Origin: Cyanophora paradoxa CCMP329
Lineage: Eukaryota; Plantae; Glaucophyta
DNA length: 64,000 nucleotides
NCBI GenBank assembly: GCA_004431415.1
Contig: QPMI01000161.1
Coordinates: forward strand, 62,001 to 126,000
Direction: 5' to 3'
This document shows, one piece after another, positions 1 through 64,000 of this stretch. Each line of letters opens with the position of its first letter. Within the stretch, counting starts at the first letter, position 1. The notes under the pieces were generated by a model, which saw only the letters and a list, made by a program, of their open reading frames with translations, was not told the DNA's origin and made no database searches. A program made the translations under genes and the position numbers.

Positions 1-13
1 GCCCTACTTGAAA

Positions 14-1700
14 TCAAAATAATGCTAGCGCTAATTTCCTCTGTCGCGCCCACCTCGTCACCAGTGCGCCCTGTGGGGAAGAGCGGCGGTCATGCAAGGT
101 CGGCGGGCTGGGAGCGGAGGGAGAGGACCGCATGGAGGACTTGGAGATGGGCGAGAAGGCGGCGCCGCCCTGGTAGAGCCCCTGGCCCAGCGCCGACACG
201 AAGCCGGCCATCTCGTCCAGCGCCCGCTCCGCCTCGGGGCACAGCGGCACGAAGATCGGGAAGATGTGCCACATCTCCCGCCACACCTGCGTGCGCTCCG
301 CTCAGAGGTTCGAGCGAGGCGTGCAGTCAGGCGGCGCGGGAGCTCGAGGAAGGCGCACGCGGGTGTCGCAGAAGACGCCGGCCTCGCGGGCGCGCTGGGC
401 CAGCTGCAGGGCGTCGTCCACGTACACCTGCAGGCAGACGGGCTCGCGGGCCTGGGGCGGCGGGAGAGATGGGTAGGGCGCACGTCGTCGGAGCCGACGA
501 CGACCATGAGCGGGGCGAGGCCGTCCAGCGGGCGGCTCGCCGCCGGCATCGTCTCGGGGACGAGCTCCTCGCCCCGCGGCGGCAGGCACTGCAGGACCAG
601 CTCCCGCGTCGACCCTGCTTCCCGCGGACGGCCCCGCGGCCCCGGTCAGCCCGGGCTCAGATCAGATCAGCCTGATCTAGTCCGGGCGCACGGATGTGGA
701 CGACGCAGTCATCGATGTCCTTCACGTCGTTGCTGCTCGGGCTGCACTGCGAGCGACAAAGGGGCGCCCCGGCCCGCCCCTCAGCTTCCCCTCGCAGCTG
801 CGCTCCCGGATCCCGGACCCCCGCCTACCATGCGGAAATCGACGACGGGGCTGATCATGACGGCGCCGAGGGGCTGACCCCGGCCCTCGTCCCGCAGCTG
901 CACCATCAGGTGCGCCGCGAGGCCCGCCCCCGCGCTGAGGCGAGGGTGAGCGGGGCCGAGGCGAACTCGCGGATGAAGCCCGAGATCTGATCCGAGGCAC
1001 CTGTCCCCCATGAGGACGATGCGGGCGGGCGGGACGCGGTGCATCTCCGTGAGCCACGAGAACGCGTTCAACGCCTCCTCCAGCTGCCCGGGCCTGCCCG
1101 AGCCCGGCCCAGGCCCCAGACCCTCGGCGCCTTGGCCGTGTGCGCAAGCCGCGCGCGGGGGCGCACCAGCGCAGCTCGGGGGCGAGCGTGTATTCGAGGG
1201 CGAAGACGCGCCCCCGTATGCGCTTCGCGAGCTCGTACAGGAAGTAGCGGTAGTGCGCGGTGGATCCCGCCATGAGGCCGCCCCCGTGCTGCACAGGGCG
1301 TCACGCGCGCGCTTCACGTCGGCGGGGCGAGCATGCGCAGGGGCGAGAAAATCGAGAGCAGGAGAACTCACGAGGAATAGGACGACCTTCCCATCGTCTT
1401 CGCCGTCTGTGCGCTGCACCCAGAGCCCGGAGATGCGCGCCCCGCGATGGCTCGCCTCCACAGGCTGAAACCAGTCGTTCGGCGGCGTAGGAGCCATCAG
1501 CGCTGTCAGGTCATACCGCTTGCGCAAGTCCGCGATCTGCGCGCCGGAGTCGGCTCGCAAACTCGCCGTTGGCATGCGCATCGAGCTCGAGCTCGCCGTT
1601 CGCGCGCACCGTCCAGTTCGGCGCCTTCGCGCGGAAAAGGAGCCACTTGAGCGCCTTTGCCTTCGGCGTTAGCTCGTCCTGCGCGGAATCCTTTGCGTGT
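14..1700 (-). CDS. Alpha/beta hydrolase, HSL/GDXG family esterase (multi-exon; 5' end uncertain)
   Basis: Exon fragments give HGGG oxyanion motif (HGGGLMAGS), EYTLAPE, GD|SAGAGLA nucleophile elbow split by an intron, and C-terminal MWHIFP with the catalytic His. Confidence 0.8.
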
Positions 1701-2199
1701 GGCGGGCACTTCGTTACTACTAAACGGCGGACCTTTCGTAACCGGCAACCCTGAAGCGCGTACGGGACGTCGTAGACCAGCGACACGAGGCTGCACGAAG
1801 CGCTCAGCAGCACGGCAGAGCCCAGATCTTCATGTACGATTGAAACGAGTCTAGCAGTGCCGAGCGAGGCGCGGCGCACCCGATTGCAGCTCTCGAAATA
1901 TACGAGGTCATCTGCCCCTGAGAGATCCACGAGTCCGAGCGAGTTGAAGTCCGCCGGGTCCGCCAGTCCGATGAGTCACTAGGGGTATCACTTTCTTCGA
2001 CAAGTTCTCGGCGACCATACGTATACGTGAACCGTGAAAGACTACAGCTTGCAATGGTGGAGCGCGAGTCGCTCACGCTGCGGGCCTTTGAGGCCAGCCG
2101 GCTCGCGTCTGCAGGTGCGCCCAGCCCAGTCATTCCGGCCAGGCGCGTGACGAAGCAACAGATCCGCGAAAGAGCAGGCTACTTCTGATATGCGGGATC

Positions 2200-3458
2200 G
2201 ATGGCGGGTCCAGGTGTGCTTGGCTATTCGAAAAAATTCTTGAAACGCGCCTGAGGCCCGTCACCTGCAGCTGCGTCGTGCCTTCGCGGTCTAGCGCGGC
2301 AGCCGATACAACCTTCGACGCATCCATTTTCCTAGCAGGACCGCCGGCTAGCAGCGACCGGAGGCCCCAACCGCACGTCCTCACGGCTCGCGTGTGCGAC
2401 TTGAATGGCAAGGTGCCGCAGTGCCCCAAGTCTCCCGGCGCTTCCTACACGCCCCAGCCCCGCGCTGATCGGCGCCCTCGGGCGCAGGAGTGCGGCGCCG
2501 CGCGGCTTGACTTGAGCGCCCTCTTGAACGCCAGCAGCCCAGCGAGCAGGTGCTGCCACCGCTACTACATCCTGAAGACCGCGAACGGCACGCCGGCGGG
2601 GCAGCTCCGCCTCGCCATCTCTGCCGGCGGCGCGCCAAGTGCGCAGGCGGCGGCGGGAGGTCAGCCCGGCGCGACTGACGCGCCGCGCCAGGGCGGGTGC
2701 ACGTGCCGGGGGAGCCCTCGGCGGAGGACGCGCTCACGGCGGGGTTCGACGCGGAGGCCGCGGCGCGCCGCACCCCGCTCGCCCCCCCCCCCATAACATG
2801 TACCCAGGCGCTGGAGCCGGAGGCGGACAGCGAGCCGGAGGCGGGCGCGGAGGGGGCGGTTGTGGAGGAGGAGGGGGCCGAGCCGGAGCCGCCGGCCCTC
2901 GGCCGCTCCGCCTCCGTGAGGAGCCCCGTCGAGGCGCTCTCGTTGAAGAAGGACGGTACCCCCCCGCGGGGCGACCCCGGGCCGGAGGAGGCGGCGGGGG
3001 CGGCGCTGGACGCCCGCCCGCTGCTCGTCCACTGCGACTCGTTCGCGGCGATGCTCGCCCGGAAGCCCCGGGCGGCCGTACCCTTCCCCCAGTTCGCCGC
3101 CCCGGCGCCGGACGCGCAGGAGGGCCCCGCCGCGCCGCCCCCGGCCGCGGTGGAAGTGGAGGAGGAGGAAGGGGAGGGACTTCTGGAGCCCGGCGAGAGC
3201 ATCGGGGCCGGCACCTCGAGCCGCTCCCTTGGCCGCTCCTCCGCCGGGGGGAGCGCCCCGGGGGGGGATGGGGCGGACGACGGGGAGGTGCCCCCCGCAC
3301 AGCACGGCGGCGACGGCTGCGGGCCCCGCCGCGGCTCTGCGGGCCACCGCCCCGCGGGGGCCGCCCCCTCGCCCCCGCCCCTCGAGGAGGACTCGCGGCA
3401 CGGCCACTCCCCCCCGCACGTCCCTGTACCCCAGTTCCAGGCCGTCCTCGACGACTAG
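2200..3458 (+). CDS. Hypothetical protein, possible C2-like N-terminus plus acidic low-complexity tail (multi-exon)
   Basis: Fragments ECGAARLDLSALL and YYILKTANGTPAGQLRLAI resemble C2-type beta strands; acidic exon 2697-3458. Confidence 0.3.
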
Positions 3459-3554
3459 GCACCCCCCCGATGTCCTGACTGTTTTCAAGCGGCTCGCCAG
3501 TTGTACAGTTCAATTGCATTTCAGTACAAATCCGCTGCAGCGCCGGGCTCATGG

Positions 3555-4650
3555 CTAGAGGAGGGACTGGTTCTGGAAGCTGCCGCGGTAGGTCGCCTCG
3601 CCCGCCATCCGCATGAACACGAACTGGCAGATCTTCGTGCCGGGGTACAGCGCGATCGTGTTCGGCGAGGAGTTGAAGATCTCCAGCACCTGGCGGTTGT
3701 TGATCCCCTGCGGCCGCCCCGCCCGGAGCGCGAACGTCAGCCCAAGCCCCGATCGGGGCGCGAAGAGAGAGGCGCCGGTGGGGCCTCGCACCGGGTTCAC
3801 TTGAAGGTGGGAGAGCGAGGGCGCGGGCGAGTCAAGGTCAGGAGGGAAGGTCATGGGCAAGGACGTGAGTGTAGAGGGCTGCGCGGGGGGGCGCACTGAA
3901 GCCGGCGGTGATGTGAACGAAGATGCCGAGGCGGGCGAAGCGGCTGCGGCCCTCCAGGAGCCCCTGGACGGCCGCCGGCATTCAAAGATGGGCTGGGCTA
4001 GGGCTAGGGCGGGGCGGACGCAGAGGCGCGGGGAGAGGTGGACGATCTCCTCGGTCATGCCGAGGCAGACCTCGCCGGGGGCGAGGTAGAAGGGCTCTGC
4101 ACCCCCCGCCCCTCAGCACAGCGCGAGGGGGCGACGCAGCTCGTGTCAGCGATACCCGGCCGCACCTCCGTCCTTCAGGCTAACGAGGTCTACGCGTACG
4201 CCAACGCGGGCGCGAGCGAATCAGCCGGCGCCGCGGGCGGCGGGCGAGGGGACGCCGGCACCGGTGATATCCTTGTAGCTCTCACTCTCTGTGGACGAGT
4301 CGACTTTAACGAGTGGAATTCCGCGTTTAAAAGCCCGAAATTCGGAACTTAGATCAGGTCAGGTCAGGCAGGGGCGCGGCAGAGTCGCGGCGGGGGCGCG
4401 GCGGGGGCCGGCGGGTGTGCGCGGACCTGAGGGTGAGATCGATCGACGCCGGGCCCACCTGGCTCGGATCGAAGTTCGGCAGGATCTTAATCTCGCCCTC
4501 CTCAATCGCTTTCAGAATCTGCGCCGCGCACGGCCGGGCCCCAGTCTTGATTATCGCGCGCGCACGGCCTGCATGCACGCTGGCGCGCGCGGCGGCTCTG
4601 CGTACCTCAAACTGACTCAGAATAGCTCCCGACAGGACTGAGTGAGATGG
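3555..4650 (-). CDS. dcd: dCTP deaminase (prokaryote-type, intron-containing; start uncertain)
   Basis: Spliced exons give ILKAIEEGEIKILPNFDPSQVGPASIDLTL, LAPGEVCLGMTEE, GLLEGRSRFARLGIFVHITAGF-MNP-GINNRQVLEIFN and IALYPGTKICQFVF, matching the Dcd motifs (PASIDL, GRSxxARLG, AGxxxPG, LEI, ICQ). Confidence 0.85.
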
Positions 4651-5465
4651 AACACCCGGAGCTGCGGGTTGACACCCTTAGCTAGAAGCCTAGAAGTTTT
4701 GACGTCGTTGTCGAACCAGGGTCCACGGACGCGCGCGCCTCGAAGCGGATGCGCCCTTCGACGTCATCTCTCCTTTCGAACCGCACCGGGGCGCCGTAGA
4801 AAGCAGCGCGGGATATCCGCCGTGACGGTTTGGGTGATGGCAGCTGGGAGCTGGTACAGCTTCCAAATATCACTCCCAAGCGAGCCCGCGCCGCCGCCGT
4901 GGCCGGCAAGCCCGTCGAGAAGCACTGCATTTGCGATTGCGTACCCGCCTGGTCCCGATCGCATACCCGCCCCCTAACAAGAAAAATTGGCTTCCGCGCG
5001 GGCCAGCCCGAGTTCGGCGCAGCTTATTTCTGCTTATGCAAGAAAGTCCGCCTGCGGGCGAATCGCGGCCGGGCCGCTATACTTTGCCCAGGTCGAAGTC
5101 TTGGTCAGCCTCGCCTCGCATCCGGTTTTCATCGCCCGAGAAAGGAGGCCTGGTGGATGTGACCCAGAGCACCGGGGCCTCGAAGTCCCGAACCCGCCTT
5201 GAGCAAGCACTGGACCCTGACCTCCCGCAAGGCTTTGAAAAGGTTCTTTCAGCCTTGCGATCTAGAAAATCGCCATCCGCCGAGCTGCCGGGTCCGCTCT
5301 GACTGAACCGGCCGCTTGGCGCGCGATTGAATTCGCAGCTGATCTGGCTCCAGCGGGCAAGGGCAAAGGAGCTCGTGCGCGTTTCGCGGCTTTTGCGCTG
5401 TCCGATCTGAACGCGTACCGCCCCGCAGCTTGAGCGGCGGCCCGTGGATCGGGCGAGCGGCGCCA

Positions 5466-7438
5466 TGTCCGGCTCCGACTACCGGCAGGCGCTCCTGTCG
5501 AGCACGCTGCGTAGCTACCACGACTTCTCGCGCGCCGTGCGGCGGGAGCGGGAGGCGGAGGCGGTGGGGACGGCGAGCTCCGACGAGGCGTACCTCACGC
5601 GCCGCTTCCGGGACCTGGAGGACGAGATCGCGTCGTCGGCGCGGCCGGCCTCGCCCAGCCGCGCCCGCCGCGCCGCCCTCTTCGATGACCGCCCGGCGCT
5701 CTCCGGCCGCCTGAAGTACTCGCCGGTCAAGGCGCCCCTCTCGGCGCCCCCGCGGACGTCGCTCTCGCGCACGTCGGCGCGGCGGATGATGGACGAGCTC
5801 ACGGTCGAGACGCGCATCGCCGAGCTCCACGAGGAGCTCCTCCAGTGGCGCGCCCGCGTCCACGACCTCCAGGTGCCCCGCGCCGCCCGCCCGCCGCCCC
5901 CGCCGCCCCCGCCGGCCCCACCCGTGTTCATTTCGCTCGCAGCTCCTGCTGTCGCGGCACGACCCGCTGCCGACTTACGAGGCCCGGCCGGCCTCGGTCG
6001 CCTCGGGCGGCGGCTGGCCCCTCTGGCCATCCCTCCACGCCTCCCTCACCCGGCCCCTCGGCGCCCCCGCCCCCGCCCCGTACCCCCTCTCCGCCTCCTA
6101 CTCCTCGCCCACCAGCCCCTCCGCCACCGCCTTTCCCACCGCGTACGCGTACCCCGCTGCGCCGCGGCCGGTCCTATACGCCCCCGCTCCGTCCCCCGTG
6201 GGGGTGGGCCCGTCCCTCTCGTACCCCATGACGGTCCCGATGGCCGTACCCGCGGCCCCCTCCTACGTGTCCTACGCGATGCCGGGCAGCCCGCACGCCG
6301 TCTATGCCGCGCCCGCCCCGGCGCCGGCCGCCGGCCCGGCCCCGACCCCCGTCTACTACGCGGCCGCCCCCGGCCCGTCCCTCTCGTTCGCAGCGGCCAG
6401 CCCCTACGTCTCCACAGCGGCGGCGGCGGCGCCGAGGGGCCCGTCGCTTGCCCCGGCGGACGGCTCCCCGCTGCAGGCGAGCTTCGCGGGGGCGTACTCG
6501 CCCGGCCCGACGCTCTCGCCGTCCTTCGGCGCGCCGGCCTGCGCCGCCGGGGCCGCCGGCACGGGCTTCGCCGCGCGCCACGCCGACTCTCTCCTCCGCT
6601 CGAGCTTCGCCTCGGGGCGGCCGGCGTGGTCCCCGTCCCCCGCCGCCCCCGCGGGGGCCCTGCCGCCTCCCTGCGCCTCGACCCGCCCACGGCGGCCGCC
6701 AGCCCGCGGCGGAGGCGCGCCCCGGCACGGCGGAGCGCCCCGCGACGGCCGAGCTCTTCACCCGCTCCCGCTCGGCGCGGGCCAGGGCGCCGCCTCGGGC
6801 CCGCCTCCTCTGGGGCGGCCTCGCTCTCGGCGCCGCCCCCGCTGCACCCGCCGCCCCTGCAGCGGCCCGACACCGCCGGCTCCGCCAGCGTGCTGCTCAG
6901 CCCCTCTGCCGGGGCCGACCCCTTCGGAAGCAGCGCGGCCGCCGGCGGGCCGCGGGCGCGGGGCGAGCTGGCTCCCCTCTCCTTCTCGGCCTCTGGGAGC
7001 GACGCCTCCTGGGCCCGCTCTTCGCTCTCCGCCATCCGCACCCCGGGCAGCGTGCTCCCCCGGACACCTGGGGCCCCGGCGGCGTGCGGACGCGCCCCCG
7101 CCCCGCTTCTCGAGGGGGCGGGTAACGGGCGCCCCGCGCAGCTGCACGGGAGCCGCTACGGGGGGGCGTGGCGATCGCGGAGGAGGAGGCCGGGGGCGCC
7201 GAGGCCGAGGGCGGGCGCAGGCGACGGCGGCGGCGCACGCGGCGGCCGCGGCGGCGGCCGCGTCGCCGACGGGGCGGGCGGGGACGGCGGGGCGGCGTGG
7301 GACGAGGAGGAGGAGGAGCGGGAGCTGGACGCGCAGCGGGAGGCGCTGAAGCGGAGCGACGAGGACATCCACCGCCTCCTCGACCGCATGGCCGCCGCCA
7401 TGGTCCGCCCGCCCCCCGGCCCCCTCTCCCCGACATGA
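5466..7438 (+). CDS. Hypothetical Pro/Ala-rich coiled-coil protein
   Basis: Coding-like N-terminal exon (MSGSDYRQALL...ELHEELLQW) and C-terminal exon (WDEEEEERELDAQREALKR); no family recognised. Confidence 0.45.
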
Positions 7439-7890
7439 CCCACCCCCCTGCACTCTGGCGTGAGCTCAGCTGAGATAAGACAAGATATGATAAACTCGAT
7501 TAACCAAGTCTTATGGTCCGCATAAGTGAGCTTAGCCAATCCCTCTAGCGCATCAATCTCTTCCTCGGTTGTCCAAGCTCCTCGCCCCTCTTCTGGATAG
7601 ACCAAGCCGAGGCTTGACCGACCGAGTTTTTACTCTTTTGCCTCTCGCAGTCGGAGAGCGAGGACGGGCATGTCAGGAGCCGCGGTGCCGGCGCAGCCCA
7701 GCGCGAGGTGGCGGCGGCGGGGCCCGCCCCGGCCCCGCCCCCGCCCCCGCCGCCGGGGCCGCCCCCGCAGAGCGCCTTCAGCGTGCCCCTCTCGCCCCCC
7801 GCCGAGTCCTAGGCCTTCACTTTCTCGCGCCGTGCTGTCTGTACTTACATACAATCTGCCAAAGTCTCCCACCGCCAACCCCTTGTCGCC

Positions 7891-8694
7891 TCATCGTTTG
7901 GGCAAGTCGAGATACGCTCGCAGCTCTGCGGCGTGGCGAGGCGCGGCGAGTTGGCTCGTGGCAGCGGCCGCGGGGCGATGCCGGCGGCGGCATCGAAACG
8001 GGGCCCCGTGCGCACCCTTGATCTTGTCGCCCTCCCAGAAAATGACGTCGGTGCCGGCGAGGCGGTCGCCGTTGATCTCCAACACGAACTCGATGACGCT
8101 GACGGGGCGCAGCTGCTGTGTCGCGTCCACGAAGATGTTGCGCGCCCTGAACGAGAGCCTCTGCGTGGCCGTCGCGAAGATGCCCTGCGCACGAAGCCGC
8201 GCGTGAGGGGGAGGCGCGCCCCCGCGCCCGGCCCTCTATGATCGTGAGGCGCGGCGCTCGGACTATTCGAACCAGGACGGCCTCGGAGACGGCCTGCTTG
8301 CCCTCCTTGTGCATGGCCGGGTCGGTGAGAACGATGTCGTCGGTGAGCATCGCTTTGACTGCGCATGCGGGGCGCGTTGAGCGCTAGCTGTGGCGGCGCC
8401 GGGCGCGCCACGCACTCGCGTCGATGTCCTTTGCGTCGAATGCAGCGATGTAAGCCTCGGTCCGCGCACGGATCTGGGCGACCTCCTGTGCTGTGAGCAT
8501 CTTGCGGGCCACCAGCGCCTGCGAGAATCTAGCTGGGGGCAGCGGCGGATGAGCGCCGGTCACGCTTAGCGGGTGGGCGGAGTCGCGGACCGGTTGAAGG
8601 TGCGCTGGTACAGGATGATGCCGCCGAACACGCAGGCGATGAAGATGACCCAACGCGGCCCGAGGGTCGTGCCGGCGAGGTTGTTGGCTGGCAT
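7891..8694 (-). CDS. SnoaL/NTF2-like protein with N-terminal hydrophobic anchor (multi-exon)
   Basis: YIAAFDAKDIDA...MLTDDIVLTDP...EGKQAV...GTDVIFWEGDKIK|ELRAY follows the SnoaL-like pattern; WVIFIACVFGGIILY is a TM-like segment. Confidence 0.7.
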
Positions 8695-8918
8695 GCAGGG
8701 GTGAGGCTGCGAGGACAGCAGCAAGGTGAGGCTGCACGTATAGGAAGCGCTGCTGATTAGGCGAGGCTGCGAGGACAGTAACGAGGTCAGAACCGGGGTA
8801 CGTGTACGCAGGTTCTTGTTCACCGCGAGAGCTACGGCGCTGCTGATCGAACGTACGTCACGCTCCTTAGCGCCTAGACGGGCGTCAGGTGCCATCGCCT
8901 CAGCTTGCCGCGCCCGCG

Positions 8919-11687
8919 ATGGAGGGCGGCAGACGAGGGAGCGAAGACGATGACGGCCGCGGGCCGAATAAGCGCCCGCGTCTTGTCGTGGAGTCCCCGC
9001 CAGCGGGGCGGTGTTCATCGGATGTAAGCTTCGAGCTCTGTGACCGAGGCGCAGCAGAGCCTTCGAACCAGGCGACTCCAGTTGCGATTGCCACGGTCGA
9101 CCTCACGTGCACGCACTCTCAAGATATCGTCGACATCTCCCAAAGCGAGCAGCAGCACCAGCAGCCAGCTGCTGCAGCTGCAGCAGCGCCCGCCGCCCAG
9201 CAGCTGGATTCGGCGGCCGCGCCGCCGCCGCCTCGCATGGGCCGCACTATGCAGCTGATGGTCGAGTCGCACGTCGAGTCCGGCCGCCCTCCGCGCCCCT
9301 CACTTGCAGGCAGCGTCGTGCGCCTGAGCGCGGAGGGACGGTGGCCGACCTGATGGCCGCGGGCCGCGGAGGGGCTCCCGTCCTCCTCGGCGGGGATGCA
9401 GCGGCTCTGGGGCGGCTCGCGCACGCTCTCCTTCGAGGACTGGGACCTCCCACTCGCCGACGTTGGCATCCGCGGGGGCCACGGGCGCACCCTCCGCCAC
9501 TTGTCCGCTCTCCCCGCCCCCGCCCCCGCCCCCGCCCCCGCCACCGCCCCCGCCCCCGCCTCGGCCCTCTCCGCCGCTGACGCGCCGTTGGAACTGGAAG
9601 CCTGGCGGCGGCGGTGGGGGCGTCGCGTGCGTTGCTGCCCGAGCTGGCCGGGCACCTCGCCGAGGGCGAGCCGGTGCAGCGGGGCCCCGAGCGCGTCCGC
9701 GTTCTCCTGCGGGACCTCGGGCGCTGGACCAGAGCATCCCCAGCCCCGTGCGCACGCACCCCGCCGCCGCCCCGTCCCCGCCGTGGCTGACGCCCCGACC
9801 CGGCCCCGCCCGACCCGCCCGACCCGGCAGGTGCGCAAGATGCTGGTGCGACGCGACATGCCGGGGCCGGCGAGCGCGCGGGCCGCCTCACGAGCGCCTG
9901 CGCCTCCCGCGCGCAGCTGTCGAACAGCCTCGTGCGGGCCCGCTGCTCGGTCCGCCCGACCCCGACTCGACCCCCGACGCCGACCCCGGACTGTCTCGGG
10001 GCGGCGCTGCTCGGCCCGCCCGACCCCGACTCGGCCTCCCCCGCCGCCCGCGCCTACCGCCGCTCCGTCGTCGAGATGACCGTGCGCGCACTCAGAAGCC
10101 CAAGAGGGCTCGGCGCCCGTCCCCTGCACCCCGCCGCCCCACCCCGCCCCCTCCCCCCGGCCCCGCAGGTGGCGTTCCGGGGGGAGGCGGCGCACGGCCC
10201 CGGGGTGCTGCGGGAGTACCCGGCCCTCCTCGCGGCGGCGCTGCTCGACCCCCACGCCGCCCTCTTCCGCCCCCTCGACGACGCCCCCGCCGCCTACTAC
10301 CCCTCCAGGTCCGCTCGCATCCCCCGGGGTACGGGTTCCAATCGCGTGCGCGCTGACGGGCGGACGGCGGCCCCCCCGCAGCGCCGCTTGCGTGCACCCC
10401 TGCCACCTCAAGCGCGCTCCGGCACCCCGCCCGCGGCTCTCCGGCGTGCACCCTTCCCTTCGTTCGCTGACGGCGGCCCGCGCAGCATGTTCCGCCTCTG
10501 CGGCTGGGCGATGGGCGCCGCCGTCGCGACGGGCTCCGTCTTCCCCGTCTACGTCCGTACCCCGCCCCCCGCCTTCCCCGTATCCCCGCCCACTTCTCCC
10601 CCCCTCCAGTTCCCGGAGTGCGTCTACGGGTACCTGCTGGGGCGGGCGCCGGGCCTCGGGGACCTGGCCTCCGTGGAGCCGGCCATCGCCCGCGCCCTCG
10701 AGCGCCTCCTCCAGCACGCGCGCCCCCTCCCGCCCCTCTCTCCCTCGGCCCAGGAAAGGCCGGGGTGCGAGCGGGGGGCGGGGGCAGGAGGGCGAGGCCG
10801 GCGGGGCCCCCCCCGGGGCCGCCTCGGACCTGGGGATGGTCTTCGCGGTGGACGAGCTCTTCTTCGGGGCGCACCGCACCGTGCCCCTGCGCCCCGGCGG
10901 CGAGGCCGAGCCCGTCACCGACGCCAACAAGGCGAGCCGCCTCCCCTCCCGCCTCCCGCTCTGCGCGGGCCTCGCATGGGACTCGTGGCGCCTCGCCTCA
11001 CGCGCGCCGCGCCGGGGCAGGGGTAGTACGTGAGGCTCGCAGTGGAGTACTACCTCGTCGGGCGCGTCCAGAAGAAGGCCCGTACCCCCTTTCTACCCCC
11101 CCCCCTCCCCCCCGTCCTCCCACGTTTCTCTGACGGCGGCGGCGGGCCGCGGGTACAGCTGGAGGCGCTGCGGGAGGGGCTGCGACGGGTGCTGCCGGCG
11201 GCGGTGGCGGCGGCGGCGCTGCTGCCGGGCGAGCTGCGGGCGATGGTCGAGGGGCGGGCGGAGGTCGACGTTGCGGACTGGCGCCGCCACACGCGCTACG
11301 GCAACGGCCTCTCCGCCGACTCGCAGAAGGCCCGCCCCGCCCCGCTGCCCGAGCCTCGCGTTTCTCTCATCGATGTCCCCGGCCCCGCAGACGGCCTGGT
11401 TCTGGGAGTACGTCGAGGCGCTGCCGGCGGCGGGGCGGGGGCGGCTGCTGGCGTTCGCGATGGGGAGGCTGCGGGCGCCGCCGGGCGGCTTCGCGCACCT
11501 CGTCGCGTCGAGGGGGCGGCTGGAGCCCTTCCAACTGGTACGGGAGGACCGCGAGGAGCCGGGGAGGCTTCCGATCGCCCGCACGTGCTTCAACCAGCTC
11601 GTCCTGCCGCGCTACGCGAGCGCGGGGGCGCTGCGGGCCGCCCCGGACGCCGCCATCGCCGCCGACCACGGCTTCGGCTTCGCGTGA
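8919..11687 (+). CDS. HECT-domain E3 ubiquitin ligase (multi-exon)
   Basis: VAFRGEAAHGPGVLREY, LRPGGEAEPVTDANK, VDVADWRRHTRY, WFWEYV, LPIARTCFNQLVLPRY (catalytic Cys) and terminal GFGFA. Confidence 0.9.
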
Positions 11688-12249
11688 CCCTCGCGGGGCA
11701 CCGGGCGCGCTTCCCGACGCAGCTCCAGAGATACAGGTCTACAGGCGGCCGCCGCTGAAATCAAGGCTTCCTAGGTGAATCACTGAGTCTTTTGCCGCAA
11801 TGCTGCAGTGCTGGGAAGCATGGGATGCCGTATCTAAGTAATGTATGTGCTGCTGGTTCGTGCAAGATGTGATATTACTTTACTGATACAATGATACTTC
11901 TCACGCCGCTGAGCTTCTCAGAGTCTTGAAGCCCTACTAGGCTATATAGCTAGCCAGGAGCAGACTAGTTCTACAGCTACTAGCTACAGGCTACCACATA
12001 CTACACTTGACCTGCCTCCTGGTCCAAAAAATCCCATTGAAAACTGCGGACACATGCCAAAACAAGATCCAGAAGAGCAAATTAAAGCTTGCGAAGAGCA
12101 CTGCACATCAAACGAATAGTCCGGCCGTTCGAGAACGCCCAATAGAGAAAAATAGGGAGTCCAGCTGTCGATAGGAAACGACAAGAAAAGGTGGCAGGAG
12201 TGGCCGGACATGCGCCGGCGACTCGGGCAAGGAGCGAGCGAGCGGGGGA

Positions 12250-14007
12250 GACGTGTGGGCGCTCGGGGCCCGGGTCAGGGTGCGGGGGGCCGGCGGTCGC
12301 GGAGCTCCTCGACCTGCCTCCGCAGCTCCTCGTTCAGGTCCCCCGCCTGCGCGCCAGGGCCCCCGTGAGGCGCGAGGCGCGCCGGCGGCGGGGGCAACCA
12401 GAGCTCGAGCCACTTGGGGGGAGTGCGGGGCGGCAGGGGCCGGGGGGCGGGGCGGGGGGCGTCGCGCACGATCTCGAGGCGCTCGTGGAGCTGGAGGAGG
12501 CGCCCCTCGTGCGCCTTCGCCACCCGCGCCAGCTCCCGCGCCTCCCCCCGCGCCGCCTGCACCCCCCGCCCCGCCCCGCCCCGCCTCAGCCTCAGAGCTG
12601 CCTCCCCGCCCGTGGCGCTGGGATGGAGAGGGGGCTCCAACGCTAAGCGCATCGGGCGCCGGCGCACCTCGCGCTCGGCCCGGACGCGCCGCAGCTCCTG
12701 CTCGAGCGAGGCGCACCGGTGCTCCGCCGCGTCGAGCTCCCGCAGCAGCTCCAGCTGCCCCCGCACCTCTCAGCTTCAAGGAGGAGCTCTGAGCTGTGGT
12801 GGGGGGGGGGGAGCTTTGGAACGACATGCTTGAAAAGCCTGGCTTTCAGCTTTCAGCTCTAATCTCAGCAGCCGCAGCGGCGCCAGAGTCTGGCAGCTCT
12901 ACTTGCTTTGAGATTTGAGCTTAGCGCGGCTTCGAACGTTCGCTCGCTGGGCCGGGGTCGGCGCACCTCCCTCGGGGAGAAGCGCTCCTCGCGCTGCCGG
13001 ACGGTCGGCGGGGCCTCCCGCCCCTGCAGCGGCGTCGCCGGGGGCGACGACTCCCCGCCCTGCGCTCTCCGTCAGTCTCCACGCGGGGGCGCCAGCGAGC
13101 GTGCCACGGTGCGCATAGAGCTCCACCGACTCACCTCGGGAGCCGCGGCGTCGGGGCCGGGGGCGGGCGGCGGGGGCGAGACGGGGGAGAGGGGCGTGGG
13201 GCTGGAGGGGAGGGGCTCGTTGACGCGGATGGCGGAGCGGCGCAGCGAGGAGGGCGCCGGCAGCTCGAAGCTCGCCTCCGAGTCGCTCGAGCTCGAGCTC
13301 GGGCTCGCCGCCGCCTCCTCCCCGCTCCCGCCGCCTGGCCCCGCGCTCCCAGCCGGCTCCTGCTTCTTGGCGGCGACGAGGAGACTGCGCCGCGGGCTCC
13401 TCGGGTCCTCCGCCGGCTCCTCCCCGCACTCCTCCTCCTCCTCCTCCTCGTCCGACCAGGAGCACTGGACGTAGTCGCGCCCCGGGTCCGGGATGCTGCT
13501 GACGTCCGAGAGCGCCCGCAGGTGCGGCGCGGGGATCTCCAGCCTCCCCGACGCCACCAGCGCGGCCAGCTGCGACGCGGCGGCGGTTGCGACTGCCGCG
13601 GCCGCCGGCGGCGAGGACGGCGGGCAGCTGTTGGCGTCGCCTTCCGCCTCTCCCCCCTCGTCGTCCGCCGCGTCCTCTTCGATCGTCAGCTCGATCGAGG
13701 AAGAACACCGCCGCGGCGACCGCGCGCCGCCGGCCGGGGAGGAGTCGCCGGGCCGCCAGCGGGACGCGTCCTCGCCAGCTGCAGGCAACACAACCGCGAC
13801 CCGATCGTGCACTCTCGGTGGCCTCGGGGGCAGGCAAGCTGCATTCCGAGCTTTGTGTCGAAGCGGCTCGGCTTCTGGCAGCTCGATGAGCAACGAGCCC
13901 GTCGCGGATGCAGGCTGATCAGGCGTTCGCGGCTCTGACGGGACTGCCGCTGTGACGAGAATATCTATTTCTGACTCTTCAGACGCTTTGCAGCCGCAGC
14001 CGCGCAT
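12250..14007 (-). CDS. Hypothetical protein, acidic/Ser-rich N-terminus and coiled-coil C-terminus
   Basis: Long exon 13072-14007 and heptad-rich exons (LELLRELDAAEHRCASLEQELRR); no family recognised. Confidence 0.4.
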
Positions 14008-14550
14008 CCCGGTGTCGCTCTGGTCGCCCCGATCTGCGGCTCGAACCGGTCAATTGCAACGAATTGCGAATTAACACGAAGCACCAAATCGAACGCCGCG
14101 CCCTGTTCTACTACTTCTAATACGCTTTAAATACGCCTAGTAAGGCCGCAGATGACTCCGCACCATCAACCGGGACCACAGAGGCCAGGTCACGACCGGG
14201 TGATTGGGCATCCACATCAACCTTGAGTGAAGTCGTCGCGGCCACGCCCCACACGGAGCGGTACACCTTCGTTGTCTGCACGTTTAATAAGAGCGCGACG
14301 CAGGGCGCAGGGCGCTCTGAGATAGCGCGCTGTGTACCGCTTGACCGGTCGCGGAGACACTCGGCATACTCCGCCAGAGGACGCGCGCACCACCGCGCGC
14401 CTCGCCCTCCTGCTATGGGATGCGCGCCGAGTCGGCGGGCCGGAGGTGGCGACCTGTCTGCGTTGTACCCCCTGGGTGACTGCAAATTCTGCAATTTCTG
14501 CTAGTCTAACCTCCTGGCAATCACAGTATCACGTGGCGACCGGCGCAGAC

Positions 14551-16320
14551 ATGGCGGACGGCGTCGGACACGAACAGGTGCGCCCGCGCCAGAGAACCAT
14601 ATCGAGCCCCCGAACCCCGCCGTCCCCGCCGTCCCTTCCGCTCTCAAATGACAAATAGCCTCCTCTCGAACGCCTTCCGACCGGTTTTGCGCCACCCTCG
14701 CTCCTGTGTGTCCACGTACCGTTGCCAACATCTTGGAGACTAAGGCCGTTGCCACGTACTGTTGCCGTACCGCACAGCAGCGCGCCATCAATGGCCCATC
14801 AGACCGCACTCGGCTTCGCCACTTACTCGCCAGGCGCCTCAACCGGCCAAGCTGACGCGCGGCTGCAGGCGCTGAAGGACTACGCGGCGTGGCAGCAGCT
14901 CCACCCTGTCGACAAAATAAAATACTATTACCCCGGCGTGTCAATGCACCCGCGGGAGCGGTACGCGCGGGGCGCGCAGCGATTGCTATCCCAGCTCGAG
15001 CGCTGACGCGAGCGTCCCGCCTCAGCCTCAACATCGCTATGCCGTCCAGGGCATTCATCGGCCTCTTCGGGCGGCGAGGCCACGGCAAGTCCTCGTTCAT
15101 GGACTCGTGCGTACACATCTTCCGCGGTCTCTTCTTCCAAGAATTCATCCGCGGCGGCAAGGTCCGCGCATCCTCGGCCCCAGGGTCAGCCCCAGCGCGG
15201 CGCACTGAGTTGGCGCCGCTCAGAGCGACGAGTCCTTCACGACGAAGCGGGAGGACGCTGAGATCAGGTGCGGCGGATCGTGCATGCGAATGCGAGTTCA
15301 AAACCGCCGAGCAAAGCGCGCAGCCAGAAGGTGTCGCTGGTGGACCACCCCGGCCTGCTCAACTTCGGCGAGGAGGCGATCCGCACGACCCTCGAGTCGG
15401 TCAAGGAGGAGGAGAACTGGGTTGACAAGAAGATCCACAAGGTCGTCGACAAGGTAGCCACGCGGCGGCGGCGCGCCATCCGCCTGCGCCACTCCGCCCA
15501 CGCCGTCTCCGCAGGTGCAGGGCAAGCGCAACCGCTTCCGCATCCAAGCGTGCGCTGCCCTCACGCCTCCCACTCCGCCCCGCGGCGCCCCGCGGCGCCC
15601 CGCCCCGCGGCCGAAGCTGAACGGGGGCGCCGCTGGCCCCGGAGCGCAGGGCCATCATCTTCTGGGACGCCGAGACGGAGGACGAGCCCGCCCGCATGGT
15701 CCGCCGCAGCAGCCGCAGCCCCTGCGCTCAACTTGCCATCCTGACGGCCTGCCTCAGATGCCGCTCATCAACGGCCTCTCGGGCTTCCTCTGTGCGCCCT
15801 TAGACCCTGGCCCCCGCCCCCGCCGCACCCGGTATCTTTGACGCCCGCCCTCGCAGGCGGCGAGAAGCCGATCATCGTGGTCACGAAGATCGACAAGGTG
15901 CGCACGCCGCCGGCGCCCCGCGGGGCCGGCGTGCAGGTCCTCAAGACGCACCTCACCGTCCGCTCAGATGCCCTCCGCACAAGCGCGCGCCGCCCTCGAG
16001 CGCGTGACGGCCGCCACCGGCTGCCAGGCCTTCCCCAGTGCGCCCCCCCGATCCGCCCCGCGCGCGCCGTCCCGCCATCGCCTCGCCTGATCGTGGCCCC
16101 TCTGCCTGCCAGTCGCGAACTACACCGTGAACAGCGTCTCGGACGGTGCGCGGGGCCGCGGCTGCGCGTCTGGCACCCGAGATCGCGCCCGCCGCTCACG
16201 GCCGTGGCGCAGACCCCAAGATGAACCAGCAGTTCTGCGTGATCCTGGCGGCGGCCCTCGCGTCCGCCGACCGCGCCGCCGTCAAGTCGTGGGCCGCGCG
16301 AGGCTAGGATTCAGGCGAAG
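14551..16320 (+). CDS. P-loop GTPase-like protein (multi-exon)
   Basis: G1 IGLFGRRGHGKSS, G3 LVDHPG and G4 IIVVTKID occur in successive exons. Confidence 0.6.
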
Positions 16321-16629
16321 CTAGAGCCGTGTCTTCTTTCTCTCTATGTGCGATGAGCGCGCTCATGGCAGCGCATGCACAACAGCGCCGGCAGCGCTAG
16401 CGCTAGAGCCGAAGCAAAGCACTGTTCGATGCGCACACGCGCATATGCGTGCACGCGTGCGGCGTGCGGCTGGCGCGTGTCGTTGCTAGCTAGCCGCAGC
16501 TGGCCATGGCGAGCGCGACCTCTCGCAACGGCAGGCCATAATTTTTCAGTGGGTGTACCCCCTTTGCGCCTCGCTCTACCCCCCACAGATAATAAGCCAG
16601 CTTCTCAGCTCGGCTTCCCAGCTCGTGCC

Positions 16630-19600
16630 ATGGACGCGGGCTCTGCCTTTGTTGTGCCGGCGGTTGCGGCGGTCAGCTCCAGCAATGCGCGGGCAGTTCT
16701 CACAGCGGGCAGCGTCGCGTCGGATCGGACCCGCAGCGCGCAGGGGATCCGTGCGTCCCGGCGGTTCCTGCACCAGTCCCCAGTAGCTTCGGCGGCGGTT
16801 GCCCCCTCGCGCGTGCAGCTGTCCACCTTCCACGGCTTCCGCCGCAGCAATATCGTCGACCGGCTCGGCGGTTCGGGCGATGTGAACGCCGCGCTGCGAG
16901 CGAAGGTCGAGGCCGCTGTCAGCTCTGTCGGGGCGACCTTCATCCCTGCTCGCGCGATGTTCGAGAAGTTCACGGAGAAGGCCATCAAGGTCGTCATGCT
17001 GTCGCAGGAGGAGGCCCGCCGCCTGGGCCACAACTTCGTCGGCACCGAGCAGATCCTCCTCGGCCTCATTGGCGAGGGCACTGGCATCGCTGCGAAGGTC
17101 CTCAAGTCCATGGGCGTGAACCTGAAGGATGCGCGCGTGGAGGTCGAGAAGATTATTGGCCGCGGCTCGGGCTTCGTCGCGGTGGAGATCCCGTTCACTC
17201 CTCGTGCGAAGCGTGTTCTGGAGCTTTCTCTCGAGGAGGCGCGCCAGCTGGGCCACAACTACATCGACACCGAGCACCTGCTCCTCGGCCTGATCCGCGA
17301 GGGCGAGGGCGTCGCTGCCCGCGTGCTGGAGAACCTTGGCGTTGATGTCAGCAAGGTTCGCACCCAGGTTCTGCGCATGCAGGGCGACACTGTGGAGGTC
17401 GGCGGCGGCGCTCAGGGTATGTCCCTTCACTCACTCCCGCCGATTCCTTTACCGTTAATCGTCTCCGGTTCTTCTCATTCTTACACGCGTATCCGCTCTT
17501 TCAGGCCGCACCAAGACCCCAACTCTCGAGGAGTTCAGCACGAACCTGTCCGAGAACGCGGAGCAGAACCGCCTGGACCCAGTGATCGGCCGCGCGAAGG
17601 AGATCGAGCGTGTGATCCAGATTCTCGGCCGTCGCACGAAGAACAACCCCGTGCTCATCGGCGAGCCCGGTGTCGGGTGTGCACGTGCTAGTCGCGACTC
17701 TTCGTGTTCTGCGCGTGGCTGAGGCATGCGCGTGCAGTAAGACGGCTATCGCGGAGGGTCTTGCCCAGCGCATCATCACCGGTGATGTTCCGGAGAACCT
17801 GCTGAAGAAGAAGGTCCTCTCGCTCGATATCGGTGCGACGTCGACCCCGTTCAGTACGCTCGCGCCGCGGGGTTGACTCTGCGTCCAAGGTCTGCTCGTT
17901 GCTGGCACCAAGTACCGTGGTGAGTTCGAGGAGCGCCTGAAGAAGATCATGGACGAGGTCAAGTCCAGCGGCAACGTCATCCTTGTCATCGACGAGGTCC
18001 ACACGGTGAGCGAGTAGGTTTGACGCGCGTGCGCGACGCCGTTTAGCTAGCAGTCGCTCATATGCCGCTCGCAGCTTGTCGGCGCCGGCGCGGCGGAGGG
18101 CGCCATCGATGCCGCCAACATTCTGAAGCCGGCCCTGGCCCGTGGCGAGCTGCAGTGCATCGGCGCCACCACTGTCGACGAGTACCGCAAGCACATTGAG
18201 AAGGACGCCGCCCTCGAGCGCCGCTTCCAGCCCGTCACCGTCGGTACGGCGCCGCGGCCGCCGGCGGTTTCTCGCCGCGCCGCTGACCGCGCGCCGCGCG
18301 CAGGCGAGCCCTCTGTTGAAGAGGCGATTGAGATTCTGTACGGTCTGCGCGAGAAGTATGAGACGCACCACAAGCTGAAGATCTCGTGCGCCGCTCCACA
18401 TCGCCTCGTGCCTTCTTACCCGTCACTTACCGCGGCCCGCGCGCTTGCGCAGCGACGAGGCGCTGGAGGCGGCGTCGAAGCTCTCTTCTCAGTACATCGC
18501 CGACCGCTACCTGCCCGACAAGGCCATCGACCTCATCGACGAGGGTGCGCCCGTCCGCCCCGCGCGCAGTCCCTCTCGTGCTGGCCGGCGCTGAGTCCGG
18601 CGCGCCCCGCAGCCGGCTCGCGCGTGCGCTTGCTGCGGTCGCAGCTCCCGCCGGAGGCGAAGGAGCTCGAGAAGCAGCTCAACGCCATCCGCAAGGAGAA
18701 GGACGAGGCCGTTCGCAACAAGGACTTCGAGAAGGTGCATTCCGCATCGATCCCGCCCTTGTGCTCGCTGACCCTGGCCGGTGCAGTCGGGGGCGCTGCG
18801 CGACAAGGAGCTCGAGATCCGGGCGCAGATCGCGGCGATCACGCGCGCGAAGCGTGAGGAGAACGAGGACAAGGACGACGAGGAGATGCCGGTGGTGACC
18901 GAGGAGGACATCGCGGACGTCGTGTCGCAGTGGACGGGCATCCCGCTCAAGAAGCTCTCGCTCTCCGAGTCGGACAAGCTGATGCACCTGGAGGAGACGC
19001 TCCACGGGCGCGTCATCGGGCAGGACGAGGCCGTCAAGGCCATCTCCCGCGCCATCCGCCGCGGCCGGGTCGGCCTCAAGAACCCCAACCGCCCCATCGC
19101 CTCGTTCATCTTCTCGGGCCCGACCGGTGTCGGCAAGACGGAGCTCACCAAGGCCCTCGCCTCGTACTACTTCGGCGCCGAGGACTCGATGATCCGCCTC
19201 GACATGTGCGGCCCGCGCTCCCCCGCGCCGCCAGCTCCCTCCCCCCTTTCAACGCCCCGCCCCGCCCAGGTCCGAGTACATGGAGCGGCACACGGTCTCC
19301 AAGCTCATCGGCTCGCCCCCGGGCTACGTCGGCTACAACGAGGGCGGCCAGCTCACCGAGGCCGTGCGGCGGCGGCCGTACAGCGTCGTCCTGCTCGACG
19401 AAATCGAGAAGGCGCACCCCGACATCTTCGACCTCATGCTCCAGGTCCTCGAGGACGGCCGCCTCACCGACTCCAAGGTGCCCCGCCGCGCGGCGCGGCG
19501 AGCGAGCTGTGCCCCCCGCGGTTCTGACGGCCGCACCCCCGCAGGGCCGCGTGGTGGACTTCAAGAACACGATGATCATCATGACCTCGAACATCGGCTC

Positions 19601-20078
19601 CAAGGTCATCGAGAAGGGCGGCGCCTCGATCGGCTTCGAGATCGGCAACGAGGACAGCGAGGAGGAGAACAAGTACGTCCGCATCAAGTCGCTCGTGCTG
19701 GAGGAGCTCAAGCAGTACTTCCGCCCCGAGTTCCTGAACCGTGTCGACGAGGTCATCGTCTTCCGGCAGCTGACCAAGTCGGAGGTCCGCGAGATCGCGG
19801 ACATCCTCCTCAAGGAGGTCTTCGACCGCATGAAGACCAAGGGGATGTCGCTGGAGGTCACCGAGGCCTTCAAGAACCGGCTGGTGGACGAGGGGTACAA
19901 CCCGAGCTACGGCGCGCGGCCGCTGCGGCGGGCGATCATGCGGCTGCTCGAGGACGAGCTCTCCGAGTCGATGCTCTCGGGCCGCCTCAAGGAGGGCGAC
20001 TCGGCCATAGTCGACGTCGACGCCACCGGCCAGACCAAGGTCCTCGTCTCCGGCGAGGTCGCCCCCGCCAGCGCCTAA
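16630..20078 (+). CDS. clpC: Plastid-targeted Clp protease ATP-binding subunit ClpC (multi-exon)
   Basis: About 109-aa transit peptide, then [13 protein letters not shown]...[18 protein letters not shown]1 GEPGVG|KT, NBD2 [25 protein letters not shown] ClpP-docking loop, GARPLRRAI. Confidence 0.95.
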
Positions 20079-20560
20079 GCGCCAGCCCGACGGCGCCAGC
20101 CCCGCCCGCGCCCCGCGCCCCGGTCCCGTGGAACTCTCTCCTCCTCCGCGACACCCCTTCCCCTCTGCTTCCGCCCGCCCCGCCGCCCCCGCGGCGGCGG
20201 TCGGGCTCGCGCCTCCCGCCGGCCCGCCGCCGGGGGTTTGCAGCAGAGCCGCCGCTCTCCTTCCTCCCCCTTCTCCGCCCGCGGCTCGTAAGCCACAAGG
20301 TTTCGCCACAAGCTCATTCGATTTCAATGCAGACGACTCTGTACCAGTACTTACTCGGGTGCCAATTTCAACAAATGCATTTGCAATTTGCCTTCGGGTC
20401 CGAGCATGCCGTGCCGTCGGCACGGGGTGGGCGGGCGGGCGGGTGCATGCGGTGCATGCACTATTGGGTGGGGCGCGGCCGCGCGTGATCAAATCGGTTT
20501 GGGCACACGTGCACGCAGGTACAGGGTCGAGGGCGGAAGCGGAAGCGGGGGGGCGGCGCC

Positions 20561-23510
20561 TCAGCGGCCGGCGGGCGGGGTCGGCGAGGGGGCGGCGGGG
20601 GCCTTCGCGGCGCGCGCGGCGGCGACGAGTGCCCGCGCGGCGCTGGCGTGGACCAGCCGCACCTGTGCAAGCGCGCGCTCGGCCCCCGGCGGGACGGGGG
20701 CGCGGGGCGGGCAAAGAAGGGGAAGCGTACCTCTGCGCGGCGGGCGCAGGCGGCGGCGGCCTCGACGGCGGCGGCGGCGCTGGCGGCGTCGAAGGCGGCG
20801 AGGGTGCGCGGCCCGCCGGCGAGGGCGGCGAGGGCCGCCAGGCCGGCGGCGGCGGCCGAGGCGGCGGCGGCGGCGAGTGCCGCGGCCTCGGCGAGGGCGT
20901 CCCGGGCGGCCGGGTCGGCGGCCTCGGCGGCGGCGGCGAGGAGCGGGGCCGGGTCGAGGCGGGCCCAGCAGGTGAGGGCGGCAGCGGTCCGCTCGAGCTC
21001 CTCGAGAGGGGCGCGGAGGGCGGGCCCCGCCTCCGGGTCCGAGCGGAGGGGCGACTCGGGCTGTGCGCAGTCGACAAGGCGGGGCGGCAGGGCGGCGCAG
21101 GTGAGGCGGTGCCAGGTGCGCTCGCGGGTGCGCTCGTGGAGGCCCCGGGGCTCCACGAGGGCCGCCACCTCGCGCAGGGCGGCCCCCGCCGGGCAGCCGC
21201 CGGGGCGCCCCGGCAGCAGCCGCTCTAGCGCCGCCTCCAGCTCCCCGCGCGGGTCGATGCCGAGCGGCGGCAGCACCTGCGCGCGCGCGCGCGTGCGGCG
21301 CCGGTCGGAGGGCGGAGGCTGGCGGGGGCAGAGGAGAGGAGGAGGAGGGGCGGGCGGACGCGGTCGCGGAAGAAGGCGAGGCGGGCGTCCAGCGCGGCGT
21401 CGCGCGCCGGCTCCGACTCGCCCTCGCCGCTCCCCTCACCCCCCGCGCCCTTCCCCTCCCCCGCGCCCCGCTCCGGCGGGCCGCACCACAGCCGCTCGGC
21501 CTGCGAGCCGAGCGGTCGACGTAGGCGCGCCGGGGCGGGGCGGGAGGGATCGGGCCCGGGCGCACGATCGCGGCGAGGCGGGGCCAGAGGCGCGAGGCGA
21601 TGTTTGTGCGGTCCACGAGTTCGCCCCTGCGCCGAGGATTCCCAATAAACGATGGGCGGAGGGCTGGGCGGCGCGGAGTCGCCTCGCTCGCACCACATGC
21701 AGGCCTCGCCGCCGAGGACGGCGCCGCGCGGGGCGGGCGCCCCGCAGGCGCCCGGGTCGAAGCGCGCGTGCCACGCCGCGCTGCGCATGTGGTCCAGGTA
21801 GTAGCCGCAGGAGAGGATCCCGGGGCGCCCTGCGCGGGGAGTCGAGGCGCGGCGCTGGGCGACTGACCGCTGAGAAATCGGCCCCGAGGCGCACCGGTGG
21901 CGGCGGCTTCGGCGAGCGAGTCGAGGCCGCGCCAGGACTGCACGACGGCGCCCGGGGGCAGCCGCGGGTGCAGCACCTCGTCCCTGCCTCGCGTCGCGGG
22001 GAGCGCGGGGCGGGAGCGAGGCGCGCGCGCACCAGCCGACGGCCCGCTTGCCGTGCCCCGCTAGGATCCCGCAGAGCCGAGCGTTGAAGAAGGCCTGCGC
22101 GTGCGGGCGGGCGGGTCGCGCGCGCCGGCGGAGGCCGGATGCGGCGCGCTCGCGTGCGTGCGCGCCTGCAGGTCAGAGTTGTCCGCGAGGCCGTACTGCC
22201 TCTTGAAGCGCGCGACGCGCTCGCTCTCGTCCCTGCGCGCCCGCCGCCCGGCCCGCTCGATCGCAGAAGAGAAGGCGGAGGGGCGCGCGCGGAGGCCCCG
22301 GCGCGCCAGTGGACGCCAGTAACCTCGTCCCCGCCGATGTGAAACATCTCGCTGGGGAAGAGCTGAAACCCCACGCGCGATACGATCAAACCCAGGTCAA
22401 ATTCGGATCAAATTCGGCTGTGCGCACGGAAGCCATCTCGCCGAAAAGCCCGTCGAGGAACTCGTACGTCTCCGGCAGGCTCGGGTCCAAGCACGCGTCG
22501 TATATGCCCGTGCGGGCTGACGCCGTGTACTGGCCCCGCCGCGTCGCCAGCTCCGGGTAGCTTCGAAAGAAAGAGGTGAGAAATTCGAGTGAGATTGTGG
22601 AGAAGACGGCGGGCGCACGCGGCGAGGATGGCGGAGCTGTGGCCGGGCACGTCGATTTCTGGAACCTGAGGACGCGCTCGCCAAATACAAAAGATTCAAA
22701 CGGGGAGGCGCACGACGCAGATGCCGCGCTCCGCAGCGTATGCGACGATGTGCCGGACCTCCTCCTGCGTGTAGTGCTCGCCCGAGACCTCCTGGAGCCT
22801 CGGGTACGCGCGCGACTCGACGCGGAAGCCCTGGTCGTCGCTGAGATGCAGGTGGAGGACGTTCATTTTGCAGAGCGCCAGGCCGTCGATGACGCTGAGC
22901 ACGGTCTCCAGCGGGAGGAAGCGCTTCGAGCGTGTAAGAATAGGGGTAAAGAAGCGATACCGGCGCTCACCCGCGCCTGCAGCAGACCATGAGCGGGAAG
23001 CGCAAGGCGCCTGAGACGAGGAGTGCGGACCGTGTCGATCAAAAGCCCGCGGTAGAGGAATCGCGGCGCATCCTCGATGACGAGTTGCGGGAGTGCGAAC
23101 GCGCCGTTCGAGACGTCGACGGAAGCCGCCAAAACTTGGTACAGAGACTCTAGCCCGTGCAGCGCGCCGAGTTGGGAGCTCGCCACGACGAACGCGTCGC
23201 CATCCTCTGATATCTGCAATCGGTACGCCTCCGCGTCTGCGCTGCCGGGGCTAGAGGCCCAGTGGAGGACTTCTTCTTTTCCACAAAGCTCGGCTTTCGA
23301 GCCGTCATTGACGAAAAGAGAGAGCAAGAGCGGGGCTAGATCAAGAGCAGGAGCGCTCTCGGGCGCCAGCAAGCGCTCTGCACGGTCGACAAGGCGCTGC
23401 ACGGCTGCAGCAACGACACCGGCGCTCGGGGTCGCAGCGCGCACCACGCCGCGCGCGAAGCGCTTGCTCGAACCCGTCGAGACGGACGCTGGGCGCGGGA
23501 TGAGCTCCAT
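20561..23510 (-). CDS. GH20 beta-N-acetylhexosaminidase (multi-exon)
   Basis: IEDAPRFLYRGLLIDT, KMNVLHLHLSDDQGF, YTQEEVRHIVAYAAERGI, catalytic HIGGDEV, GYYLDH, VLGGEACMWCE, RLWPR. Confidence 0.9.
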
Positions 23511-24099
23511 GGCTTAGAAATCGATGAAGAAGCGCCCCCGCTCGCGTACCCCCCTCCATGCCGCGCCGGCCCGCGCCGCGACGTTTCGATGCGCGCGCGC
23601 GCCGCGCCTCCAAGCCTTCTTCTCTTGCCCCAGCTGCCAGCTTGCTCTGCGTGGCGGCTGCGCACAGCCGATGAAGAAGGCGCTGCTGCAGCTGCTCGCG
23701 CCGCGCCCAGTCGATGCGCCCCGGCTGCAGGATGCTAGGGGCAAGGTGAAGCACGAGCGAAAGAAGAGCGGAGGATTCGAGAAGAATCCAAGCTTCAGAG
23801 AGCGTCCACCTCCGTCGCCAGTGCGCCCCGCCCGGGGCGCCCAAGCTCGCTCCCCTGAGGGGCTAGCCGGCTTTGTGGGCTTCTGATGCGCATGCAGAGA
23901 GAGGTGCTTGCGGGTGGTGCGGTGCAGGCTTGCCGTGACCTGGCGGCGGTCGCGGAGGCCGCGGCGAGGGCCGCCGCCAGCAGGAAGAGGGTCTGTCCAT
24001 CCGCTCTGCAGCCGCCGGGCCGTCCGTGCCGACCTTCTCCGCAGGAACGCGCCTCGTTGGAGCTCAGCCGCAGCGGTTCGGCTCTTGCTCACCGGCCAT

Positions 24100-25598
24100 G
24101 GGCACGGCTGAGATGCATGGGCCGCATGCGCGCAGGGGCCCTGGCCGTCCCTCCCGCCCGACCGGCCTCGTTCCCGGAGCCACGAACAGAGTACGACGAC
24201 GACGGCGGCGGTGCGTGCGCCGGGGCCGGGGCCGGCGGCCGCCCCCCGCCCCTTCCCTCCCAACCCAACGCCCGCCCGCGCAGTCTCGCGCCGGCCGCTC
24301 ATCCCGAAGGCTCCGTCGGCGTCGGCGTCGGGGTCGGCGGCGGGCCGCGGTCTGGTGAGGCCGACCCCGGCCTCGGGCGGGGACGCTCCGCCTCCGGCTC
24401 CCGAGCCGCCGGCCAGGCAGCCGCCCGCCCAGCCGCAGGCGCCTCCCCTGCCCCCTCGGCTCCACATCCCCCCGCCCCGCCCCCTCTCCCTCGCCGCCTG
24501 CTCCCCGCGCGGCGCCGGCGGCGGCGCCCTCCGACGCCCGAGCGGCGCTCTTCGACCAGATCCGCGGGGGCGCCTTCAAGCTCCGCCCCGCCGCCGCGCC
24601 CGTGGGGGCCGCGGCGTGCCTCTGAAAGCTTCGCCGCCGGCAGAAGAGGCGCCGGCTCCTCCGGCGCCCGCCCCAGCGGCGCGAGCCGCGGCCCCGCCCC
24701 CCGCCGGCTCGGATCCCCGCGCTGCCCTTTTCGACCAGCTCAAGGCGGGCGCGTTCCGCCTCCGGGCGGTCTCTCCCACACCGGCCCCCGCACCGGCCCC
24801 GCCCTCGCCGCCGGCGCCCCGCCAGCCCCCGCCAGCGAAAGCGCCCCCGCCCCTCTCCCCGCCGCTCCCGCTCCGCTCGGCCGCCGCCGACGCAGTACCC
24901 CCGGCGCCCACCGCGGCGAATCCGGCGCCAGCTGCGGCCGACGCGCGGGCCGTGCTCTTTGATCAGATTCGCGGCGGCGCATTTAAGCTCCGGCCGGCGT
25001 CTGCGCCTGCCTCGCGGCCCGCTGCTTCGGCCGCCCCGCGCCTCGCGGCGCCGCCCTCTCCGCTGCGATGCGCTCCCGTCTCTTCGACGCCCGCCGCACC
25101 CCCGCCCCCGCCCCGCGCCCGTCCCCTTCGGAAGGCCCCGGAGCCTCGGGGTAGGGCAGGGGCCGGCCCCCCGTGCCCCGCTTCCCCCGCGCGGCCCCCG
25201 CCCGTGCCCCGTGCGGCCTTCGCGCCGCTTCCCCCGCCGCCCCCCGCCGCCTCCGCCCCTCCCCTCCTCCGGCTAATGAGCCCGCTCCGCCCGTGCCCCC
25301 TCCAGCGCCCGCACCGCCCCGGGCCGCTCCCCGCGCGGCGCCGGCGGTGGCGCCCTCCGACGCCCGAGCGGCGCTCTTCGACCAGATCCGCGGGGGCGCC
25401 TTCAAGCTCCGCCCCGCCGCCGCGCCGGCCCCGACAAGCAGGCGTCCCGTGCCGGACGCGGCGGCGGCGCAGGCGGCGCCTCGGGCGCCGTCGCTGGCGG
25501 ACGTGATGCACGAGCGGATGCGGGAGGCGATGCGGCGGCGGCGGCAGCGCCTCTCCGACAGCACAGCTTCGAGCTCCGGGGCGTGGGAAAGCACGTAG
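24100..25598 (+). CDS. Proline-rich protein with four WH2 actin-binding repeats (WASP/WIP-like; start uncertain)
   Basis: Four copies of D(A/P)RA(A/V)LFDQ(I/L)(R/K)xGAF(K/R)LR near 24534, 24712, 24940 and 25359, with Pro-rich linkers. Confidence 0.75.
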
Positions 25599-25859
25599 CT
25601 GTAGCTGTAGCAAGAGTCGTGCATCAGGGCCTAACGGGGGCATCGGCGAGTGTAAATAGTCGTCTTCGTGTGGATGGGTGGATCATCGGATGTAACATCG
25701 AATCTTTCATCTTAACGCACTAGATCTCTGTCTCGATCTTAAGCTACATCTCTGTCGACCTCGAATCATGACGGACCGTCGGACGCTGAGCTGAGACTGC
25801 CAGGCTGTGTGCACGTGGAGGGCAGGGGCGGGGCGCAGGCGCGGGCAGGCGGCTAGTGC

Positions 25860-26356
25860 ACATGACATATGCGCATTACACCCAAATTTTAGCGCCTTTT
25901 ATTTACGACATTCAGTAACAACTTTACGATTCCCGACAATCGGAAAATATCACCACCCAATAAACCCATTTAATCGAGAGATTCCCGATGAAACCTACAA
26001 CAATCGAGAGATTCCCGACAATTCACCATCGGACAATCGATGAAATACCCATTTAATCGATTGAATCCATAAAAAACAAGCGCATTACACCCAAATTTTA
26101 GCGCCTTTTATTTACGACATTCAGTAACAACTTTACGATTCCCGACAATCGGAAAATATCACCACCCAATAAACCCATTTAATCGAGAGATTCCCGATGA
26201 AACCTACAACAATCGAGAGATTCCCGACAATTCACCATCGGACAATCGATGAAATACCCATTTAATCGATTGAATCCATAAAAAACAACAACCACTAAAC
26301 CATTCACAGTTACACCCGTTACACTTCCACATCTCCGATTGATTCACATTACACCC
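25860..26356 (+). repeat. Left terminal inverted repeat (497 bp) containing two tandem 209-bp units
   Basis: Starts ACATGACATATGCGCATT. Units at 25871-26079 and 26080-26288. Reverse complement of 37548-38044. Confidence 0.95.
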
Positions 26357-26357
26357 A

Positions 26358-26681
26358 TCACATTCGCATAAATTGCATCCAAGTAGCAGGATTAGCAATA
26401 CTTACGTCTGATTCGGAAGACATACCTTTTTGGTAATTATAACAGAATTCACAAAGTAGTCCCTGAGACATTGGTTTGAGTTTTTCAGTATCTCCACAAA
26501 TCATACAACAGTTTCGGGTTCCCATTCGTTCATACATAGCATTTGCTTTTGCCTGTTGTGAATGTGTTAATTTCAATTCGCCGACGTTTTCATTTACCAT
26601 AGAAACAACCGGACGTCCACTTTTAGCGCCGACGTATTCAGTCATATTACGATGTCGTTCACTTGCTTTTCTCTTACCCAT
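26358..26681 (-). CDS. PLV small zinc-ribbon protein (107 aa)
   Basis: CMIC...CEFC (CxxC...CxxC); basic N-terminus; upstream promoter-like motif on the minus strand. Confidence 0.6.
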   Translation of the reverse strand: MGKRKASERHRNMTEYVGAKSGRPVVSMVNENVGELKLTHSQQAKANAMYERMGTRNCCMICGDTEKLKPMSQGLLCEFCYNYQKGMSSESDVSIANPATWMQFMRM

Positions 26682-26716
26682 CGTTATTACTACTTCTCAG
26701 ATTCCTTTTAAACTTT

Positions 26717-26763
26717 GTCAAATTTTGCCCCGATGCAAAAAATGACGCTTTAAAACTTAAAAC
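26717..26763. promoter_or_regulatory. Putative bidirectional early promoter
   Basis: CAAAAAATGAC (+, 26736-26746) followed by ACTTAAAA, and CAAAATTTGAC on the minus strand (26717-26727), between divergent ORFs. Confidence 0.55.
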
Positions 26764-26787
26764 TTTACAACGATACACTTGTAATCA

Positions 26788-27300
26788 ATGGCGACCAAAC
26801 GAACCGCGGACATTCTGTGTTATAACATGGACTTCTTACCTAATTCAAATAGTGTTTACGCTGATTTTTTCGGAGATAATCTAACTGATGAATCTATTTC
26901 GATTATATTTGGTGTATACAAGTGTTTGCATCAATTCCAAGGTGTAACATCAGATATGCTACACAAATGCTTCCTTACCAATAGACTCGATGAATTGATT
27001 CATAAAAGAAATAAAAATAATCCATCGGGCTATTTCAAGAAGTTGAAAGAAAAAGGAATTATTATAGGAAAAACTTGTTTTTCAGAGCAGCAAGACATAC
27101 CTAAATTCGAAATACTTGATGACAGTTATTGTATTAATTGTGGGCATGCAGATTATCTAACAGAAAATCACCCACGATTCACAGCGCCACCTGATTGTTA
27201 TGTTTGTTGTGAATTTCTTTGTAAAAAGTGCGCATACTACGACAAACAAAAGTATTCATTCGTGCATTTCAAATGTAGCCCAAAAATGGGCAAAAAATGA
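26788..27300 (+). CDS. PLV Cys-rich zinc-finger protein (170 aa)
   Basis: CINC...CYVC-xxx-LCKKC...HFKC in the C-terminal third. Confidence 0.6.
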   Translation: MATKRTADILCYNMDFLPNSNSVYADFFGDNLTDESISIIFGVYKCLHQFQGVTSDMLHKCFLTNRLDELIHKRNKNNPSGYFKKLKEKGIIIGKTCFSEQQDIPKFEILDDSYCINCGHADYLTENHPRFTAPPDCYVCCEFLCKKCAYYDKQKYSFVHFKCSPKMGKK

Positions 27301-27328
27301 TGTCCCAAAAAAATAACAATTAAAAACA

Positions 27329-27742
27329 ATGGATTACTACGGAGTTTACATGTTGGATATTGAAAATCCGGAATTACATAAAGATCTTCTCGAAAACAAC
27401 GGGGCTGAATGGGATCCGGACACAAAATTATGGTTTGTCGAAGACGAAAATAACGAACTTTTAAAACAATTCCGTGTAAAACATCCGGGTGAATTCGACC
27501 AAGATTACGTTAAACAATTCCACCGCCAGTATTTCGTGGCTGATATCAAAGCAAGACTACCGGAGATTGCGGCAAAGCGTATATTTACTCAGTCATCATT
27601 ACGCAAATATATTAAAAAACAAGGCGCTACATACGATCCTCAGTATCGTTTATGGTATGTTACTGATCCTGAAAGTGAGATATGCAAGATCTTTAAGATG
27701 TTCACACTCGAACAGGTAGAAGATCTGAGAAGACCAAATTAA
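27329..27742 (+). CDS. PLV protein with two DUF5710-like repeats (137 aa)
   Basis: NGAEWDPDTKLWFV and QGATYDPQYRLWYV match the GA(R)WDxxxKxWYV pattern. Confidence 0.65.
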   Translation: MDYYGVYMLDIENPELHKDLLENNGAEWDPDTKLWFVEDENNELLKQFRVKHPGEFDQDYVKQFHRQYFVADIKARLPEIAAKRIFTQSSLRKYIKKQGATYDPQYRLWYVTDPESEICKIFKMFTLEQVEDLRRPN

Positions 27743-28491
27743 ACCGTAATCGTCGTGGGTTCATTACTAATTCTTATCGATTCTCTCTTTTTTATCGCTC
27801 GTCTCTTAACAAACTTGCGAAACGCTTTCATGTCATCATCTGTTATTATTGCACGGTCTGTGTATACTTTGATGTCATAACCTTGTAACCCAGTTATAAC
27901 GGTCTGATAATTGTAACCCCAAAGTCTATGTAGTTCTTTGTAAGTCTTCTTGTCCAATCCACCGTTATATTCATCGAATGCACAGTTAAACTCTTTCTCA
28001 TTTCCTAAAATGTTAAAGAATACCACAAATTCCACATTACGACGAATGGTAGTAGAAATAGAACATATACGTTGGACATTGAAAATAACGGTTATACCAT
28101 AATGTCTTCCGCTCGTTACCAGTTTGGATAACACAGCCGAATTATGCATATCCAAATTAGAACCTATCATGTCATCTAAAATTATTACCAAACTATTACG
28201 CTTCTCATTGTTTTCGATTCGTTTCTTTTGCATACTAATTAGTTTCACTACCACATTATCATCCCATTCCTCATAGATGTTACCAGGATGCGTTATATCT
28301 CTGAATTGCCCAGTAAACGCAGTGGAACTAAATATTACAATCTGATCGATCTTATCCCGCAGTTCATAGAGTAGATACTTACAATAAGTTGTCTTACCAG
28401 AGTTGGAGCGTCCGGCAAGCAAAAAACGCGAAGGGAGTTTAGCTGTCCTTGCAGGGTCGAATTCGGGAATATCATCAAGGTCGATCTCCAT
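27739..28491 (-). CDS. A32-like (FtsK/HerA) genome-packaging ATPase
   Basis: Walker A GRSNSGKT, Walker B VIILDD, arginine motif GRHYGIT-VIFNVQ and IRRN. Confidence 0.93.
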   Translation of the reverse strand: MEIDLDDIPEFDPARTAKLPSRFLLAGRSNSGKTTYCKYLLYELRDKIDQIVIFSSTAFTGQFRDITHPGNIYEEWDDNVVVKLISMQKKRIENNEKRNSLVIILDDMIGSNLDMHNSAVLSKLVTSGRHYGITVIFNVQRICSISTTIRRNVEFVVFFNILGNEKEFNCAFDEYNGGLDKKTYKELHRLWGYNYQTVITGLQGYDIKVYTDRAIITDDDMKAFRKFVKRRAIKKRESIRISNEPTTITV

Positions 28492-28590
28492 TACTACGTT
28501 GTCCGTTACAGTAATAAGATAAAAAACAAAAGCATGCGCTAACCTATACGCGATTCGCAGGCTTCCTACTTTAAAGAAAGAAAAGAACTT

Positions 28591-29817
28591 TTAAAAGTTG
28601 GAAACTTTCAGTGTCGAAATGTTATAGCCATTGAGAACCATGACATTGTGACGGAGCGCGAAAATGTCGACCTGAACCGGTGCAGCATCAGTGCAACCAG
28701 AAACGGTCAGATCCATATACGAACTCGAACTATTGAAGAAGTCCTGATAACCCATGACTGAATTATGGAGCGAATCCTTACCATTCTTGCTGAGAACAAC
28801 ACCATAGACACATCCACTCTCGAAACCAAAACCAGCATTGCCTACGGTTGCACCTTTGTAATGCGATGGGATATGGTTAGCAGCAGAAAGGAAACCAGAT
28901 ATGGGTTTATTAGAGATTTCAAGCGATCGGTTGTTGTGGAAAATTTGGAACTCATCGATTTTCACAGCAGATCCAACACCGTAGAAATCGGAATGAGTGT
29001 ATTTGTCCAGCTTGTTAACGTCACGAACAGTCATAAGGATTGAATGCACCAGACCGGAAACGTTAGCCAGTGTAACCTCGACCGCCTCGCCAGAATCGGC
29101 AGTTTTAAGTGATCGGGTCTTTTTGTGGATGACTTCCGTAATTGGAATGCGAATACCTCCCTGTTCATTCGCCATTTTAAGGAGAGTCTCAGCCTCCGCA
29201 GAAGCAATGTTAACGAATTGACAGATTAGCCCGCAATCACTCACGGTAACAGTTCCACCAGCAGGAACGTTAACTACCGCAGCCTCGCGAAAATCTACCT
29301 CGATGGTGGGCATATCCGCAAGAACGCAAAGGGGGAAATATGCATCGTCCCAGAAAGCAGCCGGAATTTTAACTACATATTCAGTCGACTTGTCGGTAGA
29401 TTCACGGGTAGCTTCCGCTCCGAGACCAAGGGACATATACATAGCGCTCAGTCCCGATACATCATTATCGATCAGAGTGTTTACAGTGATCCAATCGCCA
29501 GGGATGATATACTTGAACCCACCATGGACAAAACGAACCTCTTTAATGAAAGAAGAACCACCATTGGGAAGATCACAAGCAACACCACCACCGGTAGTAA
29601 CCTTAAAGTAAAGCGAAACGCCACTAAGCAGTTGCTTGCGTGGTAGATCAAAGTAAGCGGTCGTCTTAAACCCGAAAGTGTTACCGCGTGGGCGAACCTG
29701 TTCAAGGAACGGCTTATACTTGGGGTTGGTTCCAATTTGGAGACCGGGAGATAGGTAAATTTGATCCGATCCGGGAGTAACGAGGAGTTCTTTAAGGGTC
29801 GTTCCAGTAAGCGCCAT
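28591..29817 (-). CDS. Putative major capsid protein (double jelly-roll), 408 aa
   Basis: Size, beta-rich composition, YFDLP...LSGVSLYF and YFPLCVL-x-IEVDFR segments, and position between the packaging ATPase and the penton-like gene. Fold not verified. Confidence 0.75.
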   Translation of the reverse strand: MALTGTTLKELLVTPGSDQIYLSPGLQIGTNPKYKPFLEQVRPRGNTFGFKTTAYFDLPRKQLLSGVSLYFKVTTGGGVACDLPNGGSSFIKEVRFVHGGFKYIIPGDWITVNTLIDNDVSGLSAMYMSLGLGAEATRESTDKSTEYVVKIPAAFWDDAYFPLCVLADMPTIEVDFREAAVVNVPAGGTVTVSDCGLICQFVNIASAEAETLLKMANEQGGIRIPITEVIHKKTRSLKTADSGEAVEVTLANVSGLVHSILMTVRDVNKLDKYTHSDFYGVGSAVKIDEFQIFHNNRSLEISNKPISGFLSAANHIPSHYKGATVGNAGFGFESGCVYGVVLSKNGKDSLHNSVMGYQDFFNSSSSYMDLTVSGCTDAAPVQVDIFALRHNVMVLNGYNISTLKVSNF

Positions 29818-29869
29818 GTCTTATGTTTAAAATACGAAAAGAAATTTTTAAATTACATTATTAAACAGA

Positions 29870-30775
29870 ATGACGCGTTACTATCTTAATATTGATTCCC
29901 GGGATCGGGATGATGGAACCCCTACAAACTATTCTTATAAACTTCCCCATGCAATCCAAAATGTTAAAGCATGCCGTGTTACCAATTTCGAAATGTTTAA
30001 TAACATTTACAATCTCAGCGAAAACGGAGCGCTTGTAACATCCACACGCGATGGACAAGGAGTAACCAAAACGAAAAACAACGTGATTTCGAAAGGGACT
30101 TACACAGCGGATAGTTTGGTGAATTATCTAAATGCTCTTCTGATATCTCAGGTCTACGGTGCAGCAGGGACTACATACACCCGTCATTTCAATGTGTCTT
30201 ATGATCCAATAACAATGAAACTAAGGATTATTGGTGAAGTAGCATTTACCATACGTTTCGGTAGCATGATTTTAGCCAATTTCCTCGGTTTCCCGGATCC
30301 ATCACTAAATGGCTCGGCGGGTGTAGGTTATCCATCTACTCCTCTCGATTCACCACAGCAAGTAGGTGCTTATACTTATAATCACTATCTCGACAGTGTC
30401 ATACCGCTCGACCTTCTGTTTAATTCTTACATCCTTCTACATGTCGATCCACTCAAAGGTAATTACGTAAGCAAGAATACCAGCGACGATAAAGCGTTAG
30501 CTAAAATTGAAATTGACCAGACGGTAGGTAGTCTCCTAAAATACGATTCTACCAATAACTCTATGATCATCCATGAGCAAAACGGATTAGTGGAAGTTGA
30601 GACGCTTAAAGTGCGTTTGACGTATTGGAATGGTAACGAAACGGACATTACCACGGATTGGTCAATGACTCTCGAACTGATCACCGAAGATGAAAAGGAT
30701 CTTACGAAAGCAGCATTGAAAAACGTTATAAGGGATTTGGAAAATGTCTATTTACCGTTTGGTCGTAATATGTAA
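29870..30775 (+). CDS. Putative minor capsid (penton, single jelly-roll) protein, 301 aa
   Basis: N-terminal LNIDSRDRD...YSYKLP...NV...NNIYN, G(T)YT, LGF and C-terminal LKVRL...DWSMTLEL, typical of PLV/NCLDV penton-like proteins. Confidence 0.8.
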   Translation: MTRYYLNIDSRDRDDGTPTNYSYKLPHAIQNVKACRVTNFEMFNNIYNLSENGALVTSTRDGQGVTKTKNNVISKGTYTADSLVNYLNALLISQVYGAAGTTYTRHFNVSYDPITMKLRIIGEVAFTIRFGSMILANFLGFPDPSLNGSAGVGYPSTPLDSPQQVGAYTYNHYLDSVIPLDLLFNSYILLHVDPLKGNYVSKNTSDDKALAKIEIDQTVGSLLKYDSTNNSMIIHEQNGLVEVETLKVRLTYWNGNETDITTDWSMTLELITEDEKDLTKAALKNVIRDLENVYLPFGRNM

Positions 30776-30807
30776 TTTTGCGTTATATTTTTGTCTTGTT
30801 ATTTCAA

Positions 30808-31584
30808 ATGGCTCGTAAGACACAACCGAAGAGCGGCTCGCAAGCGAGCCTTGGCTCGCGCCTTTTCTTAGCGAAACCCGTCGAACAAGCGGAACCGGAA
30901 CGGAAGCATTACAAGAAATCGAAAGGAACCGCAGCATACGGAACCGCTGATATCGAAAAGAATATTAATAATACGATTAATTCCAGTGCTGTGGCGCCAG
31001 TAGACGACATTAACGATGGTAACGCCTTAGTTGAGCAAGTGCCGCTAAACCGTATGCCGGGTGCAAAGCGTGGGATTAAGAAAGGACAATTTAAGAGCGC
31101 GACAATCGATAAGGTCGATAAAAAGTCGACTCTTCTTAAACTCCTCGATGGTGGCGAGCGTCTGTATTCCACATATTCGGAAAAAGACCACCGTAACCGT
31201 TACTTTATCAGAGCAACTACCGGTGGACTGAAAACGATCACATACAAACACGCTAAAAGTCTCATTGAGGGAATCGCCGATGAGACGCAGAAAGAGAAGA
31301 AGATAACGGAGCAACCGATAACCAAAGAGAAGGTAGACAAGAAACCCGATGTTACGTTTGATGTCCTTCCCGATCCAATCAAAGAGGAGAAACACACACC
31401 GACGGAATTAATCGCTAAGACGATCGATTACCAAGAATCCAATAAAACGGATTTGCCGGTGTTAAATAAATCAATCTTGCGGGTTGCTACATCGCAATCT
31501 GACCCGCTTAACTCCATTCCCAATGCGGCGCCCATGCTTTCCGGATTCGCTAAATTGGGTCTCCGTCCCGGTTACAGGCGTTAA
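30808..31584 (+). CDS. PLV Lys-rich hypothetical protein (candidate virion core protein)
   Basis: ATG at 30808 (MARKTQPK...), Lys-rich, directly downstream of the penton-like gene. Confidence 0.6.
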   Translation: MARKTQPKSGSQASLGSRLFLAKPVEQAEPERKHYKKSKGTAAYGTADIEKNINNTINSSAVAPVDDINDGNALVEQVPLNRMPGAKRGIKKGQFKSATIDKVDKKSTLLKLLDGGERLYSTYSEKDHRNRYFIRATTGGLKTITYKHAKSLIEGIADETQKEKKITEQPITKEKVDKKPDVTFDVLPDPIKEEKHTPTELIAKTIDYQESNKTDLPVLNKSILRVATSQSDPLNSIPNAAPMLSGFAKLGLRPGYRR

Positions 31585-31807
31585 GCATCATTCTTACTTT
31601 AAAATTTTCTTTTCAAAGAATAGCGTTAAACATCCATCTCCGAATTTTAGCGCTCACGTTTACTTATTTTTATAAGTGGCGTTGTAGAGAAGTTGTGATA
31701 TCCATGTATCACGCTTTTTAATCACCTGTTCTACGGGGTTCAATCGTAGAATCGAGGAAGCGAAGCCTTTCGACTTATTTTTCCGGCATCTTCTTATTAT
31801 CGATGCG

Positions 31808-31890
31808 CAAAAAATGACAGCGTTTTAAAAAACTGATCGACATGTTATATACACGATAAGAAAAGGACTTAAAGATTTCTTGCTATATAT
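31808..31890 (+). promoter_or_regulatory. Putative early promoter
   Basis: CAAAAAATGAC (31808-31818), ACTTAAAGA (31867-31875) and TATATAT upstream of ATG 31912. Confidence 0.55.
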
Positions 31891-31911
31891 CAGAAGAGGA
31901 ACAGCAAGAGA

Positions 31912-32166
31912 ATGCCGCTAAGCGAATCTCAGAAACGCGCGATTTATCGCTACCGCAGCACAGAAAAGGGTATGTTAGCGCTTGCGCGATTCAATGAAAA
32001 GCGCAATGTTAAGTGGAGTGAATTGTATAATAACGATGACGCATTTAGACAGAAACACATAGCAACGTCATGCAAGGCGCAGTATGTAAATAACACGATT
32101 CTATACATTAAGTATCTATTCGACGTCCCGCGAACTAATCGTGGTCGCCCATCAATTCATTGTTAA
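31912..32166 (+). CDS. PLV small basic helical protein (84 aa), possible DNA-binding
   Basis: MPLSESQKRAIYRYR N-terminus, terminal RGRP, preceded by the shared motif. Confidence 0.55.
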   Translation: MPLSESQKRAIYRYRSTEKGMLALARFNEKRNVKWSELYNNDDAFRQKHIATSCKAQYVNNTILYIKYLFDVPRTNRGRPSIHC

Positions 32167-32336
32167 TCCTTTTTTCCCGGCGCGATCGCTGAGGAAGACA
32201 GGCGCAACCGCGCTTAAAACAATACACTGTTTGAGTTATTTTTAAGACCATCGAATGGTGGTCGACCCTTTTGTTATTTTTATTAAACCCTCAAAGTCGC
32301 ATGCACTAATCGATTTTGCGGATTTTGCGGTGGCGC

Positions 32337-32392
32337 CAAAAAATGACGCAATGTATGAAAAGCACTTAAAGAAATAAAATATAGTGTATATA
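32337..32392 (+). promoter_or_regulatory. Putative early promoter
   Basis: CAAAAAATGAC (32337-32347), ACTTAAAGA (32364-32372) and TATATA upstream of ATG 32410. Confidence 0.55.
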
Positions 32393-32409
32393 ATAAGAAC
32401 GCCTATAAG

Positions 32410-35400
32410 ATGTTTTCATTTGCAACAGTGAAGAATATCATCGGATCTGTGGTAGAGTCCATTAGCAATCTACCCGGTATTCGCAGCATCCCGTTTATCG
32501 GTAATGCAATTAAGCGAATCGCTAATGATCGTTTCGAAAGAGTCGTAAAGGAACTCGAAGCAAGGAAGAGTGAGAAGAAGGAGAAGACTAAGGAGGAAAT
32601 CCGCGAAGAGCGGAAGAAGCGCAAGCAGGAGAAGAAGGAGAAGCGCGCACTGAGAACGATTAAGAACATTCAGAAGCAAGAAGGGAAGAAGTTCAAGGGA
32701 AAGGTAAGGCGTCTCATTCGTCGTATTGAAGCAGAAAATGGCGAAACTGTTTCGGTTCATGTAAGATTCTATACACTTCCCGATGATATCGATAATCTAC
32801 CACAGGGCTATGATGTTATCTTACACAAAGACACGCCTTACGTTGAGACACAGAAGAGCGGAAAGAGGGCATTAATTATGACTTGCCCGAAAGACGTATT
32901 GATTGCAAGACTTACCGAAGTCGAAGACGAATTTAATAACTTTCTTGCCGTTTGGTCGCTCGATACTATCGCCGCTTTCCTTCTTAATATCGCTGATCGT
33001 AACGCAAATAACAGGGATTACAATTATGTGCGAATTTTCGCTTACCCACAACTCCGTGAGTCTCCTATTTCATATCCCGATGTTATGACAATTGAGGAAA
33101 TTGTAGTAAGTGACAATACCACTGTATACCCTCTGAATGAAAGAGCGCTTAGAGACGGAGAGGCGCCTAAGATCGTTTCGCGTTTCATCAAATATTCACT
33201 TAATGGTGGCGCAAAATCTGTATTGGATCAGATTAAACCCGATGGGTCACTTATCATCAAGGATTGCTTAATAGAGGCGCTACATCAGGTCATTGTGAAA
33301 TCTTTCGAATATGCCCACAGTATCAGCAAATACAAGAAGGTTAAGTATTCGAAGGAATGGCTTTATGAGCAGATCAAAGGACACGCGCCTACTGACACAT
33401 CCGATTGGGGGACGTCCTTTAACGAAATACTACCATTCTTGCAAAAGTGGCGCATCCGCTTTATCGCAATCGGAAAAGACGACAAGGTTATACATTCTCT
33501 GTGTTACAAACCTACCCGGACAAATTCACACCTTGTCCCGGCAAGCGTTTACGTTCAGATCTCTAACGATCACGTGTATGTGTTGAATAAAGACCTTAGT
33601 AAACTTGTGCGATCTTTCAATGGAACAGCGGCGCGCGAAACAAAAGCGGTGGGTTCATCGTCGTTAAAATACAAGATCAAAACACAGTTTAACGATATCA
33701 GCTATCCGGCATACTCTGAGGAAGAAATAGTGGAGATTGTTAAACGTGAGAAGGAAAACGCAACCTCAAAAATCACGATCACTTACAGTAAACCGTTATT
33801 CGAATTGTTGGGAAGTTTCAGAAGAGCAAACCACGAAGTTAACGCGACTATTTCCGATGAAGGTATAGTTAGCTACATCCATTACAAGATCGAAGACAAA
33901 GATGTAGTTATACTACCGCCAGGCAATATGGTGAATATGGATGATGTCGACGTTAACCTTAGGGATGAAGAACACCGAAAACTCTTTAACGAAATGTCGC
34001 AGATGCTAAACCGTGCGCTCATTAACAAACATGTTAAGAGCAAATACAACCCGGAGACATTCGCCGCATTCACGAAAGGACAACAGAGCGCATTAAATGG
34101 GTTTTTCGTGACTTCTAACGCTGAATTGCGGGAATTGTTTGAAGGTGTTATGTGTGGCGCGATCGATACGTATAAATTGGATATCTCCAAAGCATACACA
34201 CATATTGTATCGAAACTCATCAAAAACTTCCCGGTTTTCAGCTCATTCGATCGATTCGAAAAGGTTGTGGTAACGTGTAGCGATGATATCGAAGCGGACG
34301 CCTTCTATTCAGTGAAAGTAAGAGCGAAACACTTTACGGTAAATCGTAAAGACCAATTGATTAACAACATGTCGCCATACAAACGTATCCTTGTAGACTC
34401 AAAATACAACCTTCTGTATGGTGGCGTGTTGAAAGAGTTCTACGATGACATCCGCGACGACGTGATTATAGAAGCAGTGGTAAGACCATACCGGGTTGTT
34501 AAAAACGTCACATTGCAGGCTTTCAAGCAGTTGTTTGCGTCTAACCTTTCGATCAAGGAAAAGAAGGATATCAGTAATCACAATATCGGGAAGTTTGGTA
34601 AGAAATCCCAGCAAAAAGTGCAAACAACGATATTCTTTAACAAGAACGACGCGCTTAACTTTGTCCGAGAGAACGGCGGTAAACTGAGATCGCTAAATTT
34701 CGATTCAAAGAAGCCGAAGCGGACGACTGTAAGGAATGAGGCAAAGACGGAGACACCGATGTTATGGTATGTAAACCAGCTCGGAGAAGAGAAGACGCTT
34801 ATAGATGGTTTCCTACCTATCCAGTGTCAGATTTACAGTATCATGCGTGGGGTCATGTATAAACTGTCTAAGGATCTATTGGCTAATGGTGTTGGAGTTC
34901 TACGCATCAGAACCGATGAGTTTCTTATAGACAAGCCATACCCATTTGAGCCGTTTGACCGCGACCTTTTCGAAAACACCGGAAAGTATGACGTGAAACC
35001 GTTTAATGTTACTCCGATTATATCACAGGAGTCAAAGAAGAAGCGGAATAATGCTAATGGGTGGATCACATTCGACAGACTGAGACAACGCGACGAGAGG
35101 TTTATTACGGTCGAGAAGGTGAATCATAAGGTGTTCAAGTTTAAGGATGAATACAACGTGGAAGCCATCGTGAATGCTATGGACGGAAAGGGTAACGTGA
35201 TTATTCGCGGTGTCAAACCCGGGACAGGTAAGACCACGTTAGCGAAGGCGATGACACGGAAGTATGGTAAAAACTGTCTTTTCATTGCGCCGACTAACAT
35301 TCGATGCAAGCAGCTACGCATGGAATTGAAAAAGGAGTGGAGCGAAGTTGACATGGTCGATGTGAAGACTATCTACAAGTCACTACATCTGAATATCGAC

Positions 35401-36494
35401 CCCGAGAAGATGAATGACAACGTAGGTAAACAGGTTACCGATTTATCCAAGTATCAATGCTTTGTAATCGATGAGGTTTACCAGTTCCAGATTCGCGAAT
35501 TGGAGGCGTTGAGAGACATTATGACTATCCATTTTCCGGATAAGTTATACATCGTTACGGGTGACCCATTCCAGATTCCACCGATTCAATTTATCGATAT
35601 CGACCATCGCGACTACTACAACAAGATCTTTGACCGGTTGTTTAAGAATGAGGTTTACCTACAAGTCGGAAAGCGACACAAAGACCCCGAAGATCAGGTT
35701 AAAATAGATCAATTGAAACATGATCTATTCGTTACAAAAATGCGTGTTCCGGAGGCAGCGGCGCGGTTGGGTCTTGCAGTTGTGAATGAAATGGAAAAAG
35801 GCGACATTTCCATAGTTCAATCTAACCGCAAGTCCGCGCAAGTGAATAATGAAATGCACAGGATGCTTTACGGTGTTGACATGGTTTATAAGGAAGGCGT
35901 GCATTTGATTGCAAAGTATCAAATCACAACAAATGAGGGTATCATTTATCGCGGATTTGAATATGAAGTACCGAAAAGGTTCTTACGCTAAAAGACATCG
36001 ACAGCGAAGAAATCTATAATGCGAAGCCCGAAGACATCAAATATTTCGCATTATCGCATGGTTTCACTTGTTACAGCATTCAAGGTGACACTATCAGAGA
36101 TAAGCGGGTAGTTGTGTATCAGATGACCTCGCCATACATGACCGCTGAGAGTTTCTATGTTGCAGTTACGCGAACCGAAAGACTTTCTGACACTGTTATT
36201 TTCGTAGATGAGGACGAAAGACGGAGAGTGGGTATGGAGAAGGCAGAGTTTGCCGTTAAAATCAGATCACACAAGGCAGAAGACAAGAAGTGTAACCGTG
36301 AGTTTGACGCAGCAGATTACGTCGATTGGGAATGGAAGGGTTACCGCTTTGGTAAGCAGCATGGACGCTGTGGAAGGTGTGGCGATATTATGGATCCGGA
36401 AGATGCAACAGTAGACCGTTACAACAACGCAATCGCCCACATTAAGCCGAACTGTTTCTTATCTCATAATAGGTGTAATTGTGCAGCGCAGTAA
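32410..36494 (+). CDS. Replication fusion protein: vOTU-like + derived protein-primed PolB + SF1 helicase + HNH-like nuclease; frame break near 35970-35990
   Basis: DCLIEAL/NDHVY. PolB-like LDISKAY, KDISNHNIGK and IRTDE. SF1 GVKPGTGKT, IDEVYQ and GDPFQIPP. The -1 frame continues with HGFTCYSIQGDT and FYVAVTR (motifs V/VI), then CGRC...TVDRYNN..H..NC..HNRCN. Confidence 0.85.
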
Positions 36495-37456
36495 TGGATA
36501 ACATATTATCTTACAAGAAATACCGCCAGAAGTTGATAAACGATAAAGTGACATTTGATGAAGCAGAATTAAAGAAACGTTTTATAAATTCCGAAGTGCA
36601 TCAGATATTCAAGAAACCAAAGAAACCAAAGACATTTCTAAGAATTGTTGCTATGCCTTATTCCTTTCAGGTGGACATAATGAATTTTAAAGGATATCAA
36701 ACCGCGAATAATGGGATTTACAAGATGATAAGTTTTATTGATATATTGAGTCGGAAGGCTTTTGTGTATCCGTTTAAGAAAAATGAAGAAATCCGTAATA
36801 TTTTGAATAAGTTTAAGGTTGAGGCAGGTAAGGTTAATGGATTGGCGGGAGATCATGAGTTTAGCAGTGCGATGTATAAAGAATGGTGTGATGCTAACGG
36901 TGTGAGATTATATACAGATGTGGCGAAAGATGACCATGTAACCGTTGGAAATAAGTTAGGAATTATTGACAGATTCACACGGACATTTAAGCAATATTTG
37001 AGGAAGGCGATGACATCAAAGGGAACCACAAAATGGATAGATTTAATAGGTGAAGTTCTTTCGATTTACAATGGTTCACCTCATAGTTCCTTAAAAGATG
37101 ATTCACCCAATGCAGTATTTGCAAGTGATCAGAAACAGCTTTTTATACATCTACGTGATGTTGTGCATAACAAGCATGTGCAAGAGAAGGAAAAGAAGGA
37201 TACAGTAAAACCGGGTGATACTGTGCGAGTGTTGGAAGGTAAAAAAAGTGCGTTTGAGAAAGAAGGCGCGCGATTCAGTCAGAAGGTCTATAAAGTCGGA
37301 AGATCTGACGGGAATAGGTTTAAGGTGTTGGAGGATATGGACGGAGACGAGAAGGAGGTAAAGAGGCGCTTTAAGAAGCAAGAGTTACAGAAGGTGAGCG
37401 TGAAAGATGTAATTAAGATACCGTCGCAAAAACGAATAGAACGAGTAAAAAGGTAA
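36494..37456 (+). CDS. Retroviral-like (rve) integrase
   Basis: SFQVD, IDILSRKAFVYP, GDHEF, KLGIIDRFTRTFK, YNGSPHSSL and SH3-like KPGDTVRV...FEK...FSQKVYKV. ATG at 36494. Confidence 0.92.
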   Translation: MDNILSYKKYRQKLINDKVTFDEAELKKRFINSEVHQIFKKPKKPKTFLRIVAMPYSFQVDIMNFKGYQTANNGIYKMISFIDILSRKAFVYPFKKNEEIRNILNKFKVEAGKVNGLAGDHEFSSAMYKEWCDANGVRLYTDVAKDDHVTVGNKLGIIDRFTRTFKQYLRKAMTSKGTTKWIDLIGEVLSIYNGSPHSSLKDDSPNAVFASDQKQLFIHLRDVVHNKHVQEKEKKDTVKPGDTVRVLEGKKSAFEKEGARFSQKVYKVGRSDGNRFKVLEDMDGDEKEVKRRFKKQELQKVSVKDVIKIPSQKRIERVKR

Positions 37457-37547
37457 ATGCTGTGAATCAGAAGATGAAGAAGGAAGGGATTAAACCGAAT
37501 CGAAAAGTAACCGTGAGGAAGAAGTATAATTTAAGAAGTAGTGCAAA

Positions 37548-38044
37548 GGGTGTAATGTGAATCAATCGGAGATGTGGAAGTGTAACGGGTGTAACTGTGA
37601 ATGGTTTAGTGGTTGTTGTTTTTTATGGATTCAATCGATTAAATGGGTATTTCATCGATTGTCCGATGGTGAATTGTCGGGAATCTCTCGATTGTTGTAG
37701 GTTTCATCGGGAATCTCTCGATTAAATGGGTTTATTGGGTGGTGATATTTTCCGATTGTCGGGAATCGTAAAGTTGTTACTGAATGTCGTAAATAAAAGG
37801 CGCTAAAATTTGGGTGTAATGCGCTTGTTTTTTATGGATTCAATCGATTAAATGGGTATTTCATCGATTGTCCGATGGTGAATTGTCGGGAATCTCTCGA
37901 TTGTTGTAGGTTTCATCGGGAATCTCTCGATTAAATGGGTTTATTGGGTGGTGATATTTTCCGATTGTCGGGAATCGTAAAGTTGTTACTGAATGTCGTA
38001 AATAAAAGGCGCTAAAATTTGGGTGTAATGCGCATATGTCATGT
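37548..38044 (-). repeat. Right terminal inverted repeat (497 bp)
   Basis: Ends ...AATGCGCATATGTCATGT; reverse complement of 25860-26356 with no mismatch seen by eye. Confidence 0.95.
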
Positions 38045-40473
38045 AGTGCTCGGTCCAGGCGAGGGCGTCGAGGGCGAGCTCGAGGGCGGGGGCCTCGAGC
38101 GGGGCCTGCCAGGCCGCCCCGCAGGCCTCCTCGAGCTCGAGCGCCTCGAAGGGCGCAGAGCCGTGCGCCAAGTCGAGCCCCGCCGCCTCGAGCTCCCCCT
38201 CGGGCCCCCCCCACGTGTACGCTTCGAACGCCTCCCCGGCCTGATCAGCATCCCACGCGCCCCGTGAGCGGCGGGGGCGTCGGCGCGGGGTGGCGCAGGA
38301 GAGGGCGCACATCGGGCGCGGCGTCGGGCGCGTCGACGTCGGAGGAGGCGGCCGCCTCGTCGAGCTGGAGGCCCTTCAGGAGGCGCCCGCAGGCGCCGGC
38401 CCCGTACGCGCTCGCGAACATCTTGCTCCCCATGTCGCAGTTGTACGCCCGCAGGTTGTGCAGGTCCTGCGACCGCCCCGCCCCGCGCGCACCCGAACGT
38501 CGGCCGCAAGGCGAGAGGGGCACATGGGGAGGGGGGCGAGGTGGGCGAGAGCTCGAGGGGTAGGCATCGCCCACCCTCTCTCTCAGCTCCTAGCGGCGTC
38601 CCCGCCCCCTCTCACCTTGGCGTCGCCGTTGAGGACGAGGCCGGTCCTCAGGGCGCCCTTCCGCGCCCCGCTCTTGTCGTAGAAGCCCTCCCCTGAACCC
38701 CGGAGGTCAGAGCTCCCGGAGCGTAGGCTCGGGGTGCAGGTAGGTGGCTGACCGCGCTTGAGGACGGGGCAGCGGGAGGCCGGGGCGTCCCTGGGGCAGA
38801 GGATGGGCACGTCGCGTCCCACGTGCACGAGGGGCACGCCTGTGTGCGCCGCGTCGCCGTCGCCAGTCGTGAGGACGACGGTGCTCCCACCGACCTGCGC
38901 GGTGCTAAGGAGGGGCGGATGGGAGGAGCAGAGGGCGGAGGTGCGGATGCGGCGGACCCAGTCCGGGAAGGTGCCGTCCTTGGAGTAGTGGAGGACGCGG
39001 TCGAACGAGACGCGGTCCCTGCGCGCGCAATCTCCCTCAGAGGGAAGCCGATGCAAGCGGGGAAGGTCGAAGTGCCGGGGCCGGCAGGCAGGACAGGGAA
39101 GGGCGGGGCTGAGCGTGGCGCACCCGGCGGCGCTGGTGAGGTCGGCGAAGAAGCGCGCGAAGGCGGCGTCGCCGGCGGCCCACTGCCCGAACGTGACCGC
39201 CTTCAGGCCCTTCAGGTTGGGCAGCGAGGCCCGCCTCGCCCCGCCCTCGCCCCGCGCGTCGGAGCCGACGTCGCCCCCCGGCCCCTCGTGGAGCCTGCGG
39301 GCCTCCTGTGAGAGGGGCGGGGAGGGGGCGGCTGGCGATGGGAGAGGGGATCCGGAGGGTGCGGGGGCGCCTGGAGCGGAGGAGGGCCTCGACGAAGGCG
39401 AACTGGGCCATGGCGCCCCCCAGCGAGTGGCCCGTCACCGCCAGCTCCCAGCCCCCGGCCCCGGCGCACGCCGCGTCCACCGCCTCCAGCGCCCCCATCA
39501 CCTGGCCCTCGTACGCGCTCCTGAAGCTGGGGGGGGGGGGGGGGGAATGAGGGGGGATACAGTTACAGCTTGAAGGGACGCTTTCGGCGCACTGGTTCTG
39601 AAGGCCGCCGTGGAGGGTGCCGTAGCAGCCCTCGCCGAGGGCGCAGGGCGCCGGCGTGACGTCCGTGTTCGCCTCGAGCTCCCCCGGGCCGTTCGGCACC
39701 GTACCCCGGAAGGCCAGCACGAGCTTGCACTCCCTCGTTCCGTCGAGCTTGAACAGGGCGGCCCCGGTGGGGCCCTGGCCGTTCGAGAACGCGAACCCTG
39801 GCGCCACCTGCGGGGGCGGCCGGGGTCAGGGCCTCCAAACCGAAATCATAGCTAGCCGTACGCGTAGGAATCGTAGATCAATGTAGCTACAGCTATAGCT
39901 GAATTTGAACTGTCCACCAAAAGCCTAGAGAAATTGCTACATGGAAGCTCTTGAGTTTTAGACCTCGATCGGGCCTGGGGCGCACCGGGAGGTGGAAGAG
40001 CTTGAGGATGGTGTAGCGCTCGTCGCCGAGGCGCAGGGCGCGGGAGAGGTCCAGCCCCGAGGCCGCCTCCACGGCCTCCGCCGGCCCCGCCCCCGTCGCC
40101 ATCGCGTACTCCGCCCGGAAGATCCCGTACCTGCGCGGGGAGGGGTACAATGCACGCTCGATCGCGACGGCACCGGATCGGAAGTGGACTGGAGCCGGAT
40201 CCGGAGCGCACGCTGCCTCGCTGAACACCCCCATCTTTTCTATGAACTCCTTCTCCGCCGGGGCTGCCGGCGTGGTTGGCGTTGGAAGGGGCAGGGGCGG
40301 AAGGCGGGGCGCGCGGGGCGGGGTAGAAGCTCACTCAGGTCAACGGGAGCAACGGGAGTTCCACCGTCGGCGAGGGACTTCGGGGGTATCCAGTTCTAGG
40401 GGGGTACGCGTGAGGTAGGGGTACGGTTAGAGTACGCGGGCCGGCTCACCCCCACGAGCCTGGGCGCGTTCAT
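37986..40473 (-). CDS. Class 3 lipase (multi-exon); native stop codon interrupted by the PLV
   Basis: LVLAFRGT, LHGG, AVTGHSLGGAMA (GxSxG), VTFGQ and HNLRAY. The last exon ...LAWTEH runs into the right TIR. Confidence 0.85.
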
Positions 40474-41526
40474 GACGACGTCAGGCAGCCAGTTGCTCGC
40501 TGCCGCGAGGCTTGGGCGCGTGCGCGGAAGGCGAGGGGCTGGATTTGAGCGCGCACCCCCTAGCAATGTTGCCCGCAGGTCCAGAACCGCTGCGCGCGCG
40601 AATAAGGCGCGTGAGGTGCCGCGACGTCGACGCAGCCATGCCAGACACTCCGAGGCTCAGCCCCGGCCCACGAGCGCACTGCTTTTGAAATCCCTCGCCG
40701 CATCTTCGACCTTGTCGACAGCTGCGGCGGGCCCTCAGTTCGGGCAGCTGCAATGCGCTCGCGGGCGGGCTAGCCGTCCCGCTGCTGCCGTTGCAAGCGC
40801 GCCGCACACCTCTCGAGAAGAACCTCCGGGCCTGCGCGTCGCTCACGATAAGCTAATGGGAAATGGCGGGCGAGTCTTGGGCGAGCTGCCGACCTTGTCT
40901 TTGAGACCCATCAGCTGCAGGATCCCAGCTAATTATAAGCAGCCCAGCTGGCTTGCTGCACTGATCTAAGCGTTTCCGAGATGAAGGCAAGATCAGCCGC
41001 CACCCCGGACTACCAAGACAGCGACCAGGGCGGCGGCGGCCGAACTCGAAAGCTCGCCGGCGCCCGGCGGCCGCGCGCGGCGGCGTCCGAAGGTCGGGAC
41101 GCACGCGCGCGGCTCGCCGAAGTTGCAGGCTGCACCCTGCAGGCGGATCGATATCGAGCCTAGCTATAGTCCTCCTGGTGAACTCAACGCGGCGTTCGTT
41201 GCCAAGTTGGCCTGGGGTACCGCCATTGACGCCTCTTCACCAGCTACACACACGTACGTGCACAGCCGCCGGCGCGACCCACCTCAGCTGCTGAGCTGCG
41301 CATGCAACCGCGCTCCGTCAGTACTTGCTGCCCCCCGATGCGACCTCTCAGGTGCACTTCGAACTCCAACGCGTGGCGGCACGTGCACATGAGTTGAGAG
41401 GGATTGTCCTGGGGCCTAGCCTGTCTACCTGCCTGCCTGCCTGCCTGCCCAAGCACAGGCCTCGCTACAGCTAGCCTGCCTGCGACGGCGGCGTCGGCCC
41501 CCGGGGCCGAGGAGGGGCGGCCGGGC

Positions 41527-43032
41527 CTAGGGCTGGGCGGGGGGCGCCGGGGAGGGGGCGCGGGGGCCCTGGGCGCGGTCGCCGCCGAAGCCGAAGAAGA
41601 GGCGGGGCGGGGCGGAGGAGGCGTCGGCGTGGAGCGAGTTCCACTCCCGCAGCTGCCGCACGGGGAGCGAGTTCTCGACCACCGAGGGCCGCACCAGGGC
41701 CCGCGCCCGGGCGAAGTCCTCCGCCGTCACGGCCCGCATCGCGTCGGCCTCGTAGGGGGCGGCGGCCCCCGAGGCGAGCAGCTCGCGCACGGGCTCGTAC
41801 GCGGCCGCGATGCAGAGGTTCTTGAGGTCGGAGCCGGTATAGCCCTCGGTCGAGCGGGCGAGGGCCGGGACGTCGAAGCCGGGGGCGAGCGACTCGTCGC
41901 GGAGGAGGAGGGAGAGGATGGAGAGGCGCGCGTCGTAGTCGGGGACGTCGATGAGGACGCGCTTGGGCAGGCGCCGCAGCACGGCGTCGTCGAGGTCGAA
42001 GGGCCGGTTGGTGGCGGCGAGCACGACGACGCGCTCGCCCTCGGTCGAGCTGAAGCCGTCCCAGGCCGCCATCAGCTCGTTCTGGAGGCGGCGGCTGGCG
42101 TCGTGGTCCGCGGTGTGGCGCCGGCCCAGCAGCGAGTCGACCTCGTCGAAGAAGAGGACGCAGGGCTGCAGCTTGCGCGCCAGGCTGAAGATGGCGGCGC
42201 CGAACTTCTCGCTCTCGCCGAACCACTTGGAGGTGAGGCTCGAGGAGGAGACGTTGAGGAAGCAGGCGCCCGACTCCCGCGCGAGGGCCTTGGCCAGCAG
42301 CGACTTGCCCGTGCCCGGGGGCCCGAAGAGGAGGACGCCGCGGGTGGTCCGCCTGAGGTTGCCCCGCGCGAAGAGCTTCGGGTGCCGCAGCGGCAGGATC
42401 ACGATCTCGTGCAGGGCCGCCTTGGCCGCCTCCAGCCCCCCGATGTCCTCGAACCGCACCCCGCTGCGCGAGCCGTCGCCTCGGAGCAGGATACGGTAAC
42501 GCAAGGGGAGGCGCGGGGGGGGGGGGGGGGGGGGGGGGGGCCGAACGCGCACATGTCCTCGGGGCGGACGACGGAGGGGAGCAGCTGCTTCTCGGAGCTG
42601 TCCAAATGCGGGAGCACGCTCCGCAGCCTGCCGGATTTCAGGGAGGTCAAGGGGGTAGGGGGGTACGGGGGTAGAGGGGCCGCTGACCGCTCGTCGGAGG
42701 GGGCGCCGCTGCCGGGGCCGAGCTGGGGCGGGGCGGGGGCCATCGGGTGTCGGCCGCCGGAGAGGCCGAGGACGCGCTGGCCCAGCTCCCGCGCCCAGGC
42801 CGGCATCGGGGGGCCCTCCGGCCCCACGTCCGGCCTCCGCCCGCGTCCCACGAGCTCCTGCACGGCCGCCGTCGGTCAGGGGCGGCGAGGGCCGAGGCGC
42901 CGGAAAACGAAGGAAAGGAGGCGAGGAGGAGAAAGGGGCGGGGGCGGGATGTGTGTGGCCGGCTGAAATGGCCGACGGGCCAGAGGGAGGGGCCCGGCGG
43001 TAAAGTGAGGCGGCGTCTCTCTGGGACTCCAA
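41527..43032 (-). CDS. Msp1/ATAD1-like (meiotic clade) AAA+ ATPase
   Basis: VRFEDIGGL, ILPLRHPKLF, GPPGTGKS, TSKWFGESEK, FFDEVD, WDG, ATNRPFDLDDAVLRRLP, GYTGSDL. Confidence 0.9.
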   Translation of the reverse strand: MESQRDAASLYRRAPPSGPSAISAGHTHPAPAPFSSSPPFLRFPAPRPSPPLTDGGRAGARGTRAEAGRGAGGPPDAGLGAGAGPARPRPLRRPTPDGPRPAPARPRQRRPLRRAVSGPSTPVPPYPLDLPEIRQAAERAPAFGQLREAAAPLRRPPRGHVRVRPPPPPPPPPRLPLRYRILLRGDGSRSGVRFEDIGGLEAAKAALHEIVILPLRHPKLFARGNLRRTTRGVLLFGPPGTGKSLLAKALARESGACFLNVSSSSLTSKWFGESEKFGAAIFSLARKLQPCVLFFDEVDSLLGRRHTADHDASRRLQNELMAAWDGFSSTEGERVVVLAATNRPFDLDDAVLRRLPKRVLIDVPDYDARLSILSLLLRDESLAPGFDVPALARSTEGYTGSDLKNLCIAAAYEPVRELLASGAAAPYEADAMRAVTAEDFARARALVRPSVVENSLPVRQLREWNSLHADASSAPPRLFFGFGGDRAQGPRAPSPAPPAQP

Positions 43033-43529
43033 CTGAACCGGAGGCGCACAGCGCTGGCGCGCGGCCCGTCGCCGACGGGCAGTGTTGGCGTCCCGCCGCG
43101 GGAGCTAGGAGGGGGCGGCGAGGGGCGGCGAGGGGTGGGGAGTGTCGCCGAAGCGTATGACCGGCGGGCACGGGATCGGCCCAACGGTAAAGTGAGTTCG
43201 GCTGGTCTTCTCCCGCGCCTTTTGACCCGAACGGCGACCGAAGACGCGCCGAGCGGGCTTCGAAACGCGGGATGAAATAGGGAGCTGGGGGCTAGAGGAG
43301 GGAGCTAGCGGTGGTGTGTAGCGGAGCTGTATAACCGACGCCCCTCGAGGCGGGCGGCGGGCAAGTTAGTCCGCGTGGCTCTGGAATACACTTTGACCCG
43401 TGCCGCGCACCCCGGGGCGAGCCCCGGTAGCGGACAGGCTTCGAAGTATTCCGTCCCGTCCCAAAGAAACGAAAGGCGAAAGAAGAAAGCGGAAAAGGCG
43501 AAGCACATGGAAGAACGAACGAACCGTGA

Positions 43530-45450
43530 GGGCGATCCAGAAGCGGAGCGGGAAGGGCTGGGGCGCGGAAGAAGAAGAGGAGGAGGAGGAAGGGGAGGAG
43601 GCGGCGGCGCGCTTGTGGAAGGCCTGGGCGGAGGTGTAGGCCATGAGGACGAGGCGCTTGGCGTCGTCCTCGTCGAGGACGAAGCTGCCGAGCTTGGCGC
43701 GCAGGCCCGGCAGCTGCGTCGCCTCGTCCCGCCCCAGCTCCTCGTACCGCGGCCCCAGCGGCCGCAGCACGCTCTGCCCCCGACGCCCCTCAGCGGCGCT
43801 CGCGCCAGCGGCGCTCGACCCATCTGAGCGAGCGAGCTCACCCGGATGAGGTGGAGGTTCTGCTGCGCGATCTCCTCCTTCTCGTCCCGCGCGAGCCGAT
43901 CCGCCCAGCGCGCCGCCCGCTCGGGGCCCAGCGGGGGGAGGACGGCGACCTCCTGCGGGCAGAGCTGCCGCTGCGCGCGGCACGCGACGAGCGCCTCAGC
44001 AAGCGCTCGCGCCGCCCACGGAGGAGGAAGGAAGGAGGGGACCTGGAGGTTCGTGATGAGGGCCTCGGAGCGGTTGGAGCGGCGCTGCCGCCACCCCTCC
44101 TCCTCCTCCAGCTCGTCCTCCAGGTCGCCCACCTCCTGCACGCGCCCCGGCCACCATCACCACCGCCGCCGCCGAGAGGCGAGGCGCGGGGGTAGAGCGC
44201 ACATAGGGCTCGTCGTCGTCGTCGTCGTCGTCCTCGTCGTCGTCCTCGTGCTGGAGGGAGGACGAGGCGGGGCGCGTCAAGCGGGGCGCAGGGGTGCGAG
44301 TGGGGGGCGGGAGGGCAAGGGGACGAGCCTCCTGGGCGGAGAATTGCATGCGCTGCTCGTGGTCGGAGAAGGTGGCGCTCCCGACGACCATCACCCGCCA
44401 GTTCTGCCCGGCCTCGACGCCGGCGCGTGCCTCCAGCTCCCTCAGCGCCTCCTGCATCCGCCTCCGCCCGGACTCGAGCAGCTGCTCCCGCGGCCGCTTC
44501 CCCTCCGGCTTCCCCTCCGCCTTCTCCGGCTTGACCAGGCGGCCCTTCTTCGGCACGAGCCGCGGGCCCTTCTCCGCCTTCTCCGCCTTTTCGCCGCCGC
44601 CAGCGGCCGCCGCCCCCGCCGCAGGGGCGGCCGAGTCCGCCGGGGCCTTCTCAGCGGCCAGCACGAGGGCGGGGCGCTCCCCCGGCCGCTGCGCCGTCGC
44701 CTCCTCGAGCGCCCTGCGAGCCGCCGAGGTCGGCCGCGGCGCGCGCGAGCAAGGAAGGAAGGAGAAGAAGGGCGGACCGGAGGAAGAGGTGGAACTTCTC
44801 GGCGTGGGACTGGTTGAGGAGCGTGCGGGAGAGGCACCCGTTGCCGATGAAGAGCACGGCCGGCGTGATCGACGGGTGCGCGTCGGCGGCCGCCGGCTTG
44901 GCGGCGCGGTGCTCAACGACCGACTCGAATATCTTGGAGAGGAGGAAGTCCTCGAAGGCCTGGTCCCACGGCGGCTTGAAGTTGCTGTCGTCCGCGCCGA
45001 ACAGCGTCTGGCTGGCGATGCCGGCCGTCGCCTCCGCCTCCGCCGCAGCGGCGGTCTCCTCCGCGGCCGGAGGCGGGGCGGGGCCGCCCTCGTTCACGGC
45101 CGCCTTCAGCGCAGAAGGCACGTCCTGCCCGGGCAGGGCCGCGGCGCGCGCGGACGTGGATCTCCTGCGCTTCTCCTGCTGCTGTTTGAAGTGATCGAGG
45201 TCGTATTGGGACGGGTCGTTGACGAAGGCAGCGCCGTGAACCGACGCCACCGCCTCCGCGAGGCGCCGCATGTACAGGTGCGAGCCATCGGGGCCCCTGA
45301 TGCAGACACCGAAGCCGAGGGAGTTGAGAAGGGCACCGATGCCGCGGAGCTCGTCGTCTGACAGCGGCTGCAGGCGCGCCGATGCTATGGAATCCAGCAG
45401 GTGCTCAATGTGCTCGTTGTTGCTATTGGCGTACTCTTCCGCAATTGCTA
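43530..45450 (-). CDS. Hypothetical protein (multi-exon)
   Basis: Coding-like exons (e.g. 44651-45271) with splice signals; no family recognised. Confidence 0.35.
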
Positions 45451-45950
45451 CAAACTCCGGATGCCGCGGCCGCGTGAAGTGATGATCGCCGTCGGGAGCG
45501 GCCGCAGGCGAAGCGGCAGGAGGCTCGTTTGGCGGTGCGGGAGGTATTGCCGCTGAGCCGTATCGCCTCCTGTGGTGTATCCAACTCGCCGCGACGGTTG
45601 AACGCGCTCGCCTGTGCCTCGACCCGGCGAGGGCGGAGCCATCTGCGGAAGCGCGTCAGCAGGCCGGCTCGTTCGACGAAGCCGATCACGGGATGAGGTC
45701 TTCTCACCGTTCGTGTGCGCGATTGGAGCGCGTCGCGGGCTTTCTAGGGGCACGCGCGCGGGCGGCAGGCCATCACGCGAGTGGGCGGGCTGAACGCTTC
45801 GAAGCAGCCTCAGGTGCTTCAGCGTCACCCTCGCGTCGAGCCCGTGGGCCCTTCGAATCGCCAGCATCGAGCCTGCCTGTTTGCCGGTACCCCCTACCGA
45901 GCTGACCCCCCAGCCGTCGAGGGCAGCTCCAGCTGCAGTGACTCGGCACG

Positions 45951-48900
45951 ATGCCGACGCTGCTGCCGAGCCTAGGTGCGCGTTCTCTCGATCGCGGGTG
46001 CGCCGCTCACGCGCGCCGCGCGAAGACGAGGTCCACAAGGAGATCCTGTCGTGGAGCTACTACCAGCTCGAGGCGGACGAGGGGAAGGCGAGCGCAGTAG
46101 CTAAGAGCGACCCTCCATCGCTTCGCGTACTGACAGGGCCGCCCGCTGCGTGCCGCCGCTGGCGCTCGCGCGAGCGCAGGACGTGAAGGGCATTCGCAAA
46201 GTGCCGAACACCTTCGCGTCGACGGATGAGTACCTGGAGGTCTTCGAGCCGCTGCTCATGCAGGAGTGCAAGTCCCAGATCGTGCGCGCGAAGGAGGAGG
46301 CCGGTGCGCCGCGCCGTCCCGCGCCTCGACCGATCGCGCCCCGCCAAGCGAGCGGCGCTGGGCGGCGTGCGCAGACGAGCCGCACCTGCTGCGGCTCGCG
46401 TCGGCGGAGAAAGTGCAGGCATTCGTGTACGCGCGCTTCGAGGTCCCGTGGGAGTCTGAGCAGAAGTTCGCCAACAACGACCTCGTCCTGGTGTCCCGCG
46501 AGGAGGCGCGCCGCCCCTCCCGTACCCCGCAGCTCTCGTGCGCCTGACCGTGGCGGCAGCCCGGAAAGGTCCAGAAGGTCCACGTGATCGGCCTCGTCGA
46601 GAGCGAGGCCTCCCAGGCGCGCCTGCCCCTGCCACCCCCCTCTCCGCTTCCCGTACCCCCTCTCAGGCCGCCCGGCAGCTGCTCGAGCTGCGGCTCTTCC
46701 TGAGACACAACGACGAGCGCTGCCGCGCCGTCGCCGCCTCCCTCGCCTTCAACTCCCTCTGGTATGTCACCCGGGTGCGCCCGTACCCCGCCCCCGCCCG
46801 CTGCCCCTCCCCACACCCCCCGTAAACTCAAACCCCCCCCATCCCCCCGGCAGCTGGCGAACATGGTGACGATCAACCGGGAGTACCAGTCGCTGCACGC
46901 GATCCGGGAGCTGCCGCTGGGGCCCCTCATCCTGGACCCCGTCGCCGTGCCGACCTCGGCGTCGGCCCCGCTCCACATCCCCTCCCTCATGTTCGACCGC
47001 CTCGTCGAGACCTACAACCAGTCCCAGCTCGACGCCATGCAGGCCCGCCCTCCGCCCCCTCCCCACCCGCCCCCACGCCCCGCCGCGCCGCGGCGCCGCG
47101 CTGCGCTTTGAGCTGAGCTGCGGGGCAGGCGGCGCTGAAGCGGAAGGGGTTCACGCTTATCCAGGGCCCGCCGGGGACGGGGAAGACGAAGACGATCCTG
47201 GGCCTCCTCTCCGTCCTCCTCAACTCGACGACGGTCAAGAACAGGGCCCTCGCGTCGGACCCCGACGGGGCCGGCTTCGTGGCCCCCCCGCCCCTCTCGG
47301 ACGCCGAGCGCGAGGCGGCCCTCCGCCAGCGCCGAGCCAAGTGGGCCCGCGCCATGCCCTGGATGCAGCCCGACTACGAGCCGCCGGGTGCGCCCCCCCG
47401 CCCCGCGCGCTCGCCTCCCGCCCCCGTCTCTTAGAGGAGGCGGGCGGGGCGGGCAGGGCCGGACTACGGGCCGGAGGACTTCAGCGAGGGCGTGGCGGCG
47501 TGCTACCCGCGGGCGCCCCAGACCGACAAGGCGGGTGAAGCGGGGAGGGGGCGGGGCTCCCTCCTGCTCAGGGGGTGGGGCCGCGGGGGGCAGGTGATCG
47601 AGCTGGCGACGGGGGGGGCCACGGAGCGGCCGCGGCACATCCTCGTGTGCGCCCCCTCCAACGCCGCCATCGACGAGATCGTCATCCGCCTCCTCGAGGC
47701 CCGCCCCGCCCCCCTCCCCTCCCGCCTGCGCCCTCTGAGGGGGCGGCAGGTGGGCCTCTTCAACGCCGACGGGCTCCTCTACACGCCCAACGTCATCCGC
47801 GTCGTGCGCCCGCTGGCTGCCCGCCCCGCCGCGCCGCGCCGCGCCTTGCAGAACGCGGGGGCGGCAGGGCCCGAACTACCACCCGCTGCTGAAGAACGTG
47901 GCGCTGGACAACGTCCTCCAGATGCGCCTCACCTCGGGGGTCCGCCCCCGCCCCGCCCCCCTCCCTCTTCTCCCCGCGGGGCCTGCTCACTGCTCACCCC
48001 CCGCTTCTTCCTCGCCGCCAGGCGGGGGAGCAGAACGCCGATATGCTGCGCCTCCAGGTCCGCCCTCCCCCTCCCCCACCCTCCTCCCCCCCCCTCCCCC
48101 TCCCCTTCCTCCCCCCGGCCCCCCGGGCCCGTGCGAGGGCAACGCGGACGCCGCGGCCGCCGGGGTCATCGCCGCCCTCCGCCCCGCCACCGCTAGCGCC
48201 AGCGCTGCCTGCCCGCCTCCTCGCCCTCAGGCGGCCGGGGCGGCGGCAGATCCTGAACGAGGCCTCGATCGTGGCGACGACGCTCTCCGGCTCGGGCGCC
48301 ACGCTCTTCTCCCAGGTGCCCCGCAGCCCCCTCGCCGATGCAGGCCGAAGCAGCCTCGGCTCGCCTGACAGTGGGGGCGGGGGCGGGCAGATCGCGCACG
48401 CTTTCGACACGGTGCTGCTGGACGAGGCCGGCCAGGCCGTCGAGCTCTCCACCCTCATCCCCCTCAAGGTCCCCCGCCCCCTCCCCCTCCAGCCCCCGCA
48501 CCTCCCCGCCGGGCGCGGGGCGAGCGGAGGGGCGGCGCAGTACGGCTGCGAGCGGTGCATCATGGTCGGGGACCCCAACCAGGTCCGTTGGGGAAGGGGC
48601 GGCGCTCAGGGGCCCCTCGGGAGGCACCCCGCCGGCCCCGCCCCGTGATGCAAGGGGCGGCTCCGCGAGGGAGCCCCGAGCGCCGGGCACGGGGGGCGGA
48701 GCGGGCGGGGCCCCTGCGCACCGCTGCGGCTGACCGCGGGGGTGGGCAGCTGCCGGCGACGGTCTTCTCGACGGTGGCGAAGGAGTACATGTACGAGCGC
48801 TCCCTCTTCAAGCGCTTCCAGGACTCCTCCTTCAAGGCCCGGCCCCCGCCCCCCTCGGGCGCGCCTGCTGCGCCGCCCTCTGAGCGGCCGCCTGCAGGTG

Positions 48901-50530
48901 TGGATGCTGCGGACGCAGTACCGCATGCACCCCGAGATCTCCAAGTTCCCCTCGCGCGCCTTCTACGACGGGATCCTCGAGGACGGGCCCAACATGGCCG
49001 CCACCAACGCCCAGCCCTTCCACAAGTTCCGCGTGCGCCCCGCCCCCTCCCCTCCGCCACCCGCGCCCCGGCCTCCCTCACGCAGGGCCCCCGCCCAGGC
49101 CTTCCGCCCGTACCTCTTCTACGACATGGTCTCCCAGCAGAAGCGCGCCCCCTGACACGCCAGCGCCCTCGGGCGGCGGGCTCGCTGACGGCGGGGGGCA
49201 GGACGGGAGCGACGTCGTCGTACTACAACGCCGACGAGGCCTACTTCGCGACGCTCCTCTACCGCAACCTCGCCAAGATCGCCAAGGACCCCAACGCGCG
49301 CCCCGCCCCGCCCCGCCCCGCCCCCCGGCCGCCCCCCGACGCGCCCCGCCGCAGCTGCCGCGGCGCGTGGGCGTCATCACGCCGTACAAGCAGCAGGTGG
49401 CGGAGCTCAAGAAGCAGTTCGGCAAGTTCCTGGGGCCCGAGGTCGCCGAGCAGATCGACATCAACACCGTCGTGCGGCCCCTCCCCGCCACCCCCCCCCT
49501 GCCTCCCCCGCTCAGCCGGCTCCGCTGCCCCGGCGCGCAGGACGGCTTCCAGGGGCGCGAGAAGGACATCATCCTCTTCTCCTGCGTGCGCTCCCACGCC
49601 AAGAGTGCGCCCTGCCCCTCCCGGATGCTGCCCCTCTCCCGCCCCTCGCCCCGGCCGAGGCGGCGGGGCCGCTGCAGACAAGCGGATCGGGTTCCTGGCG
49701 GACCTCCGCCGCATGAACGTCGGCATCACGCGCGCCCGCCAGGCCCGCCCCGCCCCGCCCCGCGCACGGGACCAGGGCGCTCGCCTTCGTCGCCCCGCCC
49801 GACGCCTGACGCGCCTGCGCGGCGCCGGCAGAGCCTCTTCGTGGTGGGGAACGCGCAGCAGCTGATGCACAACGAGCAGTGGTCCAAGTTCGTGCAGGAC
49901 GCCGCCGAGCGAGACTGCTGTCCGCCCCGCCCCCCGCCCCCGCCCCGCCCCGCCCCGCGCCCCACGCCCCGCGGCTCCGCCCGGCCCCGAGTCTGAGGGC
50001 CTGCGGGGGGGCAGACATCGAGGTGGAGAAGCCGCTGAAGACGTTCTTCCAGCGGATCATGGCCGCCGACCCCGCCGCCGCCGACGTCCAGGCCCGCCCC
50101 CGCCCCCGCCCCGCCCCCTCCTCGAGCTCAGAGCTAGGAGGCTCACGCGGGGGCTGGCGGCGGCAGCTGGGGGCGGAGGGGGCCGGGGACGAGGACGCGG
50201 CGCCCGAGGCGCGGTCGGCTGTGCGCGGCCTCGGCGACGCGGAGGCGGAGGGCGAGGCGGCGGGCGGCGAGGCCGACGCCGCGATGCCGGACGCCCCCAC
50301 CGAGCCCTCGCTCATCGACCTCGACGCCAAGGCAACGGGCGGGAAGCGCCCGCCGGAGCCGGCCAGCTCCGTCGGGTCCACGGGGTCGGGAGGGGCGCCG
50401 GCGCCTCCCAAGCCACGCGCCTCGCCCTCGGCCTCCCCCGGGCCCGCCGCGGCCGCGGCCGACGGCGAGGCCCCCGCCGCCGCGACCCCGGCGGGCCGGG
50501 CAAGCCCAAGGCCAGGGCCGGCCGATAGCT
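45951..50530 (+). CDS. Sen1/senataxin-like SF1B RNA/DNA helicase (multi-exon; 3' end uncertain)
   Basis: YLEVFEPLL, YNQSQ, LIQGPPGTGKT, ILVCAPSNAAIDE, LDEAGQ, VGDPNQL, QYRMHPEI, VITPYKQQ, DGFQGREKD, RRMNVGITRAR. Confidence 0.92.
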
Positions 50531-50890
50531 GTAGCGGCGCGCGGCCCCCGGGGGCCGCACGTTCGGGCCTCGCGGGCCGCGTTGCCCATAGCTCTAGTCT
50601 AGGTTTAGCGCTAGCAGTTGTAGCAGTTTCAACAGGAGCAGCAATGCACGCCTACGTGCTCCGCGCCGCGGCGGAGCTGATCCAAAGACCACGATGGGGG
50701 ATGCCATCCGAGGGGGGTATGCGAGCTTAAGCGACAGCTGCCCGGCCGTGGGAGTTAGGCTTAGAAGTCGATCCAGCTAACTCTGCTTTACATCGGAGAC
50801 CCGGATTTGCGGTTGAGATCGGCGCGACCCCGCGGACCGACTGTGAATCGTCGCTAAGATAGATTCGGAGCCCCCGCGCGGTTAGATAGA

Positions 50891-53489
50891 ATGCACAGCT
50901 CTGATAGCGCCGCCCGGCGTGCGGCAGCGTACGCGGGCGCGCTGGTCGCGCCCGTGCGGACGTCCCCGTCGCTGCGGCCGGCGCCGGTTTCAGGGTCCGC
51001 AGCAGCGATTACGCCGTCGGGGCGCACTCGAGCTCGGCGACGCGGCAGCGAGAGCGTGCTGAAAAGAGCGGAGCCCGAGCTTTTGGCGCGCGCGGGGCGG
51101 CGCACGACGTTCCTCGGGCATGCGGTCGGACCGCGGCCGCGGCCGGCGCCGTGCGCTTGCTTCTGCACCCCGGGGCTCAAGCCGGGCGCTCATCCCCGCT
51201 TGCAGAATGGGCGCAGCGGGCATTTCGCGCCCGTCCGTCGCGCAAGCTGGAGTCGCACTCGCATCAGCGAACATAGCAGAGCAGGCGCGCGCGGCCGCCC
51301 GCCGACGCTCCTCGCGCTGACCGCGGCGGGGCGGCGCGGTGGCAGGTGGCTGAGGAGACGCGGCGTGCGGTGGGCGAGGGGAGCGTGGTGGTGGCCGAGG
51401 GCCCCGCGCGCGTCGTCGCGACGGTGCCGCAGCCGCGGGACGAGGGCGGCGTGCTCTCGCTCCTGCCCGCCCTCATCGCGGTACGGCCAAGCAGCAGCGT
51501 TTCATCGACAAGCCCGCGGGCCTCTCGCTGACTCGCTGATCGCAGCTGCTCAAGATCCACCGCTTCTCGGCGCCGCGGATCCGGGCAGAGGGCTCGGCGG
51601 AAGGCGTCCACCTGACCTTCTCCTACCAGCCGCGGGAGCCGCACCCGGCCGCCTCGTGCCCCTGCGAGCGCCGCTTCACCGTCACCATTCGCCCGGGGCG
51701 CCCCGACGAGACGTGGACGCTCGCCTGGGAGAAGGACGGCTGGGGCGACGACGCAGCAGGTCGCCCAGGGGGCCGTGCGGCGACAGGAGCGCGAGTAAAA
51801 CTAACTGCACATCGCAGACTTTGCCACGGCGCCGGTTCTCTTCCGGGCGTTCGCCCTCATCGCCTCCGGGGCGGGGGACGCAATGAGCCTGCCCCGACTC
51901 CTCCCCCCCGAGCACCTCAGGGAGCTCGCCGACTGCGTGCGCGCCCCGTTCCTACCTTCTCGCGGGGCCTGCCAGGCTGAGGGCCGCGCAGGCCGAGCAA
52001 CTGGCGCCGCCCCCCCGGCTGGAGTGCTACGACCTGCGGCGCCCGCCCCCCGTCGACGAGGGCGACCTCTTCGTGCCCTCCGAGGCCCTCCGGGAGCGGC
52101 TGCACCCCCCTCCCGCGGGGGGCGAGGCGGCGGTGACGGGGGAGGGGAGGCTGGCGGCGAGGCTGCCGGCGCCGGCGGGCTTCCCCGTGGCGGCGCTGGC
52201 GCGGCTGCTGGGCCTCCTGCAGCCCTGGTGGCGCGCCCCCGACCCCGCCGACTTCCTCCTCCCCGCCCCCGCCCCGGGGCCCTCCACCCCCGCCTTCGCC
52301 CTGCCCCTCCCCGCCTTCACCCGCGCCTGCCTCCTCTACCCCCCGGGGGCCCTCGGGCCGCAGGCGCCGCCCCCGCCCAGCCTCCAGTTCGAGTCGCTGG
52401 GACCGGTGCACCCCTCCGACGCCGACGCGCTCGTAGGATTCCTCGCCGCCGCTCCCTGGTACCCCCCGTTTCCCCGCCTCCTCCCTTCTCCTCTCTCCTT
52501 CCCGCCCTTACGCGCGGCAGGGGTACACCCTGCGAGCACTTCGTCGACCCCCGCGCGAGTCCCGTGCGCCGCGCCCCTCGTACCCCCTCCCATCTCCACT
52601 CCCCCCCTCACCCGCCCGCCCTTTTTCTTCAGGGGGCTGCGCGGGTCGCGGTTCCTGACCACGAGCTCGAGCCGCACCTCAACGCGCGCCCCGTACCCCC
52701 CGCCACACACGCTTCGCTCCCCCGCCCCACCTCTTACCCCCTCCCGCAGGACGCGATGCGGCTCCTGCGCGATGCGGCGAACGAAGGAGGGGGCGCCGCC
52801 CTCCTCTTCGTTCGCCAGCTCGCCGCCGTGCGCCGGCGCCCGTATCCCCCCCCCTCCCCCCTCACGCCCTCTGGCAGGAGCGGGGCGCCTCGCTGCGGGC
52901 GACGGAGGCGGGGAAGCTGGAGGGGGCGGTGCGGGCGGGGCTGCGGGGGGCCTTCCCGGGGCTGGACCCCGCCGGCCGCGCCTCCCTCCCCGACCTCCTC
53001 TCCGCCCTCCGCGCAGAGTGAGCCCCCTCTCTCCTGCGCCCGCATCCCCCGCACTCCCGAGCCTTCCAATGCATCCTAGCTTTGCGGCCAGTTTCTTCTG
53101 GCGAGATGACTCTAACCGTGGGAACTCCGCGCAGGCCGCGTGGCTCCCAGCGGCGGCGGGCGTTCTACACGGTGCAGGAGTTCCTGTCGAGGGCCGGCCT
53201 CGGGGCCGTCCGGGTGCCCGACGGGCAAGCCGCCCCTGACGGCTTCGGCGCGGCGTTCCTGGAGGCGGCGCCGGCCCCCGTCCCCATCGAGAAGGACGAC
53301 GACGAGGAGGAGGAGGAGGTGCTCGACGAAGAGGGGTACTACGACGAGGAGGAGGAGGGGTACGGGGGCATGGACGTCGCGGCGCAGCTCGGGGCCCACA
53401 TGGCCGAGTTCCGCGACCTTTTCTCCGGTACCCTGGAGTGCGTCGAGGGGGTATTGCTTGCGTGCAGCGGACGGATCCCGCTAACTTAA
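50891..53489 (+). CDS. Hypothetical protein (may be the 5' part of the downstream AAA gene)
   Basis: Coding-like exons with splice signals; acidic stretch near 53290-53360. Confidence 0.3.
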
Positions 53490-53499
53490 GCGCCTAGCA

Positions 53500-56260
53500 G
53501 CCGAGCGACGGCGGCGGGGCTGAGGGCGGGCGGGGATCCGGAGGAGGGCGAGGAGGAGTGGAGGGGCGGCGGGGAGGCGGAGGCGGGCGGGGGCGGGGAG
53601 GGCCCGCGGGGGTCGGACCCCAAGCAGTGGGGCGGCAAGGTTCGCGACCCGCTGGGGCTAGGACGCGGACCAGGGCCGGCCAGCCGCGGAGGCGGAGGGG
53701 CCGGCGAAGCTGCGGAGCACACGGAGGCGTCGCTGCGGGGGAGGCTCCAGGCTCGTTCCCAGCTGAGGCGGGTCCCCGCAGGTGAAGCTCGAGCCGGAGG
53801 AGTGCCAGCAGCGCCTCGAGTCCGTCGGCGCCATCGTCTACGCCCCCGCGCCCCCGGGGCCCGCCGGCGGCGGCATCGACTGGTGCGCCCCCGCCCTCCC
53901 GCCCCTCCACCGCTGTCTTCTTTCCCGGCACCGCCCCCTCTCCCACCCCCAACCCCCCATCTTCCGATTCATCCCCCTCCCCCAGGGGGGAGTTCCGGGG
54001 GTACGCGGGGGTGAAGAACCAGATCGAGGAGTCGCTCGTCTCCGTGTTCCAGGACGCCCCCCTCGTCCGCCGCGTGCGCCCTTCTGCCCCCGCCCGCCCC
54101 CTCCAGCCCCACCCGCCCCCTCTCCCCCAGCCCCTCCCTCGCCCCTCCACCCCCGCGCCCTGAGCCGCCCGCGGGCCAGATCGCGAAGAAGACGCGGGGC
54201 GGGGCGGGGGGCCCCGCCGTGCCCCGCGCCGTCCTATTTCAAGTGCGCCGTCCCTTCATCGGGACCTTGAGGGGCGCGTGCGGGGCGCTCTGATGCGCCG
54301 GCGGCCGCGTCTCTCGGCAGGGGGGCCCCGGGGTGGGGAAGACCCTCTGCGCCCGCATCATGGCCCAGCGCTGCTCCGCCCACATGGTCTACCTCGCAGG
54401 TGCCCCCCTCGAGCCCCCGCCCCGCGCCCGCGCGCGCTATAGCTATCGTGCCCACTTCGCGCGTCAAACCGATGACCTTCGGACGGGCCCCGCTAAGACC
54501 GCCCGTCTCCCCCGGGCCTGTTGCGCCCGCAGTCCCCCGGCGCCCTCAGACGGGCCGCCCGTTAGAGCCCCCTTTATCGTGCGATAGCGCGCGCACGCGG
54601 CGCCTGGCGCTAGCCAAAAAAGCCCAATGTGCCTGGCGTCGAGGCGAAATGTGGGGCGGCGTGGCCTGGAGCTGACGTGTGTTTGCGGGGCAGCGGAGAT
54701 GGTGCTCTCGCGGTGGCACGGGGAGAGCGAGACGGCGCTCGCCCGCGTCTTCTCCCTCGCCCGCGGCCTCGGCGACCGGGCGAGCCCCTCTCCTTCTAGC
54801 GCTCACCTTCTAGCGCTTCTTCTTCCTCCTCTTTAGGATGCTCATCATACTTCCTCGCCCCACTCCGCCGCCTTTCAAATTTGCTGCTCTCCCCCCAGCT
54901 TAGATGGCTTCGCATACCCCCCCCCCTCCCCCCCCTTCCCGAGCATCTTCAAAAACCCTGGTTGACGGCTGAGAATCGCTAGCGGCACCGCCTCCTCCTT
55001 CCCGTGCTCCCTCGGGGGAGCCCCGGCTGAGCGGGGCGGCACGCTGCGCGCTCGCGCTCGCGCGCAGGTGATCGTCTTCATCGACGAGATCGACACCCTC
55101 GTGCGCCCGCCCCTTGGTGCCCTCGCGGGTGCGAGGCTGAGCTCGGGGGGGCGGGGGCCAGGTGGTGGGGCGCGAGCGGAGCGCGGAGGCGTCGCACGGG
55201 ACGGAGGGCCGCATGCTCTCCGTCCTCCTCCGCCAGGTGCCCCGCCTCGGCACCTCGAGCGCATCGCGCCGCGCCGTCGCCCTCTAGCCTCCTTCTAGCG
55301 TGCCTTTGGATCCTCTGCCCTGCGGGCGGCGCGATGCAGCTGACCCTGACGGGGCCCGCGCCCGCGCCGGGCAGCTGGACGGCTTCGAGTCGGCGGAGAG
55401 CGACTGCGCCCTCACCCTCGTCGGGTCCGCCCCCGCCGCCCCGGCCCCGCCCCCTCCCCGTCCTCTAGATTCGAATACGTGCTGCGCGCTGCGCCCTGCG
55501 CTGCTGCTCGCTGCTCTCGAAGCTGCCTCGGGCGCCGCACGTCGCTGATCACGAGGGCGGGGCGGGGGCAGGGCGACGAACCGGCGGGAGGACCTCGACG
55601 AGGCGATGCAGTCCCGCTTCGAGGTCGTCGTCGAGGCGCGTTGCGTACCCCCGGGCGGGGCGAGGGCGGGGGGGGTACGGTGATGGCTGAGTGGCGCGCC
55701 CGCGTCGCAGTTCGGGGCCCCGGGGGAGGAGGACCGCGGTGAGATCCTGCGGGAGTACGCCAGGCGAGTCCGGATTCGAATTCGCCTAAGGCCGATCACG
55801 AGACTCTGGCGGGGCTTGGTCTGACATCGAATTCGCGGCGATGGAGCAGGCACCTGGCGGGGGAGGAGGTGGCGGGGCTCGCGAGGGCGGCGGAGGGCCT
55901 CTCCGGCCGCAACCTCCGCGACGCCGCCGTCCGCGCCGAGCGCAGGCGAGCCGCCCCCGCCCCCGCCCTCGCGATGATTCGATGGGCTTGCGGGGCGCGC
56001 TCAGGCTGGTGCACGAGCTGCGGCGGCGGCGGGAGGCGGGGCGGGAGTGCCTGGACTCGGGCCCGGGGGCGGACCCCCTGGACGGCCCCATCTCTGAGCT
56101 GGCGGTGGAGGACCCGGAGGACGGGACGCCGCTCCCCAGCGCCCGCCTCTACCGCTGGGCCCTCGACGAGACCCGCGCCAAGGAGCGCCTAGCCGGCGCC
56201 GAGGGGGCCCGCGGGTCGGCCCCGCGCCGGAGGCTCGGCCCCGGCACCTTCACCGCCTGA
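53500..56260 (+). CDS. AAA+ ATPase (multi-exon)
   Basis: IDW..GYAGVKNQIEESL, GPGVGKT, SRWHGESE, VFIDEIDTL, LLRQ|LDGFE, GATNRREDLDEAMQSRF, EGLSGRNLRD. Confidence 0.8.
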
Positions 56261-56720
56261 GCCGGCCACGGGGCGGCGCGGGGCGGGACGTGTGGATTTT
56301 GGGAGAGACGGAGTGCGTTAATTTCGCCAGTGCACGTAGTTTTTTCGATTGCGTCTTTGCCGGTCCTGATCATGTCTAGATCTTGATTCATTTTGTTTCG
56401 CGAATTAAATGCATTTGATCAATGCAGTGCTTACGGAGCCACACGATCGCGAACTTAGTCTGACGCACGTCTAGCAGTACAAGTACGAGTACGGGACTCT
56501 GGATCCGGAAAGAAGCTGTAGCTTGGAATTGAAGTGCTACGTAGACCGCAGAACGCGTAGCGCAGCACTAGTTGACCCGATATTGTTGCCCCGGGCCGCT
56601 GGCTCTGCAGGACTGAAATTTACAAGCGCGCCGGCTCCGCAAGACCGTCGGGCGCGCGGGGCGGGGCCCGGCCCGGGCAAGATCTAGGGCTTCACATCTA
56701 GATTCGGACCCGGGCGAGAG

Positions 56721-58900
56721 CTACTCGCGGGTGGCTCCGAGGCCGAGGTTGGGGTCGACGGGCTCCGCGGGGGGCGGGATCTCGCGCCCGACCTCCACCC
56801 CGAAGCCCCCCGGAGGCCCCGCCGGCACGAAGGCCGGCGCGGCCGCGCGCAGGGCGGGCGCCGCCCCCGAAGTCCCCAGGCTCCCCGCGCTCGGCGCCCG
56901 CGGCCGCCCCCACGCCGAGCCGGCGGCCGCGGCGTGCGTGTGCGCCTCGGCCCCGCGGAACTCCGCCGCGAAACTCGCGATCGCCTTCGAGAGCGACTTG
57001 TCGACCGCGCTGCCGGAACGGTGAGAAGGAAAGTAAGCTGAAGGGAAGGAAAGGGAAGGAAGCCGGGAAGAAGCGGACCAGGAGATGAGATCCAAGCGGT
57101 GGCGGACGAGCTCCGAGAGGCCGGCGCTCACGCTCAGGTTCGCGGAGCGCAGCGCCTCGATCGCCTCCGCCGGCGCCCCCACCGCCTCCGCCTGATCATG
57201 AGACCGGAAATTCGATCCGAGCGAATCGGATTTTGAATTCAAACTTCGCACGCACGCGGAGCGAGGCGTGCGTCCAGTGGTGGTCGACGAGGTCGCGCAG
57301 CTCCCGGTCGAAGGCTGCGCGCTCCGCCGGCAGAATCTGCCGGCGCCGTGCACGGAGGCGCAAAAATCAGTTTCGCACGCGAAATCCCAACAAATCTAAT
57401 CAGGATGCAGCAATCGATATCCTTAGCTGCGCGCAGGCACCGTACCTTCGCGAGCTCGTCGCGGACCTCCTCGAGCAGCGCCTGCAAAACAGTCCGGTCC
57501 GACGGTCAGCTCGCGTTCTCTCAGGCCATGAGGCTAGCTAACTTGAAGGGTCTGGCCGGGCCAAGATCTAATTCTAAAAGCTCGCAATGACCTTGGCGCG
57601 GTCGCTGGTCGAGCCGATGGAGAGCTGCTCCATGCGCCCCACGGCCAGCGTCTGCGAGCACATCATGATCAGGGTCTGCATTTGCAGTTGCAGATCTAGA
57701 CAGATCAAATTCGACTGAATTCGAAAAGTTGATTTCCGGACCCGCTCGAGGTCTTGGATGCCGCAGTGCGGGCGTTCGCGGCCTCGAGCTCGCGCTCCAG
57801 GAACCGGCGGCGGTCCGCCAGCTCGTTGAACGTCGCTTCCGCCCTCGTGAGAAGGTCTGCGTGTGCGTGAAATTAAATGAAAAATCAATCTGAAGTTGAA
57901 ATCGATCGCCGGTCGCGGGATTTCGAAATTATTTTAAAATTTGCGGACCGTGTGCGTCGTCGCGCTCGCCCTCCAGCTTCGCGTTTTGCGCTATGGCCTC
58001 CGACCGGTCCATCTCCGCCTGGTACGGGAAAATTAAAGACACCGACCGGCACGGCGCCGGCCTCATGATCAGCGCTGAGATCTAGAATGCTCATGATCGC
58101 AGTAGAGTGAGAGACACGTGCACGGCACCTGCGCCAGCTGGAATTCCATCTCCTGAAGCTTCAGCTGCGACAGCGTCAGAACTGGATCGGAAGCCAAAAT
58201 TAAACCATGATCAACCGCGGCACCTGCGCCTCGCCGATGGCAGCCAGAAGCTGGCACGAGCTTATAAGCAGCGACGACGCGATCCAGATCAGGCGCCCCG
58301 CGCACCTTCTCCTTCTCCATCTCGCGCTCGATCTCAGCATCCTCGAGGCTTTTGACACGCTCCTTCAGATCCACATTTTCTTGCCGCAGTCCGAGCAGCG
58401 AGATCTCGTCGCTCCGCGTGCGCTCCAACAGCTCTTTGACGTGTCGAGCCGACGCCTCCAGCTCTGCGGAGGATGCCGTGCGAAAATCAGATTCCGCGAA
58501 ATTGTTTTGGAGCGACGCCCGCAAATTTCCGCGTGCGCCCGCGCTCCCGCATTGCCCGCGCACCCTTTGACATCAGGAGCTTCTCGTGGCCCAGCAGCGT
58601 CGCGCGCGTCGCTGTCTCCGTGGCCAGAAGCTCTTCATTTCGCCCTTCCGACTGCGCGAGCGGCCGCGGCGCGTCGGCGCGCGCCTTCAGAAAAGAGCGC
58701 GGGCGCTGCAGAATACTCTGCGTACCGCGAGGCGCCGTGAGAGCTGCGCAAGGCGATCCGTATCCTGTTCCATTGTGTCCAACGCCGTCGTGCGCTCGAC
58801 CACGAGCTTCGCCCCCTGCTCGCCTACCATCGTCTTCTCAATCGTTTCCATCGCTGCGTCTCTGGTGCCGCCGATGCTGCTGGAGCCGAATCGAAGAGCG
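56721..58900 (-). CDS. Hypothetical coiled-coil protein (multi-exon)
   Basis: Heptad-rich exons (LRQENVDLKERVKSLEDAE; QALLEEVRDELAK). Confidence 0.4.
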
Positions 58901-59413
58901 TGGTTTTGATTTTGTGAATTTCTGAGCTGAGGCGGGTACATGTATACGCAGCCCGGTTCCTCTCCGGATCCTATACCTCTCGAGCTCTTAATTCTCCAAA
59001 AGCCCGGCCCCTTCTCTTCGAAATTCCAGCTCCTCTTCCAAGAATTTCTCTCGAGCTCCGGCCAGCCCTGCATCATCATGGCATGGCATGCATGTGAATC
59101 CGAATTCTCCTTTCCTCTCCCCTCCAATTTTGCCAAGTTGAACAACTTTCCCCCTCTAGGCGGCGGGCGAATCCACGGCCGCCGTAATCCATAAGCTAGC
59201 TGGCTGGTGCCGGCGCCCACTAGCTGGAGAGAATGGCCGGGCCCACAGCAGGTCCCGCTGCCGGCGCCTCCTCCGCTCCTGCGGCCCCGGCCCATTGTAG
59301 TTTGTTGGACCCAGGGGGATCGTGCGTGCGCTGTCTGCGGCTTCTCGCCTCGAAGGAAGCGACGCCGCAGCTGGAGCTAGCTCTTGCGTAATCCGCAGTG
59401 CATGCGGTTATGA

Positions 59414-60882
59414 TTAAGAATGCCAAGAATGGCGAGGAGGGTCGGGAGGGGGTGCGGGGAGGAGGGCGCCCCTATCGGTCGCGGTCGCCGGCGCGGCGCT
59501 CGCTGCGGGCGAAGGAGATGTAGAGCCCCTCGTTGTCGTTCCGGTCCATCCGGTACCCCTGAGCGCCGGAAGGCGTGTGAGGAGAGGCGCGGGGCGTCGC
59601 AGAGGGGAGGGGAGGGGAGGGGCGGGGGCGGGCCTGGGAGGAGCGGAGGGCGATGAAGGCCTGGACGCGGTCCTCGAACTCGACGAAGCCGTACTTGCCC
59701 TGCCCCGACTTCCGCTCCAGCAGCCGCACCGACAGGTACCCCGCGAACGGCCGGAAGATGTCTGCCCACCGTCACCGCGGGAGCAAGGGTCGCGGGGGTA
59801 CAGGGTAGAAGAAGCGCGCACGGGCGATCTCGCGCTCGGTGGCGTCGCCGGGAACGCCCTGCACGTAGAGGGTCTTGGTCGCCTCCATGGGCACCTCCCG
59901 CGGCTGCTCGCGCTCAGCCGAGGGCGAACGAAGGCGCCCGTGGCGGGGTACGGGCGTACGTCGACCAGGGGCATGCCGAGGCCCATCGGGGCGCCCTGCC
60001 GACAGCGGCGCGCGCGCGTTAGCGGGGGCACGGGCCGGGTGCCGGCCGGGCGAGGCGAGACGGGGCTCGGCGGCGCGGGCGGCGGGCGGGCGCGGGGCGG
60101 GGCATGCGGGGTCGGGCGGCGGCGGAGCGGCAAGAAGGTACTCACGGCCATGAAGGGGTATGCGGCGGGGCCGGGGAAGAAGCCAGGGTCCATGAACGAG
60201 GGGTAGCCGGGCATTGGGGGCGGGAAGAAGGCGTCTCGGCCGCGCCCGGGCGGGCTTCGGGACCGGCGGCGCTCCCGGCGGTCGTCTACACGGCGGGCGG
60301 CGGCGGGGCGGTCGGAGGCGGCCGGTGGGCGATCAGGGGAGGGGCGAAGGCTAGGCACTGGCTCGGTCCCTCTAGGGATGCCGGACACAACGGCGCACCC
60401 GTCTCGTCGTCCCGCCCGCGCTTGGGCCGACTCGAAGCACTCCTCGCGAACTCGACGGGTGGAACGCGCCGGTCAAGGGCACGCAGGCGGGCCGGAGAGG
60501 CGCGTGGGCGGGGCGGCGCGAAGGATATCGAGCGGCTTCGCCGCGTTCTCCAGCCGCGTCCCGTCCAGCTTGTCCTTCGCGTGCTCCGCCGATCCCCTGT
60601 CCCGAAACTCGATGAAGCCGACGAGACTGCATGTCTCGTCAGCCTTTGAGCGGAACTGAAGGGGCTGGCGGGTGGATGGCGGGCAATTATGATTCGGGCT
60701 TCGCGAGCTCGCGAGCACCCCGACTTTGCTACTGGTCAAGCTTACCTGCCATTCCGGTCCGAGCGGAGCCGCGAGGACACGTATCCTGGGAGCGAGTTCA
60801 CTTGCTGCTGAAAAGCATCTTCCGACATTCCATGCGGCAGCTCCGCGACAAACAAAGTTGTGCTGTCGCTATTTTCTGCCAT
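59414..60882 (-). CDS. Two-RRM RNA-binding protein (RBPMS/plant NSR-like)
   Basis: TTLFVAELP...VGFIEF and TKTLYVQGVPGDATEREIA|HIFRPFAGY..VRL...YGFVEF...QGYRMD...LYISFAR. Confidence 0.8.
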
Positions 60883-61069
60883 CTGCGCTGTCGCCTCTTG
60901 CGTTAGAACGCGACGATCGGCTCTCGAATGGCGAGGTCCGATCAGGATTGCGAACCTCACAACTTGGTTTCAAACAGCTTGTTTCGATGGGTCTGCACTC
61001 CGGCTCCTGCTTCGCTGTGGGTTCCGCTTGCTGGGGGAGGGGACGAATCGCCTCCCGGGTACGCCGCTC

Positions 61070-63126
61070 ATGACAGCGCGGACGCTCCACCTCATCCTCC
61101 TTCTCGCAACCTTCGCCCTCGCCCTCTCGCACGGCCCCGGAGCGCATCTCCATCACAGCGGTCACACTTCGAATTCGCTAGGTCATCCGGCAGCGGCAGT
61201 GGCAAATATGGCGGCGACTCGCGAGCAGTACGATGTCATCGTCGTGGGCGGCGGCTTTGCGGGCCTCGCGGCGGCCCTCGAGGCCTCTGACGCGGGTGCG
61301 AGCGTCGCCATCCTCGAGAAGGAGCCCAAGACCGGCGGCAACTCGGCCAAGGCCTCCTCGGGTGAGCGCGTGCACCGCGTCCGCCGCGCGTCATTCTTCC
61401 GCATTGCATGCAGCTGCCCTGTAAAAATTCTCAGTCCTCACTGACGTCGCGTCTGCTGCCCGCCAGGCATGAATTCGGTCGGAACGGCCGCGCAGGAGAA
61501 GCGCAACATCCCGGACACGAAGGAGCTCTTCACGGAGGACACAATCAAGTCCGGCGACGGGCTTTCGGACCCCGAGCTCGTACGCATCCTTGCGGAGAAC
61601 GCCAAGGGCGCCATCGAATGGCTCAACAAGATGGGCCAGAACGAGACTTTGAAGATGAACGGTGCGCTGGCGGGTCTCGTCAAGCGTGGCGCCCGTACCT
61701 TTGCTGAAGTTCCTTGCCTCTGTCGTTTCGCGTCGTAGACGTCGTGCTGTGCGGCGGACACGCGGTCCCGCGGACCCACCGGTCAGAGGCGGACCCGTCG
61801 GGGAAGCCCGCCCCGAACATCGGCTTCGAGATCGTCTCGACGCTGGCGAAGCGCGTGAAGGAGCGCGCGCAACTGATCGACACCATCACGGGCGCCCACG
61901 TCGTGGGGCTCCTCCGCGACGACTCGGGCGCCGTCGTCGGCGTCGAGTTCCACCAGCACCCCGCCCCGCCGGCGCCGGGCGCGCCCGCGCAGGCGCCAGC
62001 CAGCGGCGAGCACAGCGGTCCCGTCCTCAAGGTTCGCCTGACTGGTCGAGACTCGCGCTGCCGTCGCGCCGCCGCCGCCGCCGCCGCGCCACCTGACACC
62101 GCGCGCGCGCAGCTGAAGGCGAAGGCCGTCGTCCTCGCGGCGGGCGGCTACGCGGCCGACCGCGCGGGCCTCCTGGCGAAGTACACGCCGGACAAGGCGA
62201 AGCTGGCGACGACGAACGGGGCGTGGGCGACGGGGGACGGCGTCAAGCTCGCGGAGCGCATCGGGGCCGACCTCATCCACATGGACAAGGTCCAGGTCCA
62301 CCCCACGGGCCTCGTCGACCCCGCCGACCCCACCGTTCGCTCCGCCCGCCCGCCCGCCCACCCGCCCCACCCCCGCTTCCCGGCCCGCCTGAGGCCGGGC
62401 GGGCGCAGGCGGGCACCAAGTTCCTGGGCCCGGAGGCTCTCCGCGGCGTCGGCGGCATCCTCATCAATCACGAGGGCAAGGTATCCCCTCCCCTCCCTCC
62501 CTCCCTCGCCCCGCGCCGCGTGATCGTTCTCGGCGCAGCGCTTTGTGAACGAGCTGGGGCGGCGCGACAACGTGACGTCGGCGATCTTCGCGCACTGCAA
62601 GCCGCTGGCCGTGTCGGCGCCGAAAGCCGCGGGCGGCACGGAGCCGCCAGTCGTAGCCTATCTCGTGCTCTCCGACGACGGCAAGGCCCGCTACGGCGCC
62701 GGCGCGATCAACTTCTACGCCTCGAAGAAGCTCTTCATCTCGTACCCCAACGCCAAGGCCTTCGCCGAGGGCGCCGGGCTCCCCGCCGAGGCCCTCGAGA
62801 AGGCCCTCGCCGAGTACTCGGCGGCGGCGGAGAGCGGCGCGGCGGACGCCTTCGGCCGCAAGGACCGCGCGGCGGCCCCGCGGCCGGACCAGCCGCTCCA
62901 CGTCGCGATCATGACGCCGTCGCTGCACTACACGATGGGCGGCGTCCGCATGTCCCCCAAGACCGAGCTGCTGGCCGGCGGGAAGCCCATCCCGGGCCTC
63001 TACGGCGCCGGCGAGGTGACGGGCGGGGTGCACGGCGAGAACCGCCTCGCCGGCAACTCTCTCCTCGAGTGCTGCGTCTTCGGTCGCATCGCTGGCCGCG
63101 AGGCGGCCGCCCGCGCCAAGCTCTGA
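61070..63126 (+). CDS. Soluble FAD-dependent fumarate reductase (Osm1/Frd1, flavocytochrome c-type) with signal peptide
   Basis: [82 protein letters not shown]. Confidence 0.9.
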
Positions 63127-64000
63127 GCATCGGGCCCCGCTCCCGCCCGCCCTCATTTCTTTATCGGCTTTCTCGCTTTTCCTTGAGTTCGAGCATGTCA
63201 TTAAAACCATGCATTTGATAGTGACACGTGATGTTCGCTAGCGGCTAGCTAGCAGCACATCTGTGGTCTAGGCTACCATGTACAGTTGTCCCGTCAGTCG
63301 GGACCTGCAGCTGCATTTCAGACACGACCAACGACATCTGGACTAGCCCTAGCAGCTGTTTGGCTAGCAGTGGGCCGCCGGTCGAGTCGTAAGGGCTCAG
63401 ACAGATAGGCAAGTGACGTCGAAAATCGAAATCGAATACCGAAGCTCGAGATCGAAACCTAGGTCTACTTACCCTACGGGCTTAAGATCAAAAGATCAAA
63501 GGTGCGGGCCGTGCCCGGAGGCTCGCCCGTTCCCGCCACGGACTGGCCGCTAAGGAGGAGGAATGCTGCCCGAGGGGGCCGGAACCCCAACGAGCCCCTC
63601 TCAAGCAACACGGTACCTCTCAAGCAACGCTTCCAACAGTGCGCTCATGTCGTGAGGAGGCTAATTATAAGGCTAGGTCTAGTTATGTGCCGAGCGCACG
63701 CGCAGGTTGGACATGCATTGCCGATCTGTGCGTGCGGCGGCTTCGCTACTCGGGGCCTTTCAACGTGGACCTGCCGGAGCCCTTTGTAATGCAGCTGCTG
63801 CGCTCCTCCGAGTTCCAGAAAGGGCTCGGCTTGACTCAGTGAATCTCGGCGAGGTGCGCCCTTGCGCCCCCATGCGCCGCGCGCTTTCGGCGCCCTGACG
63901 CAGCGATGCTATTTGTTCGTGTTTGTTTTGACTGTGCGCATGATTGCAAGGGGGGGTCAGCTGCTCAAACCCCCCTTGCTACCCGTCGGATTGTCTGTCC

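Follow-up and report, generated by a model that had tools for sequence, protein, structure and literature searches.

A probable Tlr1-type endogenous Polinton-like virus with a frameshifted helicase in Cyanophora paradoxa

An AT-rich element with exact ends

In the window, by which we mean the whole 64-kb stretch of DNA that was analysed, we found an element of 12,185 bp (25860-38044) with a GC content of 40.9%, compared with 71.0% in the rest of the window. The first-pass annotation had described a 12.2-kb AT-rich island in GC-rich host DNA, and both the island and its open reading frames (ORFs) were recovered in place:

25855..25859, plus strand: left copy of the target-site duplication (TSD), AGTGC, 5 bp
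25860..26356, plus strand: left terminal inverted repeat (TIR), 497 nt, with two exact 209-nt tandem units (25871-26079 and 26080-26288)
26358..26681, minus strand: 107-aa ORF whose two CxxC pairs may form a zinc finger
26736..26746, plus strand: candidate promoter motif CAAAAAATGAC, chosen by eye
26788..27300, plus strand: 170-aa ORF with Cys-rich C terminus, possible zinc finger (FYVE_2 E 0.068, below cut-off)
27329..27742, plus strand: 137-aa ORF with two DUF5710 repeats (Pfam E 8.8e-09, 2 stretches)
27739..28491, minus strand: A32-like genome-packaging ATPase, 250 aa (Pfam Pox_A32 E 3.3e-14)
28591..29817, minus strand: major capsid protein (MCP) with a double jelly-roll fold, 408 aa, from Atlas and predicted fold
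29870..30775, plus strand: likely single jelly-roll penton (minor capsid protein, mCP), 301 aa, of which about aa 41-185 form an insert
30808..31584, plus strand: Lys-rich 258-aa ORF adjoining the penton gene
31912..32166, plus strand: basic 84-aa ORF, only sub-threshold matches
32410..35991, plus strand: Tlr1-like replicase, first 1193 aa, ending at a stop after the frame change
35967..36494, plus strand: replicase remainder in the -1 frame: motifs V and VI of the helicase, plus a likely HNH nuclease
36494..37456, plus strand: predicted rve-type integrase, 320 aa as assembled, with acidic residues D61, D120 and D159
37548..38044, minus strand: right TIR, 497 nt, also holding two 209-nt units
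38045..38049, plus strand: right copy of the TSD, AGTGC
38045..38240, minus strand: predicted last exon of a host class-3 lipase, running 19 codons into the right TIR

The TIRs differ at 0 positions and AGTGC stands on both sides of the element, as the annotation had claimed, and its proposal of a recent integration is supported. TIRs and a TSD of 5-6 bp, together with an rve integrase, are the pattern expected of Polinton-like viruses (PLVs; PMC12220804), and all of these occur here. A 239-nt contig (26050-26288) matching the tandem seam of the left TIR was present in three of the four putative RNA runs, none of which is on record as RNA. The element had also been called small for its group: 12.2 kb does fall below the usual 14-40 kb, but the cryptophyte elements tabulated in PMC12220804 are of about 10-12 kb, judged from their coordinates. 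No tRNA genes were found in the 64-kb window.

Capsid, packaging and integration genes

The 408-aa protein was assigned by Atlas to Capsid_N/Capsid_NCLDV clusters (0.98), and its model (pLDDT 62) matched PBCV-1 Vp54 in Foldseek (E 4.4e-14, TM 0.59), with the MCPs of Sputnik and Mavirus lower in the same list (E 1e-10 to 1e-9), below NCLDV-type MCPs; a model from the single sequence had a pLDDT of 28. A jelly-roll fold had been set beforehand as the test for this protein, and a double jelly-roll capsid is confirmed at the level of the predicted structure. For its partner in the proposed capsid-like pair the evidence is weaker and comes from sequence only. The sole PDB match of the 301-aa protein at E ≤ 10 is 6ncl_a6 (PBCV-1 P1, which we take to be a penton; E 0.037, two collinear blocks), and 29870-30775 is likely to encode a single jelly-roll penton.

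The neighbouring 258-aa ORF has no family match in Pfam, NCBIfam or PHROGs, and its position and composition suggest a virion core or DNA-binding protein; the 107-aa ORF has no match in Pfam or PHROG. Among the 11 ORFs, which include five small ones without assignment, no family match to a maturation protease was found in Pfam, NCBIfam or PHROGs. The PLV pattern that had been claimed, of double jelly-roll MCP, penton (here a likely one) and A32 ATPase without a maturation protease, is supported, and so is the rve integrase.

For both integrase and penton, the assignment combines matches below threshold with motifs. Three weak but agreeing matches of the former (Pfam rve, E 0.058; PHROG transposase, E 0.0044; PDB integrase 2x6n at aa 62-217, E 0.038), taken with the TSD, point to an rve-type enzyme. 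Matches of its tail to RecA were rejected as the product of summed repeats in fused chains. Contigs of three putative RNA runs have one more A behind 37446, and the frame neighbouring the ORF continues into the TIR without a stop; as assembled, the integrase gene may lack one base of the A-run near 37447.

A replicase with a frameshift within its helicase

The first part of the replicase (32410-35991) carries N-terminal domains, a vOTU-like Cys286/His388 pair, a pPolB palm and what we take to be motifs I-IV of an SF1 helicase, the helicase motif labels following PMC11161782 in part. The region of aa 240-900 falls in Atlas DNA_pol_B_2 clusters (0.93), and palm motifs A, B and C lie at 591, 719 and 834 (DISKAY, K..SN..IGKFG and RTDE), with the first Asp of motif C replaced, as in the Tlr1-like helicase. 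The vOTU-like context was recognized by eye, with no profile or fold match for vOTU; about 200 aa separate it from the palm, and aa 390-590 hold one DxE, not Exo-like by eye, and no clear Exo I motif. The helicase lies C-terminal to the palm, again as in the Tlr1-like helicase, and matches Pfam AAA_19 (E 1e-6) and AAA_30 (E 3e-6) and PDB helicase 5ftf/5fhd (E 8e-4). In the C-terminal part (35967-36494), a CxxC and an HNH-like motif were seen by eye, and searches of this remainder gave no Pfam, NCBIfam, PHROG or clear PDB match. The ‘replication fusion’ of the first-pass annotation is present and fits the described Tlr1-like helicase (PMC11161782, PMC5499653); it is split by a frameshift. Likewise, ‘near-intact’ suits the structural genes, which are open, and fits less well a replicase with a -1 frameshift and an integrase that is perhaps one base short. 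The annotation's suggestion that virions may still form has the open structural genes on its side and the frameshifted helicase against it.

The two replicase frames overlap by 25 nt (35967-35991), and the break divides the core of the helicase after motif IV and before motif V; the first ATG of the remainder (36123) falls behind motif V. Exact contigs cross the site in run X5 (35510-36103) and run X16 (35837-36047). The frameshift removes motifs V-VI and the likely HNH tail, and the element can therefore probably not unwind its own DNA. This copy likely depends on a sister element to multiply.

A programmed -1 shift at about 35967-35991 would instead yield a short polymerase and a long polymerase-helicase-HNH form and leave the copy autonomous. 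The overlap of the frames, the presence of the frameshifted form in two short-read runs and the openness of all other ORFs would suit it, as would a depth of the element-specific part about three times that of the host (contigs at 2.7-4 times), a rough ratio that gives no copy number and that GC bias would inflate. We nevertheless hold it to be quite improbable. None of the 12 in-frame positions at the site is a canonical slippery heptamer (X XXY YYZ), the downstream fold is weak (-12 to -17 kcal/mol, no shuffle control), the break lies within the helicase core, helicase-polB genes in pieces have been reported from Oxyrrhis PLVs as a sign of decay (PMC12721341), and a literature search found no paper that treats ribosomal frameshifting together with Polinton-like and Tlr1 elements.

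An alternative is that this copy is intact and that the frameshift was imported from a sister copy or by a false polishing consensus. Bellas et al. 2023 (PMC10120064) describe artefactual frameshifts and a polishing mosaic problem in such elements, the additional A near 37446 hints at one or more indels that separate the reads from the window, and at several places in the capsid module the window’s own letters are absent from the contigs of all four runs, so that some of its bases may be a polishing mosaic. Against this, the contigs spanning the frameshift in X5 and X16 are exact and ungapped, and no indel occurs at the site among the rows listed (12 of 50), which makes an intact copy improbable. 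Contigs collapse variants, so an intact replicase in a sister may be hidden. An intron was also considered as the cause of the frame change: none of 25 GT-AG candidates begins with GTGCGC, the donor of the intron predicted in the lipase gene, and the X16 contig passes the site unspliced, which would rule an intron out if X16 is RNA.

Insertion at the predicted stop codon of a host lipase

The host gene at the right border encodes a lipase (Lipase_3 E 1.5e-05, with a GHSLG motif upstream) whose intron (38310-38241) was predicted by eye. Read on the minus strand, the right TSD is the last His codon plus the first base of the predicted stop, which would place the insertion between the first and second bases of this TAG. 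The extended frame stops at 37986-37988, inside the right TIR. By prediction from the reading frames, the lipase would gain 19 residues through the insertion, and its 3′ UTR would come to lie 12 kb away.

A virus from contamination, fused to host DNA through an assembly error, would also give a sharp GC contrast, and the contigs at the junctions extend no further than 30 nt inside the TIRs (left border in at least two of four runs, right border in at least three of four), one base short of the 31-nt bridging rule, as is to be expected of a 31-mer graph at a repeat. These contigs are, however, exact across the host/TIR borders at both ends and in separate runs, and the chimeric junctions that the annotation had named as a refutation were not seen. 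With the TSD on both sides and the stop codon restored in the lipase frame once the element and one TSD copy are removed, we regard contamination as scarcely credible.

Comparison with known systems

The gene set matches that of known Tlr1-type PLVs, because the replication fusion fits the Tlr1-like helicase. Tlr1 of Tetrahymena has MCP, mCP, ATPase, RVE integrase and SF1 helicase and no protease (PMC5499653), and the element shares this set, its mCP being a likely one. The Tlr1-like helicase (PMC11161782) combines vOTU, a pPolB palm that lacks an exonuclease and has an altered motif C, an SF1 helicase and, at the C terminus, a homing nuclease; the element has palm and helicase in one large gene, with a vOTU-like region and a likely nuclease. 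Tlr1 ends in GIY-YIG whereas this replicase likely ends in HNH, and the element further differs in its host, its highly diverged MCP, its smaller genome and its frameshifted helicase. Like OmPLV of Oxyrrhis marina, it is an endogenous PLV with a pPolB-SF1 helicase fusion, which in OmPLV is often broken by frameshifts. OmPLV differs in that its helicase precedes, on the N-terminal side, a full pPolB, and in having a tyrosine recombinase, no recognizable mCP and a length of about 25 kb (PMC12721341).

With canonical Polintons/Mavericks (Polintoviricetes), the element has in common the rve integrase, TIRs, TSD, double jelly-roll MCP, likely penton, ATPase and a pPolB-derived replicase, several of which also occur in Mavirus (integrase, TIRs, TSD and pPolB-derived domain). 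Together with the virophage MCPs among the fold matches, this could be read as a canonical Polinton or a virophage. Such a placement is very improbable: no Ulp1/adenain protease was found among the 11 ORFs, the polymerase is fused to an SF1 helicase and apparently exonuclease-free, the vOTU-like region and the palm lying about 200 aa apart, and for the MCP NCLDV-type folds outrank those of the virophages (Maveriviricetes) Sputnik and Mavirus. A virophage-like way of life is compatible with the element. We read 25860-38044 as an endogenous PLV with a Tlr1-type gene set, likely inserted recently by its rve integrase into glaucophyte nuclear DNA (likely of C. paradoxa) and present in a few near-identical copies that belong to a larger family, with a probability of about 0.88.

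By analogy with Tlr1-like PLVs, excision would release the linear genome, and protein-primed synthesis from the TIRs would copy it; the priming domain would be cut off by the vOTU domain, and the helicase would open the duplex in front of a polymerase that lacks an exonuclease. MCP/penton shells would be filled by the ATPase, with no protease to mature them, and a 5-bp staggered cut by the integrase would let copies insert again.

Relatives and sister copies

The MCP is about 85% identical, by eye and over 299 aa, to gene_49165 of C. paradoxa (Table S2 of Bellas et al. 2023, PMC10120064), which supports the suggested glaucophyte host; the assignment of the host draws on the viral genes and on traits of the genome, no host gene having been matched to a named species. 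That study counted 366 MCP genes in this species, and Table S6 of PMC12220804 lists 156 glaucophyte elements with the same gene pattern (A32 in 139, rve in 85, HNH_3 in 40, PIF1-type helicase in 34, protease and tyrosine recombinase in 0). The ‘little-characterised PLV lineage’ of the annotation is accordingly no discovery, although it is thinly studied beyond these catalogues: the element belongs to a virus family already catalogued in C. paradoxa, not to a new lineage, and may itself be among the catalogued copies. In Tables S1, S2 and S4 of PMC10120064 and Table S6 of PMC12220804 we found neither this copy described nor any mention of where it inserted or of the frameshift it carries. What is new here is the -1 helicase frameshift, the split in the predicted lipase stop, the capsid module common to sisters and the high-depth sister contigs.

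Broader searches returned five remote homologues, one of them a C. paradoxa EukProt protein. Word-based protein searches gave 0 of 6,353 candidates with the MCP and 0 of 7,985 with replicase aa 270-900; an alignment-based search gave one of 7,993, which was one of the query’s own rows. Viral contig scans with MCP, ATPase, integrase and helicase found no relative, nor was any of 133 pattern matches a relative in a metagenome scan with the ATPase.

Close sister copies have the capsid module in common, and sister contigs covering ATPase, MCP and penton reach depths in the thousands in the putative RNA runs. In these runs a lack of contig cover over some parts of the element does not show that those parts are silent. 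Loose contig ends at 29461 encode a peptide that, read by eye, resembles a published C. paradoxa MCP variant. One may speculate, and we think it unlikely, that the family is active: sisters would transcribe the ATPase, MCP and penton genes highly without a known helper giant virus, form particles and mobilize helicase-defective copies that still land in host genes. If so, no active virus system would have preceded it in a glaucophyte, and helper dependence in PLVs could be studied in it readily in the laboratory. Endogenous PLVs of this sort are widespread among protists and had been counted before in C. paradoxa, which makes the element itself ordinary, if a clean example: compact, with exact ends and an insertion predicted to alter the C terminus of a host protein. 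Of more use as a lead is the putative RNA of sister capsid genes at high depth; should it be real, this long-cultured alga would permit a direct test of whether a giant virus is required for PLV replication or PLVs manage on their own.

The candidate promoter motif CAAAAAATGAC recurs at 31808, 32337 and, with one mismatch, 27291. It was picked by eye before the statistics, which gave five matches in the window (four inside the element) against 0.25 expected, a number reached in 0 of 100 shuffles that blend host and element composition. Each site stands upstream of a plus-strand, non-capsid ORF.

A near-complete Polinton-like virus

The AT-rich island at 25860 to 38044 is a real, recent and nearly complete endogenous Polinton-like virus (PLV) with a Tlr1-type gene set, from a family already catalogued in its likely host, Cyanophora paradoxa. 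It spans 12,185 bp at 40.9% GC (71.0% in the remainder of the window), with AGTGC as target-site duplication (TSD) at both ends and terminal inverted repeats (TIRs) of 497 nt without mismatch, each containing two exact 209-nt tandem units. The first-pass annotation had described the island, its TIRs, TSD and PLV gene set correctly.

Element features (coordinates, strand, product)
27739..28491, minus, A32 packaging ATPase
28591..29817, minus, MCP (408 aa)
29870..30775, plus, penton candidate (301 aa)
32410..35991, plus, replicase (1193 aa)
35967..36494, plus, -1-frame remainder of the replicase
36494..37456, plus, integrase

Because 0 of 497 TIR sites differ, TIR divergence is below about 0.6% (rule of three, our own arithmetic). 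CpG is not depleted (observed/expected 1.34). TIR homogenisation or polishing could give a falsely young appearance. The termini (25860-25870 and 38034-38044) start with ACATGACATA, a short direct repeat that presumably resembles the ends serving slide-back priming in protein-primed genomes, a putative role here. The motif CAAAAAATGAC, a candidate early promoter element, occurs at 26736, 27291, 31808 and 32337, upstream of four plus-strand non-capsid ORFs. Contig joints at 25922-26266, 26358-26677 and 26749-27740 reveal sister elements whose TIRs are shorter and which lack the three small left-end ORFs, so the left end is a variable accessory region.

The novelty claimed for this lineage was overrated: the accessible parts of Bellas et al. 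2023 (PMC10120064) already put the number of MCP genes in C. paradoxa at 366. The portion of its Table S2 available includes gene_49165, annotated as a capsid protein by HHpred; a count by eye gives 45 differences from our MCP over the first 299 residues. A second listed C. paradoxa MCP, P0002, has 24% identity by BLASTP. C. paradoxa is therefore the probable host. Polinton-like proteins are also noted in this species in the accessible text of PMC8502044, and this copy may be listed in the Bellas datasets or the Zenodo files of PMC12220804. A literature search covering few subscription papers found no study that, judging by its listing, is devoted to glaucophyte PLVs or their particles. What is new here is local: a frameshift, insertion into a lipase's predicted stop codon, the common upstream motif and signs that sisters may be highly expressed.

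Capsid and packaging genes

A word-based protein search found no homologue of the 408-aa protein. Atlas grouped it with Capsid_N/Capsid_NCLDV clusters (0.98), and an exhaustive search gave five relatives (23-30%), whose alignment was used for structure modelling. The model (pLDDT 62, pTM 0.66) matches PBCV-1 Vp54 (E 4.4e-14, TM 0.59), bearing out the jelly-roll capsid fold proposed earlier; iridovirus and EhV capsids also match, those of Sputnik and Mavirus rank lower, and BFVD agrees. The 301-aa protein is likely, if weakly shown, to be a penton, its sole PDB match being PBCV-1 P1 (E 0.037, two collinear blocks). The packaging ATPase is Pox_A32 (Pfam, E 3.3e-14). None of the 11 element ORFs matches a protease family in Pfam, NCBIfam or PHROGs; the Tlr1 gene set, in the accessible text of PMC5499653, likewise has no protease and consists of MCP, mCP, ATPase, RVE and SF1 helicase.

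Replicase and integrase

Residues 240-900 of the 1193-aa ORF cluster with protein-primed PolB (Atlas, 0.93) and residues 919-1060 are an SF1 helicase. By eye, a Cys286/His388 pair precedes the palm, motifs A and B are present, and RTDE replaces DTD. This succession of Cys/His pair, palm and SF1 helicase resembles that of Tlr1-like helicases, for which the available text of PMC11161782 describes the same layout, ending in either a GIY-YIG or an HNH domain, and predicts that the polymerase is active.

The long ORF terminates at a stop at 35989-35991. The -1 frame, open over 35967-36494 and with its first ATG downstream of motif V, encodes helicase motifs V and VI followed by an HNH-like tail. 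Contigs that match exactly and without gaps span the frame change in short-read run X5 (35510-36103; depth 13.4 versus 3-5 for host contigs) and in X16 (35837-36047), one of four putative RNA runs, so the frameshift is not merely a long-read slip. An intron was considered as the cause of the frame change, but the X16 contig crosses unspliced, which argues against splicing if X16 is RNA. No canonical slippery site was found at the frame change. We read the frameshift as a lesion, common to at least the commonest near-identical copy; because contigs drop variants, an intact sister replicase may exist. Frameshifted helicase-polB fusions are described in a dinoflagellate PLV (PMC12721341, in the text available). 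Elsewhere, the window departs from a near-identical sister's contigs in clusters (32113-32759, 33747-33774 and 34780-34796), indicating at least two versions of the replicase gene.

The integrase has three weak, concordant matches. Contigs of X16, X17 and X18 carry one extra A behind 37446, and the neighbouring frame at the integrase end continues open into the TIR over some 35 codons; the extra base is either a window error or a between-copy difference.

Integration site

The flanks carry intron-split eukaryotic genes (for a Clp chaperone, an AAA ATPase, a lipase and an FAD oxidoreductase), and 10 of 52 flank ORFs have a Pfam match.

Host features (coordinates, strand, product)
16357-20485, plus, Clp chaperone (Pfam)
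24050-25601, plus, Pro/Ala-rich gene with repeated ALFDQIRGGAFKLR motifs, which we take to be WH2-like; stops ~260 nt short of the element's left end and converges with the lipase
38045..38240, minus, predicted last exon of a class-3 lipase
41527-43104, minus, AAA ATPase (Pfam)
48369-49993, plus, AAA_12 helicase-like (Pfam)
60812-62520, plus, FAD oxidoreductase (Pfam)

The element, or part of it, is present in 20 of 24 listed runs, all of one organism. Four were compared with the window (X1, X5, X7 and X10), one of which may itself be its source. Among the matches listed, host DNA is joined to the left TIR by exact contigs in X7 and X10 (25397-25889) and to the right TIR in X1, X7 and X10. Each of these contigs covers 30 nt of TIR, one below a 31-nt bridging rule yet as expected of a 31-mer graph at a repeat. 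The first-pass annotation had allowed for a chimeric assembly. Against this stand the exact contigs at both ends and the lipase: taking out the element and one TSD puts a TAG back in frame in its predicted last exon, which a chimeric join would not give. Host contigs are unbroken at the TSD, which suggests that there is no common empty allele.

Sister copies and their putative expression

Element-specific contigs are ~2.7-4 times deeper than host contigs, which roughly points to a small number of close copies.

Contig depth by run (element-specific; host)
X1: 170; 34-51
X5: 12; 3-5
X7: 292; 71-111
X10: 244; 79-102

Over the ATPase-MCP-penton region the summed depth is several times higher still and made of many diverged contigs, so many sisters carry this capsid module with a replicase other than the present one. 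A capsid module common to sisters with differing replicases fits Table S6 of PMC12220804, which, in the part available, lists 156 glaucophyte elements with various replicases. At several capsid-module sites every contig compared, in all four runs, disagrees with the window, making single bases of this copy less certain.

Short ATPase contigs differing from the window (for example at 8 of 118 nt) reach depths of 2,000-7,800 in three of the four putative RNA runs, and one divergent contig at the penton start reaches 8,554 in X18. MCP bins average 300-1,000 in two of these runs; contigs exact or near-exact to this copy have depths of 4-19. A highly transcribed PLV is possibly present in the same culture; it is a guess that X16-X18 are RNA, and genes cannot be ranked by contig depth, so sister expression is a lead. 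Diverged-sister contigs with depths in the thousands in X16-X18 lie at 27935-28089, 28896-29769, 29839-29898 and 31861-31900.

Follow-up and report, generated by a model that had tools for sequence, protein, structure and literature searches.

A probable protein-primed polymerase-helicase, broken in the window copy, in an endogenous polinton-like virus of Cyanophora paradoxa

We put at about 0.88 the probability that a complete endogenous polinton-like virus has its replicase, a pPolB-S1H (Tlr1-like helicase), encoded in the long coding region analysed here, that its intact form is likely a self-cleaving, protein-primed and non-proofreading polymerase-helicase, and that the copy in the window is broken in the helicase by the loss of 13 bases. 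The window is the whole stretch of 64,000 nucleotides that was analysed (contig QPMI01000161.1, positions 62,001 to 126,000). Both the architecture and the prediction of activity are already published and the discovery is a modest one; what is added is quantitative support, in that the catalytic residues are invariant in 111 distant homologues of a class for which no biochemical test was found in the literature searched, together with two refinements: a probable remnant of an inactive exonuclease, and a nuclease of PacI type that goes along with the polymerase.

Results

The element

The 12.2-kb element is a complete endogenous polinton-like virus with a capsid gene, an A32 ATPase and an rve-type integrase (Table 1). 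Its two terminal inverted repeats are 100% complementary; these, the ATPase, a double jelly-roll capsid (called from Atlas features, size and context) and the lack of a Ulp1 protease gene among the element's ORFs are what is expected of this group. Assignment to the polintons proper (Polintoviricetes) was considered and rejected, as the exonuclease carboxylates are missing from the polymerase and Ulp1, the maturation protease, is not encoded among the ORFs. The ESM Atlas features of the putative capsid protein matched at 0.98 clusters in which 10-18% of the members carry Capsid_N or Capsid_NCLDV, with a recognition value of 1818, under the 2300 mark; the word-based search returned no sequence homologue of it, and the viral contigs held no related locus. 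The candidate minor capsid protein had no family match in Pfam or PHROGs. The integrase ATG overlaps the stop codon of the replicase (TAATG). The 5-bp target duplication is consistent with an integrase of the rve type.

Table 1. Features of the element and of its replicase (window coordinates; aa, residues of the first frame)
Feature	Position	Strand	Remarks
Endogenous polinton-like virus, complete	25860..38044	.	12,185 bp; 41% GC against ~70% GC in surrounding host DNA
Target-site duplication, 5 bp AGTGC	25855..25859 (left copy)	+	right copy 38045-38049
Left terminal inverted repeat	25860..26356	+	497 bp; holds a 209-bp tandem duplication
Right terminal inverted repeat	37548..38044	-	
A32-type packaging ATPase, 250 aa	27739..28491	-	Pfam Pox_A32, E 3e-14
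Putative capsid protein gene	28591..29817	-	ESM Atlas features, size, context
Candidate minor capsid protein, 301 aa	29870..30775	+	position and size only
pPolB-S1H replicase gene, first frame	32410..35991	+	1193 aa; last few residues out of frame
Variable helical N-terminus, aa 1-110	32410..32739	+	pLDDT 43-68; basic stretch limited to aa 40-110
Alpha/beta middle domain, aa 113-233	32746..33108	+	pLDDT 32-73; position as described in PMC11161782
vOTU-like cysteine protease, aa ~255-403	33172..33618	+	C286/H388 invariant (111/111); topology as described in PMC11161782
Probable exonuclease remnant lacking catalytic carboxylates, aa ~428-560	33691..34089	+	structure and weak profile match
Protein-primed PolB polymerisation domain, aa ~585-870	34162..35019	+	motif A D591; motif B K719/N723/G727; motif C D836
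SF1B (RecD/Pif1/Dda-like) helicase	35122..36203	+	split over two frames
Frame break	35967..35991	+	13 bases short behind 35970 relative to contigs from runs X1 and X8
Zn-binding HNH (His-Me finger), PacI type	36207..36494	+	D149-R150...H157...N161...N170, second-frame numbering
rve-type DDE integrase, 320 aa	36494..37456	+	weak Pfam rve, E 0.058; PHROG transposase, E 0.004

Conservation and layout of the replicase

A search for relatives of the replicase returned 366 at E<=0.001, and conservation was counted in 111 full-length homologues with a median pairwise identity of ~26%, gathered with a query that lacked the HNH domain. It is clear that the motifs of the replicase are not there by chance: C286, H388, D591, K719, G727, D836, G938, G940, K941, E1022, Q1055 and R1089 are invariant in every one of these proteins. 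As a control, conservation at 90% or above was counted over residues 1-900, and is reached by only one Cys out of 6, one His out of 15, three Asp out of 55 (591, 614 and 836) and no Glu out of 63. The invariance extends to both members of the Cys-His dyad and to both metal-binding Asp that a sequence-only reading had listed as kept, and that had been proposed for a check across homologues. All residue numbers given in that reading are correct, including N723, I726 (at the position of the motif-B Tyr), R834-T835-D836 and D1021-E1022, and its four domain calls are supported by conservation and folds. The predicted structure has a pLDDT of 76.7 and a pTM of 0.75. Neither PolB nor OTU nor HNH came up when the window protein was searched against Pfam and PHROGs, and word-based homologue searches were nearly blind (one match for the replicase, and one for the alignment); related loci were found neither in viral contigs (palm region, capsid and P0006) nor in metagenome contigs.

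The replicase range consists of two frames, an ORF of 1193 aa that stops within the helicase and a shifted frame (35970-36494) that carries helicase motifs V/VI and the HNH domain. The C-terminal SF1B helicase lies in the same gene as the palm: in the homologue P0003 the content of both frames forms a single ORF, and in the window copy the frame is broken. In the second frame T33, Q38/G39 and R68 are near-invariant, and the terminal CxxC...DR.NN..H..NC..HxxCN module noticed earlier is indeed present there. The helicase part compares with Dda, Pif1 and RecD at Z ~13-14, and was the only part of the replicase matched in a sequence search of the PDB.

Palm and probable exonuclease remnant

The top PDB match of the replicase model is the phi29 polymerase (Foldseek E 4e-7; VIA Z 14.3-14.8, with an rmsd of 4.3-5.0 across 352-360 residues). 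The range aligned in the structure comparison, for which only the range ends are reported, spans the TPR1 and TPR2 regions. In a profile alignment D591 falls on motif A of phi29, K719/N723 on motif B, and D836 on the second Asp of motif C. Among viral structures the best match is H6WBE3. Profile-profile probabilities against phage pPolBs were only 1-3%, setting the profile against phi29 or PRD1 as single sequences gave no information, and tblastn of the palm against phages gave no match.

The structural alignment with the phi29 polymerase begins at residue 428-429 of the model and 5-6 of phi29, and the same region gives a weak profile match to phi29 35-119. There are no conserved catalytic carboxylates in aa 395-590, where the sole acidic column at or above 60% is E439. 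It is therefore likely that a catalytically stripped exonuclease remnant lies between protease and palm; the claim that there is no obvious exonuclease DxE holds for the catalytic carboxylates, but a remnant derived from the exonuclease probably persists. As judged from these residues, a functional proofreading exonuclease is absent.

Putative protease and terminal-protein candidate

C286 is placed by the predicted model at the start of a helix (286-305) and H388 on a strand (388-391), the helix start and strand expected of a vOTU. No OTU or terminal-protein fold was among the fold matches listed, which were filled by helicase and polymerase, so that these lists do not count against either fold; an Atlas search with the vOTU segment was uninformative. 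The terminal protein had been sought in a basic stretch covering the first ~250 aa; this does not fit the charge distribution, since aa 40-110 hold 30 K/R against 15 D/E but aa 110-250 only 13 K/R against 22 D/E. By its position, the alpha/beta domain at ~113-233 is the candidate instead. Both its model quality and its conservation are poor (low pLDDT, half-gapped columns), and a linking Ser, Thr or Tyr was not found in it.

HNH domain

The HNH fold ranks first in both structure searches, with PacI as the best match (Z 5.6, rmsd 3.5, 87 residues) and other HNH domains tied within 1 Z; in a PDB sequence search with the HNH alone, 4h9d appeared at E 0.41. The domain has the beta-beta-alpha-metal fold, the Zn knuckle and the Arg plus loop residue replacing the canonical His that mark PacI-like group 20 of the His-Me finger nucleases. 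The residue 7 positions beyond the Arg is His in 94 of 102 HNH domains and Tyr in 5. A Zn-stabilised nuclease of PacI type is predicted at the C-terminus.

Discussion

The intact polyprotein may bind the inverted-repeat ends, where the alpha/beta domain, from its position, could prime synthesis and the vOTU dyad could release this primer domain by cutting. Strand extension would then fall to the palm with its Asp591 and Asp836, as conservation and the computed fold suggest, while the SF1B motor would unwind the DNA in front. No proofreading would take place, since of the exonuclease domain only a catalytically stripped remnant would be left. Finally, the PacI-type HNH may cut viral ends or replication intermediates, after which rve integration would follow. 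The earlier proposal of an active, proofreading-less polymerase-helicase is in this way favoured by conservation and predicted folds, though it was already in print. No report of enzyme activity for any pPolB-S1H was found in the literature searched.

Alternatively, the palm could be catalytically dead and serve the helicase as a DNA- or primer-binding scaffold while a host or giant-virus polymerase synthesises, the view taken in 2016. The first motif-C Asp is indeed missing in 111/111 homologues and another residue stands in for the motif-B Tyr in 110/111; inactivation is argued in the relevant passages of PMC5499653, where motif 4 is also said to be missing. Against this, the two metal-binding Asp and the motif-B Lys are invariant at ~26% identity whereas no such conservation holds for 52 of 55 other Asp, and polymerases of mavirus, pipolins and others that lack the same Asp are active according to the part of PMC11161782 concerned. 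We consider a dead palm improbable, and an active palm the better reading. Far less probable still is that the window copy makes the full protein, the break being either bridged by programmed ribosomal frameshifting or produced by faulty assembly. The conserved motifs are kept in both frames and the remaining element is intact, with identical inverted repeats; yet the X1 and X8 run contigs have 13 additional bases at the break at full depth, and the short form is found without any difference across the break in the X5 and X15 contigs, of which X5 is possibly the window's own source. The break is on these grounds a real allele and not a sequencing error. Furthermore, no X XXY YYZ slippery heptamer was seen in the 35967-35991 overlap, and an intron was rejected, the sole GT..AG there being 11 nt. 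Frameshifting and assembly error are thus largely refuted; with the frameshift in the helicase the window copy cannot make the full protein, and this allele would give a 1193-aa product without helicase motifs V/VI or HNH.

The role of the HNH domain is far less settled. There is about an even chance that it is a selfish homing endonuclease or an inert passenger with no part in the viral cycle, which is the published reading: PMC5499653 and PMC11161782, where they treat such domains, read them as homing-endonuclease or intein invasions. Consistent with this, it is absent from 9 of 111 homologues, can be swapped (P0057 has a GIY-YIG in its place), and the canonical general-base His is replaced in 102/102. 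On the other hand, it is kept in ~101 of the 111 homologues even though these were found with an HNH-less query, and R150, H157, N161 and C169 are all preserved in 93. Its pairwise similarity also follows that of the polymerase, and the rho of 0.46 is about on a par with the values at which helicase and palm segments of the same length follow the other domain (0.50 and 0.47). On sequence grounds the HNH and the polymerase descend together. This agrees with domestication, but co-descent alone is no proof of function. The role that we tentatively prefer, and which is somewhat less likely than the passenger reading, is the cutting of viral ends or replication intermediates ahead of rve integration; no account of the HNH acting in end processing turned up in the literature searched. 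More speculative, and unlikely as a whole, is a fuller version, set in this large pPolB-S1H clade, in which the HNH has been domesticated and is passed on vertically as part of the replicase, cuts off the protein-capped genome ends and leaves them clean for the rve integrase, to which it is translationally coupled, the exonuclease remnant then pointing to a shared mavirus-like intermediate and not to a clean independent loss. If the HNH does remove terminal-protein caps before integration, this would settle a step that PMC11161782, in its account of the cycle, calls unclear; were the domestication true, it would answer how protein-primed integrating viruses remove their terminal protein.

Novelty cannot be claimed for the four-domain architecture. 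The TP-vOTU-palm-S1H order is that of pPolB-S1H (formerly Tlr1-like helicase) as described by Krupovic et al. in 2024 (PMC11161782); the sections concerned predict protease and polymerase to be active despite the loss of the first motif-C Asp, withdraw the label "inactivated", find vOTU domains with conserved Cys/His in all the PLV and transpoviron proteins analysed there, and list C-terminal HNH and GIY-YIG fusions, the HNH fusion having first been reported in 2016 (PMC5499653). As far as these two accounts describe them, the pPolB-S1H proteins that PLVs, Tlr1 and the transpovirons encode share with the present one the variable N-terminus, the alpha/beta domain, the putative Cys/His vOTU, the palm without the first motif-C Asp, the SF1B helicase, the C-terminal HNH, a length in the range of 1,000-1,400 aa and an inverted-repeat-bounded element with capsid and ATPase. 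The present protein differs in an apparent ~130-aa exonuclease-like remnant between vOTU and palm, where the text of PMC11161782 on this class says the exonuclease domain is lacking, in the frameshift of the window copy, and in its ~20-30% identity to the nearest relatives found.

Compared by description, Tetrahymena Tlr1 shares the pPolB-S1H, rve integrase and capsid module but has a C-terminal GIY-YIG and not an HNH; the host of the present element is high-GC. The mavirus pPolB (Foldseek E 2.5e-9) has the TP-vOTU-palm order and only a remnant exonuclease, as predicted for the present protein, and the same motif-C change, whereas in mavirus the helicase is encoded separately and of the SF3 type, and there is a Ulp1 protease. 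PacI and His-Me finger group 20 have the same Arg at the general-base position and a residue 7 further on (Arg93/Tyr100 in PacI); here that residue is mostly His, and the domain is C-terminal to a helicase instead of being free-standing or polymerase-inserted. PacI and His-Me finger group 20, and the PacI-like HNH domains inserted in pPolB2 of nematode and oomycete polintons, are treated in PMC5714182 and 10.1101/2023.08.22.554363. In the cryptophyte PLVs, as presented in the passages of PMC12220804 on this gene, a helicase-HNH gene likewise lies directly upstream of the integrase, with the HNH described as N-terminal to the helicase, unlike here.

Anatomy and setting of the element

DNA of ~70% GC surrounds a 41% GC island in the window, and the replicase gene lies inside this island. 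The element bounded by the terminal inverted repeats (TIRs) and AGTGC repeats is 12,185 bp long and is an endogenous polinton-like virus (PLV). Along with several small ORFs and the other genes tabulated, it carries the replicase and an integrase of rve type, the ATG of which overlaps the stop of the replicase gene. None of its ORFs was seen to encode a Ulp1 protease. An exact 209-bp tandem duplication occurs within each TIR (25871-26288 and 37616-38033), and a shorter TIR variant is present in contigs of sequencing runs X3 and X5 (joint 25922-26266). Outside the element, the host genes are split over several frames, consistent with an intron-bearing, high-GC eukaryotic host, probably an alga or protist.

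Features of the element and its flanks
Feature	Window position	Description
TIR pair	25860-26356 and 37548-38044	inverted, 497 bp each, perfect
5-bp direct repeat AGTGC		both flanks of element
A32 ATPase		element gene; Pfam E 3e-14
Probable double jelly-roll capsid		element gene; Atlas features resemble capsid-bearing clusters at a score of 0.98, with a low recognition value
Candidate minor capsid		element gene
ORF, 137 aa	27329-27742	two DUF5710 repeats, E 9e-9
Other element ORFs	26788-27300, 26358-26681, 30808-31584, 31912-32166	two small proteins rich in Cys, one basic protein of 258 aa and one ORF of 84 aa; all unassigned, without a family match at a meaningful level
Split host genes (ClpB/ClpC-type chaperone, AAA ATPase, lipase-3)	16357-20488, 41530-43104, 39040-39825

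The replicase copy in the window

Two frames encode the replicase: P0001, an ORF of 1193 aa, and P0002, a shifted frame of 174 aa in which motifs V/VI of the helicase precede a module rich in Cys; in the homologue P0003 the counterparts of both lie in a single ORF. Among the runs listed, 14 of one coded organism contain half or more of the words sampled. Contigs of runs X1 and X8 have 13 extra bases behind position 35970, at full depth, and those of X15 (35837-36047) and X5 (35510-36103) show no difference from the window; X5 may be the source of the window itself. Since X1 and X8 carry the 13 bases while X15 and X5 match the short form, the window allele is a real short deletion, and 13 bases is 3n+1, as the frame offset requires. 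This allele would encode a shortened helicase and no HNH module; the window's replicase copy is defective.

Conservation of catalytic residues

A full-library phmmer search with P0001 gave 366 matches at E<=0.001; the 150 of these that were listed, with P0003, made 151 proteins, from which 40 fragments or outsize proteins were dropped to leave 111 of 1100-1650 aa. Pairwise identity among homologues has a median of 26% (600 sampled pairs). C286, H388, D591, K719, G727, D836, K941 and E1022 are present in all 111, N723 in 104 and Y596 in 108. As a control, conservation of at least 90% within residues 1-900 is reached by only one Cys (of 6), one His (of 15), three Asp (of 55) and no Glu (of 63). 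The residue numbers quoted in the sequence-only reading were all correct on re-check, and the catalytic Asp that it took to be kept, D591 and D836, do not vary. None of the 111 has the first motif-C Asp, and just one has the motif-B Tyr. Four non-canonical residues of P0001, D614, S544, P608 and Y633, are near-invariant; D614, kept in 109/111, may be a functional site specific to the family.

Structure of the polymerase, helicase and putative protease

An AlphaFold2 model of P0001, built with 55 of the 111 homologues, reached pLDDT 76.7 and pTM 0.75. Among its PDB matches phi29 polymerase ranks first (Foldseek E 4e-7); by VIA this aligns with residues 428-890 at Z 14.3-14.8 over 352-360 residues (rmsd 4.3-5.0). 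Bidnavirus-like and mavirus polymerases are among the viral structure matches. When its profile is aligned with that of 11 phage pPolBs, D591 falls on motif A, K719/N723 on motif B and D836 on the second Asp of motif C. The score is 25.1, the highest of 20 column shuffles 18.3, and the probability only 2.5%. For residues 911-1191 the matches are Dda, Pif1 and RecD, at Z ~13-14 and with profile E values as low as 7e-15.

C286 starts helix 286-305 and H388 lies on strand 388-391 of the model, positions equal to those of the Cys and His in the vOTU described in PMC11161782. No OTU fold match was obtained for the P0001 model; the putative vOTU is assigned from invariance, topology and position. 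The first ~250 residues had been called basic, but only residues 40-110 are.

The catalytic residues of the exonuclease domain are missing, and the polymerase still reads as proofreading-less, but it is probably wrong to call the domain itself absent. The phi29 match starts at model residues 428-429 (phi29 5-6), and a profile of residues 420-585 aligns to phi29 35-119 with a score of 19.8 (probability 2.8%), the controls giving at most 12.3 (30 shuffles), 10.1 (reversed) and 9.3-13.4 (three other regions). Because of this start and score, and because E439 is the sole column within 395-590 that is acidic in at least 60%, the domain likely persists as a fold without catalytic residues, as is described for mavirus.

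The HNH module

The C-terminal module aligns in 102 of the 111 homologues, one of them the GIY-YIG protein P0057, and is lacking in nine; R150, H157, N161 and C169 (P0002 numbering) are retained in 93. The P0002 model (39 homologues, pLDDT 86.0) matched HNH domains in both searches, weakly (best E 8.5e-3), with PacI, a member of group 20 in PMC5714182, at Z 5.6 and tied with others. At the usual general-base His position there is Arg in 96 of 102 and His in none; seven residues on there is His in 94 and Tyr in 5. This arrangement mirrors Arg93/Tyr100 of PacI (PMC13139853).

HNH similarity correlates with that of the palm (rho 0.46) and helicase (rho 0.41) across 94 proteins, about level with 78-column control segments (0.50 and 0.47), the maximum in 200 permutations being 0.18. 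These sequence comparisons show co-descent of the HNH with the palm and helicase, which does not imply function. We give a homing or passenger role a probability of about 0.5; end processing is a tentative second reading, and the boldest one, in which a nuclease domesticated for end processing is coupled to the integrase, seems unlikely. According to PMC12220804, HNH-helicase genes adjoin rve integrase, and 10.1101/2023.08.22.554363 places a PacI-like HNH in polinton pPolB2.

Relation to published work and proposed mechanism

The sequence-only reading is largely right, yet was published before. PMC5499653 describes the fusion, calls the palm probably inactive and reports a C-terminal HNH in PLVs. 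PMC11161782 reports that every PLV and transpoviron protein it analysed has a vOTU in which Cys and His are conserved; it also describes a middle domain that is variable and resembles a terminal protein, and C-termini of HNH or GIY-YIG type. Although the Asp is missing, it predicts that the polymerase is active, and it gives the class the new name pPolB-S1H. PMC13215967 has pPolB-S1H-type fusions throughout its groups 2 and 3, 10.64898/2026.10.13.758929 remarks on a pPolB-DDE association, and PMC12721341 has a different SF1-pPolB fusion that retains the exonuclease. The exonuclease remnant, or even this element, may already appear in published figures or supplements.

The anatomy of the element, the order of the domains, the invariance of the catalytic residues, the folds (pPolB, SF1B, HNH) and the deletion were observed. 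Beyond these, a mechanism can be proposed in which the middle domain would prime synthesis as a protein primer, the vOTU would self-cleave the polyprotein, DNA synthesis would be error-prone and coupled to unwinding, and the rve enzyme would integrate the element.

Related modules in the sequencing runs

In all four runs compared, the contigs over the block of ATPase and capsid genes (27585-31954) add up to a depth several-fold greater than those over the replicase (32392-35450), with many variants at 85-95%. The pattern is a hint that many related structural modules occur together with other replication modules; such summed depth is no copy number. At the integrase start (36453-36549) divergent contigs attach other upstream sequence, seen as loose ends, which suggests sister elements with other replicase C-termini before a related integrase.
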